Source: a virus (lineage: Duplodnaviria > Caudoviricetes). Taken from it: 55,546 nt of DNA. Below the pieces are notes generated by a model. That model saw only the letters and a program-made list of their open reading frames with translations. It searched no databases and was not told where the DNA came from. The stretch covers positions 1-55,546 of the IMG/VR virus record IMGVR_UViG_3300005662_000001; one strand, given 5' to 3'. Numbering within the stretch: the first letter of the stretch is position 1; each line of letters begins with the position of its first letter. Positions 1-55,546 of this stretch are shown here, one piece after another. The translations under genes were made by a program, and so were the position numbers.

Positions 1-120
1 AACCGATTCGGTTATGTCTAAATCAAGGCGAATCTTCCTTGCAACCGATTCGGTATCAAGTGGGATTTCCTTCTCGCTCATGTAGTAAAGGTCAAGCAGG
101 CGTCGGTACGCCAAGTCCTC
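1..120. repeat. Terminal 120-bp direct repeat, left copy (circular assembly overlap)
   Basis: 1-120 is identical to 55427-55546; a CDS reads in frame across the junction. Confidence 0.95.
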
Positions 121-183
121 AGCATCAGACAGATGCACTGTGTGTGTGAGGTAGTCACCGATGTGAAATTTGTACCATATCAT
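1..183 (-). CDS. 5' part of YdaU/DUF1376-family replication initiator; continues across the junction at 55426 (212 aa in total)
   Basis: ATG at 183 overlaps the Cro-like stop (ATGA); reads MIWYKFHIGDYLTHTVHLSDAEDLAYRRLLDLYY, the typical DUF1376 N-terminus. Confidence 0.85.
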   Translation of the reverse strand, partial: MIWYKFHIGDYLTHTVHLSDAEDLAYRRLLDLYYMSEKEIPLDTESVARKIRLDLDITESV

Positions 184-392
184 TTCGCTGTCTTTCCAAA
201 GATGTCTGGGCGCAACTCCGCCCGCTTCACTTTCCTGCCTGTATGCAACTCAATGTCGCGTGCCAGTTCGGGACTAGGCAGTTGTCGCCCCGTAACAATC
301 AATGAAAACCACGTCTTGCTGATGCCCAGCTTGCGGGCTAACGCAATCTTCGTCCCCCTTGGTTTGTCCTGAAAATATTCGTTTAGAGTCAT
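180..392 (-). CDS. Cro/YdaS-like HTH transcriptional regulator
   Basis: 70 aa, KIALARKLGISKTWFS helix-turn-helix, C-terminal ELRPDIFG typical of YdaS/Cro; directly upstream of the YdaU-like gene. Confidence 0.85.
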   Translation of the reverse strand: MTLNEYFQDKPRGTKIALARKLGISKTWFSLIVTGRQLPSPELARDIELHTGRKVKRAELRPDIFGKTAK

Positions 393-416
393 CGGGTTCC
401 TTTCTTGGTTAAGCGG

Positions 417-445
417 ATGTTACACTAAAAAAAATTGTTGTGCAA
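417..445 (-). promoter_or_regulatory. Leftward sigma70-like promoter for the cro/replication operon
   Basis: Minus strand TTGCAC-17 nt-TAACAT in the AT-rich divergent gap. Confidence 0.6.
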
Positions 446-468
446 CGTCAGATTAAACATGATACACT
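438..468 (+). promoter_or_regulatory. Rightward promoter (extended -10) for the SSB/nuclease operon
   Basis: TGaTACACT at 460-468 with TTGTGC at 438-443; overlaps the leftward -35. Confidence 0.5.
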
Positions 469-496
469 ACGCCCAGTTTAACTTGAAAGCGAACAT

Positions 497-682
497 ATGA
501 CTAGCGAATACGAAATGCATCAACTGATGCTTGAGAGGCAACAAATGCTTGAGGAGGCTCTAGAACGGGCTGAGACAGGCGTTGCAACCGAGGACGACTG
601 GAACATCATCCGCCACGAGTGCGGACTGTCCAAGAGACCTATAGTGACTTTAGAAACTGTAACCCTAACTAGGAGCGAATGA
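497..682 (+). CDS. Hypothetical protein
   Basis: 61 aa, first gene of the plus operon, ATGA overlap with the next gene. Confidence 0.7.
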   Translation: MTSEYEMHQLMLERQQMLEEALERAETGVATEDDWNIIRHECGLSKRPIVTLETVTLTRSE

Positions 683-1338
683 TGGCTTTAATAGCGAAAG
701 AAAGCGGAGGCGGTGGTGGTGAATTTACCCCAGTGCCACAAGGAATGCACCTTGCACGGTGCTACCGAGTCATTGACTTGGGAACTCAAGAATCAACCTA
801 CCTTGGCACAGTCAAAAAACTGCCCAAAGTGATGTTGCAATTTGAGGTGCATGGAGAAGACGACGCGGGCAAGCCCATCGTCACAGCCAAGAATGAGCCT
901 ATGTCCATCAGCAAGAACTTCACGCTCTCGCTGGCTGAGATGGCTACTTTGCGCAAAGACCTGCAAACGTGGCGTGGTCGCGAGTTCACACCCGAAGAGT
1001 TGCGTGGCTTTGAACTCAAGAACGTGCTGGGCGCGTGGGCGATGATTTCGGTCATCAAGGCGATGGGAAACAACGGCAAGGAGTACACCAATGTTGCCGC
1101 CATCATGTCTGTACCCCCAGCAATCAAGAAGGCTGGGATGCCCCAAGGTCACAACGACTTGAAGTTGTTCTCAATTGACGAACCCGATATGGCGCTGTTT
1201 GACAGCTTCAGTAGCGGTTTAAAGGAGAAAATCCAAAAGTCGCCAGAGTGGCAGGGTCGAGGCGGTTCAAGCGCTCCAGCGCCCTCTAAAGCCCCTTCTA
1301 GTGGCTTTGACGACATGGACGACGACATCCCGTTCTGA
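679..1338 (+). CDS. Single-stranded DNA-binding/replication protein
   Basis: Beta-rich core (HLARCYRVIDLGTQ), flexible linker and SSB-type acidic tail DDMDDDIPF; AGGAG RBS. Confidence 0.75.
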   Translation: MMALIAKESGGGGGEFTPVPQGMHLARCYRVIDLGTQESTYLGTVKKLPKVMLQFEVHGEDDAGKPIVTAKNEPMSISKNFTLSLAEMATLRKDLQTWRGREFTPEELRGFELKNVLGAWAMISVIKAMGNNGKEYTNVAAIMSVPPAIKKAGMPQGHNDLKLFSIDEPDMALFDSFSSGLKEKIQKSPEWQGRGGSSAPAPSKAPSSGFDDMDDDIPF

Positions 1339-1340
1339 CC

Positions 1341-1718
1341 ATGAGGCTTATGCGTAACCAAAAAGCGGCGCACATTGATTTCTTTCAGTTCAAAGGAATG
1401 ATTGAAACCAATCCCAAGGCGACGCCCTGCGACATTGACATGATTTTTGAACGCAAGTGCAAATTCTTTGTCGGTGAGTGGAAGCGGGAAGGTGAAAGCA
1501 TCAGCCAAGGACAGGGGTTGCTTCTGCGCAATTTGGCAAGGCAACCCCAGTTCACGGTCGTCATCATCCAAGGCAACACGGACGGTGAGATGGTGGTCGA
1601 GAAGTTTGAGCAACTTTGTTCAGACGGTCGTTTTAGGGTGCGTGGCAAATCTGTTGATGACCTCAAAAAGTTTGTCACGCGCTGGTACAACTGGGCAGAC
1701 GCCCAAGAATTTCAATGA
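1341..1718 (+). CDS. Putative PD-(D/E)xK-fold protein
   Basis: PCDIDMIFE...FFVGEWK...ISQGQ resembles the D..ExK nuclease motif. Confidence 0.55.
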   Translation: MRLMRNQKAAHIDFFQFKGMIETNPKATPCDIDMIFERKCKFFVGEWKREGESISQGQGLLLRNLARQPQFTVVIIQGNTDGEMVVEKFEQLCSDGRFRVRGKSVDDLKKFVTRWYNWADAQEFQ

Positions 1719-1725
1719 GGAAAAA

Positions 1726-2496
1726 ATGTCACTAACAACCCCAGCAATACGCGCAAGCGAATCAAATCACTGGTACACCCGCGATGGTGCGCCACAGTAC
1801 ACCGTAGAGGCTAAGAAGGGCGGGCAACGCAACACCACTCTTCGTGACGCTCGTACAATGAACTTGGTTCCCAGTGTCACTACAATCCTCAACATCGCCG
1901 CGAAACCAGCCCTACTGGCTTGGATGCAACAGCAAGTGTTGTATGCGGCGTTAACGCTTCCCCGACGCCCCGACGAGCCTGAAAAGGAATACATCGACCG
2001 AATCATCAACGATTCCAAAGAGCAGGGTCGTGCGGCGGCGGACGCGGGAACAGACATCCATGCATCCATTCAAGGCTTTTATGAAGACAAACCAACAGGA
2101 AAACACCAGCAGAGTGTTGACGCCTGCTCTACGGCAATCAAAGAACATTTCGGAGACCAAATCTGGATTTCTGAGCGCTCATTCGCGCATGAAGCGGGTT
2201 TTGGAGGTAAGTGCGATTTATTTTGCGCTGGCTCCACAAACGTCGTCATTGACATCAAAACCAAAGAGTTCACCGACCCCGCAAAGGTTGATGGATACGA
2301 TGAACACCTCATGCAACTCTCGGCTTACCGAGTTGGTTTAGGCATCCCTCAAGCACGCGCCGCCAATGTCTTTGTGTCTCGCAACGTACCTGACCTTGTC
2401 GTGGTGCGCGAGTGGAGCGCAGAAGACCTTGACCGTGGCTGGGAGATGTTCCTGCACCTCCTGCAATTTTGGCAAATCAAAAACTCTCACAAATAA
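1726..2496 (+). CDS. PD-(D/E)xK exonuclease (Cas4/lambda-exo-like)
   Basis: PSVTTIL, GTDIH, E..GFGGKCD, IDIKT, QLSAY motifs; start moved to ATG 1726 after GAGG. Confidence 0.85.
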   Translation: MSLTTPAIRASESNHWYTRDGAPQYTVEAKKGGQRNTTLRDARTMNLVPSVTTILNIAAKPALLAWMQQQVLYAALTLPRRPDEPEKEYIDRIINDSKEQGRAAADAGTDIHASIQGFYEDKPTGKHQQSVDACSTAIKEHFGDQIWISERSFAHEAGFGGKCDLFCAGSTNVVIDIKTKEFTDPAKVDGYDEHLMQLSAYRVGLGIPQARAANVFVSRNVPDLVVVREWSAEDLDRGWEMFLHLLQFWQIKNSHK

Positions 2497-2499
2497 GGA

Positions 2500-2727
2500 A
2501 TGAAAATGTTAAGCGAAGAAACAGTCAAACAAATCTTCTTCCAAAGCGACCGCCCCCGCAAAGACCCACTCATGGCGGATGAGGTAGACATCATGCAGTT
2601 TGCGCACAACATTGAGTTGTATGTGGCTGTGGAGTACGCACGCAAAGAACACGCACGTTGCGTGGAGATTGTCAAAGACATGAACCGCGCAGTTGGCGAG
2701 GCTTTGGACAACCAACGACCAGCATAA
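2500..2727 (+). CDS. Hypothetical protein
   Basis: 75 aa, last gene of the plus operon, AAGGA RBS. Confidence 0.7.
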   Translation: MKMLSEETVKQIFFQSDRPRKDPLMADEVDIMQFAHNIELYVAVEYARKEHARCVEIVKDMNRAVGEALDNQRPA

Positions 2728-2752
2728 AAAAAGCCCCCCAATTAAGGGGGGC
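2726..2752 (-). terminator. Intrinsic terminator ending the late operon at the convergence point
   Basis: GCCCCCC-TTAATT-GGGGGGC hairpin followed by a T-run on the minus strand. Confidence 0.8.
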
Positions 2753-2782
2753 AAAGAAGGAGAGCGGCAACTGCTCCTTAAA

Positions 2783-4642
2783 TCACTCTTCGGGCGGACG
2801 GTCTTTCAACAGACGTCTGCCCAATTCATATGTACCTAGACCAAGCCCGCCAAGCACGCCAGTGCCTCGCACCTTGGACATTGTTTTGCCCGCTGGGGGT
2901 AGCACAGCCGCCGCCGCCGCGCCAGCCTCCAGAGCCTTTAAAACGCCTTCGCTGGTATCGCCAGCTTTGAACCGCGCCAAGGCTTCTTGGTAACTCATCA
3001 CGCCAAGGTAACCAGCGCCAGCACCAACCCCAACCCGTGGCAACGCGCCCATCTTGGCGGAGCCTGCACCTACGTTTTGGAGAACGCGCCCTGCGGCGTT
3101 TGGTTGTTCTTGCGCACGCGCCAGTTTTCGACGAGCAACCTCTGCGTCTGTCTCAGCTTTGGTAAGCGCTTTTTGAAGGGGAGCCACCGCTTTAGTCTGC
3201 CCAGCAATAATGTTGTGTCGCTGACCAACTCGCGCACGCTCTTGACGCAAACGCTCCAACTCAGCCTCGTGAACCATTCGCTCAATCTCCAATCGACGGG
3301 CTTGCGTCTCTTGTTGAATGCGTTGCGATTCAGCTTGACGCTCTAACTCAGCTTGGCTTTCTTTCGTTTGACGGTCTATGTCAGCTTGACGCTCCGCTAC
3401 TGTAGTTGGGGGCAGTTGCAGTTGCACGCCACCCTCAGTGGTTACCAAGCCAAAGTCGCCAGCGCCAAGTTGTTTGATTTTTTCTAAGTTTGCAAGGTCT
3501 TGGTCAATCAAAGCCTTGCCACCTGTTGGGCTGTCTTTTGATTTTCCTGTGGCTACATCAAGAATGGCTTCAGGCAACTGATGCTGTTGACCAGCTTCTT
3601 GAATCATCCAATTTCTTGTGCCTGAGTCGCCTTCGATTTTTGGGCCACTTGCCCGACCCTCACGAGTCACTTGCGGAAAAGGCGACGATGGCGCAGGCGT
3701 CTCAACTACAGGTGCAGTTCTAGGCAATCCCCTCAACCGCTCTTGAGCCAGACGCTGTTCGTTTTTGAGACGCTCAAGTTCACTTTGACTTTGCCTAAAG
3801 GCATCCTCAAGGTTTTCCGTGCCTTGTGGAACGGCGCTCTCCAAATTAAGACGAGCCAACTCCAACTTATCTTGAGCGGTAAGGTTTGCCTCTTTTGCTT
3901 TTCCAGTGTCGACTTTTACCGCCATTTCTGGTTTAGTCATGGGCGGAAACAACAAATTGGTTATTGCTCCAGCACCAGCGCCAATGTCAGGGGCAGTGAG
4001 TCCACCTTGCTGGTCTTCTGGGTTTGCTTCTGGTTTTTTGTTTTTTGCCGCCTCTTCTTGCTCACGCTTGAACTTTGAAGACTCTGATTCGTAATTTGCA
4101 AAAGGGCTTTCGTCTTTTGAAGCCTCCTCCCCGCTGACTGGAATTAAGCCCGTCTCTTTGTCGTCATCAAGATTAAAATTCTTAGACACGCGCAAAGAAT
4201 AGTTGTGAGTCTCTTGAGGCAAAGACATGATAGCTTTGTCTGGGTCTGCCTCGTACGACTTCATAAAAGTTGCCACCGCTCTTGGGCTGGCGTTATACAG
4301 CGCTACCGCATTGCGTGGGCTTTTGTATGTGGTCAACAAGTCTTTGAGAATGGCAACGCCACCCTTGATGTTGCTATCCTCGTCATCAGGATTGATGTCA
4401 AGTTTGTATTTTTTGTTGTACAACTCTGCCGTGTTAGGCATGATTTGCATGACGCCCTTTGCTCCAGCAGGCGAGGTCAAAACGCCGTCCTTGCCATAGT
4501 GAGTAAACTTCCCACCAGTTTCAGCTTCTGCAATAGCAATCGCTAAAGCAGGGTTGACGCCTTGACGCTCCGCCTCCTTAGCAATCTTCTCCACCATGCT
4601 GAACTGGGCTGGAGACAACTTCATCAGTTTTGCGTCATCCAT
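2783..4642 (-). CDS. Internal virion/ejection protein with N-terminal lytic transglycosylase (SLT) domain
   Basis: AIAEAETGG, SPAGAKGVMQIMP, NIKGG, ALYNA SLT motifs, then coiled coil and a Gly/Ala hydrophobic C-terminus. Confidence 0.85.
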   Translation of the reverse strand: MDDAKLMKLSPAQFSMVEKIAKEAERQGVNPALAIAIAEAETGGKFTHYGKDGVLTSPAGAKGVMQIMPNTAELYNKKYKLDINPDDEDSNIKGGVAILKDLLTTYKSPRNAVALYNASPRAVATFMKSYEADPDKAIMSLPQETHNYSLRVSKNFNLDDDKETGLIPVSGEEASKDESPFANYESESSKFKREQEEAAKNKKPEANPEDQQGGLTAPDIGAGAGAITNLLFPPMTKPEMAVKVDTGKAKEANLTAQDKLELARLNLESAVPQGTENLEDAFRQSQSELERLKNEQRLAQERLRGLPRTAPVVETPAPSSPFPQVTREGRASGPKIEGDSGTRNWMIQEAGQQHQLPEAILDVATGKSKDSPTGGKALIDQDLANLEKIKQLGAGDFGLVTTEGGVQLQLPPTTVAERQADIDRQTKESQAELERQAESQRIQQETQARRLEIERMVHEAELERLRQERARVGQRHNIIAGQTKAVAPLQKALTKAETDAEVARRKLARAQEQPNAAGRVLQNVGAGSAKMGALPRVGVGAGAGYLGVMSYQEALARFKAGDTSEGVLKALEAGAAAAAVLPPAGKTMSKVRGTGVLGGLGLGTYELGRRLLKDRPPEE

Positions 4643-6494
4643 TTGTTTTTCCTTTTGCTTCACGTTCTTTTTTCAAACGCTCTAAGCGCTGAGAGTACGT
4701 TTCGTTCTTTGGAGGCTCTTCCGTAGGAATTGGAGTAGGCGTCACTGGCTTAGGTGGAGCGCTGGGAGCCGTTGCAGGCTTAGGTGGAGCCGAAGGAGCG
4801 GGAGGTGCGGAAGCCGCTGGTGTTTTCTCTTTTTTCTTTGGAGACAACAAGTCCAAGTTTTCTTCACGCACGCGGTCAAGCAACTTGCGGTAATCCGCTT
4901 TGATTGCTTTGTAGTCATCGTCAACAAGGAAGTCGTTATAGGTGTACCCAGACTGCTTGCTTTTTTGGTTCCACAGTTTGAAGCGTTCCTCGTCAAACAT
5001 ACCTTGCATCTTGAGGGCGTCAGACTTTAGAATGATGGCGCGTTGGCTGTCAGACGGCAACGCATAGATGCCACCCAACAGTTTGGTTTCGTAGTCAGAG
5101 GTGGAGCCTTCGCCCGGTGTCCTATTCAACTGACGACCACGCGATTGCAACTGTGCGCTCTTCTGCATGAACATCTGCAACGCAGTCAAGTCGTTGCCGC
5201 CAAGTTCGTACTGCTTGATAGTGCTGGCAGGAAGGTTGATGTTGAAGTTTCCAACATTCACGCCCTCTTGCACAGCGCGTGCAACAGCGTTAGCAAGACC
5301 GGGGCGGTTCATAATGTCAAACACCAACGGATTGTTCTTGGCATACCCAATCATGTCATTGGCAATGTTGCTGTTCTCAAACGCCGCCTCAGCTTGCAAG
5401 CCCAGACGTGAAGCCATTTTTTCAGCGGCTTCAGCGCGACCAGCCGCAGTCTTAGTTGCAGTTTCTTTTTCCGCTTCAATTTCAGTTTGAGATTTAGAGC
5501 GAGGAATTGGTTCTGACGTTTCCCCAGCTTTAGGAATTTTGCGACCACGCACTTGCTCAGGGTCAAGCCAACCTTTACTGTCGTAAAAAGAAAGTAGCTT
5601 TTGCTCGTCTCCATCAGAGAAGTATTGCTTGAGAGCCGCGTCGTACTCTTTTCGCTGTGCGTAGGTCATGTCTCGCTCAGTGCGAGTTCCGCGAGGGGTG
5701 ACTTTAGTTGTTGACTGTTGCAATTTCTCTTGTTCAATGCCCAACTTCTCGCGTTCAATGCGGTTCTTCTCTTCACCCTCTTGAGCCTTGCGAATTTCTG
5801 TCAAAGTTGGAAGCATTTTTGGCGCAACGCGACTTGCCAACAACAACACTTCATCAGTGATTGGAATGCGTCCCTGACGAGCGGCAATCAACACCTGCTC
5901 AGACTTTGGCGCGGTAGCAACGTCGACGGGCGAAGCAGTGCCGGGGACTCTCAGCCCCCCAGTTGGTGTAGCCACAGCACCACCAGCAGGTGCAGGTGCA
6001 GTGCTAGGCTGTGCGCCACCGAGCAATGTGCTGATTAACTGGTCGCCACCCAACTGTTGGCGAAACTCTTGCTCTTTTGTGGCAAGTTCCATCTCCAGCT
6101 TCTGATTCTCTCGCTGGTGAAGCAATTCGCGCTCTGCGGCTGAACCTGCGTTCTCTGCGGCATACCCCAAGGACTCGCCAAAAGAACCCGTCTTGGTGGG
6201 TTTTAAGAAGCCTGCGGCGGTCTGCATCAAGACAGGGTCAAACAACCTGCTCTTGCGTGCGTCCAAACCCTCTCGGAGTCGCTGAAGAGTTTCGTTCATC
6301 TTCTCGCGTTGCTCTCCAAGGTCGTCAACAATCGTTTCTTTTAACCCAGTCGGTTGCGACTTGGTTATTTCTTCGAGGTTTTCAGCTTGTACCGCGCCCG
6401 CGTCAAACTTACTCCCAGCCTGATTTGGTGCGGCGGGGGGTCTTGCTTGAGCGGCGGAGGCTTGACCCAAACCACCTTGTGTTGGAATTGCCAT
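4635..6494 (-). CDS. Internal virion/ejection protein
   Basis: 619 aa, helical, Q/E/A-rich with Pro-rich tail; position next to the SLT protein. Confidence 0.65.
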   Translation of the reverse strand: MAIPTQGGLGQASAAQARPPAAPNQAGSKFDAGAVQAENLEEITKSQPTGLKETIVDDLGEQREKMNETLQRLREGLDARKSRLFDPVLMQTAAGFLKPTKTGSFGESLGYAAENAGSAAERELLHQRENQKLEMELATKEQEFRQQLGGDQLISTLLGGAQPSTAPAPAGGAVATPTGGLRVPGTASPVDVATAPKSEQVLIAARQGRIPITDEVLLLASRVAPKMLPTLTEIRKAQEGEEKNRIEREKLGIEQEKLQQSTTKVTPRGTRTERDMTYAQRKEYDAALKQYFSDGDEQKLLSFYDSKGWLDPEQVRGRKIPKAGETSEPIPRSKSQTEIEAEKETATKTAAGRAEAAEKMASRLGLQAEAAFENSNIANDMIGYAKNNPLVFDIMNRPGLANAVARAVQEGVNVGNFNINLPASTIKQYELGGNDLTALQMFMQKSAQLQSRGRQLNRTPGEGSTSDYETKLLGGIYALPSDSQRAIILKSDALKMQGMFDEERFKLWNQKSKQSGYTYNDFLVDDDYKAIKADYRKLLDRVREENLDLLSPKKKEKTPAASAPPAPSAPPKPATAPSAPPKPVTPTPIPTEEPPKNETYSQRLERLKKEREAKGKTNG

Positions 6495-6497
6495 TCT

Positions 6498-7466
6498 TTA
6501 CCCCACTAAGTTGCCATCGGCATCGTAAAAATTACCCTTGCCATCGTGATATTCTGCGCCAGAAGGAGCCATTCCGCCATTGGCAAGACGTACCCCGCCA
6601 CCTTGAGCCTTGCGCATAACGCCACCATTTTTCTTGACCGCTGACTGAGGAACACCGTATAGCGCGGCAACCAAAGAACCCAAGCCAGCAATTTGAGACA
6701 GCGGGCTGTTGGAGTAACCCTCAGAGCCAGTCGCTTGCGTGGTTGTACCCATAGGCATTTGATAGCCTTGAAGCAACTTAGCGAACTGCTGAGTCTGAGC
6801 CATTGGGTAATCAAGCAACTTCTGACCTTGAGCCTGCTGTTGAGCGCCATAGTCAGCCATAGTCTTTAGACCAGCGATGCCCATGCCCTGTTGGGCTTGA
6901 CCTAAGTTCTCGAAGGCTTGACCAGCGTTAAGGGCGCGGGACAAGTCCGCTTGAGCCTGAGTGCCAGCAGTCGTATAACCCTGCTGGAGCGCCTGCATCT
7001 GCTTGCCAAGCAAGTCAGATTGGATGTCACGCAAAGCGTTTCCAGTAACTTGAGACTGACGACGTGAGCCAAACTGACCAGAGCCAACAGCCGCCGCGCC
7101 AAGGTTTGGCAGGATGTTTTCTTGTACGTTCCGTTGAGTCAAGCGCCCCATCTCGTCTACAACTGCGGACTGATAGGGATTCATGTAGTCAGCAATGACG
7201 TCAGGAACGGTTGTAGCGCCCGCCTCGCCCAGCAATTGGGATGACGCACCCATAGACCCAGCGCCAGCAAACGCGACGTCTGGAGCCATCTGGAAGGCTT
7301 GCTGTTGCAAAGGACTAAAGCCAGCAATACCGCCCTGTTGGACAGCGTTCTGACCTAAGTTGGCAATGTCTTGCAGGTAGTTCGTGTAAAACTCTGGAGC
7401 CGTCTGCTGGGCTTCCGTCGTCTTGGTAATCGCGGGTAGTGGGTCACCCTGAAATAAGCCAGCCAT
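6498..7466 (-). CDS. Ejection (DNA pilot-like) protein
   Basis: Q/G/A-rich, YMNPY..VV and FGSRR motifs common in podovirus pilot proteins. Confidence 0.65.
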   Translation of the reverse strand: MAGLFQGDPLPAITKTTEAQQTAPEFYTNYLQDIANLGQNAVQQGGIAGFSPLQQQAFQMAPDVAFAGAGSMGASSQLLGEAGATTVPDVIADYMNPYQSAVVDEMGRLTQRNVQENILPNLGAAAVGSGQFGSRRQSQVTGNALRDIQSDLLGKQMQALQQGYTTAGTQAQADLSRALNAGQAFENLGQAQQGMGIAGLKTMADYGAQQQAQGQKLLDYPMAQTQQFAKLLQGYQMPMGTTTQATGSEGYSNSPLSQIAGLGSLVAALYGVPQSAVKKNGGVMRKAQGGGVRLANGGMAPSGAEYHDGKGNFYDADGNLVG

Positions 7467-10400
7467 TATTTTGCTCCTTTGAGATACGAGGTCAACGCCT
7501 TAGTCTTGGGCGGAATCTTATTGATTGGGGCAGAGCGCTTATGGGCGCGGATGCCCTCGCGGAACTTATCCAGAGCCTGTGCGCCTGCCTTGGTTGAGCC
7601 GTTGCCAATTTGCGCTACGGTCTCAGCATCAATCACATACTCACCATCCGCCAGCATAGCTGGGATGTCGTCGGACTGTCCATCGCCCTCTCCATGCACA
7701 GCGGAACCCTTGCGGAAGTCCATTCGACCTTGCACTAGCGGGACGTTGGAAACGTGGGGCAATCCGCCCTTACGCATTGGAGGAGGCATACCTTGTTGCT
7801 GAGGCATCATGCCCTGCTGGGGCATACCCTGCGGAGCCTGTTGTGCCATCTGCGGAGGCATTTGCTGTGGCAAGCCTTGTTGTTGCATCTGCTGAGGCGG
7901 TTTCTGCTGACCAATCTGAGGCATCTGCTGTTGAGGATTCATTGGGGGTTGCGGACGCATACCCAAGTTTGCCAAGATGTCAGCGGGTTGACCAAAGGTG
8001 TAGTACGAGGAGACGGGGGTCGACATGGACGACAAGCCACCAGAAGCCATTGCTGGCTCTTCGGCAACCTCTTCAGTGGGGACTTCTTCGTAACCGTAGT
8101 CGCCTTCGTTCACGGGGTTGTAGCCCGGTGCGTTTAAATTCCGCAACAACTCTTCGTTTGGCGTGTAGTCGTTAGCGTCAGTGCCGTAATCCTCGTAGCC
8201 AACAAAGTTTGTCGGGCCAATCCCAAAGTCAGTTGTGCGTGGGTTAATGATGCCTACCTGCGACATATCCACGCCTTGGTTTTGCGCACCACTGCCACCG
8301 CCACCAAAGTCGCTACCAAGCAACGAGGCTATCAAAGCACCCGCACCAGCGGCTCCTGCGGTTGTTCCAAGTGCGCCAGTCAGAGTGTTCAAGAAGTCAG
8401 AGTCAAGACCCCCTGTAGGGGCATCTGGGACTTCCGCCGCACGGTATAGGACGCCGTTTTTAAATACGTTGCCCGCCGCATCTGTTTCGTATCTGTCTTT
8501 TTTGGTGCTTGCAGTTCCGCTACCTACGTTGGCAATTGATTTAATTTCTTCTGGAACATCAGCGGCGCGATAAAACTCACCATTTTTAAAGACGTTGCCC
8601 AAAGAGTCAGTGTCGTAATAGTCCTCTGTGGGATTTGTTGAATAACTGTAATCAGGGCTGACGTTGGTGATTGCACCAGTGTTTGGGTCAGTTGAGTACA
8701 TATACTCATCAGTCATCATGTCGTAGGTATAGTTCCCAATGGTGTATGTGCCATCGCCATTGTCAACATATGAATCATTTGAACTTGAACTAGCCATAGC
8801 AACTGGGGTAGACCTCAAATAAGAATTGTTTACAGGGCCACTCTGTGAATACAAAGATTCATCACCAGTCAAAGATGGGTCATCGTATTCGCCATAGTTG
8901 TAGCTGACGTTCTGCCAATCTTGAACTTCTTCGCCAGTGTCAGAGTATCCGCCGTCCTCAAAACGAGGAACTCCGCCTTTTTTCATCATAGTAATCAAGC
9001 CCCCTTTTGCGCCATAGTCAATGTCGCTATAGTCAGTGTCATCGTAGGCGTAAACAGCATCGTCGGTGTAGTCCGATGAATCGTTGTAGATGTCGTAATT
9101 TGTATCGTCTCCAGCAAGAACTGTGTCGTCAAGTGAAGACCAATAGTCGTCGTAATTGAAATCAGTGTTCCACTCACCGTTGTCAGCCATTGTCCATACA
9201 GCGCCAGTGTCTGGGTCTGTATAGGTGTTGTCGGCATAAGCAGTGTCGTCTGTATAGGTGTCTGTATATTCAGAACCGTCAGCGTAGTATGCCAAGTCAT
9301 ACCCACCATCAGCATTCATGGTGTAGTAGTTGCCTTCATCGTCTTGATAGTACGTTGCGTCCGCAACAGTGGTGTCGTCACCAACAACGGTCTCATCTAC
9401 ATTTTCGGCAACGGTAGTGTCGCCAGTAACGCTACCAAGACCACGAGTTCCGCCACCAGTAGTTACTTCAGAGTCATCACCCCCACTAGCAACGGTGGTG
9501 TCGGTGGAGCCACCCGCAACAGTAATATTCCCGTCAGCGTCAGTGGTGTACAGAACAGAGTCATTCTCCATGCTGTAGGTTGTGTTGCCGATGGTGTACG
9601 TCCCATCCCCGTTGTCCGTCATAACATCAACGCCGCCTTCCGCGTTTTCGCGGTACAGGGGCATATTTGTTTCCATGTCAAAAGTTGTGCCATTGACGGT
9701 GTAGGTTCCATCACCGTTATCAATAGAGCCTTCAGGCAAGCCCAGTGACTCATCAGCAGGCGTGCCTTTATAAATATCAGTTGCTGAAGGCAAAGTGCTT
9801 GACCCGCCAACAGGAGGTTTGACCACGCTGGTTGGTGGCTTTGTTCCGCCAGCAGGTGGCTTGGCAGTTGAGCCAGCGGGTGACTTTGGCGTTACAGGAG
9901 CCTTTGGGACGGTAGAGCCAGCAGGGGGTTTTACTGTAGAGCCAGCAGGAGGCTTGACAGTGCCGCCAGCAGGTTGTTTTGTGCCGCCAGAGACAACAGG
10001 CTTGCCCGTAATCTTGTCAATAATTAACTTTGTCCCAGCACCAAGCGCCGCGCCCGTGAGCGCGTTTACCACCTTGTTGGTGGTGGTGTTTGTGTTTGTT
10101 TTTGTTGGCGTGACAGTCGGTTTTTTTACAACAGACGTAGGTGTTGTTTTTGTTGTTGGTGTAGTTGTGGTTTTTGTCGTGACTGCTGGTTTTGTGGTGA
10201 CAGCAGGCTTGGTTGTCGTTGTTGGCTTAGTTGTGGTTGTCGGTTTAGTTGTAACCGCAGGTTTAGTCGCAACCGTCGGCTTTGTGGTCAACGGTTTTGT
10301 AGTTGTGGCTGGTTTGGTCGTAACCGCAGGTTTTGTAATTGCAGGCTTAGTCGTAGACGTCAGCGTTGGTTTTGTAATTGGCGATAAAGATGGCGACGTA

Positions 10401-10618
10401 ATTGTTGAAGTTACAGGACGATTTGCTGGTGCGCCATTTCCAGACGTAGAAATAGAGGGGCGTGAGCCAGAGCCATCAGAAGTAATAGAGCCAGAGGTGC
10501 GACCAGTCAATGAAGGTCGGTCATTGAATTCTCGAATGACGCTGTCCAGCGGGGCGCGTTCAAGACCTCTCGCCTCTGGGAGTTGCTTGCTTGATGTGCG
10601 TTTTTTTAGAATAGCCAT
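7466..10618 (-). CDS. Large low-complexity virion protein with conserved C-terminal GDGQSDDIPAMLADGEYV domain
   Basis: 1050 aa: TTKP repeats, acidic DNGDGTYT repeats, Q/P/M tract, tape-measure-like C-terminal motif. Confidence 0.7.
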   Translation of the reverse strand: MAILKKRTSSKQLPEARGLERAPLDSVIREFNDRPSLTGRTSGSITSDGSGSRPSISTSGNGAPANRPVTSTITSPSLSPITKPTLTSTTKPAITKPAVTTKPATTTKPLTTKPTVATKPAVTTKPTTTTKPTTTTKPAVTTKPAVTTKTTTTPTTKTTPTSVVKKPTVTPTKTNTNTTTNKVVNALTGAALGAGTKLIIDKITGKPVVSGGTKQPAGGTVKPPAGSTVKPPAGSTVPKAPVTPKSPAGSTAKPPAGGTKPPTSVVKPPVGGSSTLPSATDIYKGTPADESLGLPEGSIDNGDGTYTVNGTTFDMETNMPLYRENAEGGVDVMTDNGDGTYTIGNTTYSMENDSVLYTTDADGNITVAGGSTDTTVASGGDDSEVTTGGGTRGLGSVTGDTTVAENVDETVVGDDTTVADATYYQDDEGNYYTMNADGGYDLAYYADGSEYTDTYTDDTAYADNTYTDPDTGAVWTMADNGEWNTDFNYDDYWSSLDDTVLAGDDTNYDIYNDSSDYTDDAVYAYDDTDYSDIDYGAKGGLITMMKKGGVPRFEDGGYSDTGEEVQDWQNVSYNYGEYDDPSLTGDESLYSQSGPVNNSYLRSTPVAMASSSSNDSYVDNGDGTYTIGNYTYDMMTDEYMYSTDPNTGAITNVSPDYSYSTNPTEDYYDTDSLGNVFKNGEFYRAADVPEEIKSIANVGSGTASTKKDRYETDAAGNVFKNGVLYRAAEVPDAPTGGLDSDFLNTLTGALGTTAGAAGAGALIASLLGSDFGGGGSGAQNQGVDMSQVGIINPRTTDFGIGPTNFVGYEDYGTDANDYTPNEELLRNLNAPGYNPVNEGDYGYEEVPTEEVAEEPAMASGGLSSMSTPVSSYYTFGQPADILANLGMRPQPPMNPQQQMPQIGQQKPPQQMQQQGLPQQMPPQMAQQAPQGMPQQGMMPQQQGMPPPMRKGGLPHVSNVPLVQGRMDFRKGSAVHGEGDGQSDDIPAMLADGEYVIDAETVAQIGNGSTKAGAQALDKFREGIRAHKRSAPINKIPPKTKALTSYLKGAK

Positions 10619-10621
10619 GTC

Positions 10622-12310
10622 TTATCCTGTCTTTTTCACCAATGAGGTCAAGCCTGCAATGTTGCTTACAGGGCTTAGGTTTGCGGTGCTTGCCAAAGTT
10701 TTGGGTGGGGCAACTGTTGTTGGCTTCTTAACTGGAACCGCTTTTTGAAGTGGTATCAACTTAGACACATCCATTTTTGCGGGAGGGGCAGACATCTTTG
10801 GTCTAGCACTTACCGTTTGCAAAGCGCCAGCGGGTTTAGCTGTTGTTGGACGCTTCTTCTGAGTCAAAGAAGACTTGAGCAAATTGCCCACAGTAGCGAC
10901 TACAGGCTTTGTGAGGTCTGTAGGCTTGATGCCCATAGACGAAGCCATCTTGTCCTGCGGTGCTGTTGAAACAGCGTTTAGACCGCCTATAGGTTGCTCT
11001 GCTGTTGCGTCTGTTGCCAGTGTGTTAGTGAGCAAATTTTCAGAGATTGGAGCCTCTGAAACAACGGCTGTGGCTTGTTGAGTAGTATCCGTTGCAGGTT
11101 GCAACACATCTGAGACAGACGCCAGAGCGCCAGTTGGCAAGTTATTAGCAACTTCAACCGTCTCTGTTTCCTCTGGCAGATTCTCTGCAATATCTATAAC
11201 GTCATCGGAAACCTTCACTGAGGTGTCACCCAACACTTCATCGTCAGAAGTTGCGCCTACTGTTGAAATTAAATCTTGGAAGTTAGACGTCGTCTCTCCA
11301 GTGGGCGCTTGCGCAACTATTGTGTCTGCGGTTGTGCCTGTTGTATTGGCTGTGGTATCAGCCAACACGGCGTCATCTGATACAGCATTACTAACAGTTG
11401 CACCTGTGCTTGTGGTGTTAGATAAAACGTCAGCGGTGTCAAATGTGCTGGTAGAAGCCGTGTTGTCAACGCCTATGTCAGACACTTTAACTTCATTTAC
11501 AAGGTTGTTAGGGATGCCTGCGCCAGTAATGGTAGTGTCAACCGTTTCACCGTCGTCGCTTGATTCGTTCCATCCAGTAGCGGCGGTATTGAATTGTTGG
11601 TCAATCGTAGTGTTAAGTGTGCGAGTCCCAGCATCAACACCAGAGACAATTGCACTATTGGTAAATGACGTGACAAAGTCACCCTGACCAGTTATTTCAG
11701 AAGTTACGCCAGCAGAAACCGCTTTTACACCAGCGTTAAAGACAGAAGTTGCTTGGTTTAAATCCAAACCGCTATCCATTGCTAAGTTAACAATGTCTGG
11801 CTGAACATAACTTGCAACTTCGCTTACTCCGCCAGCAACCAGTCCGCCAGTGAAGCCACCAGCAAAACCATCCTCAAAACTACCACCTTTAATTTCAGCA
11901 ATGGTTCCGTTGACTAAACCTTTGGTAATTGAGTCGCTGGCAACTTGAGCAAATGTTTCGTTTACTCCTGCCTCAATAAATGTTGAGGACACAGTAGAAG
12001 AAATAGAGTTAGTAATACTCGCGCCAGCCGAAGAGCCAAGATACGAAGTACCCATTGATAGGGCAATATCGCCTAAGTCACCACCACGCGCCCCAGTAAT
12101 AATGCCTGACGTGACATAAGGAGGGATGCCTACAAAGGTTCCAGCAATAGAAAGCAGAACAGGAAGCGGGTCGTCAAGGACTGCTTGAACAACGTCGCCA
12201 ACTTTTTCAACAGCTTCGCCAACAAAGTCAACAACGTCCTCGACAACGTCACCAACAGCCTCAAATACATCGCCGATTGCGTCACCAATTGCTTCTACAA
12301 CTGCGCTCAT
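10622..12310 (-). CDS. Putative membrane-inserting ejection protein
   Basis: Acidic amphipathic N-terminal repeats, GxxxG-rich hydrophobic core, T/D-rich linker, basic C-terminus. Confidence 0.6.
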   Translation of the reverse strand: MSAVVEAIGDAIGDVFEAVGDVVEDVVDFVGEAVEKVGDVVQAVLDDPLPVLLSIAGTFVGIPPYVTSGIITGARGGDLGDIALSMGTSYLGSSAGASITNSISSTVSSTFIEAGVNETFAQVASDSITKGLVNGTIAEIKGGSFEDGFAGGFTGGLVAGGVSEVASYVQPDIVNLAMDSGLDLNQATSVFNAGVKAVSAGVTSEITGQGDFVTSFTNSAIVSGVDAGTRTLNTTIDQQFNTAATGWNESSDDGETVDTTITGAGIPNNLVNEVKVSDIGVDNTASTSTFDTADVLSNTTSTGATVSNAVSDDAVLADTTANTTGTTADTIVAQAPTGETTSNFQDLISTVGATSDDEVLGDTSVKVSDDVIDIAENLPEETETVEVANNLPTGALASVSDVLQPATDTTQQATAVVSEAPISENLLTNTLATDATAEQPIGGLNAVSTAPQDKMASSMGIKPTDLTKPVVATVGNLLKSSLTQKKRPTTAKPAGALQTVSARPKMSAPPAKMDVSKLIPLQKAVPVKKPTTVAPPKTLASTANLSPVSNIAGLTSLVKKTG

Positions 12311-12312
12311 GT

Positions 12313-12759
12313 TTATTCCCTTTCAGCCCGCTTTGGCCCTAACTTCACCGTCACGCGGAAGCCTGTTTTGGTTCGCTCTGCGCGATACCCCATACCTTCC
12401 TGCGGAGGGTTGCGAGAAATCGCTTTGAAAATATTGAAAATTGTCGGGTCTTCAAACTCGCTGACAAGAACGTCAAATCCCAATTTGTATGCGCCTTGGA
12501 TGAAAGAGTAAGAATTCTCTAAGTAATTGCGGGCGGTGTCGGCATTTAATGCGCGGAAGACGCCAGTGCGACCGTCTCCGACATGGATAATAAAAAGAGT
12601 GTTGCCTTCGCGAAAGACGGATGTGCCAAGCACATTCATCTCTTTGACCATTGCCGCGTAAATTGAAGATGCTGGATGCGGTGACTTAGTCTCTTGAGCC
12701 GCAATCATCAAAATTGCTTCTACGCTCAATTCCTTTTTTTTGCTGTCGACTAGCATCAC
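12313..12759 (-). CDS. Hypothetical protein (candidate acyltransferase by position)
   Basis: 148 aa alpha/beta pattern; start overlaps the ketosynthase stop; sits just before the ejection genes. Confidence 0.6.
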   Translation of the reverse strand: MMLVDSKKKELSVEAILMIAAQETKSPHPASSIYAAMVKEMNVLGTSVFREGNTLFIIHVGDGRTGVFRALNADTARNYLENSYSFIQGAYKLGFDVLVSEFEDPTIFNIFKAISRNPPQEGMGYRAERTKTGFRVTVKLGPKRAERE

Positions 12760-13865
12760 ATCCCCTTAAAAATTGCGGCGGAATAGATGTTTCCCATTCC
12801 TGCCGCCAAACTCATTATCAAGCCATCAGGCGGAGTTGTCGATTCCGAAAGGAATACCGAATCGCTTTCCGTTCGGTTTTCAATCGCAGGGACAAATCCA
12901 GCTTTGATGTCTTGCAGTAAAAGTAGCGTTTCAAGTAATCCACTGCTACCCATCGTATGACCAATTTTTTGCTTATACGATGTCGCAATGAAATCTTGTA
13001 GCGTTTGGGTCAAGGCGTTCTTTTCAGCCTTGTTGTTGGACGCCGTTCCAGTTCCGTGGGTTTTGACTATTTTAATCTCATCAGGGGAAATATTGCCATA
13101 GCGCATTGCGCCAGCCATAGCCTTAATAAACCCCTCGCCGTCCTCACACTGCCCAATTGCGTTCGTTGAGCGCTCTGAGGCGCTATACGCCGACACCAGA
13201 CGCGCATGGGGCTTGATTTGTTGCTGGGTAACGGCGTCGCGGGACTCGAATACCGCCAAAGCCGCTCCCTGACCAATCCGAAACCCAAAGTTGGTCGAAT
13301 CAAAAGCGGATGGCTTTATGCCTTCCTCTTCCTGCTTTTCGGTCAATACAGCCTTGGAATCCCCAAAGAACTCCAAAACAGCGTTGGACACGCCATCCTC
13401 GACTGTCAACACAATCACACGGTCAAAGTTGTAAAACTGGATGAGATTTTGGACATCCATCATCACCTTGAGGCTAGAAGCGCAGGCGCTGGCATCGGTG
13501 GTGACCATATCCATATCGCCAAAGGATTGAGCGATACGACCCGCATAGACTTGCGTCAACGTGAATGGCAGGAACTTGTAGGTGTAAGTCAGGCGGGAGT
13601 TGTACTCCCTCTGACCGATGCCAGCAAAGTGTGCGTTGCCACCCGCAAGAATGAATGCGGTCTTGCCTACAGGATTCTCCCGTAGGTGGGTCAGCAACTC
13701 AGGGTCAAGCACCTTCTCCGCCAGCTTGTGGGGGACATATACCAGACCAGATTTTGTTCGGTTATAGGTGTCTGGGAACCAGTTCACCTTTTGGGGGTAG
13801 ATGATGTCGTCAAAGAGTTCGACGTCTTGCGTGCAAGCGGTGCGGTAGTGCGTTAGATAAATCAT
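12756..13865 (-). CDS. Beta-ketoacyl-ACP synthase (FabB/FabF-like)
   Basis: Cys-His-His triad motifs DASACASS, KTHGTGT, KQKIGHTMGSSG; also SAFD and GFRIGQGAA. Confidence 0.92.
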   Translation of the reverse strand: MIYLTHYRTACTQDVELFDDIIYPQKVNWFPDTYNRTKSGLVYVPHKLAEKVLDPELLTHLRENPVGKTAFILAGGNAHFAGIGQREYNSRLTYTYKFLPFTLTQVYAGRIAQSFGDMDMVTTDASACASSLKVMMDVQNLIQFYNFDRVIVLTVEDGVSNAVLEFFGDSKAVLTEKQEEEGIKPSAFDSTNFGFRIGQGAALAVFESRDAVTQQQIKPHARLVSAYSASERSTNAIGQCEDGEGFIKAMAGAMRYGNISPDEIKIVKTHGTGTASNNKAEKNALTQTLQDFIATSYKQKIGHTMGSSGLLETLLLLQDIKAGFVPAIENRTESDSVFLSESTTPPDGLIMSLAAGMGNIYSAAIFKGM

Positions 13866-14143
13866 TTGCACACCTCGACAACTTCTTCCATAGAGGCTGG
13901 CTCTTTGGTTTTATGAGCCATCACAAGGTCATGGAGTTCCTGAACGGACTTGGGCGTCCACTCCTTGCTGATTGCGTCATCAATGCCATAGAGTTCGTCA
14001 AAGTACATCAGCATGACCAGCCCGTCTAGGCTGTCCAATCCGATTTCCTGAAAGACGTCTTCCATCGATTCTGCAATGGATGTTTTGGCGTGGGCGGGAC
14101 GAGCCACCTTTGCCACATAGTTAAAAATCTCAATGAAGTTCAT
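13862..14143 (-). CDS. Acyl carrier protein
   Basis: 93 aa, acidic, EIGLDSLD phosphopantetheine-attachment motif; true start ATG 14143 overlaps the upstream stop. Confidence 0.85.
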   Translation of the reverse strand: MNFIEIFNYVAKVARPAHAKTSIAESMEDVFQEIGLDSLDGLVMLMYFDELYGIDDAISKEWTPKSVQELHDLVMAHKTKEPASMEEVVEVCK

Positions 14144-14400
14144 GTTGCCGTTTCCTGTGTTGATTCGTTGACTGCTCCGACCAGTGCCTGCGCCCAGTCC
14201 TGCCAGTTCTCGTAGATGTACGGGCCGGGTATGCCCTCGTTCACAAAGATGTCGATGGCTTTTAACCCAGCCGCCCACTCTTTCCACCCCTCTTCGGGGG
14301 TATTTTGTGATAGCTGTTGCGCCGCATACGCCTCGCACATCAAACTCGACCAAGAGTCCCATGTGTGATACCGAGGGTCATATACAAGCGGAAGCGCCAT
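14140..14400 (-). CDS. Small Trp-rich virion-module protein
   Basis: 86 aa MALPLVYDPRY...WQDWAQAL, directly after the tail gene. Confidence 0.7.
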   Translation of the reverse strand: MALPLVYDPRYHTWDSWSSLMCEAYAAQQLSQNTPEEGWKEWAAGLKAIDIFVNEGIPGPYIYENWQDWAQALVGAVNESTQETAT

Positions 14401-14401
14401 A

Positions 14402-16474
14402 TTAGTTTCCGAATGGTCTGACGTCGCCAAGCGTTACGCTCAACAACACTTTGCCCATTTGGTAATTTCCACCGCTCACGTTACTTCTAAAACGCAAACG
14501 GATTTCGCGCCGTTGCTGACGCATATCAATCTTGCCTGTGCTTGGGTCAAACGGATACTCTTCCGAGGGTACGTCTGAAGACTGAGCATAGGGTCGACCT
14601 GTGACCTGCAAGGTCATCTCCCCCTCTTGGACAAAGTCAGGCTCGACGCGCTCCAAGTTGACCCAGAAGTTCTCGCCTACGGGCGCGGTCTGGGCAGGCC
14701 CACCAGCCACAAAGCCTAAGTCACTGGTTTGGAAGAAACTGTCAATGGCGTTAGAAGAATTAAAAATAACCTCATCAGTGCCAGTTTCATGTTGCCACAA
14801 AGTAATTCTATTTGCGGTTGTATTGAACGTCACAGGAACGGTTGCAGACGCTGTTGCAGGCTTATTTAGCGTGACGGTAAAGAAGTTAGGGGTTGCGCTT
14901 GGTGCAATTGCAATTACAAGGGAAATGTTGGTGATGCCTGCGCCAATGACTTGCTGACCTATTGCTACCAAGTTTGTGCTTGGAATTTCAATGTTAGCGC
15001 TTGCATTTACAGTGGTTGCATTTGTTGAAAAAACTTCAGTCAACTCACTCAAAGTTGCCCCTGCATTGATGGGGTATGGAAACACTGTTGAGAAAAACCC
15101 TGCCGTTCTATATGCCCCCAAAGCGCCACCAGCGTCATACCAACAATCTTCGCGAATGTTGTAGATGATGCAGTCGTTGCACTCTTCACTGTCGCCCGAT
15201 GGAAAGAACCACCAGATTTCGCCAAAGCGAGGAACCTTGTTGGCGTACACCTTTTGGCGCTGATTGTAGTTCAGGTTGTCAAAAAAGTAATTCTGGTTGA
15301 ACGTGTTCTTGATTTCCTTGACCACACCGTTGTACAGCAAGAAGCGGTCAACGCCAATCCAATAGTAAATGCCGTCGTACTCAATGACGCACTGACTTGA
15401 CATGATGGAAGACTGGCTAGAAATGATGTCATAACGCCAATAGAACGTCTGTGGAGAGCCTGCAACCGTCACCGTGGTAGGTGTGTAGCTAACTCGAATT
15501 AAAGAGTCCAGCGACCAAAACAAACCAGAAGGAGCGTTTGAGCCGCCTCGCACTGGCAGACCTTTGACAATCTTGGTGGAGGCTACGTTGGTCTCGTTGG
15601 CGTCCGCGCCGTTCCAATCAAATGGATTTCCAGCAACGCAATTCTTGATGAGTCCGTTATCTCCATACACAAAGACGTAGGGGTGCAAAACTACCACGCC
15701 ACCAGCGACTTCAATGATGTCGCCTGTAGGGGTTGCTCCAGACGTGTCCCTTAACGGAGACATGGTAGTGCCAGCAATGTTTCCAGCCAAAACAGGGGTG
15801 TTGACCGTCTGGTCAATTTGCGCCAAGTTTTGACCGGGGTGCGCCAACAACAACTGATTGCCAGAACCTTGAGAGTCAAACGTAGCATCAAATTGCCACA
15901 AATTCAAATCACTTTCCGCAAACCCATCGTTAATTGTTGCAACTTTAATTGAAAAGCCACTACCTGTTCCGCCAATACTCGCGGCGGTTGCACTCAAAGT
16001 GTCGCCAACGGCGTACCCGTTACCAGCCGCCGTCAGCGTCACTGTAGTCACCACCGTACCAGCCACCACAATTGTTGCTTTTGCGCCAGAGCCAGAACCA
16101 CCAGTCAAGGTCACATTGGTGTATGTCCCGTTGGTGTATGTAGTTCCGCCAACAAGCGTGTTGAGCGTCAAAATTAGACCAGTAAAGGTAAATTGTGATA
16201 CACCAGAACCGATGCCTGAGTTGTCAATGTTGACAACCTCAATCCCGTTGTTGTAACCGTTAAAAACCTGATTGTTTCCGTCTGTAGAGTTGACGTAAAT
16301 ACCGCGTGAGTATCCATTTGCATCACTGGTGATGGCGCGGTATCCGCCAATCTTACGGGGACGCCCACGTTGAAAACGCACCCAAAGTGCGTCCGTGTAA
16401 AAGTTCATATCGAAAATTGTGCCGTCCCGCTGGACGCCGGGCAACGTGTCGATAGTAAAAACTTTTTTGGTCAT
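14402..16474 (-). CDS. Tail tubular/nozzle (DNA-stabilisation) protein
   Basis: 690 aa beta-rich, WVRFQRGRPRKIGG N-terminus, EIWWFFP, beta-propeller-like pattern; podovirus position. Confidence 0.7.
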   Translation of the reverse strand: MTKKVFTIDTLPGVQRDGTIFDMNFYTDALWVRFQRGRPRKIGGYRAITSDANGYSRGIYVNSTDGNNQVFNGYNNGIEVVNIDNSGIGSGVSQFTFTGLILTLNTLVGGTTYTNGTYTNVTLTGGSGSGAKATIVVAGTVVTTVTLTAAGNGYAVGDTLSATAASIGGTGSGFSIKVATINDGFAESDLNLWQFDATFDSQGSGNQLLLAHPGQNLAQIDQTVNTPVLAGNIAGTTMSPLRDTSGATPTGDIIEVAGGVVVLHPYVFVYGDNGLIKNCVAGNPFDWNGADANETNVASTKIVKGLPVRGGSNAPSGLFWSLDSLIRVSYTPTTVTVAGSPQTFYWRYDIISSQSSIMSSQCVIEYDGIYYWIGVDRFLLYNGVVKEIKNTFNQNYFFDNLNYNQRQKVYANKVPRFGEIWWFFPSGDSEECNDCIIYNIREDCWYDAGGALGAYRTAGFFSTVFPYPINAGATLSELTEVFSTNATTVNASANIEIPSTNLVAIGQQVIGAGITNISLVIAIAPSATPNFFTVTLNKPATASATVPVTFNTTANRITLWQHETGTDEVIFNSSNAIDSFFQTSDLGFVAGGPAQTAPVGENFWVNLERVEPDFVQEGEMTLQVTGRPYAQSSDVPSEEYPFDPSTGKIDMRQQRREIRLRFRSNVSGGNYQMGKVLLSVTLGDVRPFGN

Positions 16475-17727
16475 GTAAATGTCCCGCCAGCAATACCCGA
16501 AGTAAAGGTTCCAGTTGTCCCAGAAACAGAACCAACAATTGCCAAACCAGATGCGGATAGCGTAGAGCGCAACACGCCAAGAATTGCATGGTTAAATTCA
16601 CCAGACGCGGCGCGGTAAATACCCGTAGTCGGCTCAGAAGCAAAGTTTAATGATGGGTTAGAAACCGTACCGTTAAGCAAACTGATAGCTGACGAACCCG
16701 CCAAAACGGTGTTGGCGTTCACCAAGTTAACAGAGTCGCAAATTAGTGTGGCTTGGTTACCCGCGGCAATCGTCGCCGTTGATGCACCGCCCACGCCTGT
16801 ACTAATTGTTAAGGTAAACCCACCAGCACTCGTTGCGTTTTGAACGTAATAAACCTGTACCGTTGGCGGAACAATAATGGTTACGTTACCAGTTAGAGTG
16901 CCTGTGTACTTCTGAATGACGTTTGACGCCTCCGCCGCGGTCAACGTATATGTACCAGTTGTCACCGCTTTCGTTAGTTGGGTAAAAGCAAATTGAGTGT
17001 TCTTGCCCAAACCAACCGTGTAGAAGGTAGAACCACTGCACACAATGATTGCAGAGTCAGACGGTTGGAAAATCAGAGAACCAGAACCGTTGATGGTGTT
17101 TCCACCAGTTCCAGACACAGTCAATGCGCCAGTTCCACCGTTTCGCAAGAACATAAACCAGTTGTCGCCAAGTGTGGCGGCAGAATCCAGCGTCAAGGTT
17201 CCTGCGCCGCCAGTCCACACATAAGTGCTGGAGCGGTCGGTTGTTAAAGCAGTGTAGTTAGAAGAGAAAGTAGTGACTGGCTGGCTTTGGTTCAGTGTCT
17301 GACCGATTGCCAACAAGCCGTAACCAGCAAGGGTCGCGGCGTCCGCACCAGAGGAACCAATGCCAAAAGCAATGATGCCCCATGTTCCCGCTGTGGTAGC
17401 GTTGGTCGTGATGTAGATGTACTGCGCTTGACCCGCGGCGACCGTGACAATGGTGTTCGCGCCAGTGTAGTCTTTGACCGTTACCGCGACAGCGCCGACG
17501 TTGCGAATCAAAGCATCCTGACCAACAGAACCCTGATTGGCTGGAGGCATCCACAACTCGTTTGCTGTGGATAGCGTCGATACTTCCATAACACGAGCGG
17601 CGGCGTCATCAGCAGTCGTGCCGTTGATAGGCCAAGTCAACTGCAAGTCCGCAGTCAGAATGATGCGGTTGTACGAGACATCCGTTGGTTGGATGACGTT
17701 GCCTGTGAAGGGGCTGTTAAAACTCAT
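16471..17727 (-). CDS. Tail/structural protein
   Basis: 418 aa T/G/A-rich beta protein in the tail module. Confidence 0.65.
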   Translation of the reverse strand: MSFNSPFTGNVIQPTDVSYNRIILTADLQLTWPINGTTADDAAARVMEVSTLSTANELWMPPANQGSVGQDALIRNVGAVAVTVKDYTGANTIVTVAAGQAQYIYITTNATTAGTWGIIAFGIGSSGADAATLAGYGLLAIGQTLNQSQPVTTFSSNYTALTTDRSSTYVWTGGAGTLTLDSAATLGDNWFMFLRNGGTGALTVSGTGGNTINGSGSLIFQPSDSAIIVCSGSTFYTVGLGKNTQFAFTQLTKAVTTGTYTLTAAEASNVIQKYTGTLTGNVTIIVPPTVQVYYVQNATSAGGFTLTISTGVGGASTATIAAGNQATLICDSVNLVNANTVLAGSSAISLLNGTVSNPSLNFASEPTTGIYRAASGEFNHAILGVLRSTLSASGLAIVGSVSGTTGTFTSGIAGGTFT

Positions 17728-17729
17728 GA

Positions 17730-18365
17730 TTAGGTATCCAATACAGTTGCTTGGCGGTCACCAATACGCTGGACATCTTCAGCCTTTAAGGTCTGAATGA
17801 TGAGGTCATAGTTCTGTTGCCACATTTGCATACGCTCGTCGTTCTTGACATACGGCATAGCCTGCAACAAAGAACCATACAGCAACGCTTGCGGGGCGTA
17901 GGTGGTAAACCAATTGCTTTGGTTAGAAGAATCAAGCGGTTGAAGTCGCTCGTAGTACAAAACCTCAAACTCATACGCCAAATCAGGCGATGGGGCAACC
18001 AGCCAGTGGGTGTAATCATAGTCACCGTAATACTCTGGCGCACCAGTCACTGTGGCGTCTGGGTTGTACTCGCGCAGGTATTCGTACTTACGAAGCAGTA
18101 CAGGTTGTTTTTGCCCATTTACAGTGACGTTCATTGAAACTGTCTTGTGCCAACGAGCAGGCTTATCAATGATAGGCTGACCTATCACCATGTTGGAGGT
18201 TTGAACGGTCAGGTTACCAAGGAACTTAATTTGGCTGGCAATGATTTGCTCTGCCAGCATAATGAACAGCGGAATCTTGGCAAGAGTATCCGCATCAGTA
18301 CGGTTGAGGTAAGACTGAATGTTTTCGACCAAAGAGTCGTAAGTCATTACCGATGCGGTTGCCAT
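17730..18365 (-). CDS. Head-tail adaptor/tail tubular protein A-like
   Basis: MTYDSL..IQSYL, IPLFIMLAE, APSPD, P..LLYGSL motifs of podovirus adaptors. Confidence 0.75.
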   Translation of the reverse strand: MATASVMTYDSLVENIQSYLNRTDADTLAKIPLFIMLAEQIIASQIKFLGNLTVQTSNMVIGQPIIDKPARWHKTVSMNVTVNGQKQPVLLRKYEYLREYNPDATVTGAPEYYGDYDYTHWLVAPSPDLAYEFEVLYYERLQPLDSSNQSNWFTTYAPQALLYGSLLQAMPYVKNDERMQMWQQNYDLIIQTLKAEDVQRIGDRQATVLDT

Positions 18366-18367
18366 AT

Positions 18368-18709
18368 TTACCCCACGTTTCGTTCAAAATGTGGACAATC
18401 CACCAATGATTTAAAGTTACCGCCCCAACGGTTTTTGGGGTGCAAAGTCTCCCAGTAAGCACCTAATGGCGCAAGGATGACCTTGTCCCATATTATCTGT
18501 CCATCCTTGAAGAAATTCAAGTCAATGGCACAGCGCTTGAGGTGGATAGAATTCATGGTTTTGGAGCGACCCGCCTTGACGTGCAGAGCCTGCTGTTCAG
18601 GGGTTCGGGCAAGTTCGCCTCCAGTAACCATAAAACCTTGCTCTGTGGCGTATTTGATAAGGGCGCAGGCATCCAGCAGGAACGCGGCTTGTTCTTGACT
18701 CAGGCTCAT
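18368..18709 (-). CDS. Endolysin, M15-family peptidase
   Basis: RTPEQQ, SIH..AID, WGGNF, D.PHFE zinc-peptidase motifs. Confidence 0.88.
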   Translation of the reverse strand: MSLSQEQAAFLLDACALIKYATEQGFMVTGGELARTPEQQALHVKAGRSKTMNSIHLKRCAIDLNFFKDGQIIWDKVILAPLGAYWETLHPKNRWGGNFKSLVDCPHFERNVG

Positions 18710-19224
18710 TCTTTGTCCTTTCTGCGCATCTCCATGACCTTCTCAACGGTGCGACCACCAAAGTAGGCGGTCATAACCAACATACCCCATTGACCAAGCA
18801 GGTTGACGTAGGACTCACTTATCTTGTATCCATAACCGTCAAGCAGGGCAAATATCAAATAGGCAGTCAGGAGGTACACCAGTGTGCCGGGGCGCACATT
18901 CTTCGACAGCCACGAGTCAGAGGACATATCAGCCTGCCAACGCTTGGAGACATTGTCTTCTTGGTTTGCCTGCGCCTTAAGCAACGCCGTCAACTCCTCT
19001 TGCTCAATACGAGCCTTCTCAATGCCCAACTCAAGCAAACGCTCTTCGTGGTCGTATTGAAGTTGGCGCAACTTGGCAACTTCAGCGTCAGACGGGTTGT
19101 CGGAAATCTTGACGCCAAGGGCGTCTTCAACGACTTGCTTGCCCTTTGCTTGGATTGCAGAAGACAAAAGGCCCAGACCATTCTGAGCCAATGTACCAAG
19201 GAGGGATGCGACTATTGGAATCAT
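18706..19224 (-). CDS. Holin-like protein (3TM/GTA type)
   Basis: SDSWLSKNVRP, two hydrophobic segments and YFGGRT.EK; overlaps the endolysin start. Confidence 0.7.
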   Translation of the reverse strand: MIPIVASLLGTLAQNGLGLLSSAIQAKGKQVVEDALGVKISDNPSDAEVAKLRQLQYDHEERLLELGIEKARIEQEELTALLKAQANQEDNVSKRWQADMSSDSWLSKNVRPGTLVYLLTAYLIFALLDGYGYKISESYVNLLGQWGMLVMTAYFGGRTVEKVMEMRRKDKE

Positions 19225-19490
19225 TTTTTACCCATCTTTTCGCGTTCTTCAAGCAATCTGACTTTGACTTGCAACTCGTTAATGTGCAACATCAAGCCTT
19301 CTTTCATAGTGGCTCGGCGCTCCGCAGAAATAGGGCTGTCTGTAGGGACGCCCTCTTTGGTTATCAATGCAGGCATTGCGCCCTCAATTCGTGTCAACCG
19401 TGTGGAGAAGTCGTTCACCTGACCTAAGAGCCAAGCAAGGGACGCCACGATGATGGGTATGACCGCCTTGAGAACATCTGCCCAATTCAT
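19221..19490 (-). CDS. Small membrane protein in the lysis module
   Basis: N-terminal hydrophobic helix plus coiled coil. Confidence 0.6.
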   Translation of the reverse strand: MNWADVLKAVIPIIVASLAWLLGQVNDFSTRLTRIEGAMPALITKEGVPTDSPISAERRATMKEGLMLHINELQVKVRLLEEREKMGKK

Positions 19491-19702
19491 AAGCCAAGCA
19501 CCTTCTTAATGAGTTCACCAGCGACGCCGGGGCCAAACAACACGCAGACAATCACGCCATACAAAAGGTACTCAATCTTGGTCATGCGCTTTGAGCCATC
19601 GTCAAAGCGACCCTGAATGCCCTCATAACGCTGGGCGCAGATTGCTTCGTGGACGCTTAGACGCTTGTCAGTCTCCGAGGCAAGTTCGTGAACATCCGCC
19701 AT
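19487..19702 (-). CDS. Small coiled-coil/TM protein (holin candidate)
   Basis: HEAICAQRY coiled coil then a C-terminal transmembrane segment. Confidence 0.6.
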   Translation of the reverse strand: MADVHELASETDKRLSVHEAICAQRYEGIQGRFDDGSKRMTKIEYLLYGVIVCVLFGPGVAGELIKKVLGL

Positions 19703-19703
19703 C

Positions 19704-19844
19704 TCATTCGTCTTTCTGCTCTGCCTCTGGAGGCTTTGCGGCTTCTTGAACAGCCTGAATCAGATGAAAAACTTCTTGATAAGGACGAGCGCCAAGGTAA
19801 CCAAGGACTTGATTTACGATTTCAACTGGTAATTCAATTTTCAT
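19704..19844 (-). CDS. Small hypothetical protein (46 aa, not in ORF track)
   Basis: MKIELPVEIVNQVLGYLGARPYQEV..., AAGGA RBS, fills the gap exactly. Confidence 0.7.
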   Translation of the reverse strand: MKIELPVEIVNQVLGYLGARPYQEVFHLIQAVQEAAKPPEAEQKDE

Positions 19845-19853
19845 TTTTGTTCC

Positions 19854-20798
19854 TTAGAAAGTGATGGAGCCTGATGAAGTCCATTGGTAAATGCGATAAC
19901 CACCAGTCACGGTAATTGTGGGAGAACCTGTTGTTGCAGATGCCGCAGGTGCTGAATCAACATAGCGAATAATTACGATGCCAGAACCACCCGCACCGCC
20001 AGCATAACCGGGGCCACTTGGGTAAGAGCCACCACCACCACCGCCACCAGTATTAGCGGTTCCAGCAGTTCCAGTATTAGTTCCAGAACCTCCAGCGCCA
20101 CCACCTCCAGCGCCACCAGCACCCGCTTGTGTATCTGGGGTTGAGCCTGCGTCGTTAAATCCGCCACCACCTCCACCAGCGCGAGTAACCGCACTGCCTG
20201 TAATAGAAGATGATGAGCCAGCACCTCCAGCGCCAGCCTGTCCAACTGTGCCGTTATCACCCGCCGCGCCAGCGCCACCTCCGCCTCCATGAACTCCGTT
20301 TGGAATACCATTGCCACCATTGTTACCTTGTGATGGTGAGGTTGATGGAGTATTTCCTGCGCCACCATTTACTTGATATCCGCCACCGCCACCTGAGCCA
20401 CCTGCGCTTCCAGTTAAAGATGTCCCACCACCACCACCACCACCGCTAGAGGTAATGGTTGAAAAAACAGAATCTCCGCCGTTTGAGCCATTGATTTCAG
20501 GTACTCCACCAACGCCACCAGCACCTACAGTTACGGTAATTGCAGAGCCTGTTGCAACAGCAAGTCCAGTTGATGTTCTGTAACCGCCTGCGCCACCACC
20601 ACCAGATGAACCGCCACCGCCGCCGCCGCCGCCAGCGATGACAAGATATTCAATAGTCGTAGGAAAAGGCGGGACAGGCCAAACACCCTGCTTCTGATAC
20701 CCAGCCTGTTGTGAAAGCGTCCACATCCCCTGCGCCGACGATGTCGATACAGTTGGTTCGTTTTTACTTATAAACCCACCGGGGTACTGTTCAGACAT
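19854..20798 (-). CDS. Glycine-rich virion protein (copy 3)
   Basis: YLVIAGGGGG...GGSGIVIIRY...SSGSITF. Confidence 0.8.
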   Translation of the reverse strand: MSEQYPGGFISKNEPTVSTSSAQGMWTLSQQAGYQKQGVWPVPPFPTTIEYLVIAGGGGGGGGSSGGGGAGGYRTSTGLAVATGSAITVTVGAGGVGGVPEINGSNGGDSVFSTITSSGGGGGGGTSLTGSAGGSGGGGGYQVNGGAGNTPSTSPSQGNNGGNGIPNGVHGGGGGAGAAGDNGTVGQAGAGGAGSSSSITGSAVTRAGGGGGGFNDAGSTPDTQAGAGGAGGGGAGGSGTNTGTAGTANTGGGGGGGSYPSGPGYAGGAGGSGIVIIRYVDSAPAASATTGSPTITVTGGYRIYQWTSSGSITF

Positions 20799-21138
20799 CT
20801 GTCACCTCAATCCAAGCAACAGTTGGTTCATCCCAACGATAAAACTTGCCATCTTCAACAGGCATGGGTGTTGGAGCATTCCACAAACAAGTGTCTTCAT
20901 TCAATGTCCAAGAGGCAAATGGCTTGGGGGGAATAAATGCATCACGCTGGGCGTCGTAGGTATAACCAATACCTGCGTAGTTTTTACGCAAAGGGCGACC
21001 TTCTGGGTGCTGACCACCTCGTGTGTTGTACGAAGTCTGAACCCAGCCCGTACCAAACATACCAGAGTCAATTACATCTTGTTCAGCAACGATAACTTGT
21101 GTGACGATGCCGTTTTCTACTTGTGCAAAGTGTGCCAT
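20791..21138 (-). CDS. Partner of glycine-rich protein (copy 2)
   Basis: MAHFAQ...QTSYN...RKNYAGIGY.YD..RDAFIPP; paralogue of 22016-22390. Confidence 0.8.
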   Translation of the reverse strand: MAHFAQVENGIVTQVIVAEQDVIDSGMFGTGWVQTSYNTRGGQHPEGRPLRKNYAGIGYTYDAQRDAFIPPKPFASWTLNEDTCLWNAPTPMPVEDGKFYRWDEPTVAWIEVTDV

Positions 21139-21147
21139 TTTTGTTCC

Positions 21148-22023
21148 TCAGAATGTGATTGAACCAGATGAAGTCCAAGTATATGTACGGTAGCCACCTG
21201 CTACGGAAATAGTAGGTGAGCCTGTTGTGGAAGTTGCGGCTGGATAAGAATCCGCATAACGAATAACTACAATACCAGAGCCGCCACTTTGTCCGTAAGA
21301 ATAAGTTCCAGAATTACCATTACCACCAGCCCCACCGCCAGTGTTTGTTCCGCCATTTTGTCCTTGCACCGAACTATTTCCAGTGCCGCCATTACCGCCA
21401 CCGCCAGCGCCACCAGTGCCCGGGGTTGCGCCTTGGGAACTACCTCCAGCGCCGCCACCACCAGCATAAGTGTTTCCGTCAAACGCTGTAGTGCCAGCAC
21501 CGCCATTACCAGAAGGTGTGCCAGTTGAATTTCCCCCTACTGCGCTTGCGCCTCCACCCCCACCACTTCCATATGGAGAACCTGTATTTCCTGTGCCGCC
21601 ATCATTACCCTGCCCAGCAGTTCCAGCACCGCCAGTATTAGTACCAGCACCAGCACCACCGCCACCAGAGCCGCCAGCGCGGCCATTGCGATTTGCAGAA
21701 CCAGCGCCACCTCCGCCGCCACCAGTTGATGTAATGGTTGAAAACACTGAATTGCCACCATCACCACCCGCAGTGTTGTAATCTGCGCCAGCAATACCGC
21801 CAGCACCAACCGTGACAGTAAGAGTCCCCAATGGGGCAGAAAAACCAGTTGCGGTTCTAAATCCGCCACCGCCACCCCCAGCGCCTCGGTCACCGCCAGA
21901 ACCACCGCCACCAGCAACAACCAAATATTGAATAGGCGCGGCAAAAGTAGGGAAAGGCCAAGTGCCACCGCCTATGGCCTGCAACTGCTGTCTTGATGTC
22001 CAAATACCAGAATAATTAGGCAT
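21148..22023 (-). CDS. Glycine-rich virion protein (copy 2)
   Basis: YLVVAGGGG...GGSGIVVIRY...SSGSITF. Confidence 0.8.
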   Translation of the reverse strand: MPNYSGIWTSRQQLQAIGGGTWPFPTFAAPIQYLVVAGGGGSGGDRGAGGGGGGFRTATGFSAPLGTLTVTVGAGGIAGADYNTAGGDGGNSVFSTITSTGGGGGGAGSANRNGRAGGSGGGGAGAGTNTGGAGTAGQGNDGGTGNTGSPYGSGGGGGASAVGGNSTGTPSGNGGAGTTAFDGNTYAGGGGAGGSSQGATPGTGGAGGGGNGGTGNSSVQGQNGGTNTGGGAGGNGNSGTYSYGQSGGSGIVVIRYADSYPAATSTTGSPTISVAGGYRTYTWTSSGSITF

Positions 22024-22390
22024 TGGTTACCTCCACCCAAGATGTTGTAAGTTCATCCCAAGTGTAGCGTTTGCCATCTGTAGGGAATGGTGTAGGCGCT
22101 TCCCAAGTACAAGATGTTTCGTTTAAACCCCAAGATGGAAATGGCTGGGGCGGTATAAAAGCATCGCGCCCAACATCGTATGCGTAACCAATACCAGCGT
22201 AGTTTTTACGAAGCGGAGTTCCACCATTTTTGTGAATGCCACCAGAAGTGTTGTAACTTGTGCGCTTGCAAGTCTGACCGCGAAATTCACCGTAGTGTTG
22301 CTCCCAATCAATACCGCTTTCGCCTTCGTCTTTTCCTACAATAACTTCTGTGACGATGTTGTTTGAATCTAAGAATGCGTAATGTGCCAT
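22016..22390 (-). CDS. Partner of glycine-rich protein (copy 1)
   Basis: MAHYAF...RTSYN...RKNYAGIGY.YD..RDAFIPP. Confidence 0.8.
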   Translation of the reverse strand: MAHYAFLDSNNIVTEVIVGKDEGESGIDWEQHYGEFRGQTCKRTSYNTSGGIHKNGGTPLRKNYAGIGYAYDVGRDAFIPPQPFPSWGLNETSCTWEAPTPFPTDGKRYTWDELTTSWVEVTNA

Positions 22391-22399
22391 GTTTATTCC

Positions 22400-23551
22400 T
22401 TAGACAGTAACTGTTCCTGTGCCAGCGGTAAATGTATAGATGGTGTTACCGCCAGAAGTTGTCTTGGTATAGGTTAAGCCACCACCAATAGATGCAAAAT
22501 CAGCACTTGTTGATGGGTAAGCAATAATTACAATTCCAGAACCACCTGCTCCACCCAAAGATGGAGTACCTGTTACTCCGCCACCACCGCCACCAGTATT
22601 GACAGTACCAGCATTACCGGGGCTAAAAGAGGTGTTTGCACTGCCTGTCGCACCGCCTCCAGAACCTCCAGTTGGGGTAGTGCCGCCGTTTCCTCCAGAG
22701 CCACCGCCTCCAGCGTAAGTTACAGAAGAACCGCTAATAGATGATGCGGCGCCATTACCGCCGTTTCCTACAGAAGAACCGCCAGTCGCACCTACTGCGC
22801 CTGCACCGCCGCCACCACCGCCATAGTATGGAGAACCGCCACCATCGCCACCGTCATTACCTTGGGATGGGCTTGTACTTGGTGTGTTACCAAAGCCTTT
22901 AGTTGAGCCGCCACCACCGCTTCCTGAACCACCACCACCAGAGCCGCCGTTGCCACCAGTAGGGCCGCCACTACCAGCGCCATAACCACCGCCAGCAGAA
23001 GTTATGGTGCTAAATACAGAACTATTGCCTTGGCTACCTTGCGTAGTATTGCTTGGGCTTCCTGCACCACCAGCGCCAACTGTTACTGTAAACGATGAGC
23101 CAATGGAAAAAGCAGAACCCGACCTAAATCCACCGCCACCACCACCGCCACTGTTGTAACCAGAACCACCGCCTGTACCACCACCGCCAGCAACTACAAG
23201 GTAATCAACTGAGGTCGGCGCTACTGGAACCGCAGGAGTGACGCTATTACTAGCCGCGCTTGCTGGGCCAGTTCCAAACGCATTTGTTGCAACAACGGTA
23301 AATGTGTACGCAGTCCCATTAGAAAGACCGCTGACTGTAATGGGAGAAGATGCGCCAGTGCCAGTAAACCCGCTAGGGCTTGATATGACCGTGTAACCCG
23401 TAATTGCTCCACCACCAATATCGGAAGGCGCTGTAAAAGTTACAGACGCACTTGTGTTACCAGCCGTGGCTGTACCAATCGTAGGCGCGTTAGGAACCTT
23501 CAATGGAAAGTATGAGGCTGTTAAAAACCCCGCTTGATAGCGCATCGACAT
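22400..23551 (-). CDS. Glycine-rich virion protein with fibronectin type III domain (copy 1)
   Basis: PNAPTI...GLSNGTAYTFTVVATNAFGTGPAS FN3 signature followed by the Gly-rich domain. Confidence 0.8.
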   Translation of the reverse strand: MSMRYQAGFLTASYFPLKVPNAPTIGTATAGNTSASVTFTAPSDIGGGAITGYTVISSPSGFTGTGASSPITVSGLSNGTAYTFTVVATNAFGTGPASAASNSVTPAVPVAPTSVDYLVVAGGGGTGGGSGYNSGGGGGGGFRSGSAFSIGSSFTVTVGAGGAGSPSNTTQGSQGNSSVFSTITSAGGGYGAGSGGPTGGNGGSGGGGSGSGGGGSTKGFGNTPSTSPSQGNDGGDGGGSPYYGGGGGGAGAVGATGGSSVGNGGNGAASSISGSSVTYAGGGGSGGNGGTTPTGGSGGGATGSANTSFSPGNAGTVNTGGGGGGVTGTPSLGGAGGSGIVIIAYPSTSADFASIGGGLTYTKTTSGGNTIYTFTAGTGTVTV

Positions 23552-23563
23552 AAGTCGCTCCTA

Positions 23564-23938
23564 TCAGGATGTGATTGCTTCGTAAGACGATGTCAGTTCA
23601 ATTGCGCTACCAGTGCCTACAGTCACCACAATGGATTGAGCCTCGCCAACATAAATGCTGGTGGTCTTATCAATGATGATGAGCGATGCGTTTGCTGGCA
23701 CACTGATTTGGTAGGCAATGTCATAAGCCGTACCGCCACCACCAGTTGCGCTGTTGATTGACACCGTCACCGCAACGGCAGAGCCAGTCACATTGGCGGC
23801 AACAATATTGTTGACCTTATTGACTGTTCCAACAGCAGGAGTCAGCGCAGTCCATGTGGTTGCGGCTGTCGTGCTAGGAATTAAATATGTCGTGTTACCG
23901 TAGATTGAGGTTACATTGACTATGTTTGGGTTTGCCAT
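23564..23938 (-). CDS. Virion structural protein
   Basis: 124 aa beta-rich MANPNIV...; AGGAG RBS. Confidence 0.7.
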   Translation of the reverse strand: MANPNIVNVTSIYGNTTYLIPSTTAATTWTALTPAVGTVNKVNNIVAANVTGSAVAVTVSINSATGGGGTAYDIAYQISVPANASLIIIDKTTSIYVGEAQSIVVTVGTGSAIELTSSYEAITS

Positions 23939-23948
23939 TTATTGCTCC

Positions 23949-24593
23949 TTAGAATCCAAAAATCATCGCCATAGCGATGGACTTACCAGTGCCGATGCCA
24001 CCAAGCGCAGAAAGCGCCGCAGAGGCAGAAGTTTGACCTGTACCGCCATTGGCAATCGCCAATGTTCCAGCCAAGGTGACCGCACCAGAAGTTGCCGTTG
24101 AAGGCGTCAATCCAGTAGTTCCTGCGCTGAAAGTTGTAACACCACCTGATGACGCCGCCCATGATGCCGTCGTGCCATTGGACGTCAAAACATAGCCGTT
24201 TGCGCCAATTGCAAGACGGGTTGCACTGTTTGTGCCGTTACCCAGAATCAAGTCGCCCGTTGTGGTAATGGGGGACAAGGCATTGAACGCCGCGCCTGCT
24301 GTTGTCTGACCAGTACCACCGTTTGCAATTGCAAGCGTTCCAGCAACCGTTACAGCACCTGAAGTAGCTGTTGAAGGGGTAAGACCAGTCGAGCCAAAAG
24401 AAATTGTTGTAACAGGTGCTGTGACAGCATTTGATGCCAACAACTTTACAACGCCTGCACTGTTTTTAAAGTACAACTTCTCGTCTACAGTATTGAGTGC
24501 TAACTCGCCAGCAACAAGATTGCCAGCAGACGGGACTGCCGCCGCAGTTGTGCTGTAGTACAGCGAAATAGGGGTGAAATTTACTGCCGCCAT
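23949..24593 (-). CDS. Tail-fibre-like protein with internal duplication
   Basis: GELALNT.D.KLYFK fibre N-terminus; two TGLTPSTATSGAVT.AGTLAIANGGTGQT copies. Confidence 0.7.
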   Translation of the reverse strand: MAAVNFTPISLYYSTTAAAVPSAGNLVAGELALNTVDEKLYFKNSAGVVKLLASNAVTAPVTTISFGSTGLTPSTATSGAVTVAGTLAIANGGTGQTTAGAAFNALSPITTTGDLILGNGTNSATRLAIGANGYVLTSNGTTASWAASSGGVTTFSAGTTGLTPSTATSGAVTLAGTLAIANGGTGQTSASAALSALGGIGTGKSIAMAMIFGF

Positions 24594-24886
24594 TAGAAGG
24601 TTCCTCCTGAGATACCGCCAGTTGTGCCTGTTCCAACAGTTAGCACGCTTGTGGATTGATTATAAGTAAGGTTTGCAGATTGAGCCAGTACGCTAGTGCT
24701 TGAGGCGTATAGAACCCCTTCTGCCGTGTATGACGACAAGTTGGTTCCTCCGTTAGCAACAGGCAAAACGCCAGTAACACCAGTAGTCAGCGGGAGACTG
24801 GCTCCTTGCGACAGGTTATAGGTGTCGCCAACTTGAATTTCTTCAATTGCAACACCATCAATTACGAGTGGGTATCGTGCCGTCAT
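24593..24886 (-). CDS. Small fibre-associated protein
   Basis: 97 aa with LPVANGGT fibre repeat. Confidence 0.6.
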   Translation of the reverse strand: MTARYPLVIDGVAIEEIQVGDTYNLSQGASLPLTTGVTGVLPVANGGTNLSSYTAEGVLYASSTSVLAQSANLTYNQSTSVLTVGTGTTGGISGGTF

Positions 24887-24896
24887 TTTCTATTCC

Positions 24897-27191
24897 TCAA
24901 AATAAAGCAACATTGACTATGGTTACGCCGTCATGCAACAAAACAGGCAAGTAGCCACTTGCAACTGAAATTTGTACCACAGAAGCATTGTGTAAAACAA
25001 CTGGCAAATATGTGGGGTTCAACTGCCAATCAGGAGCGCTTCCAGTTGATTTTAAAACCCGACCAGCGACTCCAATTGGCAACTTTGTCAGTGTCGTAGA
25101 ACCAGTGGCATAAAGCAAGTCACCAGCAGTGTATGACGTAATGTTTGTACCGCCCAAGTTAACAGGGACGGTAGTTAACGAAATGACTGTGCCAGAAACA
25201 TTGATTGGCGCAGTTCCTGTATAGACTTGTGAGGTACTGAACTCCGCAAACTGAATATTGGAAGTACCAAATGTAATTGTTCCCGCAGGGGCGCTCAAAA
25301 CATAAGCGATACCTTTGTTAACCGTGCCATTTTGTACAAAGAAATAATCGTTAAGGCTTAGTTGATTTGTGCCAGAACCGTAGGTATCCGCATCTGTTGC
25401 GCGAGTCAGAACCGTTCCGCCTGTTGCCCATGTGTAGACACCGTTTTGGATTTGATTGACTTGGTCTTTAATTAAAACCCGATTGGTGTTAACAAGCGTA
25501 TAACCATCCAACACGGTCAATGGTGTGCCAAGTGTGAGCGTAGCCCCAACGCCAGCCGTGCCGTTGTTATAGGTGACAACTCCAGTCAAAGGCGCGGTAG
25601 TCGCCGCCTGCACTGGCTGGTGATACGTCAAACCCGTTGAGGTTGCGGTATCAACGTATTGTTTGGTGGCTAACTGTAATGCAGTAGTTGGGTCTTGCGT
25701 AACCGCAACAGAAGTCAATCCGCCCAAGGTAAGGCTAGAAGCACCAAGAGCAATTGCAGTTGTACCAACGGTCACAGATGAGTTGGTCAGACTTGCGTTT
25801 GCAATGTTGGTCAGCGTGTTTGAAGCCCCACTAATTGTCTTGTTTGTTAGCGTTTGAGCCGCAGTGTTAGTGGTTACTTGGTCTGAGACAACAGAGGCAG
25901 AAGCCATGTTGAACGCGCCACCAGTAATTGATTTGCCAGTAAATGTCAAATTAGTAGGTAATGACAAAACTGGTGTCTGACCACCAGTAGAATCTATTTC
26001 ATTGGCTGTACCAGTTACGGAGGTCACCGCACCAATTGCAGATGCGGAGATTGCGGTGTTCACAATAGAGGTCACTTGACCTTGCGCGTTTACCGTAAAA
26101 GCTGGAACTTGAGATGAAGAGCCATAAGTACCAGCGGTTGCGCCAGTGTTGGCAATTGAAATCGTACCTGTGGAGGTGATTGGGCCACCTGTCAAACCAG
26201 TTCCAGTTGCAACCGAAGTTACTCCTGAGCCAGCGGCAATGGTTTGCCAACTACCGTTGATATAACCCTCAAACAATGCAAATGTAGTGCTATATCGCAA
26301 CATTCCATTTGCTGGGCTTAGAGGTCGGTCTGCCGTAGCACCAGCAGGAACTAGCACGTTTGACGCACCGGGCAACTGGGGGTTATTGGCAATCGAAATT
26401 TGAGGCGTTGTTGATGAATTTACAACCGTAATCTGATTGGACGTTCCGCTCACAGAAGTGACCGTACCGTCACCTTGACCAAAGTTGTACCAGTTTCCGC
26501 TTTGAAAACCTTGAAAACGAGCGGTGGTGGTGTTGTAGCGAATCTGACCACCAAAGCCAACGGGTAGCTGTCCAGTCGTTCCAGAGGGTACAGCCATCGC
26601 GCCAGTGCCGGGCAACACGACGTTGTCAGCAATTGAAATCGTTGGGTTACCAGACTGACCATCGCCGTTTACAAGATTGACTTGACTGGCAGTTCCTGTA
26701 ATTGTGCGAGGGCTAAGACCAGTCCCACCAATTAACGCCACCATCCCAGAACCGCTCAAGTTGGCAAGCGATGCAGGCAAACCACTCAAAGCCACCGTTG
26801 GATTGCCAGAAACGCCATCTCCGTTAGAAACGGACAGACCAGCGCCAGAAGAGGCTACAGAACGCCCCGTAATGGCTGTAGAAGACGTTTTAACCTGAAT
26901 ACCAGTACCAGAGTTCACCAGAGACAACAAAGCGCCTGTGGTGCTTATATTGAAAAGTCCTTGCGCTCCGCCGTCGGTCAAAGTCAATCCATTGGTAGCG
27001 CCAAAGTAGCGACTGTTGGGCAACTGCGGGGTCTGATTGACCGTCAGGTAGGTGTAGACCTGCGAAGGAGCGGAAGCAATTGCACCCGTGGTTGTTTGAA
27101 CCGTTACGCCGTTTTGGACAATAGGTACAGACTCAGCGCCAGTGATAGCACCAGCGGCTGGGAGTTGGAGTATGGAAACTTGTGCTGACAT
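24897..27191 (-). CDS. Long tail fibre/structural protein
   Basis: 764 aa T/G/S-rich; RYNTT..F.G repeats, ATKQYVD, RVLIKDQ..QNGVY fibre motifs. Confidence 0.75.
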   Translation of the reverse strand: MSAQVSILQLPAAGAITGAESVPIVQNGVTVQTTTGAIASAPSQVYTYLTVNQTPQLPNSRYFGATNGLTLTDGGAQGLFNISTTGALLSLVNSGTGIQVKTSSTAITGRSVASSGAGLSVSNGDGVSGNPTVALSGLPASLANLSGSGMVALIGGTGLSPRTITGTASQVNLVNGDGQSGNPTISIADNVVLPGTGAMAVPSGTTGQLPVGFGGQIRYNTTTARFQGFQSGNWYNFGQGDGTVTSVSGTSNQITVVNSSTTPQISIANNPQLPGASNVLVPAGATADRPLSPANGMLRYSTTFALFEGYINGSWQTIAAGSGVTSVATGTGLTGGPITSTGTISIANTGATAGTYGSSSQVPAFTVNAQGQVTSIVNTAISASAIGAVTSVTGTANEIDSTGGQTPVLSLPTNLTFTGKSITGGAFNMASASVVSDQVTTNTAAQTLTNKTISGASNTLTNIANASLTNSSVTVGTTAIALGASSLTLGGLTSVAVTQDPTTALQLATKQYVDTATSTGLTYHQPVQAATTAPLTGVVTYNNGTAGVGATLTLGTPLTVLDGYTLVNTNRVLIKDQVNQIQNGVYTWATGGTVLTRATDADTYGSGTNQLSLNDYFFVQNGTVNKGIAYVLSAPAGTITFGTSNIQFAEFSTSQVYTGTAPINVSGTVISLTTVPVNLGGTNITSYTAGDLLYATGSTTLTKLPIGVAGRVLKSTGSAPDWQLNPTYLPVVLHNASVVQISVASGYLPVLLHDGVTIVNVALF

Positions 27192-27566
27192 TTATGTACT
27201 CGTATTGTCTGGGGGGTTAGGAGCAATCGTATCCTTATTCCCTGTGTTGGTCGGAGTTTGAGTGTTTTGTTCGGTCGAAATCTGGAACTGGCTTGAGCCG
27301 TCCATGTTCTGGCTTCCAGTCATCAGGAAGTTGTCGTTAGCCGCAACACTCACATCAGGGCGTGCAAACCGAAGGTTAATCCTTTCGGTTTTCCGTGCCG
27401 CCAAACGGTAGGGGTCAAGCGTGTCCCAGCATCCGTCGCCACAGACGCGAAGACCGGGGGAGTTCCCATCAGGTCTCAGATTCACATACGGCTTTTTCAT
27501 CTTGCACCTATCGCACACCGCGATAGCAAGTGAAGTAAGACCGATTGTGTCCAAGAAAATAGGCAT
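27192..27566 (-). CDS. Cys-containing head-tail module protein
   Basis: CDRC...C.DGCWD putative zinc site; flush with neighbours. Confidence 0.65.
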   Translation of the reverse strand: MPIFLDTIGLTSLAIAVCDRCKMKKPYVNLRPDGNSPGLRVCGDGCWDTLDPYRLAARKTERINLRFARPDVSVAANDNFLMTGSQNMDGSSQFQISTEQNTQTPTNTGNKDTIAPNPPDNTST

Positions 27567-27569
27567 CCG

Positions 27570-28640
27570 TTACCTCGTGTAGACGGAAATGTTAGGAGCA
27601 AAGTAAATCGGCGACTTGTCGCGCTCTTCTTGCTCCGCTTCGTACAGGTACTTCTCAGCCATCTTTTCCAGATAACCAACCCTATCCATCGCTACTTGAG
27701 GGAGTTCGAGGCTCATACGGTGAGCCAGCATGAACACCACAGCCTCATACCAGCGCTGGGGAATCTGCAATTCGTCAGTCAAAGCGCCGACATCCATGAT
27801 TTGGCTGGAGTACCACACAGTCATCTGCACAAAGGCGTTGCTGGGGGTAGGCCAAAGATAAATCGTCGGATTAGGAATAGTGCGGTCAAACCAAAATTGG
27901 TAGGGCTGGTTTGCTGTAAAGTTTTTGTTGGGCAGGTTGGTGTAGTCGTCGCGGTTTAGGCGAGACATCATCACTTCGGTGCTGTTGTTGCCGATGTACC
28001 ACTCACGCAGGGCTAAAGTAGTCCCGCCAGAGGCAACGATGCGGTAAAACGGCACGTTTTGACCGGGGTCTATATCCGTCCACACCCATGTGTTGTCGGT
28101 CACCGCGACCGCTCCAAGGTTCTCCAACGTGGTGTAAGTCACCCCGTCAGACGAGTATTGGAGCGAAATATTCCACGTTGCTGACCCACCACCTGCAATG
28201 TAGGGCAAAAACCCAATAGAGCCTGCATAGATGGGGTTTGACGTCCCGTAATTGACCGTGAAGTTCCCGTTTGCAGAAGTCTGCTGGGTGTAGGTGTCAA
28301 TGTTGCCGTCGTAGAGGTTTGCAACAACACCGCCTGCGGATGAGGTGTATGCCCCATCAGGGCGCGTCATCGTGCGATACAGCACGTTAAGCGTGTCTAC
28401 AGCCCCGTCAGGCAGGGTGTAGCGGTATTTGTCTGGGGTGAGACCAATGACCTCTTTTTGGATAGCCCAGTATTGGATACCACGGTTGATTAGGTTTGAC
28501 AGCAAAAAGCCAAGCGATTGACGGGCGGAAAGAACCTGCTCAGAAGTCAGTTCCTCTGCCAGCTTACCGCACCGACGAGCGCCGTGGTCAATCAAAGTTT
28601 GCACATTGACCGTTTGTCCGTAGGTGTCAGAGTACGCCAT
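27570..28640 (-). CDS. Head-tail adaptor-like protein with inserted discoidin-like domain
   Basis: N.G...W, LPNK, YLWP.P, PQRW adaptor motifs flanking YDGN.DTY...LQYSSDG...YRI. Confidence 0.65.
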   Translation of the reverse strand: MAYSDTYGQTVNVQTLIDHGARRCGKLAEELTSEQVLSARQSLGFLLSNLINRGIQYWAIQKEVIGLTPDKYRYTLPDGAVDTLNVLYRTMTRPDGAYTSSAGGVVANLYDGNIDTYTQQTSANGNFTVNYGTSNPIYAGSIGFLPYIAGGGSATWNISLQYSSDGVTYTTLENLGAVAVTDNTWVWTDIDPGQNVPFYRIVASGGTTLALREWYIGNNSTEVMMSRLNRDDYTNLPNKNFTANQPYQFWFDRTIPNPTIYLWPTPSNAFVQMTVWYSSQIMDVGALTDELQIPQRWYEAVVFMLAHRMSLELPQVAMDRVGYLEKMAEKYLYEAEQEERDKSPIYFAPNISVYTR

Positions 28641-28652
28641 CTTTTCTTGTCC

Positions 28653-28907
28653 TTACCAACCGGGGCAGTCCCACCGCTTCAGCGATGCCTTAGCGCGTGG
28701 CGCGTCCCCTTTTGAATGTTCCACAACACCACTCATGCGTGCGCAAAAGGAATCCTTTCGAGCGCCACCTTTAGGCTGTGGAGCCTTTAAATTGCTTCCA
28801 GTTTCACGGTTGTATTTTGCCCGACCTTTGGCTGTTAAGCCAGCGCCTTTTTCAACGGGCAACTTCTCACCGCGACCAACTGCAAGATTGACTTTTTTTT
28901 TGCTCAT
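28653..28907 (-). CDS. Small basic protein (DUF6321-like)
   Basis: GLTAKGR...LKAP...RKDSFCARM...SLKRWDC. Confidence 0.7.
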   Translation of the reverse strand: MSKKKVNLAVGRGEKLPVEKGAGLTAKGRAKYNRETGSNLKAPQPKGGARKDSFCARMSGVVEHSKGDAPRAKASLKRWDCPGW

Positions 28908-29182
28908 TTTACTTTGGCGGTCTTTGCAGACTGCTTAAAGTCTTGAGCCGTTGGAGCGCCTTTTGAACCCACTCGACGCATCTTTTCGCCAGAACCTTCA
29001 GCGATTCTTTGACGTTTTGCATTGATGTTGTCATACAGACCGCCTCCTTTAAATTTCTTGCCCTCATCAGCCTTAGCAAACTCTTTACCGACTTTTTGAG
29101 AGATGCCCACCTTCTTAGCGAACGCAGGGTTATGTGCGACCGCCGCCATCAAATTGTGTTGGGAAGATGATTTGCTTGGCAT
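28904..29182 (-). CDS. Small basic two-module protein
   Basis: MPSKS..QHNLMAAVAHNP module and GLYDNINAKR module joined by FKGGG. Confidence 0.7.
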   Translation of the reverse strand: MPSKSSSQHNLMAAVAHNPAFAKKVGISQKVGKEFAKADEGKKFKGGGLYDNINAKRQRIAEGSGEKMRRVGSKGAPTAQDFKQSAKTAKVK

Positions 29183-29184
29183 GA

Positions 29185-29610
29185 TTAAGCGGCATCGTAT
29201 GGGTTGACATAGTGCTTCACCATCTCAAGCACAACAGTGTAAGTATCTCCTGCGCTTGCATCTAGTGTGGTGAATGTAATTGCGCCATCAACACCAGTGC
29301 TTGCGTTGTTGGTCAATCCGCCAATCTTTTCAAAGTCTTGCTGATAAGCATTATTTTGCGGAATGGTTTCAATGACAACAGGCGTATTAGCCTTCCACTT
29401 CAACACAACTTCCATGCCGTGAGTCAGCCCTGTGATTTTGGTAATCGTTACGCGATTGCACGCACCACCACCAGAACCAGAAGGAGCCAGAGATGCTGGG
29501 TTAACTTTGACGACGTTTGTCTCACCAGTGCCATCACTGGTGCTTGTAAATTTCATAATTGCAACACGCTCACCATCCATGAGCGTTTGACTTGCGACTG
29601 CATCAGCCAT
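29185..29610 (-). CDS. Virion structural protein
   Basis: 141 aa beta-rich MADAVASQ...; GGAG RBS. Confidence 0.7.
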   Translation of the reverse strand: MADAVASQTLMDGERVAIMKFTSTSDGTGETNVVKVNPASLAPSGSGGGACNRVTITKITGLTHGMEVVLKWKANTPVVIETIPQNNAYQQDFEKIGGLTNNASTGVDGAITFTTLDASAGDTYTVVLEMVKHYVNPYDAA

Positions 29611-29628
29611 TATTTATCTCCAATTAGA

Positions 29629-29650
29629 AGTGGGAGCCGAAGCCCCCACT
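29629..29650 (-). terminator. Stable hairpin/weak terminator
   Basis: AGTGGGGGC-TTCG-GCTCCCACT (UUCG tetraloop) in the intergenic gap; short T-tail. Confidence 0.5.
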
Positions 29651-29655
29651 CGTTT

Positions 29656-30837
29656 TCAACAAGCACCACCGCCACGCTTTTTGGTTGCTGGCGTAACCGT
29701 TACAGACTCTTTGGTCTTGGTCACACTGTCAGCAGTCTTGGGCATGAAGTAGTCCTTTGCTTTGCCAGCAAGTTCTTTAACCATACTCAGAGGGTTCAAA
29801 GCGTCTTCCAGTTCTCTACTATGCTTTTTTGAAGCATCGTATGCACCTTTGGACATATCCATCTCTTTGTCGGAAATAGCGCCACCACCAGCCATCTTCA
29901 TCTTGCCGTACTTGCTGTAAACCTCGTTGGACTGAGCCTTAGCCTGCTTCATGGCAGTCTTGTTCTCAGCCGCAAAGTTCTTTTGCAAGCGACCTTCAGC
30001 GGGGGTGACTTTGCCACCCTTTTTAAAAGTACCAGACAATTGATTGATGCTCACGGGTGTTGATGGCTTTTTAGCGCCTTGGGGCATCGCGACGGGTTTG
30101 CCTGAATTAACAGTTCCCCCCGTCGCGTAGGCTTTTTTTGAGGTTTTGCCTCCCGCTTTGTAGCCACCAGCGTTACCTAGTGCAACGCCACCAGTAGCGT
30201 AACCACCGCCGTTACCGTTCTTCACATCGCCAGTTTTGCCACTGGATTTGCCAGTGTACTCAGCAGTGTGCATCAAAGTATCGCGGTACTTACCGCCTTG
30301 ATTTTCGGTATTGATGATGCCGTTACCAGTCACGCCACCTTTGGCGTACTTCTTAACGTCTCCACCCTTTTTGTAACCACCACCATTGCCAAGGGCAACA
30401 CCGCCAGTTTTTAGACCTTTGTGACCCTTGCTGGCAGGCTTGGACTCGTGAGACTTCAGTTCTTTCTCAAGACCCTTCATCTTTGACATCTCAGCCTTGT
30501 GCGTCGCTTTAGACTCACCGCCCTCAGCCTTGCCACCTTTTTTCATTGGAGGCATAGCCATAGGAGCGGCGGCAGGTTTCTTGGGCATCATCGCCTTGCG
30601 ACGTGAAGCCATAGAGGGCTTGCCCGGTGCGCGAACAGGAGCGTTAACAGCAGGACGACCAATCAAAGCGGGTGTGCCAGACATCATGTCCATAGCACCA
30701 CCACCCATAGCCATCTTTTTGTGACCACCCTCAGCCATACCGCCTTTTTTCATGTTGACGTGACCGCCTTTTTTGAGTTTCAGAATAACTGAAGGCTCAG
30801 TGGTCTCCATTTTGACCATTGGTTTAAATTGTCCCAT
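29656..30837 (-). CDS. Basic Lys/Gly/Met-rich protein built of xKxGG/xAxGG repeats
   Basis: 393 aa with at least 13 hydrophobic-[AK]-x-GG motifs; AAGGAG RBS. Confidence 0.8.
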   Translation of the reverse strand: MGQFKPMVKMETTEPSVILKLKKGGHVNMKKGGMAEGGHKKMAMGGGAMDMMSGTPALIGRPAVNAPVRAPGKPSMASRRKAMMPKKPAAAPMAMPPMKKGGKAEGGESKATHKAEMSKMKGLEKELKSHESKPASKGHKGLKTGGVALGNGGGYKKGGDVKKYAKGGVTGNGIINTENQGGKYRDTLMHTAEYTGKSSGKTGDVKNGNGGGYATGGVALGNAGGYKAGGKTSKKAYATGGTVNSGKPVAMPQGAKKPSTPVSINQLSGTFKKGGKVTPAEGRLQKNFAAENKTAMKQAKAQSNEVYSKYGKMKMAGGGAISDKEMDMSKGAYDASKKHSRELEDALNPLSMVKELAGKAKDYFMPKTADSVTKTKESVTVTPATKKRGGGAC

Positions 30838-30848
30838 GTCGGTCTCCT

Positions 30849-32096
30849 TTAGGCTTGAGTTACGCCGAGAGCGCCAACGCGAGTCGCGTTAGGCCCAACA
30901 GCGATGGCTGGCAACAAGATTCCCACTACGGTGCGAACGATACCGTTCGACGCAGTAGCAGGGGTGTATGTACCGCGAACGTCACCAGTGGTAGTCGTAG
31001 CAGTTGCAGTGTCAGCGGCGACAAAAACACCACCATCTTGCGCCAAAGCGTTGTTGCTCTTCACGCTTGCCACATAAGCAATGTTAGGAACACGAACTGG
31101 ACAACCCAACACGTTGGTTGTACCAACAGTCAGAGCAGTACCAGTAGCGCCACTCACGCTCACAGAAGTAACAAGGTAGAAGGCTTTCAAACCACTTACA
31201 GCGGTGCTGACAGCGGCGCTCGAAGTGATTGCTTCGCTCATCGCTTGACCGTAAACGTCAAAACCAGACACAGTCACAGTTACGGGAGCCACACCCAAGG
31301 TGTAGGTCAAACCTGTTGGTGTGCCTGCGGTGGTCACAACCGCCGCGCCTGCCGTTGTGGTCAGAGTCGCAGAAGTCGCTGTCACAGCGGTCAGGATGTA
31401 GGTTGTTGGGTCTGTGTAGCCTGTGATAGTACCTGTGCCACCTAAAGTGCCAGAAATAGTCAAACGCTGACCAGTTACCAAACCAGATTGCGAGGTAAAG
31501 GTAATACCGCCTGATGTGTTTGCAATTACAACGCTAGACAAAGTGGCAACAGCGGCGGTTGCAGTTGTCACGCGAACACCGCGAGGAACATCAAGCGAAA
31601 ACGCAGAAGTGCCAGCGGTTGTGGTGACTGACTTCACAGAAGTGCCAGCAGTCAACGTCAACGCACCAGCAACGGTAGGAGTTTGTGAAGCGGCAATGTT
31701 GTTTGCAATAGCGGCTTGAGGAACCACATCCCACACATAGATGCGACCCAATGGGCCAACACCAATGCTCATTGGGGATGGATTTTCAAAAGGCTCTAAG
31801 TCATGCAAAGTCAACGCAACAGTGTTTGCAATGTTGATTGCTTGATTGAGGGTATAAGTACCAGCGCCACCAGTACCAGTGCCAAAGGCAGTGATAAAAG
31901 TACCGTCAGTCACGCCAGCACCATCGACATACATACCAACCACGATTGGAGCGCCAAAGCCCACAGAGGTGATTGTCAGTGTTGAGGAGGAAACGCTACC
32001 AGTACCACCGATTGCGGTAGTAGAGGCGTTGCGCAAGCCCGTACCCATGTACGTTTGGGCTGGGCCTAGAAATAGGTCATCTGAATATTGAGGCAT
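30849..32096 (-). CDS. Capsid decoration/structural protein
   Basis: T/A/G-rich; start MPQYSDD at 32096 with AAGGAG; follows the capsid gene. Confidence 0.7.
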   Translation of the reverse strand: MPQYSDDLFLGPAQTYMGTGLRNASTTAIGGTGSVSSSTLTITSVGFGAPIVVGMYVDGAGVTDGTFITAFGTGTGGAGTYTLNQAINIANTVALTLHDLEPFENPSPMSIGVGPLGRIYVWDVVPQAAIANNIAASQTPTVAGALTLTAGTSVKSVTTTAGTSAFSLDVPRGVRVTTATAAVATLSSVVIANTSGGITFTSQSGLVTGQRLTISGTLGGTGTITGYTDPTTYILTAVTATSATLTTTAGAAVVTTAGTPTGLTYTLGVAPVTVTVSGFDVYGQAMSEAITSSAAVSTAVSGLKAFYLVTSVSVSGATGTALTVGTTNVLGCPVRVPNIAYVASVKSNNALAQDGGVFVAADTATATTTTGDVRGTYTPATASNGIVRTVVGILLPAIAVGPNATRVGALGVTQA

Positions 32097-32136
32097 TTTG
32101 TCTGCTCCTTGAAAAGTTTGACAAATACAAATTAAC

Positions 32137-32170
32137 AAAAAAAGGGGCTGGGTGTTATCCCAACCCCCTT
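32137..32170 (-). terminator. Intrinsic terminator after the major capsid gene
   Basis: GGGGTTGGG-ATAACA-CCCAGCCCC then TTTTTTT. Confidence 0.85.
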
Positions 32171-32177
32171 GGCGTTT

Positions 32178-33092
32178 TTACACGCCGGGTGTGCCGTAAA
32201 CGGCGCGTGGGTCAGTGAAACCCACTTGGTAACGCTCGGTAGCCTTGTAGCGCATGGAGTCGGTTTCAAAATCGCCTTCCATAGTCTTTTCCAGCTTACG
32301 ACGCATCAACAATTTCATGCCTTCTGGAGCATCTGTCTGCACCCACCAAGCGGTAGATGAAGTCAAACGAGACAGAACAGCCGCGCCTTCGTCAAGCAAG
32401 CCAATTGACTTGATTGGGTTGACGTCGTTGTTGCCTGTACCTGCACGCAGGACAGATTTCAACAGAACTTCAGCTTGGAAGACGTTGCCCGGAGCCACAA
32501 TCAACTGACGTGGAACCAAACGAATCTTCTTACCGTTGTTGTCCACAGCTTGGCGAATCTGAATCAACATCTGCTCAAGCGATGTCTGGCTCAGGTTAGC
32601 GGCGGTGGTCAGCAAGTTGCTGAAAGTACCGTTAACGATGGGGTGTGAAGCACTGTTCAGTGCCACGCCGTCACCGCCGGGGTACGCGCTGTTGAAAGCG
32701 CGGTTCAACACGTTTGCCGCCAAAGTCTCTTTGGTCTCAATCAAAGACTGAGCCAAGTGACGGGCGTAAACCTGACCGATACGGATATGGTCACCGTCTT
32801 CAACCAACACTTTGGTCAATGCGAAGGCGAGGCCAAACACGTTGTACACATAGCGTTGCAAGAAGAGAACACCACCCTGCTGATACGAAACAGGAGTTCC
32901 GTCAGGCAGTTGAGGTGCGGCTCCAAATCCATAAAGGACTGGTTCTTCGTGGTAGTTACGGGGGATACCTTCTTGTTCACGGAAAACTCGTGACCATTCA
33001 TCGGTACGTTGGTCATAGACTCCATCGAAGCATTCGTTGAGAATTGGTTCAACGATGCTTCTAAAGTCCGTACTGCGCATTGGAGCGGCCAT
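32178..33092 (-). CDS. Major capsid protein (HK97 fold)
   Basis: 304 aa after the scaffold; GDGVAL.SASHP, LIVAP, DFET...YKATERY..GFTDPR motifs; followed by a terminator. Confidence 0.88.
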   Translation of the reverse strand: MAAPMRSTDFRSIVEPILNECFDGVYDQRTDEWSRVFREQEGIPRNYHEEPVLYGFGAAPQLPDGTPVSYQQGGVLFLQRYVYNVFGLAFALTKVLVEDGDHIRIGQVYARHLAQSLIETKETLAANVLNRAFNSAYPGGDGVALNSASHPIVNGTFSNLLTTAANLSQTSLEQMLIQIRQAVDNNGKKIRLVPRQLIVAPGNVFQAEVLLKSVLRAGTGNNDVNPIKSIGLLDEGAAVLSRLTSSTAWWVQTDAPEGMKLLMRRKLEKTMEGDFETDSMRYKATERYQVGFTDPRAVYGTPGV

Positions 33093-33105
33093 TTTTTAGT
33101 CCCCC

Positions 33106-33678
33106 TTAAATAGCATTGATGGTTGCGACATACTGGCTACGGCTCACTTGAACCTGAACCACGGTGTATGCGTCACCCCATGCGTTATCAACACCGGGCG
33201 ACAAATTGATGATTCGCAAATCACCAACAGCGCTCGAACCCACCAAACTTGTAGAGATGGTGCATTGCGACAAGCCAGTGGTTGTGGAACCAGCGGCAAT
33301 GTTGCTAAAGTTTGCTTGGTCACCAACCGAAGTTTGAGCCAAGCTACCGTCTGCCTGAATGTCGTAAACGATATTGGGGTCAGAGTAGTAATAAGTCACT
33401 TGAGAACCAGTTTGGTATGCAGTGTTTGCAATCCATTGGTTGCTCACAATACGACGACCAGTAAGGTCGGTGTATTCTTGACCAGCGAAAGCACCTTGGA
33501 AGGCGCTACCAGCAGTAGCGGCGATGATGTTGCCGCTAGTGTTGAGGGCTACAGGCTGGCCTTTCAAAATGCCAGTGTTGTAAGCCGAAGCAATACCGTT
33601 GGAAAGCGCAACCGCTCTATCCAGACCCGTAGGATGGAAAGAAGGACGCAAGCCAAACGGAGCATTGGTTGAAGACAT
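33106..33678 (-). CDS. Capsid-associated (cement/decoration) protein
   Basis: APFGLRP N-terminus, DPNIVY.IQAD; lies just before the capsid gene. Confidence 0.65.
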   Translation of the reverse strand: MSSTNAPFGLRPSFHPTGLDRAVALSNGIASAYNTGILKGQPVALNTSGNIIAATAGSAFQGAFAGQEYTDLTGRRIVSNQWIANTAYQTGSQVTYYYSDPNIVYDIQADGSLAQTSVGDQANFSNIAAGSTTTGLSQCTISTSLVGSSAVGDLRIINLSPGVDNAWGDAYTVVQVQVSRSQYVATINAI

Positions 33679-33707
33679 AGTCTCACTCCTTTGTTCAGTT
33701 AAACACC

Positions 33708-34247
33708 CTACCCAGCAAAATGCGGAGCAGGAATAGGTTTGTCAATGTCATTAAGCCCTTCGCCTTCAATCTGACCGAGGCTTCTGCCCCGACTATCGCG
33801 TCCCACGTTTTGCTCTGCTTGAAGACGAATTTTGTTCGCTTCTTCCAGCGGTGCATCATGGTGAAAATGAGCCATCACTTCTTGGTACAAGTCCATAGGA
33901 ATCTTGTAAAGCAACATCTCATTACACGAGATAAAACCTTCATGTTCTCCAGCTTTTACACGGTTGTTTCGCATTTCAGGTAACTCATCCGCTTTCACGG
34001 GAACGTACCCAAGGCGAAGCCGTTTATCTATGCTGTCGTAACTGTTAGTTGTCGATAACCAGCAAACGTGCCATCCTTTCATGTCAGGCACACTAGGCAA
34101 TGCACTTTGTGTCCATTCGTCTTTCCACATCTTGCGACGTTCATCCGACGATGCCATTTTGTCCTCTGGAGCCTCGCGAATCGTGTCGCGACTTCCGCGA
34201 TTATCGCGGTCTCCAGCATTCAAATTTTTCTTTAAACGAGAATCCAT
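33708..34247 (-). CDS. Conserved head-module protein of unknown function
   Basis: GWHVCWL...RLGYVPV...LLYKIP; AAGGAG RBS. Confidence 0.7.
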   Translation of the reverse strand: MDSRLKKNLNAGDRDNRGSRDTIREAPEDKMASSDERRKMWKDEWTQSALPSVPDMKGWHVCWLSTTNSYDSIDKRLRLGYVPVKADELPEMRNNRVKAGEHEGFISCNEMLLYKIPMDLYQEVMAHFHHDAPLEEANKIRLQAEQNVGRDSRGRSLGQIEGEGLNDIDKPIPAPHFAG

Positions 34248-34258
34248 TTTATTACTCC

Positions 34259-35233
34259 TTAACCGTTATTGTTGCGTGCTTCTAAGGCGTAGCGTCGAAT
34301 CATCTTTGCTCGTTTCTCAGCGTCATCCCACATACCTGCATCTTTCATGGCTCTCACCTGTTCGGGTGATAAGGTAAATGAATTACCTCTACCATTATTC
34401 GATGCAAATTCGCGTCCTGAACTCGTCACTGCACTTCGCGGTCTAGAGCGTGGCTTCTCATCTGCATCTTCAGTATACCTGTGGGGTACTACTCTTTGCA
34501 AGCGCTTGTCAAGTTCTGTCCAATACTCCGCAGTTTTTGGGTCGTAACCCTCTTCTGCAAGGATGGCATCCTCGTTCAATGCGCGGCGTGAGTCGGGGTC
34601 TTTCCCGTTAGGGTCGTACCACGGGTTATTTGCCATCCAGTTGCTGGCATGGCGTTGGAGTTGAGGGTCTGGAGCCTGAATCGTGCGCTGATTTTGCGGT
34701 GCAACAGCGCGTTTCTTCAGATTTGCCAAAGCCTCTGCCTGTCGGCGTGCTTCAAACCACATTTCTTGCGCAGAAGTCAGCAGTTCGCCGTTGCCACTGC
34801 TGGTGGCTTCAGAAATCTTCTGTTTTGCGAACAAAATGCGGTTATTTTGGTCTTCAATTGCCTTATCTAGACGCGCAAGGTCACTTCCGTGAGACTTACG
34901 CTCCAAAACGGAGAGGCGTTCGAGCAATTGCTGGTTCTGACGCTCCAAAAGGGTCAATTTGACGTCTTTTTCGGTCGAAACAGCCTTGTGGTACTCCTTG
35001 CGACGCAAGCGTTTTTGACGCTTTTGCTCACGAAGAGCCTCTGCGTCCTCATCTACAGCACCGCCAACGACCATTTCCTTCTGTCGGGCGCGTTCATCAG
35101 CCTCATCGGAGTCTTCGTGACCTGAATCTGGCTGTTCATCAGGAGATGGGATGCTATTTGGCAACTCAATCGTTGCCGAGCCATCTTTTTCTTCCTGAAT
35201 GACAATAACTTCTTGTTCTTGTTCGGTACTCAT
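34259..35233 (-). CDS. Capsid scaffolding protein
   Basis: Acidic N-terminus, long coiled coil, W..NNPWY, LSPEQV.A...G C-terminus. Confidence 0.7.
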   Translation of the reverse strand: MSTEQEQEVIVIQEEKDGSATIELPNSIPSPDEQPDSGHEDSDEADERARQKEMVVGGAVDEDAEALREQKRQKRLRRKEYHKAVSTEKDVKLTLLERQNQQLLERLSVLERKSHGSDLARLDKAIEDQNNRILFAKQKISEATSSGNGELLTSAQEMWFEARRQAEALANLKKRAVAPQNQRTIQAPDPQLQRHASNWMANNPWYDPNGKDPDSRRALNEDAILAEEGYDPKTAEYWTELDKRLQRVVPHRYTEDADEKPRSRPRSAVTSSGREFASNNGRGNSFTLSPEQVRAMKDAGMWDDAEKRAKMIRRYALEARNNNG

Positions 35234-35652
35234 ACGAATGCCCTCACTTCAAGTGGGTTACCTGTAATTTTGGCAATCACCTCGTGGTCGTTCAGCACCA
35301 TAAATTCGACGTTTTCGTCGTCTCCATGTGGAACTAACCAGCGGTCGCCAGTCCATTTTGGTACTCGTAGGTAATCTCCTACTTCGCACCATATGCCTTC
35401 GACCCAAGGCTCCATCGTGTCGCGCTTTTTGAACGCTAACGGGCCAAACGCAATCACTTTAGCGACGGGGTTTTGCGCCCGTTCAGTGTCGCGAGTCTCT
35501 TCAGGCAAGATAATCCCAGATTGAGTCATTCGTTTCTTGGCTTTGCGCAGTTGTACTAAAACTCTTGCACCAAGGGGAATCGCACCGGGGTCTACAACAG
35601 GAAATGCTTCCTGTAAATCAGCGGAATTACCCGCTACCGTGCTATCGGTCAT
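35230..35652 (-). CDS. groES: GroES-like co-chaperonin
   Basis: PLGARVLV, SGIILP mobile loop, V.A.GP, VGD, LND.EVIA. Confidence 0.85.
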   Translation of the reverse strand: MTDSTVAGNSADLQEAFPVVDPGAIPLGARVLVQLRKAKKRMTQSGIILPEETRDTERAQNPVAKVIAFGPLAFKKRDTMEPWVEGIWCEVGDYLRVPKWTGDRWLVPHGDDENVEFMVLNDHEVIAKITGNPLEVRAFV

Positions 35653-35827
35653 CTTCATCTTCTTTCAAAAGGTGGTTTAATATTTCCAAAGACGCTTCAA
35701 GTCCGAGGTTTTCTCCGACTAGGCGTTGGTATGCATTGAAGTCGGACGCATTTCCATGCGCCAACCCCTTTGCAATCTCAGCCTGACGCGCTTTTACAGC
35801 GCTGATAAAGTCGGAAATTAACTTCAT
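35642..35827 (-). CDS. Hypothetical protein
   Basis: 61 aa, G...DFNAY..LVG; overlaps both neighbours. Confidence 0.7.
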   Translation of the reverse strand: MKLISDFISAVKARQAEIAKGLAHGNASDFNAYQRLVGENLGLEASLEILNHLLKEDEDDR

Positions 35828-36003
35828 GCGTTGGACTTATCCACACCCTTGGGTTGGGAGAAATTCCCGTGGTCGCTGTTAGCCTCTGGCATAGTCGCTG
35901 TTGATTGCTCTTTTAGTGATTCACCTGTTATCCAAGCGCCAGCCGCCATGCGGGTCTTCTGACGTACTTGCTCTGATTGCAGTTCTTTGACTTCTTTTTC
36001 CAT
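35824..36003 (-). CDS. Small hypothetical protein (59 aa, not in ORF track)
   Basis: MEKEVKELQSEQVRQKTRMAAG...; AGGAG RBS; ATGA overlap downstream. Confidence 0.65.
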   Translation of the reverse strand: MEKEVKELQSEQVRQKTRMAAGAWITGESLKEQSTATMPEANSDHGNFSQPKGVDKSNA

Positions 36004-36004
36004 T

Positions 36005-38518
36005 TCATGCTCCTAAGTTGCGTTGTGTGGACTGGTTAAGTTTGATTGCAGTGTCTTCCTGCTCCTTACGCAGTTTGACCTCGTCCACGGTCAACTCTGC
36101 GGTCTTGATACGCTCTTGCGTCAAGTTGTTTTCGGCGTTCATAGCCACCTTGGCATCCCTGTCCTGAGCGTCTTTTTGCATTTGCGCTTGGAACTTCTGG
36201 GTGTCGAATGCCAGTCTTGCTTGGTCTGCGGCGGTACGGCGCTGTGTCTCTGCCATAGACGCCTGCAACACAGCCTGAGCCTCGCCTTCCATTGGAGGTG
36301 CTGGTGGTTTGAACTGTTGCATAAGTTGACCAAGTTGCTCCAGCGCAGGCAACACGCCTTGGAACACCTGTGCGGAGTCCAAACTGACGTGGTCTGACGC
36401 AACAGCAATAGCGCGGTCAATCTCTTTTGCAATCTTGGTGTCTTCGTATTTGCCCAAACTGACATCTCCTGCGGCAAGGACGTAGCCCTGCACCTGTTGG
36501 GTGTACCAGAGCATCATGTGTTGCTTGATATGCTCCAGCGCCTGCGGGATGAACTTGGGCGCGATAAGGCGGTTTGAGCCAAGCATCGGGTCAAGCGCAA
36601 ACGTCAAGTGCGTCTGGATGTGCGCAAGGTGGTCTTGACGTGGGTAAGCAAAGGCTGGCTTGCCCAGAGCCATAGCGCTGTTCTCGTCCGCCGCGTTCAA
36701 CTCCGCTGGCTTGCCAGTGTTTGGCATCAACTCGTTGACGTTAGGAACTTTAAGTTGCTTGAGCATACGGCTCACCACCGCACGCTGGTCAAAAATCTGT
36801 GGGAACTGCGCAGACAACTGCATGACCGACTGCATCTGTGCAACACGTTGTGTCTCAGAGAAGATGTGCGGGTCGCTGACAGGAACCACGTCGCTGTTGC
36901 GTCGGAAGTCTTCACGCTTGATGGGCAACTCAGCAACGATGTCACCCTTGCGTTGCTCGTCCAAATGCCAGCGGTTGATACGCCCAAGGATGTGCAACAC
37001 ACGGCGCTGGGCGTCATGCAGGCGTGAGTGGATGGAGGAGAACACCACCGCGCCCTGCTCAATCAACGCCTGAGTTGTACCCACAGGCATATTGCTGTTG
37101 GCGTCTGCAATCTTCTCTTCGGCTGTAGTCACCACGCCTTTGGCTTCAGTCGTCAGCCAGCCCAGCAACTGGAACAACACAGGGGAGGGTGGGTTGAAAG
37201 GCATGGGCATCGCAATCTTGCGAATGTCGTCTACACCAATACCGCCTTCAATCTCCGTCACTTGCGTGATTTCGACTTGGTCAGACTGACCAGAGACCTT
37301 CGCTCCCTTCAGCTTTAGCATCGTCAGGGAGTTGTTGACGTGAGCGGTGTCCAGCAAGGCACGCAATGACCCCGTAGCGGCGGCGGAAAGCCCTCCGATA
37401 AGGTGAGGTAGCCCGATGGCATACGCGCCCCGCCAAGGGATGAATTTGAACTCAACAATCCAGTCCAGCTTGGTGAGGGTGTCGTCTCCCTCTTCCCAGT
37501 TGCGGTACAGACCAAGCACCTTGTTGTCCAACTCGTCAATCATCAAGATGTAGGGCGCGGTATCGCCACCAGTGCGGTCGTCGTCGTCAAGGTCAAGCCA
37601 AGTGTAGATGTGGTAGACACGGCGCAAACCGTCTTCACCGTTTTCAAACTGCTTGCCTTCAATCTTGGCGTTAGCTTTTTCAGCGGCGGTTTGCTCTGGC
37701 TCTGTCGTAGTGCGGATAAAGTCAATGTCGCGATATAGACCACGCTTGATGCGTTGCTTGAACTCCCACTCGCTGATGTCTTGCTGTTCCGTCACACGCT
37801 GTGAGGTGTAGAAGTTGGCTGACGCAAAAGGAAGCAGGATGTTGTCAATAGCAACAAACTCAGCGCAGGGGCGACGCTTCTTGTCGTCGTACCACATCTT
37901 CATAAACTGCGAACCACCCAAAGGCAACTGGGTCAACATCTGCTCTTGCTCGTCGCGGAACTCTTCAATCTGCTCAGTCAACTGCCAGTTCATGTAGTCG
38001 CGCTTACGCTCTGCGACTTCAGTCTTCTCTTCATTCACGTCGCCCAAAATCTTTGTCTTGGCGGGCCCGTCTGGCGGGAACATTTCTTTGATGGCGCGGG
38101 AAGCAAAGTCAACGCACGCCTCAGCCATCATTGGGTGTACGACCTTGGAGGCTCCGAGGAACTGAGCGCCACCCGGCGCATCGTCCCCCATCCCAGTACG
38201 GCGCAGACCCTCTTCGTATTGTTTGTCGCGCTTCTTGCGGGCTTGGCGGTCGTTGTCAATCAACTCTATGTACCGCATTGCCAGCGACTCCAACTCGCGC
38301 ACGCTGACAACCTCTTCAGCCAAATTGGCGTAGAAATCTTCGTCCTCGGCGGGGCCCTTAAAGTCCTCCAGCTTTACAACAGCGGAACCGTCAGGGAGTT
38401 CCTCGACTTCGGGTTCCTCGCCGGGGAGCATATCCACCTCCGCGCCCCCCTTTTCGGTCATGCGGATGCCGTCAATAAAGCGGTCTTCGTCTGGGCTAAT
38501 TGGAAATTCGGTCGCCAT
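36005..38518 (-). CDS. Portal protein (P22-like)
   Basis: 837 aa; HPMMAEA, DYMNWQL, LPLGGS.F.K, PVGTT.AL.EQG, PVSDP motifs; C-terminal coiled coil. Confidence 0.85.
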   Translation of the reverse strand: MATEFPISPDEDRFIDGIRMTEKGGAEVDMLPGEEPEVEELPDGSAVVKLEDFKGPAEDEDFYANLAEEVVSVRELESLAMRYIELIDNDRQARKKRDKQYEEGLRRTGMGDDAPGGAQFLGASKVVHPMMAEACVDFASRAIKEMFPPDGPAKTKILGDVNEEKTEVAERKRDYMNWQLTEQIEEFRDEQEQMLTQLPLGGSQFMKMWYDDKKRRPCAEFVAIDNILLPFASANFYTSQRVTEQQDISEWEFKQRIKRGLYRDIDFIRTTTEPEQTAAEKANAKIEGKQFENGEDGLRRVYHIYTWLDLDDDDRTGGDTAPYILMIDELDNKVLGLYRNWEEGDDTLTKLDWIVEFKFIPWRGAYAIGLPHLIGGLSAAATGSLRALLDTAHVNNSLTMLKLKGAKVSGQSDQVEITQVTEIEGGIGVDDIRKIAMPMPFNPPSPVLFQLLGWLTTEAKGVVTTAEEKIADANSNMPVGTTQALIEQGAVVFSSIHSRLHDAQRRVLHILGRINRWHLDEQRKGDIVAELPIKREDFRRNSDVVPVSDPHIFSETQRVAQMQSVMQLSAQFPQIFDQRAVVSRMLKQLKVPNVNELMPNTGKPAELNAADENSAMALGKPAFAYPRQDHLAHIQTHLTFALDPMLGSNRLIAPKFIPQALEHIKQHMMLWYTQQVQGYVLAAGDVSLGKYEDTKIAKEIDRAIAVASDHVSLDSAQVFQGVLPALEQLGQLMQQFKPPAPPMEGEAQAVLQASMAETQRRTAADQARLAFDTQKFQAQMQKDAQDRDAKVAMNAENNLTQERIKTAELTVDEVKLRKEQEDTAIKLNQSTQRNLGA

Positions 38519-38527
38519 GTTTAATCC

Positions 38528-41500
38528 TTATCGTGACATTGCGGTCAATCCGCCACGTCGTTTCTTTGGTGCTTCTTTTGCAGGGCGCATATTACCCACC
38601 TTCTTGACGCCTTTTTTAATCAAGCCTGCTGGCGCGAGGATACCCGCTATCGTTTCAGAGATAGGAAATTCGTGTTCGCCAATCATGCCTGCCTTGCGCA
38701 TTGCGTCGATGTATTGCTCACTGCCAAACCAAGGCTTCTCGGACGACAAGTTGGTATTAGCCAGCGCGTCAACTCCCATCAGTCCCAAGTTGGCTAGGTC
38801 AGGGATACCGCCAAGGTATTGAGCGCCAGTGCGAAGAGCAAAGTCTTTCACCCCTCGTGCGCTTTTAAGTTGGTTGGCTTCGTCTTTGACGTTTTGCTTT
38901 GCCCACTCGTATACCTCTGGGGCGTTGCGCTTGATGTTTGCCCAATCCTTTTCCGTAAGCAGTGGCTCACGACGTGAGCCTTCAAACGGGTTAGTCTCTT
39001 CAGGGGAAGCAATCCCACCACCGTCAAACTTTTGAGGCTTTTGCCATTGAATGGTTTTGAATGCGCTACCGCCATCAGCGTACGCCTCTGTTGCGTATGA
39101 CTCATCAAACCTACCACCACCACTAGGTTGGTAGTCTCTAGCGGCGTCAATGTCCGCTTGACTTACGCCGTACTGCTCCATAGCGGCTTGGATTTCATCT
39201 TGAGTACGCTCTTGCGCTAAGTAGTCATTGATGACGTTGTAGTAGTTGTCAAGACCCTGATTTTGCTGTGCGTAACTGTAACCAGCAGACGGCTCAGAAT
39301 CAATAACTGCTGGCATGAAGTCTACTTGCGCCTCTGGTGTGTAGCGCTCTGCTGGCTTATCCACCTGCGTGATTTGCGCAACCTCTTGAGGAATGTCTAC
39401 TGGATAGCTGGTCTGCGCTACTTGCTGAGGAGTGTCAACAAATCCTTGATTTGCTGTGTCCATGCCTTTGTAGGCATTTGCAAATTGGTTAAGGTATGCC
39501 AGTTTTGCTTCGTCGCTGTTTAAATGGAAACCAGATTCATCCATCAAACTCTTGTCGTTCAACATTCCAGACATCGCGTCAACAAGCGTTACGTTTGGAT
39601 TGTTTGCCGCTATGTCACTGTACAAATCATCCATTTGCAAGGTCGTACTCTTGATAGCCTCATCGTATGAATGAGCCTCTGGTTGACCAGACAGGATGAC
39701 GTGTACACCCTCTTCACCAAGCCTAGAGACAATCTCGTTTAGATTGTTGCGGATGACGCTTTCATCAACACCTTGTGCAATGTCGTTAGCACCGATGTCC
39801 AAAACCACCGTTGTGTTTGGAGCAAAGGTTCCGCCGTTGCCTTTAAATTCATTCAATTGCTTTAGCACATCCGAAGTCTTCTGACCACCGATGGCTGTGT
39901 TTGTAACTTCCTCACCAAACAGTTGCTTGGCAAGTCGAGTCTTCTCGTCTCCAGCCATCCAACTAGCGCCAGCCAAAACGACTCCGCCTAGTTCGTTTGG
40001 TTTGCGTGTTGCGCCTTTGTCAAGCACGGAGTAATTCTGGATGTTCTTCAGGTTTTCTTGTATTGACCCACCACCAGCCATCATTAAACCGCCACGAGCC
40101 TTCTTCTCTGTGGGGACAACACTCAGTTGTGGCTTGGGCGCGTTCTGCTTGTTGTAGGCACGCAGGAACTGTGCGTAAGCATCGTCAGGCATGAACTTGC
40201 TGGTGTCTGCGGGGATATTCTGCGGGTCGGGTCGGTTGTACGACTCCATGTTTGCACGGCGCTGTCCTAGTTCATCACCTTGCTGGAAAGCGTGAGGCAT
40301 TTCCTGTTTGAACTCTTTGACGCTATCCCACGTCATGTCGCCGTTGGTTACGCGCCCGTCAGGCATTTCTTTGAAGGTATAGCCATCGGTCGTCTTAAAC
40401 AGGCGTCGAGCAATGTTCAACCCGCCCTTGACAATCTTGCCACCATCAGCAAACGGTAGCATTGTTGCGTATCCGCCATTGGCGTACTCAAAGTCGTCAA
40501 TGCTGGCGAACTTGGGGTTCTTGCCTAGCACGAGTGGGCCAATCTGAATTATCTCTTCAGCATTGGTGATTGGTTGCATGGTGGCGCGGTCATAGAAGTA
40601 GGAGTGACGCTCAGGGTCCATCCCAATCTGTCTCCACTCTGGGTGGTTCAGATACTCTTGCGCTTTAGCAATCGCCTCCTCATCACTCATTGGGTTCCAG
40701 TCGCCTTTGATTCTGGCGTAGGGAGCCTTTGCCCCACCAAGAGCAATGCGTTTTGACTCAGCTTGGCTGATGCTGAGGTCGGCGTTCTTCACGCTGGCTG
40801 TTGGGCCATACGCGACTTTCTTTGCCTTCTCGTTGTGGATGGAGTTCACCCAAACGCCCTTGCCTGTGTAGGCTGGGATGTCGAGGCGCAGACCGACCTT
40901 AGAGCCGGGCTCGTACTCCGACTGCTTGCCGTACCGCTCCTTAGCCGCGTCACCTCTCAACGCGCCGACCGCCTCGTCTTTAGTTGCGGGTTTTGGAACA
41001 AACGAGTAGGGCGTCACAGGCTTATACAGTTTGACAATGTCGTTGTACTGCGCCTTGGTAATCTCGCCACGGTTCAGCTTCTCAATAGCCTCCGCGACTT
41101 CAGGGACGCGCTTAGTTACGTCCTTGTAACTCATGCTCAGGCGGTCAACCTTGGGGGCTTCTTCACCACTTGCCAACAGCTTTTTGCCAATCGTCGTTAC
41201 GCCTTCGACCAGCTTGCCACCCTTGTTCATAAATTGAATCTTCTTGAAGCCAACCTCTCCGCCTTTTGCCATGCGGGCTTCGATAGCGGCTTCTAAGCGG
41301 GCGTCAGCGGCGGCGATGTCTACCTTGCCACCCTTTGCCATACCACCGCCAGACATACGCTTTGCCATTGCTTGGGCGAGGCGACGGTCAGCGGCGTCGA
41401 TGTCAACCGCTCCGCCCTTCTTGAATCCCTCACGAATCAAGTGGCGGATGTACTCGTCATGCAGTGCTTGGCTTGGGAGTCCCTCACCTTCAAGACCTAG

Positions 41501-42541
41501 CGCGAGGTCGTAGTAGCCCGGCCCTTCGCCCTTCACCTCATACGACCCGCTCTTGCGTCGTTGCACAATCTCTGGTGACCACGGTCTTTGGAAGCGCTCA
41601 GGCTTCTTCTCCTTGAACGCCTTGTGCCAGTCAGGCAAGAATATCTCGGTAGGCGTTGGAATCATGTTGACGTTCATGTCCTTGCCCGTGAGCAGGGTGG
41701 GGAAGCCGGGGTGCAAGTCAGGTCTATACACCGACTCCTTCTCCAGCTTAAACAGGCGTGGACCCGCCGCGAACGTCGGCACATCACCGCCATGTTCAGT
41801 ATGAAGCAGTGACGGTTCCGTCTCACGCTTGAGCGTGTCCGTCGGTTTAAAGATGACACCCTTACCGCTCTTCTCTCCACCCAATGCAACTCCACCCTTG
41901 CTTGGTGGGATGCCTTGACCCATCATCAGGTCAGCCAGCGCGGCTCGTTTCTCAAACGTGTCCGCCTGCCTCCATATCTTGGGGTCACGGATGTTTGCAC
42001 CTTCGCCAAAGTTCAGCGCGAGGTTGTGGTTAATCTTGGCTTCCAACTCTGGTGACAGGTTGCCTTGCTTCATTGACTCAAGGAACTGGCGCTTCAGCTT
42101 ATCGAACACAACAGGGTTGGTCTTGAGTTGGTTAGCGGAACCGAGCATCGTCGTCCACACCGTCTCGTCGTCGGTCAGGTTCTTGAGACGCGCCGCTGTT
42201 CCCTCATCCATCACGCCCCACACCTTGCCAGCGTAGTTGGGGTCAGCCTCACTGATTGCGGAGAACGGAGCGCCACCGATGTTCCCGCCGCCTACACGAG
42301 TGCGGTCAGCCTGCGTGGTGGTGACGCGCTTGACGCCCTTCTCCATCTGTTGACCAAGCGCCTCAGACGCTTTGACTGGGGGTTGAGACTTGATGAGAGC
42401 CGCGCCCTTGCGACCAGCCTCAGCGCGTTGAGCGGCGGTGATTGCCGCAATCGCCTCAGCTTCGTTCTCCCCGTCAGCAAGCAAGCGCTTCGCTATGTTG
42501 AGTCCGCCCTTGATTGCTTTGAGTTGTTTGGGTTCTGCCAT
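38528..42541 (-). CDS. Large modular protein including an SGNH/GDSL hydrolase domain
   Basis: 1337 aa; SGNH blocks LAGASW, IGGQKT, DIGANDI, GFHLN at about 39520-39980; modules separated by xAxGG motifs. Confidence 0.75.
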   Translation of the reverse strand: MAEPKQLKAIKGGLNIAKRLLADGENEAEAIAAITAAQRAEAGRKGAALIKSQPPVKASEALGQQMEKGVKRVTTTQADRTRVGGGNIGGAPFSAISEADPNYAGKVWGVMDEGTAARLKNLTDDETVWTTMLGSANQLKTNPVVFDKLKRQFLESMKQGNLSPELEAKINHNLALNFGEGANIRDPKIWRQADTFEKRAALADLMMGQGIPPSKGGVALGGEKSGKGVIFKPTDTLKRETEPSLLHTEHGGDVPTFAAGPRLFKLEKESVYRPDLHPGFPTLLTGKDMNVNMIPTPTEIFLPDWHKAFKEKKPERFQRPWSPEIVQRRKSGSYEVKGEGPGYYDLALGLEGEGLPSQALHDEYIRHLIREGFKKGGAVDIDAADRRLAQAMAKRMSGGGMAKGGKVDIAAADARLEAAIEARMAKGGEVGFKKIQFMNKGGKLVEGVTTIGKKLLASGEEAPKVDRLSMSYKDVTKRVPEVAEAIEKLNRGEITKAQYNDIVKLYKPVTPYSFVPKPATKDEAVGALRGDAAKERYGKQSEYEPGSKVGLRLDIPAYTGKGVWVNSIHNEKAKKVAYGPTASVKNADLSISQAESKRIALGGAKAPYARIKGDWNPMSDEEAIAKAQEYLNHPEWRQIGMDPERHSYFYDRATMQPITNAEEIIQIGPLVLGKNPKFASIDDFEYANGGYATMLPFADGGKIVKGGLNIARRLFKTTDGYTFKEMPDGRVTNGDMTWDSVKEFKQEMPHAFQQGDELGQRRANMESYNRPDPQNIPADTSKFMPDDAYAQFLRAYNKQNAPKPQLSVVPTEKKARGGLMMAGGGSIQENLKNIQNYSVLDKGATRKPNELGGVVLAGASWMAGDEKTRLAKQLFGEEVTNTAIGGQKTSDVLKQLNEFKGNGGTFAPNTTVVLDIGANDIAQGVDESVIRNNLNEIVSRLGEEGVHVILSGQPEAHSYDEAIKSTTLQMDDLYSDIAANNPNVTLVDAMSGMLNDKSLMDESGFHLNSDEAKLAYLNQFANAYKGMDTANQGFVDTPQQVAQTSYPVDIPQEVAQITQVDKPAERYTPEAQVDFMPAVIDSEPSAGYSYAQQNQGLDNYYNVINDYLAQERTQDEIQAAMEQYGVSQADIDAARDYQPSGGGRFDESYATEAYADGGSAFKTIQWQKPQKFDGGGIASPEETNPFEGSRREPLLTEKDWANIKRNAPEVYEWAKQNVKDEANQLKSARGVKDFALRTGAQYLGGIPDLANLGLMGVDALANTNLSSEKPWFGSEQYIDAMRKAGMIGEHEFPISETIAGILAPAGLIKKGVKKVGNMRPAKEAPKKRRGGLTAMSR

Positions 42542-42543
42542 AG

Positions 42544-43959
42544 TTACACCGCGTAGGGATTGACCCGCTCTTTGCGGGCATAAGCATAGTCATCGTCGTC
42601 ATCATACCGAGGCTCAGGGTTTATGTCGAGGAAGCCCATGTCCTTCATTAACCGAATCGCTTGCGTTGCGCTGTCGACATAGTCGTCGTGCGTCGAGTCA
42701 GGGAATGAGCATATCTGCGACAGGAACCCTTCGCACCAGTCCTTGACGTAGCCCTTGCGCACGCTGGACTCTGGGAGCCAGACACGCCCAGTGGCGAAGA
42801 TGGAGGCGGTGATTTGCAGGCGTTGCATCTTGTCAGCTTTGCCGGGGTTATATCCACGCACAGGCAGGTGAGCCGCACGCAGTTCTTGAATCAGGGAGAT
42901 ACCCGCCGCCTTATCCTCCACGAGTATCAGGTCAGGGCGCTTGGCGTCCTTCCCTTCGCCATAGGAGACGCGCCACTCTTCTAACACCTTGGGCTTGAGC
43001 AGGGGGAACGTCAGGTGTTCAGCCCAGCAGTCAATGAGCAGGACAGACATTGGCCCATCCATCGGCTTGAACACTCCCCACGTTGTCATCGCGGTCGGGT
43101 CGTTGTACTCCTTGTCACTGAAGGCGCAGTCATAGCTTTGGACGATGAACTCAAACTTAGGGAAGGGCTTCTCGGCTGGGTACAGCTTGAACATATCGCG
43201 CCCGACCACCTTGCCGTCTTCGAGGTCGACCAAGAGACCCATCACCTCCTGCTCATACAGCTTGCTACCCTTGTACTGTTCTAGCTGGTTGCGGAAAGAT
43301 GACGCTAGGTTAGCTTCGTTCTCATAGGTGCTGGCGCGGTCAATCACCACGTCGTCACCCTCACGTCCCACCAAGTCGATGATGAGGTCTTTGGGGCGCG
43401 GTGTCGTGGTCACAATGACGCGGGGCTGGTCACCCAGACGCAGACCCATCATCATCATGTCCCACGCCTCACCAGCGCCGAGGTACTGGAAGGCGGCTAA
43501 CTCGTCACACCAAGCGAAGTGGAATTGAGGGCCACGCAAGCGCTCATACGAGTCGCCACTGATGCCACGGATGATGGAGCCATTGGACAGCTTTATCTGG
43601 TGGTCTTGCTTGTTGTAATCGACCACCAACTCTTCGGGGATGCAGGCTAGGAGTCCTGACTGACCCTCGAAGCAAGTGAACTTGATGTCATTGGACGTTG
43701 GAGCCAGCACGAGGCAACGGCTGTTCGGGTTTGTCCATGCCCACCACCACAGCGCCTCAGCGGCGGAGCGGGTCTTGCCTGCGCCTCGCCCTGCCAGCAT
43801 CATCCAGACGGTGTAGTCCTGCTCTAGCGGTGGCGGTATCTGGTAACGGTGGGCGCTGGCTACCCAAGTAGCGTGAGCGATGTATGCAATGCGGTCATGC
43901 TCCGAGCGGGCGTTGAACTCCGCCTGCACGTCTGGGTCTTCAAGAAGTTCTGCAAGCAT
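42544..43959 (-). CDS. terL: Terminase large subunit
   Basis: Walker A GRGAGKT, Walker B AWCDE, TTTP coupling motif, SYDCA and HDDYVDS nuclease residues. Confidence 0.95.
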   Translation of the reverse strand: MLAELLEDPDVQAEFNARSEHDRIAYIAHATWVASAHRYQIPPPLEQDYTVWMMLAGRGAGKTRSAAEALWWWAWTNPNSRCLVLAPTSNDIKFTCFEGQSGLLACIPEELVVDYNKQDHQIKLSNGSIIRGISGDSYERLRGPQFHFAWCDELAAFQYLGAGEAWDMMMMGLRLGDQPRVIVTTTPRPKDLIIDLVGREGDDVVIDRASTYENEANLASSFRNQLEQYKGSKLYEQEVMGLLVDLEDGKVVGRDMFKLYPAEKPFPKFEFIVQSYDCAFSDKEYNDPTAMTTWGVFKPMDGPMSVLLIDCWAEHLTFPLLKPKVLEEWRVSYGEGKDAKRPDLILVEDKAAGISLIQELRAAHLPVRGYNPGKADKMQRLQITASIFATGRVWLPESSVRKGYVKDWCEGFLSQICSFPDSTHDDYVDSATQAIRLMKDMGFLDINPEPRYDDDDDYAYARKERVNPYAV

Positions 43960-44023
43960 AAGTTCTACTCAAGCACGCAAAAAGAAACGTGAAACCCCGC
44001 GTTTTGGGCAATCGATGTAATAC

Positions 44024-44611
44024 TTACCCAGCACGCTTAGTCATCTCCATGTTGCGGATGATGTCAAGGAACTTGTTGGCGTTGGTGTCTTCCGTCTTGA
44101 TGGCGGCTCCACCCTCCACGCCTTCGAGCGCCACACGGTCGCCATACTTGCGGGGCTTCAGCTTCATAGCCGTCCACTTACGCGCCTCTATGCGGTTCTT
44201 CTGCCAAGCGATGTACGTCTGGTCGAGGGAAGTCCGCCCCTCCTTGTCGGTGTACTCAGGGGGCATCTCGTCAGCGATGTCGAGGATTTCGTCAGCGTTG
44301 GTGTCAGCCTGCTCCTCCCGTGCGCGTGCGTATTGCTCCGCAAACAGAGGGTGGCGAATCAACCACTCGTAAACTGTCGACTGCGCTGGGAACACTCCCA
44401 CCGTATCCGCTTTCAATATCTGGCGCAGGCTCATCCCCTCACTGAGCATCATGCATATGAGGTCTGCTGTCTGTTGATTGAACTTTGTCGGGCGTCCTGT
44501 TGGTTTGGGCGCTACAGGCGTCTTTGCAGGCGCGGTGCTACCTTGGGCTTGCTTAGTAGCCTTCGGCGTCTTGGTGGGCTTCTTAGCCCCCTTCTTGATG
44601 GTTTCTGGCAT
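44024..44611 (-). CDS. terS: Terminase small subunit
   Basis: GRPTKF..., GMSLRQI HTH, YARARE, RIEARKW...PRKYGD (Sf6-like); upstream of TerL. Confidence 0.88.
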   Translation of the reverse strand: MPETIKKGAKKPTKTPKATKQAQGSTAPAKTPVAPKPTGRPTKFNQQTADLICMMLSEGMSLRQILKADTVGVFPAQSTVYEWLIRHPLFAEQYARAREEQADTNADEILDIADEMPPEYTDKEGRTSLDQTYIAWQKNRIEARKWTAMKLKPRKYGDRVALEGVEGGAAIKTEDTNANKFLDIIRNMEMTKRAG

Positions 44612-44713
44612 AACCCGTAATCCCCATGTGATTGAACGAATGAATGTAAGTGTATTCGATTCGCTTTGGGTTCGCCAGCAAGATGTTATGTCGGGCTTTA
44701 AACCGACTCGGTT

Positions 44714-44881
44714 CTACTTCGCTTTTGATTCGCTACACAGTCTCTTGACGTATGCGCTGGACTCTTGTTTCATGCAATCCTCCTCGTCCAGTGTGAAGTC
44801 AGGAACCCACATCCAGAACACGAGGAAAGCAATGAACATTATACCAATCACCACCTTCTCAAGCAAGGTCTCTTCTCTCAT
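44714..44881 (-). CDS. Small membrane protein (55 aa, not in ORF track)
   Basis: MREETLLEKVVIGIMFIAFLVFWMW...; GGAGG RBS, ATGA overlap. Confidence 0.65.
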   Translation of the reverse strand: MREETLLEKVVIGIMFIAFLVFWMWVPDFTLDEEDCMKQESSAYVKRLCSESKAK

Positions 44882-45141
44882 TTCACCTCCTCCACAGTCA
44901 CGCGATACTTGCGACCGTTACGGTCTTCCACGTCGATAGTCTTCTTGGTGCTGGCAAAGCCACCAGTCTCAGTCAAATCGTACTTGGGACGGCTCACGCT
45001 GGCAAGCAACTTCTCTGTGTCATTTGCCTTGAGGTTGCCAACGATGGTATGGGCAATGTAGTCACAGTAGACAACGTAGGACTTTGGCAGGTTGTCAAAA
45101 AACTTGTTGACGATGGTGTTCATTGTGTCGAAGTGAGTCAT
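44878..45141 (-). CDS. Hypothetical protein
   Basis: 87 aa from MTHFDTM with AAGGG RBS. Confidence 0.7.
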   Translation of the reverse strand: MTHFDTMNTIVNKFFDNLPKSYVVYCDYIAHTIVGNLKANDTEKLLASVSRPKYDLTETGGFASTKKTIDVEDRNGRKYRVTVEEVK

Positions 45142-45151
45142 GGTGTTCCCC

Positions 45152-45400
45152 TTAGTTGAAGTATTCGGCAATTTCGGATTCGATACGGCTGGTGTCTTTG
45201 TCGGACAGCTTGCGCTCCAGCCAAGGTGCTGGGCGTCCACGGCGGTCGCACACCTCGAACTCAGCCTCGGTGTAACCGCGATAGTCCCAATCGCTGGCGG
45301 CGTGGTACGAGTAAGAGCCACGCACGCTCTCGAAGTGCGTGACACCAATGATGCAGGGGATGCCTGCAACGCGGGATTCAATTTCTGCTATGTATGACAT
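45152..45400 (-). CDS. Hypothetical protein
   Basis: 82 aa, GIPC.I.V...DRRGRPAPWLERK. Confidence 0.7.
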   Translation of the reverse strand: MSYIAEIESRVAGIPCIIGVTHFESVRGSYSYHAASDWDYRGYTEAEFEVCDRRGRPAPWLERKLSDKDTSRIESEIAEYFN

Positions 45401-45428
45401 TTCGCTTTCCTTTCGATTTCGATTCGGT

Positions 45429-45617
45429 TTAAGCGCCCAAGAACTTCACAACCCAACGCTTGGCTTGAGCCAAGGTCTTGAAGTTCTCATAAGCAGAGTC
45501 AGTGCTGGTCTGCGCATATGCGCTGTACTCTGCGCCGTCAAAGTAAACCTCACCGCGAACATCGCCAGAGCCGATGATGTGTGAGCCTAATTTACGAGTC
45601 CATGTTGCGTTTGTCAT
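45429..45617 (-). CDS. Hypothetical protein
   Basis: 62 aa from MTNATW, F.TLAQAK.W C-terminus; AAGGA RBS. Confidence 0.65.
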   Translation of the reverse strand: MTNATWTRKLGSHIIGSGDVRGEVYFDGAEYSAYAQTSTDSAYENFKTLAQAKRWVVKFLGA

Positions 45618-45667
45618 TTCACTGTTCCTTCGCTGTTGTAGCACCGAGAAATTCAGTGCATGGTGTA

Positions 45668-45734
45668 ATTGTAACTTAAACAAAGGGGTGGTCAACCCCC
45701 TTGTGAAAATATTTTTATTAGGACTTTCCCTTAG
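45668..45734 (-). promoter_or_regulatory. Repeated early promoter cassette 1
   Basis: AGGGAAAGTCCTAA, AAATATTTT, TTGACC-16 nt-TACAAT. Confidence 0.7.
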
Positions 45735-46609
45735 AAGCCATAGTTCTCTGCGCAGATGGGGCCAATGCCACGGGCGACGCTATCGCTGTCAGTCAATTGG
45801 CGACCGCAGACTGAGCAAGCGCCGAATTTCATGCCGTAGGCTACAGCGGCTTGCTTAGGGTCGCTGGCGACCGCTGTGATGCGTTCTGAGGCTTCTGTGG
45901 TGCAGTCGCGTGATGTGAAGAGGCGACCGCCCATAACCTTGCCCAAGTACACGCCGTCACCCTTGGACTTGATGTAGATAGCGCCAGCGTTCTTGCTGTT
46001 CTCACCAGCAGGACTGAACACAAAGGTGTCAAGGCGCAACTTGGGGAACTTTACGCCTGCTTGCTTGGCGTTGTTGAATGCCACCTCAATAGCCTCAACG
46101 GATACCACAGGGGCTGTCTCAGCGCGTGTGGCTTGCTCCACAGCACGAGCGGCTTGGCGCTCTGCGTCCTGCACAGTCAAGCGCTGGACGGTTTCCATCT
46201 GGCGCTCTGTGAGGTGACCAAACTTGTTGAGGGCGTCGAGCATGGAGCGGGCGAACTCAAAACGTGGTGCGCTGGCTTCCATCCACGCGGCTTCGGCCGG
46301 GTTGGCTTCTTTCCACTCAGCGGCTTTGTTGGCTTGCGCATCAGCCTTAGCGGCGGCACGCTTTTGTGAAGCCATCTTGGCTTTCATGCGTGTAGCTGGG
46401 CTAGTCTTGAAAGACATCTTGCCCTTGCCCTTGCAGGCAAAGCATTCGCCAGAGCGGACGTTGATGTAACCAAAGGTGAAGCGACCAGTGCCGTTGCACT
46501 TAGGGCAAGCCTGCTCGAAATAAGTCACTTCGTTGGCAGAAGACTTGGCTGGTGCGCCAAAGTCCAAGTCATCTTCCATGTCGCTGAAGGGGTTTGATGC
46601 TGTGTTCAT
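45731..46609 (-). CDS. DUF6011-like zinc-finger protein
   Basis: CPKCNGTG/CFACKGKG N-terminal finger; CSVCGRQLTD..S.ARGIGPICA C-terminus. Confidence 0.8.
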   Translation of the reverse strand: MNTASNPFSDMEDDLDFGAPAKSSANEVTYFEQACPKCNGTGRFTFGYINVRSGECFACKGKGKMSFKTSPATRMKAKMASQKRAAAKADAQANKAAEWKEANPAEAAWMEASAPRFEFARSMLDALNKFGHLTERQMETVQRLTVQDAERQAARAVEQATRAETAPVVSVEAIEVAFNNAKQAGVKFPKLRLDTFVFSPAGENSKNAGAIYIKSKGDGVYLGKVMGGRLFTSRDCTTEASERITAVASDPKQAAVAYGMKFGACSVCGRQLTDSDSVARGIGPICAENYGF

Positions 46610-46653
46610 AATTCGCTCCTAATTCGCTGTTACCTGCTCATTGCAGTGCTGTT

Positions 46654-46717
46654 AGTATAACGCGAAATTAAACGAGTCAACAACTATTTTAAAAATATTT
46701 ATTAGTGGTTTCCCTAA
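46654..46717 (-). promoter_or_regulatory. Repeated early promoter cassette 2
   Basis: TAGGGAAACCACTAA, AAATATTTT, GTTGTTGACTCGTTTAATTT...TATACT. Confidence 0.7.
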
Positions 46718-47373
46718 CCCTCAATTACCCAGCCTGCAAACTCGCCCATACGGAAAAACAGCTTGGCATCCTCCCCCAAGATGGCTGGGTCGATTGGAAC
46801 CTGCACGCCAGCCAAACTCATCTCCTTGGTCAACACGTCTTCTGGCTTCGCGCCCTGCTGTAGCTTGAACTGCATCGTGAGACGCTTCAGGACGGTCGCA
46901 AAGTACCCTTGGTGGTCACAAACCTTGTCCACCACTACTATCACCCCACCCTGCTTGCAATTCGCCCTCACAGAGTCGATTAAGGCTCTTCGCTTGTCGA
47001 TTGGGATGAACATCATTGTCAAAAACAAAATGTGTACATTTGCTGGAGGCACTTCTGTTCTGGTGATGTCTGAGTTCTCAACAACAACACTATGACCTTT
47101 TTTGTTGTATCTCTTTTCTAAAATCTTACACATTGAAGCGCTTTTCTCAATTGCAACAATGTCTGCCATACGCTCATCTGCCAGTGGCAGAAGTTTGCCC
47201 ACCATATTCCCTGTAGAAGCGCCGATGTCCACCACCACGCCATACTCTGGCAAATAGTTGCGGGCGATGTATACCACCGCGTCGGTCACCATGTCGTACC
47301 ACGGCAACTGCTCACGGACATGAGCGTCAAATGTGTTGGCAATCTCTGGCGTGTCAAATGTCCAAGATTTCAT
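46714..47373 (-). CDS. CmoA-like carboxy-SAM synthase / class I SAM-binding protein
   Basis: WTFD, LPWY, DIGASTG, LTMMF, GG...DK, FK..QG motifs parallel E. coli CmoA; start ATG 47373 overlaps the MTase stop. Confidence 0.8.
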   Translation of the reverse strand: MKSWTFDTPEIANTFDAHVREQLPWYDMVTDAVVYIARNYLPEYGVVVDIGASTGNMVGKLLPLADERMADIVAIEKSASMCKILEKRYNKKGHSVVVENSDITRTEVPPANVHILFLTMMFIPIDKRRALIDSVRANCKQGGVIVVVDKVCDHQGYFATVLKRLTMQFKLQQGAKPEDVLTKEMSLAGVQVPIDPAILGEDAKLFFRMGEFAGWVIEG

Positions 47374-48395
47374 AATGGGAACCTCTTTGCAATTTCGTAG
47401 ATGACTGGGATGGTGACGGTGCGACCGCAACGCTCGTAACGCTCTGCATCACTGACCAGCGAACCGTCTTCATAAAATTTAGTGAAGTTGTCGGGCAATC
47501 CTTGCAGGCGCTCACACTCCAATGGCGTTAGGCGGCGCAGGCGCTCACCAACGATGACTCCATGTCTGTCTTGAGCAGTCAACGTGAACGCTGGCTCGTT
47601 GTGGTCTTTGACGCGACGCCCGTTCTGGCGCTTGCTATCGCGGTGAGGCGTCAACACTGGGCGAACCTGCATCACAGCGCCGCGCCCTTGATTGTTTTGA
47701 ATGCCCTTCCAGTAGTGACCGTCAAGCGTTGGAAAAACGTCCTTGAACTGCATCACTTTGCCTGTTACGAAAGGCATGAGAACAGGTCGTTCTGATTCGG
47801 GTTCCCCTCCTCGAATTTCTCCTTGCGTTCCTTTTTCTTTTTCGAGAACATCTTCTGAAACGCAGAGTCCGAGAGGAAATACTTGGGGTCTGGGTTGTCC
47901 TCTAAGATGTCCGACAATGAATACCCGTTCACGGTTTTGCGGGACTCCGAAATTTTGGCTGTTAACAACTTCCCATTGAACGTCGTACCCCAGTTCATCA
48001 AGACTTGAGATGATGACAGCAAAGGTTCTTCCCCCATCGTGGTTGAGGAGTCCCTTGACGTTTTCAAGGAAAATATAAGGTATTCGTTTGTCTCTGAGAA
48101 CGCGACAGATTTCAAAAAAGAGAGTACCGCGAGTATCTTCTGTCGAGAATCCAGAGCGCTTTCCAGCAACGCTGAAAGTCGCGCACGGGAATCCGCCACA
48201 TAGAAGTTCTGCGGCTGGGATGTCGTCGGGTCGAACAGTTCTAATGTCTCTTGGGTCTGGCTGATGTCCGAAGTTCCGCTCATAAATTCTCCTTGGCTTT
48301 TCTAATATTTCGTTTGCCCACACGCACTGGTGTCCCGCCTGCTCAAGCCCCAGACGGAACCCACCAATGCCTGCAAACAACTCAATGAATCTCAT
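47370..48395 (-). CDS. C5 DNA cytosine methyltransferase with variant cofactor pocket
   Basis: Motif I ELFAGIGG, IV GGFPC, VI ENVKG, VIII QNRER, IX RLTPLECERLQG, X CGRTV. Confidence 0.93.
   Translation of the reverse strand: MRFIELFAGIGGFRLGLEQAGHQCVWANEILEKPRRIYERNFGHQPDPRDIRTVRPDDIPAAELLCGGFPCATFSVAGKRSGFSTEDTRGTLFFEICRVLRDKRIPYIFLENVKGLLNHDGGRTFAVIISSLDELGYDVQWEVVNSQNFGVPQNRERVFIVGHLRGQPRPQVFPLGLCVSEDVLEKEKGTQGEIRGGEPESERPVLMPFVTGKVMQFKDVFPTLDGHYWKGIQNNQGRGAVMQVRPVLTPHRDSKRQNGRRVKDHNEPAFTLTAQDRHGVIVGERLRRLTPLECERLQGLPDNFTKFYEDGSLVSDAERYERCGRTVTIPVIYEIAKRFPL
47765..48283 (-). CDS. Nested alternative-frame gene inside the methyltransferase (beta-polypeptide-like)
   Basis: 172 aa, ATG preceded by AAGGAG at 5 nt; contains SLSDILEDNPDPKYFLS. 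Confidence 0.65.
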   Translation of the reverse strand: MSGTSDISQTQETLELFDPTTSQPQNFYVADSRARLSALLESALDSRQKILAVLSFLKSVAFSETNEYLIFSLKTSRDSSTTMGEEPLLSSSQVLMNWGTTFNGKLLTAKISESRKTVNGYSLSDILEDNPDPKYFLSDSAFQKMFSKKKKERKEKFEEGNPNQNDLFSCLS

Positions 48396-48706
48396 TGAGG
48401 CTTACCTTCCATCTTGAGGTGCGCCAGCAACTCAACCAATGCAAACCTGTCGTCTGGGTATTGCTTGATGTAATTCTCAATCTCATGGAGAACGTAGTCA
48501 AAGCCGCTGTTGAATCCCTTGATGTATTCGCTCATAACCGCCTCCGCTTGTGGTCGCTTGCAATCTTTGTGTTGGTCGATGAAATAATCCATTGCGTCAA
48601 TAATGACGTTGATAGGTGCAGGCATAAAAGGCGGAGCCTCTTCTGCGCCGCAGAACTCGCATTTGAACTTGCCGTTCAGGCTGTTAGTGATGACGTGGTC
48701 GCTCAT
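48392..48706 (-). CDS. Hypothetical protein with putative zinc site
   Basis: CEFC...H..C; ATGA overlaps at both ends. Confidence 0.7.
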   Translation of the reverse strand: MSDHVITNSLNGKFKCEFCGAEEAPPFMPAPINVIIDAMDYFIDQHKDCKRPQAEAVMSEYIKGFNSGFDYVLHEIENYIKQYPDDRFALVELLAHLKMEGKPQ

Positions 48707-48888
48707 GCTGTCTCCCTTGCCTCTTTGCGACCGCGCTCAACAAAGTAGCGTGCGTCTGATTGCTCGTCGATGTGTTCTTCTTGAAGCATCTTGCGGATGC
48801 CTTCCGCTACAGCACGCGCCTTGTCGGCGTTGGTTGCCTTCTCGTACCTGTAGCCTGCATTGATGTAATCTGCTTGTGCGTGTTTCAT
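48703..48888 (-). CDS. Hypothetical protein
   Basis: 61 aa, AAGGAG RBS. Confidence 0.7.
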   Translation of the reverse strand: MKHAQADYINAGYRYEKATNADKARAVAEGIRKMLQEEHIDEQSDARYFVERGRKEARETA

Positions 48889-48897
48889 GTTGGCTCC

Positions 48898-49275
48898 TTA
48901 CCAGTTCGCATATTTCTTGAAAGCCTTGGTGTACTCAGCGCGGCTTTTGAACGCTCCATGCTTGATGCAGTGGTGCAGGAAAGCCTTGTCCATAAAAAAG
49001 CCCTGAGCCTTCTCGTCTCCTGACTTGCCCAAGTCTTTGTAGGTCTCGCCGTCGTAGTAGTCACGCAAGACAAACTTGACCTTGTCCCATAGATAGCCAC
49101 CGTCCTCGTTCTCGACCAGTGACTCACCGCCGACGCGCCCGTAGCCGTCATAGGAACCCTCGAACTTGCGACCGTCGGGCAATAGAGCCACGACGTTGTT
49201 GAGGTGCGGAATGCCAAGAGAGTCAACCACCACAGGCAGGTGAGTCTTGGCGCAACATTTTGAAAAGTATCCCAT
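48898..49275 (-). CDS. Hypothetical protein
   Basis: 125 aa MGYFSKCC...YDGYGR. Confidence 0.7.
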   Translation of the reverse strand: MGYFSKCCAKTHLPVVVDSLGIPHLNNVVALLPDGRKFEGSYDGYGRVGGESLVENEDGGYLWDKVKFVLRDYYDGETYKDLGKSGDEKAQGFFMDKAFLHHCIKHGAFKSRAEYTKAFKKYANW

Positions 49276-49290
49276 CGCTTTTCCTTCGCT

Positions 49291-49422
49291 TTAGTTTTTT
49301 ACGTTGAATTCTTGAATGTAAAAATTGCGCAGTTCGTTTTCTTCTGCGCATTTCAATGCCGCTTCGCGTGTGGCGAACACAGCAACCACATCAACCTCTT
49401 CTTTTAAAACATAGACTTTCAT
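49291..49422 (-). CDS. Small hypothetical protein (43 aa)
   Basis: MKVYVL...VAVFATREAA; 3' part of the 134-aa track ORF. Confidence 0.6.
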   Translation of the reverse strand: MKVYVLKEEVDVVAVFATREAALKCAEENELRNFYIQEFNVKN

Positions 49423-49446
49423 AATCGATTCGCTTTCGTTTTGGTT

Positions 49447-49462
49447 AGCCCCCGAAGGGGCT
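49447..49462 (-). other. Intergenic UUCG-tetraloop hairpin
   Basis: AGCCCC-TTCG-GGGGCT with no U-tract. Confidence 0.55.
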
Positions 49463-49468
49463 GGTTGA

Positions 49469-49753
49469 TTAACGTGATGTGACCTTGACGCTAAACACAG
49501 CGGATGTTTTGGTGAACTTGGCGTATGCGTCTGCGCCATGTTCTTTGATGAATGCGTCCTTGTCGAACACAGAGCGGTTGCTCTCAATGTAGGTAGCCTT
49601 GAAGATTGCACCCTCGACAACCTTTGCACCGCCTGCGCTGGCTGATTCTTTGATGCTGTCTTTGATTGCATCGGCTTGCTTAGTGAGGTCAGCAATCTGA
49701 GCCAACAGTGTGCCGAGTGTGTCTACTGATGTGAAGTTGATGTCGTTGTTCAT
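49469..49753 (-). CDS. Hypothetical protein
   Basis: 94 aa with N-terminal coiled coil; first gene after promoter cassette 3. Confidence 0.7.
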   Translation of the reverse strand: MNNDINFTSVDTLGTLLAQIADLTKQADAIKDSIKESASAGGAKVVEGAIFKATYIESNRSVFDKDAFIKEHGADAYAKFTKTSAVFSVKVTSR

Positions 49754-49806
49754 AGTTCGCTTTCGTCTGTTACCTGCCTTGCAACAATTGCTTGGTCAGT
49801 GATGGT

Positions 49807-49870
49807 AGTTTAATGCCAAATTAAACGTGGTCAACAACTTTTTTAAAAATATTTCTAAGGAAAACCCTAA
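49807..49870 (-). promoter_or_regulatory. Repeated early promoter cassette 3
   Basis: TAGGGTTTTCCTTA, AAATATTTT, GTTGTTGACC-16 nt-TAAACT. Confidence 0.7.
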
Positions 49871-49877
49871 TATGTTG

Positions 49878-50615
49878 CTATCCCGCAACAATGTCTTGTT
49901 CCGCCATTTGGCAGAAGATTGAGCATTCAATGTCAGGCTCCTGCGGATAGTTCCCGTCTGTAGGCTTGAGTTCATCAAGGTAGCGGTCTTTGAAAATGGT
50001 CTGCTTCTTGAACCGCTCCAGCTTTGCCATACGGTCAAACTGCTCAGGGAAGTCAACCCGAATCTTGTTCCAGTACCCCATCCCGCCCTTGACGCAACCA
50101 ATGCAGTTGTTGTTGAGGTAGCCCAGCTTGTACATCTGCGGCAACTCAATGCCCGCGTTCTGGAGCATCGCTAGGCAGTCAACCTTGTTCAGCCCCTTTT
50201 CAATCAATGGAACCCACACGTCGACCTCGTTGTTGGCATCAATAAATCGGTCATAACGCTGTTGCTCTTCAGCGGTGTAGCCAAACACTTGACGGTCGCC
50301 GACCTGCTCATAGCGCTCACGCACTTGCTTTTTCAGCACGCGAGTGCATGGAGCCGCGCCCCTGATGTTCATTGCGCTGGTCTTGAACGTCTCGTAAATG
50401 GAACGCTTGTAGTAGTCGTTTCCAAGAATGACAATGTCCTGCCCAAACCACTTCTCGCATTCCGCTAGGAATCGCTTGTTGTCTGAATGCTCCTCCATGA
50501 CTTCGGTGTAGGCAATCACCAATGGCAACTTGCCTGCGTTCTCCGCGATAGCCAGCTTGGTAGCCACGGCACTTGCCGCCCCGCAACTAAACCAGCAAAC
50601 AATTCGTTTTGTCAT
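49878..50615 (-). CDS. PP-loop (PAPS-reductase-like/adenine nucleotide alpha-hydrolase) protein
   Basis: WFSCGAAS PP-loop, APCTR.LK, NNNCIGCVKG, ECSIFC. Confidence 0.8.
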   Translation of the reverse strand: MTKRIVCWFSCGAASAVATKLAIAENAGKLPLVIAYTEVMEEHSDNKRFLAECEKWFGQDIVILGNDYYKRSIYETFKTSAMNIRGAAPCTRVLKKQVRERYEQVGDRQVFGYTAEEQQRYDRFIDANNEVDVWVPLIEKGLNKVDCLAMLQNAGIELPQMYKLGYLNNNCIGCVKGGMGYWNKIRVDFPEQFDRMAKLERFKKQTIFKDRYLDELKPTDGNYPQEPDIECSIFCQMAEQDIVAG

Positions 50616-50902
50616 TCTTCAATTCCCAGTAAAGTTAATGTTTCTTTGAGCAGTTCAGCCTCGTCATACCCGTAGTGCTTCTCGAACCCCTTGGTTCCCA
50701 TCCCGTGCAAGCCCTTAGAGCCTCTGTGATGCTCTGGGCATAGCGGTATGACACTGAAGTGGCTAGAACGCCCCCAGCCCCCCGCTAAACGCCTTGGATG
50801 GTGCAGTTCAGCGGGCGTTCCCTCATACCCCATTCGCCTGCACACAGCGCAACCCAACTCAGCCACCGCGCTCATGTGCTTTTTTTCTTTGAGGGTGGTC
50901 AT
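50612..50902 (-). CDS. Ref-like HNH nuclease
   Basis: GCAVC...ELHH...IPLCPEHH..G.H. Confidence 0.8.
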   Translation of the reverse strand: MTTLKEKKHMSAVAELGCAVCRRMGYEGTPAELHHPRRLAGGWGRSSHFSVIPLCPEHHRGSKGLHGMGTKGFEKHYGYDEAELLKETLTLLGIEE

Positions 50903-51099
50903 TGGCGTGTAGGGATTTGGGCTTGCATGAACTTGATGAACTCTTCATCGGACTCGTCAACGGGTTGCGCATTCTCAAACAGGGTTCCGCTCTCAGCCAT
51001 CTGGTGGATGTCAGCCAGCATCTCTGCTAGTTCCTCTGGCGTTCCATCAAAGTTGTCGAAGCAACCTTCGGCAAAAACAATTTTCAGCTTCTCAGTCAT
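50899..51099 (-). CDS. Acidic hypothetical protein
   Basis: 66 aa FAEGCFDNFDGTPEEL. Confidence 0.7.
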   Translation of the reverse strand: MTEKLKIVFAEGCFDNFDGTPEELAEMLADIHQMAESGTLFENAQPVDESDEEFIKFMQAQIPTRQ

Positions 51100-51242
51100 T
51101 GTTTACCTTTCGTAAAACCTGCGCGGCTTTTTAAATCGTGGCACGTCTGGCATCTCCACTGCGGAGCGCCTCTACTGTTTTTACCTTTTACATCGGCTGG
51201 TCGCAAGCGACACACCTGACACGTTGGCTTCTTGTCAGTCAT
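51096..51242 (-). CDS. Small zinc-finger protein (48 aa, not in ORF track)
   Basis: CQVC...CQTC; AAGGA RBS; ATGA overlap. Confidence 0.65.
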   Translation of the reverse strand: MTDKKPTCQVCRLRPADVKGKNSRGAPQWRCQTCHDLKSRAGFTKGKQ

Positions 51243-51600
51243 TCAATTCCTTTTTAAGTCGCTCATTGCGTGAGCCTGCTTCAAATCCTGCAAGGTATGC
51301 GCGACGCTCTACCCAGTATTGCTCTGGGCGGTGGCTGTGTTCCCACTCGTCAAAAGACTCGACGTTGGTCTTCAACGAAACAATCTGACGCTTGCGCCAG
51401 CCACTTGCCTGCTCACGCTCTATGCGCTCAAACTCTTCGTCTTCTGGTGTAGCCGTCACAATCATCCTCCACATTGAATAAACCATAAAGAATAAACCAG
51501 TGCCAAACAAAACGTGATTGTGGATTACCCAACCATCAGCGAGGCAGACCACCCACGACAAGCCGTGGATGACGCCCCATTGAAAAGAATTAAAACGCAT
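51235..51600 (-). CDS. Membrane protein
   Basis: Two hydrophobic N-terminal segments then a charged domain. Confidence 0.65.
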   Translation of the reverse strand: MRFNSFQWGVIHGLSWVVCLADGWVIHNHVLFGTGLFFMVYSMWRMIVTATPEDEEFERIEREQASGWRKRQIVSLKTNVESFDEWEHSHRPEQYWVERRAYLAGFEAGSRNERLKKELND

Positions 51601-51850
51601 ATCTGTTGGAACAAATAACGTCGATGACCGTCTCAGCGCTGTAGCCGTTGACGTAGCGTTTACCGTATATCACACGGGCGCGTAAGCCAGCCTCTTGGCA
51701 GTCCTTGATAGCGTCAATCTGCTCACCACGACTCAACGGTTGGATGTTTCTGTCCATGATGAGGTTCTGCACAGTGACGTGCGGTTCCTTGTTGGATGAA
51801 CACCCAGCCAATGCGCTTATTGCGCACACTGCAATAAAAATCTTTTTCAT
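51590..51850 (-). CDS. Lipoprotein
   Basis: MKKIFIAVCAISALAGC signal peptide II with LAGC lipobox. Confidence 0.8.
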   Translation of the reverse strand: MKKIFIAVCAISALAGCSSNKEPHVTVQNLIMDRNIQPLSRGEQIDAIKDCQEAGLRARVIYGKRYVNGYSAETVIDVICSNRYAF

Positions 51851-52179
51851 AGCGTTGCCTTTCCTTCTGCTCTGTTATTTGCTTGTTCTGTTCGCCATAT
51901 TTCCACGCGCAATGTCGCCGCCGTGATGTCCCATTTGTACCGCTCCTCAATCAGCACAGCTTCTTTCAATCCTTCAAGTAACTGCACATACTCAGGGTGC
52001 GCGTATGCCTCGCGCTCTTGCGCACCAATCGCAGTCTCCATGCTTCGCTTCATCAAAATTGATTTCAATGATTTGCGATATTCTTCAATGTATGTGCGCT
52101 CTGCCTTAGCCTTGGCAAAGAGCGCGGCGTGCTTGAGGATGTAATCCACTGCCTTATGCGGGTCTCTCTCTTCACTCAT
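51847..52179 (-). CDS. Helical hypothetical protein
   Basis: 110 aa AKAKAER..., AQEREAYA, WRTEQAN.R. Confidence 0.75.
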   Translation of the reverse strand: MSEERDPHKAVDYILKHAALFAKAKAERTYIEEYRKSLKSILMKRSMETAIGAQEREAYAHPEYVQLLEGLKEAVLIEERYKWDITAATLRVEIWRTEQANNRAEGKATL

Positions 52180-52306
52180 AAAACACCTTTCTTTTTGCGC
52201 GATTGCGCTTGATTACCATTGCAACAAAAATTACCAGACAAATCCAGAACATGAATCCTGACATTGCCATGAACGTCCAAAAAAAATCTCCGAATGAATC
52301 AAACAT
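52172..52306 (-). CDS. Small membrane protein (44 aa, not in ORF track)
   Basis: MFDSFGDFFWTFMAMSGFMFWICLVIFVAMVIKRNR; GGAGG RBS. Confidence 0.65.
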   Translation of the reverse strand: MFDSFGDFFWTFMAMSGFMFWICLVIFVAMVIKRNRAKRKVFYE

Positions 52307-52426
52307 TTAATCCCTCCCTTTTTGCTCACAGAGCCAGTAGTACCACGTCAATAAAATAACTGCTCCCCACGCAACAATTCCAGACAACAAAAAAAATAAA
52401 CCAATCACATTTAAAAATGTATCCAT
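52307..52426 (-). CDS. Small membrane protein (39 aa, not in ORF track)
   Basis: MDTFLNVIGLFFLLSGIVAWGAVILLTW; GGAG RBS. Confidence 0.6.
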   Translation of the reverse strand: MDTFLNVIGLFFLLSGIVAWGAVILLTWYYWLCEQKGRD

Positions 52427-52599
52427 CAGTCTCCCCTTTTATTTACGAAGTCCTCGCGCACGTCGAGCATTGCTTGCGCTTGCTCATACGCTTCGTAGGC
52501 AACATCAATCTTTGACTTTGCCACCTTGCTTGGCTTCTGCATCAAAGCCATCAACGCAAACATTGCGTAGATGTCAATCAACTCTGGTTCTGTTTTCAT
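52426..52599 (-). CDS. Small hypothetical protein (57 aa, not in ORF track)
   Basis: D.YAMFALMAL...AY..A.AML pattern; overlaps both neighbours. Confidence 0.65.
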   Translation of the reverse strand: MKTEPELIDIYAMFALMALMQKPSKVAKSKIDVAYEAYEQAQAMLDVREDFVNKRGD

Positions 52600-52712
52600 T
52601 TTTTATCTTTCTCTGCAAGGTATTGCATGACGTGTCCGTGCAATACATCAATCAGTGGTGGCTCCCCTGTGAATAAAAAGTACACCACAACCAATGACAA
52701 AATCCAATTCAT
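52596..52712 (-). CDS. Small membrane protein (38 aa, not in ORF track)
   Basis: MNWILSLVVVYFLFTGEPPLID; ATGA overlaps at both ends. Confidence 0.6.
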   Translation of the reverse strand: MNWILSLVVVYFLFTGEPPLIDVLHGHVMQYLAEKDKK

Positions 52713-53056
52713 AAAATTCCCTCTATGGTTATCTTGACCATACCGCCAACCTCGTCTGCCCAGTACACACGCAGGTCTTCAATCAAAGCGTCATCTTGCA
52801 TAACGCCAGCGTGAGTCATGGAGTCAAGCAAAGCCTTCAGCAAGTTATCCAAATCACGGCGACGACGGTCAGGGCGAAACGCTTGAATCTCCACCTTCAC
52901 CGCGTAGTCGATGTGCTTGGCGGCGCGTTGTATCAGCACTTGGTCAGCAACCGCCTTGCGGTACTCGCGCCCCTTTGCGCTGATGATGGTGCGACCGTTG
53001 AAGTTGCGCCAGTAGGTGTTGACCGTGGGAGGCCAAGGCAATGTAATTTCAATCAT
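52709..53056 (-). CDS. rusA: RusA-family Holliday junction resolvase
   Basis: LPWPPTVNTYWR, PDRRRRDLDNLLKALLD, DD..I. Confidence 0.92.
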   Translation of the reverse strand: MIEITLPWPPTVNTYWRNFNGRTIISAKGREYRKAVADQVLIQRAAKHIDYAVKVEIQAFRPDRRRRDLDNLLKALLDSMTHAGVMQDDALIEDLRVYWADEVGGMVKITIEGIL

Positions 53057-53316
53057 TGGCGTTGCGCTGGCACGCGGTTAAGAATGTCGTTTGCCAACGG
53101 CGAGTTGAAGTTCTCGTCGTCCTCTTTCCCCGCCAGCTTTGCCTCATAAGCAAAAGCCATCTCTGCGCAGGCTTGACGCTCCATAAACATAGCCTGCTTA
53201 GTTGTCTCAATTGCCACTGCCAAAATTTCAGCCTTCGCTTCACTCAACGTTCTGTTGAATTCGTCTTGCGTAAAAAACGCTTGACCCTGCGACAGTAAGT
53301 TTTTTTCAAAGTTCAT
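53053..53316 (-). CDS. Hypothetical protein
   Basis: ERQACA motif; ATGA overlaps at both ends. Confidence 0.7.
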   Translation of the reverse strand: MNFEKNLLSQGQAFFTQDEFNRTLSEAKAEILAVAIETTKQAMFMERQACAEMAFAYEAKLAGKEDDENFNSPLANDILNRVPAQRQ

Positions 53317-53555
53317 TTCCATTCTCCTTCGTTACCTCGGTTACCTTTAGACCATTGCTCTCTAACATCCGCCTCAAGGCGGGACTTGGGGTGAAGTTCG
53401 TTCCACCCTTTGTGACGCTTCCCACGCTCGTCAACGTAACCATTGAACCAGCGGTACGCGCTATCGCGATTTTTAAGGCGCATCTTGATGACCTCCCGAA
53501 CGAGACAACGGTGACGATGCTCATCTTCTCCTTCGCCCTCCTTGCCATAATTCAA
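53313..53555 (-). CDS. Hypothetical protein
   Basis: EHRHRCLVR...QWSKGNRG..GEW; follows the helicase. Confidence 0.7.
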   Translation of the reverse strand: MNYGKEGEGEDEHRHRCLVREVIKMRLKNRDSAYRWFNGYVDERGKRHKGWNELHPKSRLEADVREQWSKGNRGNEGEWK

Positions 53556-54553
53556 AACCCTCCTCCGTTGTCAAATGACATCGGCATTGAATCGTGATGC
53601 TCAACAAACTGCTGACTGTCTTTGTGATACCAAAGCGAGTACCAGTCCTCAGCTTCACCGTTGCGTTGCTTCTCGCACATTAGATAGGCGTCTGGAATCA
53701 TTACATCAACCACGCCGTTTTGTGCATCATGTTCTTTTTTCTTATTGCGCCACACCATTAGGACGTTGTCCACTTGGTCGCTGATTGAGCCTGAACCTTT
53801 GATGTCATTCTTGTTTGGCTTCACCTCTTCGCTTTGCAACTTGCGTATGTGGTGAATGAGGTGAACATGGACATTGTGGTCACGCGCCAGAGATGTCAAC
53901 TCATCCACAAAAGACTTCTGAGCGTTGTAGTCGTCCTCGCCAGACACGCACTTCATCAACGAGTCAATGAAAATGTGTTGCACGCCCAACTCAACTGCGC
54001 TGTAGCGAGACACCGCAATTACCTGCTGTGCGGTCACAGTACCCTGCTGGTCATACAGCCAAAGGTAGTCGCAGGCGTAACCCCTCATGCGGTCAAACAG
54101 GTTTGTGAGGTAGCGGTTCTTGTCGAAATAGCGTGGCGCATCAATGTTCTCGCCTGCAAACTGGCGAAGCATACGAAATAACGTCCGCTTAGGTTTCATC
54201 TCAAACGAAGCAATCATCACCTTTTGCTTTTGCTTGATAAGCCCCAAGGCAATCATGCCCGTAACCATGCTCTTGCCTCCACCGTTGCCACCAGCGTAAA
54301 GCGTCACCTCACCAGCGCGGTACTGAAAGCCTTGGTGAGTCTTAGACCACGGCATAGTCTGGTAGTTGTCCACCACTGGGTTTGCAAGTTCGTCTTGAAG
54401 TTCATCCAAAAACTCGTTTGCTTGCTTGACCTTCTGCGCAACGTCATTGGCTTTAAGGTATTTTTCAAAGTCCACCTCGTCTGGTTTGACGATACGGATT
54501 TTCCGAGCCGCGTCTAATTCCTGCGCTCTTTTTTGTATGTCAGACATTTGCAT
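53552..54553 (-). CDS. SF4 (DnaB/T7 gp4-like) DNA helicase
   Basis: Walker A GGNGGGKS, SFEM, HIFIDSL, HLIHH.RK, IKGSGSI, KQRNG. Confidence 0.9.
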   Translation of the reverse strand: MQMSDIQKRAQELDAARKIRIVKPDEVDFEKYLKANDVAQKVKQANEFLDELQDELANPVVDNYQTMPWSKTHQGFQYRAGEVTLYAGGNGGGKSMVTGMIALGLIKQKQKVMIASFEMKPKRTLFRMLRQFAGENIDAPRYFDKNRYLTNLFDRMRGYACDYLWLYDQQGTVTAQQVIAVSRYSAVELGVQHIFIDSLMKCVSGEDDYNAQKSFVDELTSLARDHNVHVHLIHHIRKLQSEEVKPNKNDIKGSGSISDQVDNVLMVWRNKKKEHDAQNGVVDVMIPDAYLMCEKQRNGEAEDWYSLWYHKDSQQFVEHHDSMPMSFDNGGGF

Positions 54554-54974
54554 ATTTCATTGCCTCTTCAATTCGCTGTTGTGATAATTTCATTCGCTCT
54601 CTGTCGCCTTCGCTCAACTTCTTACCTTGGCTCATGTCGTAAGCGCAGATGGATACCACCAAAGCCTCAAACGAAATGATGCGCATCAAGTCGCTGGCGT
54701 AGAACGCAGGCTTCATGCTCTTCTTGCCTTCGACTGGGTACTCGCGGCGCTTGTCGTCAGGCGGGAACAAGTCGGTCATGTCCATGCCCAGCGCCTGCAC
54801 TACGTTCAAGGTCTCGCAACCCGCAAAGCAGTGAAGCAACACGCGACCGTCTTCCGTCTCACGGATTGCCAGTGATGGGCCTTTGTCATTGTGGGCAGGA
54901 CAGCACGCAGTCCAAGAGCCATTGCGACCCTTGACCTTAGTCAGCATACCCAGCATACGCTCGACAGGCGTCAT
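54540..54974 (-). CDS. Primase zinc-binding-domain protein (no TOPRIM)
   Basis: ACCPAHND..PSL...LLHCFAGC; start ATG 54974 overlaps the upstream stop. Confidence 0.8.
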   Translation of the reverse strand: MTPVERMLGMLTKVKGRNGSWTACCPAHNDKGPSLAIRETEDGRVLLHCFAGCETLNVVQALGMDMTDLFPPDDKRREYPVEGKKSMKPAFYASDLMRIISFEALVVSICAYDMSQGKKLSEGDRERMKLSQQRIEEAMKYANV

Positions 54975-55546
54975 ATGACCCTCCGACCCACGGCTGGCGT
55001 GCCTGCATCGTCTTCCCATCGACGTTGGTTGATGTACGTCAGCGGTGCTGGCTCAAACCCGCCAGTCCATTGGTCAGTCACCTTGAGAATGTTGACTTGG
55101 GAGATGATGGTCTCCGCCACAGAGTCAAGCCCAGCCTTCGCCCACTTCTTCTGGCACTCTGCTTTTGCGACCTTGCGTTTGGAGGCAGGCCAAGCATTCC
55201 AGAACTCGTCGAATTTCGACGATGTATTTATATTCTTATTCTGTATCTGTATCTTCTTAGGGTTATCTTTCGCTTTCGATTCGGTTTTCGATTCGGTTTT
55301 TGACGGTCTCCCGCCTCGCTTTCCGAGTTGTCGATTATTTTCAACTTGATGTTGATACTTAGTAACTTCGACATGGCAACGATTGTTAAAATACCCTGTT
55401 TCGGTACGTTCAAAGAATTCATCCAAAACCGATTCGGTTATGTCTAAATCAAGGCGAATCTTCCTTGCAACCGATTCGGTATCAAGTGGGATTTCCTTCT
55501 CGCTCATGTAGTAAAGGTCAAGCAGGCGTCGGTACGCCAAGTCCTC
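54971..55546 (-). CDS. 3' part of YdaU/DUF1376-family replication initiator (starts at 183)
   Basis: AYRRLLDLYY, G.RGGRP, FDEFWNAWP, P.TYINQRRWED. Confidence 0.85.
   Translation of the reverse strand, partial: EDLAYRRLLDLYYMSEKEIPLDTESVARKIRLDLDITESVLDEFFERTETGYFNNRCHVEVTKYQHQVENNRQLGKRGGRPSKTESKTESKAKDNPKKIQIQNKNINTSSKFDEFWNAWPASKRKVAKAECQKKWAKAGLDSVAETIISQVNILKVTDQWTGGFEPAPLTYINQRRWEDDAGTPAVGRRVI
55267..55300. repeat. Tandem iteron-like repeats in the initiator gene
   Basis: TTTCGATTCGGT twice in tandem, encoding KTESKTES. Confidence 0.6.
55427..55546. repeat. Terminal 120-bp direct repeat, right copy
   Basis: Identical to 1-120. Confidence 0.95.

What the first reader, a model, noticed from the sequence alone, without database searches (positions are those of the whole stretch)
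46714..48395. CmoA-like cofactor synthase coupled to a cytosine MTase with a remodelled cofactor pocket: candidate DNA carboxymethylation system
Seen: a C5-MTase overlaps (ATGA) a CmoA-like gene. The MTase reads PCA instead of PCQ in motif IV (48180-48188) and GRTV instead of GN(S/A)V in motif X (Arg codon 47421-47423). Established: CmoA makes carboxy-SAM from SAM and prephenate. Q82 and N304 of M.HhaI are residues mutated to admit bulky SAM analogues, and the Asn-to-Lys change in M.MpeI (N374K) yields a 5-carboxymethylcytosine-forming enzyme. Inference: this phage naturally has both changes and its own cofactor supply, so it may write 5-carboxymethyl-C or a related adduct for anti-restriction. 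Caveats: by my from-memory alignment the carboxylate-binding Arg199 of E. coli CmoA (QKRSML) aligns to Glu here (TKEMSL), so the product could be a different SAM derivative. Phage carboxymethylcytosine may already have been reported elsewhere.
Basis: partly seen in the sequence, partly recalled or inferred. Interest (0 to 1): 0.92.

Follow-up and report, generated by a model that had tools for sequence, protein, structure and literature searches.

The report
Phage DNA carboxymethylcytosine enzyme pair
This complete uncultured phage genome carries an enzyme pair that most likely makes carboxy-SAM and uses it to put carboxymethyl groups on the phage's DNA cytosines, a DNA camouflage first shown in another phage in December 2025, so it is a variant of a known system, not a new one.

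Summary
Observation confirmed. A 341-aa C5-cytosine transferase (47370-48395, minus strand) reads PCA in motif IV and GR in motif X. It overlaps by ATGA a 219-aa CmoA-like gene (46714-47373).

Interpretation supported, but no longer new. Yang et al. (Nat Commun, Dec 2025, PMC12783734) showed that phage S-B43 CmoA makes carboxy-SAM. Its CmoX, with Arg in place of HhaI Asn304, writes 5-carboxymethylcytosine.

- Ala72 and Arg325 co-vary without exception among relatives.
- 46 of 48 related viral loci with room carry the CmoA-like gene directly downstream. Of the two without, the one inspected is a PCQ/GN enzyme.
- Six relatives insert a CmoY ligase homologue.

Differences: the transferase belongs to a GFPCA clade that fails the paper's SPPC filter. 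No ligase, ParB or chorismate mutase is present, so plain 5cxmC is the predicted product.

In passing: a +1-frame ORF nested in the transferase gene (47765-48283) is under purifying selection. It resembles the M.EcoHK31I beta arrangement, is predicted to dock on the transferase, and ends in a clamp-binding-like motif.

This scan has already met the system in at least 122 genomes. No biochemistry was possible.

The parts
47370..48395 (-). CmoX-like DNA cytosine C5-transferase, 341 aa. It belongs to the GGFPCATFS / RYERCGR clade and is the predicted carboxymethyltransferase.
   Evidence: PF00145 E 1.5e-79. Residues 1-162 align with M.HhaI at domain E 1.5e-47, and with 8yf3 (SpCmoX) at E 1e-16. 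Clade conservation is shown.
48180..48188 (-). Motif IV Pro-Cys-Ala. It holds the catalytic Cys71 and has Ala72 where HhaI has Gln82 and SpCmoX has Ser.
   Evidence: PCA in 119 of the 120 closest proteins.
47421..47423 (-). Arg325 codon (CGC) in motif X, at the position of HhaI Asn304 and SpCmoX Arg350.
   Evidence: In PMC12783734 this Arg contacts the carboxymethyl group of Cx-SAM in structure 8YF3.
46714..47373 (-). CmoA-like protein, 219 aa, the predicted carboxy-SAM synthase. Glu184 (46822-46824) sits at the place of E. coli Arg199.
   Evidence: TIGR00740 is the best NCBIfam family, 63.7 bits, under the cut-off of 193.3. 4gek E 2.3e-9. AlphaFold model pLDDT 89.5; best PDB folds are 4gek, 4iwn and 1im8 at TM 0.85-0.87. 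Residue table.
47370..47373 (-). ATGA overlap of the transferase stop and the CmoA-like start (translational coupling).
   Evidence: The same end-to-start junction appears in most related loci.
47765..48283 (-). ORF of 172 codons nested in the +1 frame of the transferase gene. AAGGAG lies at 48294-48289, five bases before its ATG at 48283-48281. It is a probable M.EcoHK31I-beta-like partner protein.
   Evidence: The frame is open for 174-251 codons in 41 of 41 different related genes. Synonymous diversity of the transferase frame is depressed over the overlap. The +1 motif is conserved. The complex model scores 0.81 against a best control of 0.00.

Best explanation
The two translationally coupled genes form a phage DNA cytosine carboxymethylation module of the CmoA-CmoX kind.

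Proposed mechanism:
1. The CmoA-like enzyme converts host SAM and host prephenate into carboxy-SAM (inferred).
2. The C5-transferase flips out a target cytosine and attacks C6 with Cys71 of the PC motif.
3. It transfers the carboxymethyl group of Cx-SAM to C5, giving 5-carboxymethylcytosine. Arg325 of motif X holds the carboxylate, and the small Ala72 in place of Gln makes room for it (inferred from the S-B43 structure and from engineered enzymes).

The complete 55.5-kb genome has no CmoY-type ligase, so the carboxymethyl group is probably the final mark and not a handle for an amide. The likely use is protection of phage DNA against host restriction. The target sequence is not known.
For: Shown by sequence:
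- ATGA coupling of the two genes.
- An intact C5-MTase core: PC, ENV and QxRxR are invariant with SpCmoX, and PF00145 scores E 1.5e-79.
- Arg325 aligns with HhaI Asn304 and with SpCmoX Arg350.

Shown by comparison:
- Ala72 and Arg325 co-vary without exception in 150 representatives and in the 120 nearest proteins.
- In 55 related viral loci, 48 have at least 700 bp after the transferase. 46 of those 48 carry a CmoA-like gene directly downstream.
- The two loci without it are L056 and L057. L056 reads PCQ and GN. L057 gave the same tblastn pattern but was not read separately.
- Of 80 loci from cellular genomes, 76 are PCQ and none has a CmoA-like gene in the locus. Both PCA loci with room have one.
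- The best transferase in 50,697 deposited phage records is 47% identical (Enterococcus phage EC99P2). It is PCQ/GN, with a 159-codon annotated hypothetical gene downstream that I did not compare with CmoA. No Enterococcus record is named among the CmoA-like hits; one organism name is hidden in that summary.
- Six relatives (L026, L027, L032, L035, L036, L038) place a homologue of the validated glycine ligase SpCmoY between the transferase and a CmoA-like gene. The ligase homologue is 36-37% identical to SpCmoY, and the CmoA-like gene is 64-78% identical to the one here. A ligase needs a carboxylate, so this argues that this CmoA type supplies a carboxyl-bearing donor.

CmoA-like protein:
- CmoA is its best family and its best fold, TM 0.87 to 4gek.
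- Tyr39, Gly64, Ser66, Phe137, Lys165, Lys185 and Lys198 of E. coli CmoA are kept in all 41 phage homologues compared. Asp62 is Asp or Glu in all 41. Thr134 is kept in 39 and Arg143 in 38.

Precedent: PMC12783734 (abstract, Results and Discussion read).
Against: - No activity data exist for this clade.
- The CmoA-like protein scores far under the curated TIGR00740 cut-off (63.7 against 193.3 bits). The validated SpCmoA is also under it, at 115.6 bits.
- The protein lacks Arg199, the residue that salt-bridges the carboxylate in E. coli CmoA (PMC3663124, passages read).
- Unlike SpCmoA, it also has Leu at the place of E. coli Arg186.
- The transferase fails the SPPC criterion that the paper used to define CmoX candidates.
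- Its variable region, residues 178-286, is modelled with pLDDT near 30.
- The genome carries no prephenate supply, so the host must provide it.
- The genome also shows extreme avoidance of many restriction sites: GATC 0 observed against 147 expected, and CCWGG and GCWGC both 0. The modification is therefore at most one of several protections.
Confidence: 0.78

Rival explanations
1. The CmoA-like enzyme makes a SAM derivative other than carboxy-SAM, and the transferase puts that other group on cytosine C5.
For: - Glu184 replaces the carboxylate-binding Arg199 and Leu replaces Arg186 of E. coli CmoA.
- TIGR00740 scores only 63.7 bits.
- The next best folds after CmoA are ordinary small-molecule methyltransferases (CysG, BelI) at TM 0.79-0.80.
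Against: - The validated Cx-SAM synthase of S-B43 also has Glu at the Arg199 position.
- The partner transferase keeps the Arg that binds a carboxylate.
- Relatives with this CmoA type carry a homologue of an ATP-dependent ligase that acts on a carboxyl group.
Confidence: 0.08
2. The transferase is still an ordinary SAM-dependent 5-methylcytosine methylase, and the neighbouring CmoA-like gene serves another purpose.
For: - The N-terminal half is very close to ordinary methylases: E 1.5e-47 to M.HhaI, and 53-63% overall identity to the nearest PCQ/GN representatives.
- All catalytic motifs are intact.
Against: - A/R co-varies perfectly with the CmoA neighbour.
- In S-B43 the wild-type Arg enzyme accepted only Cx-SAM (PMC12783734).
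Confidence: 0.07
3. The main role of the CmoA-like enzyme is to drain host SAM and so disarm SAM-dependent defences. DNA modification is secondary.
For: The Discussion of PMC12783734 raises this only as a possibility. Nothing in the sequence speaks for it.
Against: The tight coupling to a transferase with a carboxylate-binding Arg in 46 of 48 loci is what a donor-acceptor pair would show. This rival does not exclude the main reading.
Confidence: 0.04

Closest known systems
CmoA-CmoX-CmoY system of Synechococcus phage S-B43 (Yang et al., Nat Commun 2025, PMC12783734; CmoX structure 8YF3)
   Same: - A CmoA homologue sits next to a C5-MTase homologue.
- Arg stands at the HhaI Asn304 position.
- A small residue follows the catalytic Cys.
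- Both share an E-R-x-G-R string in motif X.
- Both are in phages.
   Different: - Motif IV is GFPCA, not SPPCS.
- Identity to SpCmoX is only 32% in alignment A1, with phmmer E 1e-16 against 5e-52 for HhaI.
- Gene order is transferase then CmoA, joined by an ATGA overlap.
- There is no CmoY ligase.
- The CmoA is 23-24% identical to SpCmoA and has Leu at the E. coli Arg186 position.
- The target site is unknown (S-B43: GC).
Moraxella phage Mcat8 genes AKI27362/AKI27361 (KR093632.1; both annotated as hypothetical)
   Same: It holds the closest CmoA-like protein in deposited phages: 42% by tblastn and 44% in alignment A2. That gene lies directly after, and overlaps, a C5-transferase with Arg in motif X.
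   Different: Its transferase is of the SPPC type, like SpCmoX. The same CmoA type is therefore paired with both transferase types.
Engineered enzymes: M.MpeI N374K (uses Cx-SAM) and M.HhaI Q82A/N304A (accepts bulky SAM analogues)
   Same: They change the same two pocket positions as here. M.MpeI N374K is described in PMC12783734. For HhaI Q82A/N304A I saw only the search listing of PMC3526304.
   Different: Those are laboratory mutants. Here both changes are natural, fixed in a large clade, and coupled to a cofactor gene.
E. coli CmoA/CmoB tRNA cmo5U pathway
   Same: The synthase has the same fold and family.
   Different: No CmoB is present and the acceptor is DNA. Arg199 is replaced by Glu. 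Identity to E. coli CmoA is 21%.
M.EcoHK31I alpha/beta C5-methyltransferase (as described in PMC2836561, passages read)
   Same: A second protein is encoded in another reading frame inside the transferase gene, and it associates with the large chain.
   Different: In M.EcoHK31I the beta chain supplies motif IX. Here motifs IX and X lie in the main frame. The nested protein has no Pfam match and ends in a Q-x-x-L-F motif.

Membership tests
CmoX (phage DNA cytosine C5-carboxymethyltransferase, as defined in PMC12783734) | C5-MTase fold with the catalytic PC Cys and the active-site Glu (ENV) and Arg (QxRxR) | tested here: met
   PF00145 E 1.5e-79. C71, E111, R155 and R157 are invariant with SpCmoX.
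CmoX (phage DNA cytosine C5-carboxymethyltransferase, as defined in PMC12783734) | Arg at the position of SpCmoX Arg350 / HhaI Asn304 | tested here: met
   Arg325.
CmoX (phage DNA cytosine C5-carboxymethyltransferase, as defined in PMC12783734) | SPPC motif, used with R350 as the paper's filter for its 5,615 candidates | tested here: not met
   Motif IV is GGFPCATFS here and in 119 of the 120 nearest proteins; the remaining one reads GGFPCGTFS.
CmoX (phage DNA cytosine C5-carboxymethyltransferase, as defined in PMC12783734) | A CmoA gene in the neighbourhood | tested here: met
   ATGA overlap here. 46 of 48 related loci with room have it.
CmoX (phage DNA cytosine C5-carboxymethyltransferase, as defined in PMC12783734) | Transfers carboxymethyl from Cx-SAM to cytosine C5 and does not use SAM | not testable with these tools
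   Needs expression and LC-MS.
CmoA (carboxy-SAM synthase, TIGR00740) | Score over the curated family cut-off | tested here: not met
   63.7 bits against 193.3. The validated SpCmoA also fails, at 115.6 bits.
CmoA (carboxy-SAM synthase, TIGR00740) | CmoA fold | tested here: met
   Model pLDDT 89.5. The best PDB matches are 4gek, 4iwn and 1im8 at TM 0.85-0.87. The next group, at 0.79-0.80, is not CmoA.
CmoA (carboxy-SAM synthase, TIGR00740) | Arg199 salt bridge to the carboxylate (PMC3663124) | tested here: not met
   Glu184 here. The position is Glu in 37, Asp in 3 and Arg in 1 of 41 phage homologues, and the validated SpCmoA has Glu.
CmoA (carboxy-SAM synthase, TIGR00740) | SAM-contact residues Tyr39, Asp62, Gly64, Ser66, Asp89, Asp117 | tested here: met
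   Here they are Tyr, Asp, Gly, Ser, Glu and Asp.
CmoA (carboxy-SAM synthase, TIGR00740) | Makes Cx-SAM from SAM and prephenate | not testable with these tools
   Needs an enzyme assay.
CmoY (ATP-dependent 5cxmC amide ligase) | An asparagine-synthetase-like ligase gene in the genome | tested here: not met
   PF00733 finds nothing at E up to 1 in the complete genome. tblastn with SpCmoY and five homologues gives nothing real. The PP-loop gene at 49878-50615 is unrelated to SpCmoY and absent from all 55 related loci.
M.EcoHK31I-type nested beta chain | A second ORF in another frame inside the transferase gene, kept by selection | tested here: met
M.EcoHK31I-type nested beta chain | The beta chain supplies motif IX | tested here: not met
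   Motif IX (the LTPLECERLQG stretch) and motif X lie in the main frame. The nested protein has no PF00145 match.

The most novel reading that the evidence does not exclude
The carboxymethyltransferase gene codes for two proteins. On this reading, the conserved +1-frame protein of 172 aa is a beta-like subunit that docks on the catalytic domain of the transferase. Its C-terminal Q-x-x-L-F motif binds the host sliding clamp. DNA carboxymethylation would then be tethered to the replication fork, much as PCNA binding tethers eukaryotic DNMT1.
Probability: 0.2. Interest if true: 0.7.

Novelty: new variant of a known kind. Interest (0 to 1): 0.4.

Why it matters
The published census of natural DNA carboxymethyltransferases required an SPPC motif. 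This locus belongs to a large, almost purely viral clade with GFPCA that shows the same Arg and the same CmoA (and sometimes CmoY) partners. The system is therefore wider than the census says.

The clade's catalytic half is very close to M.HhaI, the best understood C5-methyltransferase. That makes it an easy starting point for mechanism work, and possibly for carboxymethyl-based DNA labelling tools.

A ligase-less member would carry plain 5cxmC in virion DNA. The S-B43 study did not detect plain 5cxmdC in S-B43 virion DNA.

Tried and rejected
- It belongs to the PAPS-reductase-like family phrog_424.
- It shows no similarity to SpCmoY.
- No homologue lies within the flanks of any of the 55 related loci.
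- I rejected it as part of the module.

2. Independent origin of the Arg in the GFPCA and SPPC clades.
- A tree of N- plus C-terminal cores puts all Arg-type enzymes on one side (SH-aLRT 100).
- A tree of the N-terminal core with the trait residues masked gives the GFPCA clade 97 support among PCQ/GN enzymes, with SPPC on a long branch elsewhere.
- The AU test does not reject one clade (p 0.63; the constrained tree is 4.55 log-likelihood units better).
- I make no claim of convergence.
- Rows used: 72 of the 73 rows assembled. The 48 PCQ/GN rows were the first 48 of 101 representatives of 300-470 aa. One row (P0136) was dropped for a short C-terminal match.

3. Target site from site avoidance.
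- GCGC is not avoided here (390 observed against 442 expected). The same holds in 10 of 10 relatives with the same variable region.
- GGCC, CCGG and AGCT are avoided.
- But GCGCGC (0 against 18) and GGCGCC (1 against 32) are avoided.
- Some relatives with other variable regions also keep GCGC.
- The result is suggestive at most, and I do not claim it.

4. The idea that the Gln-Ala to Ala-Thr change in motif IV was chosen because it is silent in the +1 frame. It holds for the window and L043 but not for L020, L051 or L144. Dropped.

5. The Protein Atlas gave no usable hit for the nested protein. Pfam gave none either.

6. Literature.
- The original Nature paper on Cx-SAM was not held. I took the Arg199 statement from PMC3663124 instead.
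- For the nested ORF I made one search on phage MM1 (nothing useful) and read passages of PMC2836561.
- Supplementary tables of PMC12783734 (sequence comparisons, the candidate list) were closed. Whether any GFPCA enzyme is in them I cannot say.
- I did not check the motif states of deposited phage transferases other than EC99P2, MM1, Mcat8, S-B43 and the Staphylococcus SPbeta-like phage.
Full report
WHAT IS THERE

The window is a complete virus record of 55,546 bp with direct terminal repeats. Almost all genes lie on the minus strand. The order is:
- a replication block: primosomal protein, primase, DnaB-like helicase and RusA;
- a PAPS-reductase-like PP-loop gene and a RecA-dependent nuclease;
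- the two genes of the finding;
- a DUF6011 protein, terminase and virion genes.

By terminase, the nearest cultured relatives are Caulobacter phages at 41%. The host is not known.

The transferase ORF (47370..48395, 341 aa) and the CmoA-like ORF (46714..47373, 219 aa) overlap by ATGA.

THE TRANSFERASE

It is a full C5-cytosine methyltransferase homologue (PF00145 E 1.5e-79). Residues 1-162 align with M.HhaI at E 1.5e-47. On the printed alignment Ala72 falls on HhaI Gln82 and Arg325 on Asn304.

In a three-way alignment, Arg325 is invariant with Arg350 of S-B43 CmoX and with the Arg of the Moraxella phage Mcat8 enzyme. Cys71, Glu111, Arg155 and Arg157 are invariant as well.

The two odd residues are not private to this phage:
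- All 120 of the closest 120 proteins (52-95% identical) show G-R in motif X. 119 read PCA and 1 reads PCG.
- Among 150 representatives of clusters at 50% identity, the states are (A,R) 8, (Q,N) 126 and (Q,unaligned) 10, with a few singletons. There is no (A,N) and no (Q,R). One of the eight (A,R) rows is a fragment with an unreliable motif X alignment.
- The Arg-type enzymes of both kinds share an E-R-x-G-R string, where ordinary enzymes read K-x-x-G-N.

THE LINK TO CmoA

Viral contigs:
- A scan gave 55 loci with a relative of the transferase. 48 of them have at least 700 bp after the gene.
- 46 of those 48 carry a CmoA-like gene directly downstream, mostly with the same end-to-start junction.
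- The two that do not are L056 and L057. L056 reads PCQ and GN and is split over two frames. L057 gave the same tblastn pattern but I did not read it separately.

Cellular genomes:
- A scan of one genome for each of 185,579 species kept 80 loci.
- 76 are PCQ, and none of these has a CmoA-like gene in the locus.
- Three are PCA. One has Arg plus a CmoA-like gene downstream. One has Met at the Arg position plus a CmoA-like gene. One is cut off. One further locus could not be parsed.

Deposited phages: the best transferase among 50,697 records is 47% identical (Enterococcus phage EC99P2). It is PCQ/GN. A 159-codon annotated hypothetical gene follows it; I did not compare that gene with CmoA.

Ligase in relatives: in L026, L027, L032, L035, L036 and L038 a homologue of the S-B43 glycine ligase CmoY sits between the transferase and a CmoA-like gene. 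It is 36-37% identical to CmoY and has a PP-loop. The CmoA-like gene there is 64-78% identical to the one here. L051 has a weaker homologue (24%) upstream.

THE CmoA-LIKE PROTEIN

Pfam sees only generic methyltransferase domains. NCBIfam ranks CmoA first at 63.7 bits, under the cut-off of 193.3. The validated S-B43 CmoA is also under it at 115.6 bits.

The AlphaFold model is confident (pLDDT 89.5). Its best PDB matches are the three CmoA structures (TM 0.85-0.87). CysG and BelI methyltransferases follow at 0.79-0.80.

E. coli Arg199 salt-bridges the carboxylate of the bound cofactor (PMC3663124, passages read). It is also Glu in S-B43 CmoA, which makes Cx-SAM faster than the E. coli enzyme (PMC12783734).

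Among 41 phage CmoA-like proteins:
- the Arg199 position is Glu in 37, Asp in 3 and Arg in 1;
- the E. coli Arg186 position is Arg in 7 (S-B43 among them), Lys in 1, and Leu, Ile or Met in 33, including this one. This difference remains unexplained.

My inference, not tested: loss of the salt bridge may speed product release in enzymes that must feed genome-wide modification.

WHAT IS ABSENT

The complete genome has:
- no asparagine-synthetase-like ligase;
- no chorismate mutase above noise (best 9.2 bits);
- no ParB-N domain.

The PP-loop gene 1.5 kb upstream is not a CmoY relative and is not conserved with the module. The predicted end product is therefore plain 5cxmC, made with host prephenate.

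RELATION TO THE PUBLISHED FAMILY

The paper selected 5,615 CmoX candidates by SPPC plus Arg350. This clade reads GFPC and would not pass that filter.

Whether the two Arg-type clades share one origin is open. The answer depends on which part of the protein is used, and an AU test does not reject a single clade.

The closest CmoA-like protein in a deposited phage (Mcat8, 42-44%) is paired with an SPPC-type transferase. The same synthase type therefore serves both transferase types.

THE NESTED ORF

Another first-reader note (e1-6328828) pointed to an ORF in the +1 frame of the transferase gene (47765..48283).

Evidence that it is kept by selection:
- The frame is open for 174-251 codons in 41 of 41 different related genes. 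Synonymous-codon shuffles give mean longest runs of 63-119, and 0 to 4% of shuffles reach the observed length.
- The Tyr38 codon is TAT in 41 of 41 genes, and this yields an ATG in the +1 frame in 39 of 41.
- Pairwise dS of the main frame is 0.08-0.55 over codons 38-209. Over codons 210-341 it is 0.35-2.2, or saturated. dN is not lower over the overlap.
- In a sliding window the trough runs from about codon 70 to 200. In a second group, whose +1 frame ends at codon 248, it runs to about codon 260.
- Over codons 158-197 the +1 frame has pN/pS of 0.2-0.3, while the main frame has pN at or above pS.

Features of the +1 protein:
- It carries an invariant core, S-L-S-D-I-L-E ... D-P-K-Y-F-L-S.
- A Q-x-x-[LMF]-F motif lies within the last 22 residues in 29 of 41 genes. 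0.44 genes would be expected after shuffling. 34 of the tails are distinct.
- That this motif resembles the bacterial sliding-clamp-binding consensus is my recollection, not a tool result.

Relatives of the arrangement:
- Some more distant PCQ genes share the long +1 frame: 7 of 73 have no +1 stop in codons 31-200.
- Streptococcus phage MM1 annotates the same nested ORF as a beta subunit.
- Earlier reports of this scan led me to M.EcoHK31I. There a beta chain, encoded in another frame inside the alpha gene, is required for activity and supplies motif IX (PMC2836561, passages read).
- Here motifs IX and X are in the main frame, so the nested protein cannot play quite that part.

Complex model:
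- The model supports binding of the nested protein to the transferase; it does not show it.
- The score is 0.81 (runs 0.79, 0.84, 0.81), and the best of 3 controls is 0.00.
- That mark was reached by 58 of 80 solved complexes and by 2 of 110 mismatched pairs.
- The runs agree in at least 45% of contacts, and the partner's pLDDT is at least 60 (61-62).
- My own alignments were used, so these counts hold only roughly.
- The docking stretch (nested residues 89-145) looks like the hinge segment that ordinary single-chain C5-methyltransferases carry in frame. That is my inference. If so, the pass may partly reflect likeness to solved single-chain structures.

VERDICT

The kind of system has been known since December 2025, and this scan has noted it in at least 122 genomes, including close relatives of this very enzyme.

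What is particular here:
- a transferase clade outside the published sequence definition;
- the absence of a ligase;
- a synthase that lacks two basic residues of the E. coli enzyme;
- a selected nested gene inside the transferase gene.

Noticed in passing
window 47765-48283 (-): An ORF in the +1 frame nested in the transferase gene is under purifying selection, has a conserved start, and ends in a Q-x-x-L-F motif. A complex model docks it on the transferase (score 0.81, best control 0.00). Streptococcus phage MM1 annotates the same ORF as a methyltransferase beta subunit, and M.EcoHK31I is the experimental precedent for this layout.
   Followed up: partly
whole window: Extreme avoidance of restriction-type sites.
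- GATC: 0 observed against 147 expected.
- CCWGG: 0 against about 68 for each of the two words.
- GCWGC: 0 against about 72 for each word.
- GGCC: 37 against 224.
- CCGG: 31 against 128.
- 13 six-base palindromes with a Markov expectation of 6 or more are absent.
- GCGC is not avoided (390 against 442).

   Followed up: partly
window 47898-48076 versus Streptococcus phages MM1, IPP64, Javan83 and Javan78: About 180 bases of the transferase gene (motifs VI-VIII, inside the two-frame region) are 84% identical at the DNA level to Streptococcus phage methylase genes. Nothing else in 3.5 kb matches any deposited phage. This fits the double coding constraint.
   Followed up: partly
window 48392-48706 (-): A 104-aa ORF with a Cys-x-x-Cys pair ends in an ATGA overlap with the transferase start. 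Homologues lie directly upstream of the transferase in 15 of the 55 related loci; a sixteenth locus (L036) has a match elsewhere. It has no Pfam or PHROG match. Function unknown.
   Followed up: partly
L061 (Staphylococcus phage SPbeta-like, KT429160.1) 3980-5679: An annotated cmoA gene sits next to a C5-methyltransferase that reads PCQ in motif IV and, by my reading of the translation, G-G where motif X has G-N or G-R. This is a CmoA partner without the Arg.
   Followed up: no
L148 (Clostridia MAG contig) and L144 (contig binned as Nanoarchaeota): L148 has a PCA transferase with Met at the Arg position, followed by a CmoA-like gene. L144 has a full A/R transferase plus a CmoA-like gene on a contig binned as an archaeon, which is probably a phage contig.
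   Followed up: no
L056 4959-6072: The nearest PCQ/GN relative is split. Motifs I-VIII end at a stop. The variable region with motifs IX and X continues in the +1 frame, which opens about 400 bases upstream. This is a two-chain form of the same gene family.
   Followed up: partly
L062 (Erwinia phage vB_EamM_Y3) 3965-6556: An annotated carboxy-SAM synthase and an asparagine synthase lie side by side, followed by an oxygenase. No cytosine methyltransferase lies within 4 kb. The acceptor enzyme must be elsewhere or of another kind.
   Followed up: no

Follow-up and report, generated by a model that had tools for sequence, protein, structure and literature searches.

Within the window, i.e., the whole stretch of 55,546 nucleotides of viral DNA that was analysed, a C5 cytosine (carboxy)methyltransferase gene (here called alpha) encloses a second reading frame (beta) and is followed by a gene for a CmoA-like protein. 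A preliminary description, made from the sequence alone, had reported a same-strand ORF of 172 codons inside the methyltransferase but in another frame, with AAGGAG placed 5 nt before its ATG and spelled in the main frame by adjacent AGG AGA arginine codons. These features are all present, and their positions are collected in Table 1.

Table 1. Features of the nested methyltransferase locus (window coordinates).
Feature	Coordinates	Strand	Basis
alpha gene, C5 cytosine (carboxy)methyltransferase, 341 codons	47370..48395	-	PF00145, TIGR00675, and M.HhaI matches
beta, nested +1-frame ORF, 172 aa, over alpha residues 38-210	47765..48283	-	ORF listing, phrog_16143, selection tests
Shine-Dalgarno AAGGAG, 5 nt ahead of the beta ATG	48289..48294	-	sequence reading
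strongest dual-coded stretch: beta SLSDILEDNPDPKYFLS over alpha FIVGHLRGQPRPQVFPLG	47870..47920	-	synonymous-site, conservation, and complex-model data
CmoA-like gene (carboxy-SAM synthase homologue)	46714..47373	-	TIGR00740, phrog_4752

The starts of alpha and beta lie 112 nt apart, and the inner frame is therefore +1 with respect to the main one. Along the minus strand, AAGGAG (48294..48289) is followed by AATTT and then by the ATG (48283..48281); alpha reads the same site as CCA AGG AGA, i.e., Pro34-Arg35-Arg36. The segment of the product that had been singled out earlier, SLSDILEDNPDPKYFLS, occupies beta residues 122-138, and the end of the product reads ...SLSDILEDNPDPKYFLSDSAFQKMF....

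Alpha matches PF00145 (E 1.5e-79, residues 1-338) and TIGR00675 (E 2.8e-83), and its closest solved relative is M.HhaI (E 5.4e-52), with whose motifs IX-X its residues 278-336 align. Motifs I (FAGIGG), IV (GFPCA), VI (ENV), VIII (QNRER), IX, and X are present, and the departures from the usual pattern are PCA rather than PCQ in motif IV and GR rather than GN in motif X. The first of these falls at alpha residue 72 (window 48183-48185), where GGFPCATFS has Ala for the usual Gln; the Streptococcus clade has PCQ.

Coding constraint in the inner frame

Is the inner frame a gene, or an accident of the outer one? The homologue set consists of 80 viral-contig loci picked by main-frame patterns only (FLENVKG, DELGYDV), since picking by beta-frame patterns would be biased; one truncated locus (L138) was left out, so that 79 are evaluable. 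Stops in the inner frame of close homologues had been named in the preliminary description as a finding that would count against its proposal, and none was found: in 79 of 79 loci the +1 frame is free of stops over a core that begins at motif IV, ends at KYFLS and measures 105-108 codons. Read in the +2 frame, the same core contains 5-13 stops per locus, and the outgroup, the single-chain methyltransferase of Klebsiella phage KP27, has 5 in its +1 frame between motif IV and motif VIII.

When the synonymous codons of the window gene are permuted, which holds the main protein and its codon usage constant, the 172-codon +1 frame is open in 0.99% of 20,000 trials (0.0099), with a mean of 3.6 stops. 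Because of this low frequency and of the intact frame in every evaluable homologue, the inner ORF goes beyond chance. The same permutation, applied to the core in 17 sequences with mutual alpha identity below 70%, gave probabilities of 0-0.03 each, whose log10 values sum to about -50, a joint figure that overstates independence because the lineages are related.

The third codon positions carry a further signal. At identical alpha residues, third-position identity is 0.40-0.41 outside the overlap, 0.50-0.57 inside it over alpha residues 38-158, and 0.93 at alpha residues 159-176, the 18 codons that also spell SLSDILE..KYFLS in beta; the expectation corrected for amino-acid composition is 0.39-0.41 throughout, and 0.39 at that key stretch. 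Mann-Whitney p values for synonymous-site conservation are 2.8e-8 and 2.8e-11. At the protein level, beta amino-acid identity is 0.446, compared with 0.320 (sd 0.004, max 0.331) in 300 shuffles that preserve alpha. Much of the similarity of beta between lineages is forced by the conservation of alpha, and alpha residues 159-176 form the only segment in which beta is better conserved (0.65) than alpha (0.56).

Could such constraint act on the nucleic acid, as an RNA structure or a DNA site, or be a by-product of the conserved main frame, with no translation of the inner one? The low score of beta in a protein-language-model recognition test (1756, below 2300) would fit this explanation. We nevertheless regard it as very improbable, given that the core is free of stops in 17 diverged lineages with a joint null probability near 1e-50, that the identity of beta exceeds that of every alpha-preserving shuffle, and that the variants of the key segment (LSDILE, LSEILE, LSEVLE, LSQILE) are conservative at the protein level. 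The nested ORF is very probably real and under purifying selection.

A megablast search of window positions 40000-55546 against 50,697 phage records returned a single match, of 180 nt (47898-48076, 84% identity), to Streptococcus phages. It lies inside the overlap, and this DNA-level similarity is a by-product of the double coding constraint.

As for the start of the inner frame, a beta-frame ATG upstream of motif IV is found in 74 of 76 sequences, and in 59 of the 76 it is accompanied by a Shine-Dalgarno-like word under a loose four-letter definition. In the clade of the window, i.e., the 55 sequences with alpha identity of 60% or more, the beta ATG occupies the same position in 48 members; the Shine-Dalgarno-like word precedes it in only 29 of the 55 and is often spelled AGG AGN. 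The start position in the Streptococcus clade differs from that in the clade of the window.

These starts bear on another possible route to the beta sequence, a programmed frameshift in which ribosomes coming from the alpha start change to the +1 frame on the way, so that the product is a hybrid and not a separate beta. Three database proteins (P0058, P0063, and P0155) do have motif I at the start and beta-frame sequence after it, the switch in P0063 occurring at a run of lysine codons. Against the thousands of clusters, however, three hybrids are a small number and may reflect sequencing errors, and no conserved slippery site was seen. Moreover, slippage would need only the downstream part of the frame, yet more than 100 upstream codons are open, and this upstream part has an ATG of its own in nearly all sequences, for the most part at one position in the clade of the window. 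A frameshift origin is thus given very little weight.

To our knowledge, few phage or bacterial cases of long genes overlapping on the same strand have solid evolutionary support, and such genes are dropped by annotation pipelines. The evidence for the nested beta is unusually clean for such a case.

Relatives of the nested protein

The nested layout is already known, from Streptococcus annotations and from one proven analogue, but it is neglected. Over residues 26-144, beta matches phrog_16143 ('DNA methyltransferase') with E 1.8e-29, and its alignment with orf14 of Streptococcus phage MM1 has 54% identity over 123 aa (E 1e-33). The GenBank record names this orf14 'C5 methyltransferase beta subunit', nested in orf13, the 'alpha subunit'. 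The same nested pair occurs in the S. thermophilus phage P0091. PMC5601072 terms the 'apparent total overlap' in the S. thermophilus 5093-group phages striking and cites prior notices for MM1 (Obregon 2003) and for Tn5252 (Sampath and Vijayakumar 1998).

As in MM1 and the 5093 group, the beta of the window lies in the +1 frame of an HhaI-like gene, over motifs IV-VIII. The settings differ: MM1, the 5093 group, and Tn5252 are Firmicutes elements with Asn in motif X, whereas the clade of the window is uncultured and has Arg at this point and a CmoA neighbour. In addition, the beta of the window has 172 aa and starts further upstream, while the Streptococcus type has about 140 aa. A literature search found no functional test of any nested beta of the phrog_16143/MM1 type.

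This is a large family: a search with a profile built from 18 beta sequences retrieves, among clusters formed at 50% identity, 3469 with E<=0.001 and 562 with E<=1e-30. Among isolated phages, 110 records contain a beta-like frame, and 93 of them are from Streptococcus; the other hosts include Lactococcus and Enterococcus, together with a Methanobacterium virus and an Arthrobacter phage, and no Synechococcus phage is among the 110. Most of these records annotate one gene only at the nested site. In the archaeal Methanobacterium virus Drs3 (MH674343.1, hit H138), the beta-like frame has 43% identity to beta (E 4e-8), and the gene lying over it is annotated as hypothetical.

Beta matched no family in Pfam or NCBIfam, nor did nine beta-type proteins even at E<=10; a profile of 94 beta sequences gave 0 matches to PDB sequences at E<=10, Foldseek found none for the beta model at E<=0.001, and the ESM Atlas gave no usable match.

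The proven analogue is M.EcoHK31I of E. coli HK31 (Lee, Kam and Shaw 1995, as reported in PMC2836561), in which beta lies wholly inside the alpha gene, on the same strand and in another frame. According to PMC2836561, EcoHK31I alpha has motifs I-VIII and X together with the recognition domain, motif IX comes from beta, and silencing the beta starts by changes synonymous in alpha abolishes activity, which beta supplied in trans restores. The preliminary description drew its analogy from this enzyme. The gene layout bears it out, the beta ORF of the window being likewise entirely within alpha on the same strand and in another frame; the division of labour does not, because the alpha of the window keeps both motifs IX and X, as its alignment with M.HhaI indicates, and its beta carries instead a segment that belongs after motif VIII. 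The pair is therefore not a strict analogue of M.EcoHK31I, as alpha retains motif IX.

A second kind of two-gene arrangement is that of split C5-methyltransferases, such as those of actinophages and the enzymes of the M.AquI type. In the Mycobacterium phage Cerulean (gp81/gp80; L243 1535-2281), the methyltransferase is split and a +1 ORF carries the recognition domain and motifs IX-X. The open frame of this ORF extends 162 nt ahead of the annotated start (1697), and about 61 of its codons lie over the end of the N-terminal half; the start annotated for the second gene may be placed too late. In Cerulean, as in the window, the coding region for motifs VII-VIII of the first chain already has an open +1 frame; there, however, alpha ends after motif VIII, whereas the window has a complete alpha, and its beta extends about 34 codons beyond KYFLS. 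Compared as profiles, beta and the Cerulean +1 ORF show a weak relationship (hhalign probability 11%).

Five proteins (P0103, P0105, P0165, P0206, and P0141) prompted the idea that, as a rule, the recognition domain and motifs IX-X are encoded by a continuation of the beta frame. This was rejected: in 219 classifiable loci, drawn from three locus sets with some common contigs (23 more were unclassifiable by motif patterns), the run-on layout occurs in 2 and the layout of the window in 216. The single clean run-on case is L163 1416-2322, an intermediate form. Its main frame ends once motif VIII has been read (242 aa), and one ORF of 249 aa in the beta frame covers the recognition domain and motifs IX-X; the locus represents either a genuine split enzyme or a single-base indel.

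Might beta then be a relic, still translated but dispensable, of a split ancestor with its N-terminal half in frame 0 and its C-terminal half in +1, as in the actinophage methyltransferases? The overlap in Cerulean and the arrangement in L163 speak for such an origin. A dispensable frame should decay, though, and this one is intact in every evaluable locus and reaches 0.93 synonymous-site identity at its key segment; the rarity of the run-on layout likewise tells against a relic, which we consider quite unlikely.

Alpha and beta as probable partner chains

What does beta do? The preliminary description regarded its conserved segment as one usually found in C5-methyltransferases after motif VIII and absent from the main frame here. 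The absence holds, in that the alphas of the clade have no conserved equivalent after VFP. For the usual position the backing is indirect and comes from three fusion proteins and from KP27. In the three (P0103, P0165, and P0206), whose beta frame runs into a C-terminal half, the Pfam C5-methyltransferase model aligns from positions 180-183, at or just ahead of the beta segment. In the KP27 methyltransferase, VGDILEPDNDQYTISDRAWKGF stands in frame directly after motif VIII and FSFP, and this stretch (DILE..Y.IS) aligns with beta residues 123-156 at 38% identity over 34 aa (E 0.010, for a single pair). On account of the fusion proteins, of KP27, and of the missing equivalent in alpha, the sequences suggest that the beta segment is the counterpart of an element that single-chain enzymes carry in cis after motif VIII. 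Beta alone does not match PF00145 even at E<=10, and a word search of long proteins with beta residues 113-160 gave 1 match among 13 candidates.

Two other long database proteins show beta-like regions in different surroundings. In P0153 the region comes after an N6/N4 DNA methylase domain and a stretch resembling motif I; in P0141 a weak radical-SAM-like region and a C5-methyltransferase C-terminus come after it.

Structure prediction gives a largely extended or helical model for beta on its own, with low confidence (mean pLDDT 64.9, pTM 0.30) except at residues 120-160, which are confident. AlphaFold places the recognition region of alpha alone (residues 181-269) below pLDDT 50 and so gives no view of a missing element. 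Modelling of the heterodimer, a check proposed in the preliminary description, was run with custom alignments (35 rows for alpha, 94 for beta) and predicted binding, with ipSAE values of 0.82, 0.84, and 0.69 against 0.00 for the best of 3 controls; the mark set for this score is reached by 58 of 80 solved complexes and by 2 of 110 mismatched pairs. The runs have at least 30% of their contacts in common, and the partner pLDDT is 45-63. In the model, beta residues 91-102 pair with the alpha strand 138-145, and beta residues 119-137 (SLSDILE..KYFLS) pack on alpha residues 284-297, i.e., motif IX, and on alpha residues 171-179. The prediction supports binding of alpha and beta, although the pass may lean partly on the likeness of the C-terminal segment of beta to the cis element of solved single-chain enzymes.

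A mechanism can be proposed along these lines. Ribosomes would start at the internal ATG (48283), aided by the AAGGAG written into two rare arginine codons of alpha, and would make a separate beta of 172 residues. This protein would have little fold of its own and would dock on alpha in two ways: one segment would pair as an extra strand with the strand at the edge of the catalytic domain (alpha 138-145), and the conserved LSDILE..KYFLS turn, with the helix that follows it, would sit on the motif IX helix (alpha 284-297) and on alpha 171-179. In this way beta would contribute in trans what single-chain C5-methyltransferases have in cis between motif VIII and the target-recognition domain, and the working enzyme would be an alpha/beta heterodimer.

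The two-chain enzyme, as had been proposed from the sequence, is the best reading because the inner frame is selected and because the complex prediction supports binding; these two results stand on its side, and overall the proposal is partly supported. We infer both translation from the ATG at 48283 and a need for beta in activity. A role as the partner chain of alpha is probable and is the best-supported mechanism for beta, and to the whole explanation, in which a translated beta docks on alpha to form a heterodimeric enzyme, we assign a probability of roughly 0.6. Alpha could be active alone, since it has the full motif set I-X. Both M.HhaI and SpCmoX, the solved enzymes closest to it, consist of a single chain.

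The complete alpha also leaves room for beta to be a real protein with another job, such as a regulator or inhibitor of alpha, an anti-defence factor, or some other accessory factor using the gene space. The signals of selection tell that the frame matters, not what for, and beta alone is largely unstructured, while alpha carries all ten motifs. Set against this are the occurrence of beta only inside the methyltransferase clade, where it travels with the methyltransferase from Firmicutes phages to the environmental clade, the resemblance of its best-conserved part to a structural segment of single-chain methyltransferases, and its predicted docking on motif IX. We consider another job unlikely, if somewhat less so than the other alternatives discussed above.

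Should activity require beta as the partner chain, many phage 'orphan methyltransferases' would be wrongly annotated as enzymes of one chain, and alpha expressed from recoded genes, in which beta is destroyed, would fail.

The CmoA-like neighbour and the probable cofactor of alpha

The gene directly downstream of alpha, whose ATG overlaps the alpha stop (ATGA), has TIGR00740 CmoA as its best NCBIfam match (E 2e-17), at 63.7 bits, below the curated 193.3, and matches phrog_4752 with E 4.1e-45. Its presence follows the residue in motif X of alpha, where Gly324-Arg325 aligns with the Gly-Asn of M.HhaI (Asn-304). Counted over loci L003-L082, 5 of which are unclassified, a CmoA-like gene lies downstream of alpha in 49 of 50 loci of the Arg type, the exception having only 149 nt of flank, and in 0 of 25 loci of the Asn type.

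An enzyme with these two features has been described. According to PMC12783734, SpCmoX of Synechococcus phage S-B43 (PDB 8YF3) is a DNA cytosine C5-carboxymethyltransferase that is a monomer and active alone; its Arg-350, at the position of HhaI Asn-304, binds the carboxyl of Cx-SAM (carboxy-SAM), which a phage CmoA makes, and an SPPC motif was used there to define 5,615 CmoX candidates. Alpha is like SpCmoX in having Arg at the Asn-304 position and a CmoA homologue adjoining, and unlike it in having GGFPCA (GFPC) instead of SPPC; its match to 8YF3 (E 1e-16) is also far weaker than that to M.HhaI. Because of Arg325 and of the CmoA-like gene downstream, alpha is, judging from these sequence features, probably a DNA carboxymethyltransferase of the CmoX type, in a GFPC lineage rather than the published SPPC one.

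Such a carboxymethyltransferase, dependent on Cx-SAM and probably outside the SPPC criterion, would widen the basis of phage 5-carboxymethylcytosine, and the window would add a probable carboxymethyltransferase context to the known nested layout. Beta occurs in both the Arg-type and the Asn-type clades and is therefore independent of the choice of cofactor. That SpCmoX is monomeric and active alone calls for caution against assuming that beta is essential.

A bolder reading joins all of these elements: a natural two-chain C5-carboxymethyltransferase, HhaI-like, with an Asn-to-Arg cofactor switch separate from that of the SPPC CmoX enzymes, working as an obligate heterodimer, and with a gene overprinted in the +1 frame of the catalytic core that is ancient and obligatory across thousands of phage methyltransferase genes annotated as single. 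This combination is tentative, and we hold it to be on the doubtful side.

The neighbourhood contains one more gene of possible note. A 245-aa protein without a Pfam match, encoded at window 49878-50615 on the minus strand, 1.5 kb upstream of the methyltransferase/CmoA pair, matches phrog_424 ('phosphoadenosine phosphosulfate reductase') with E 8.7e-46.
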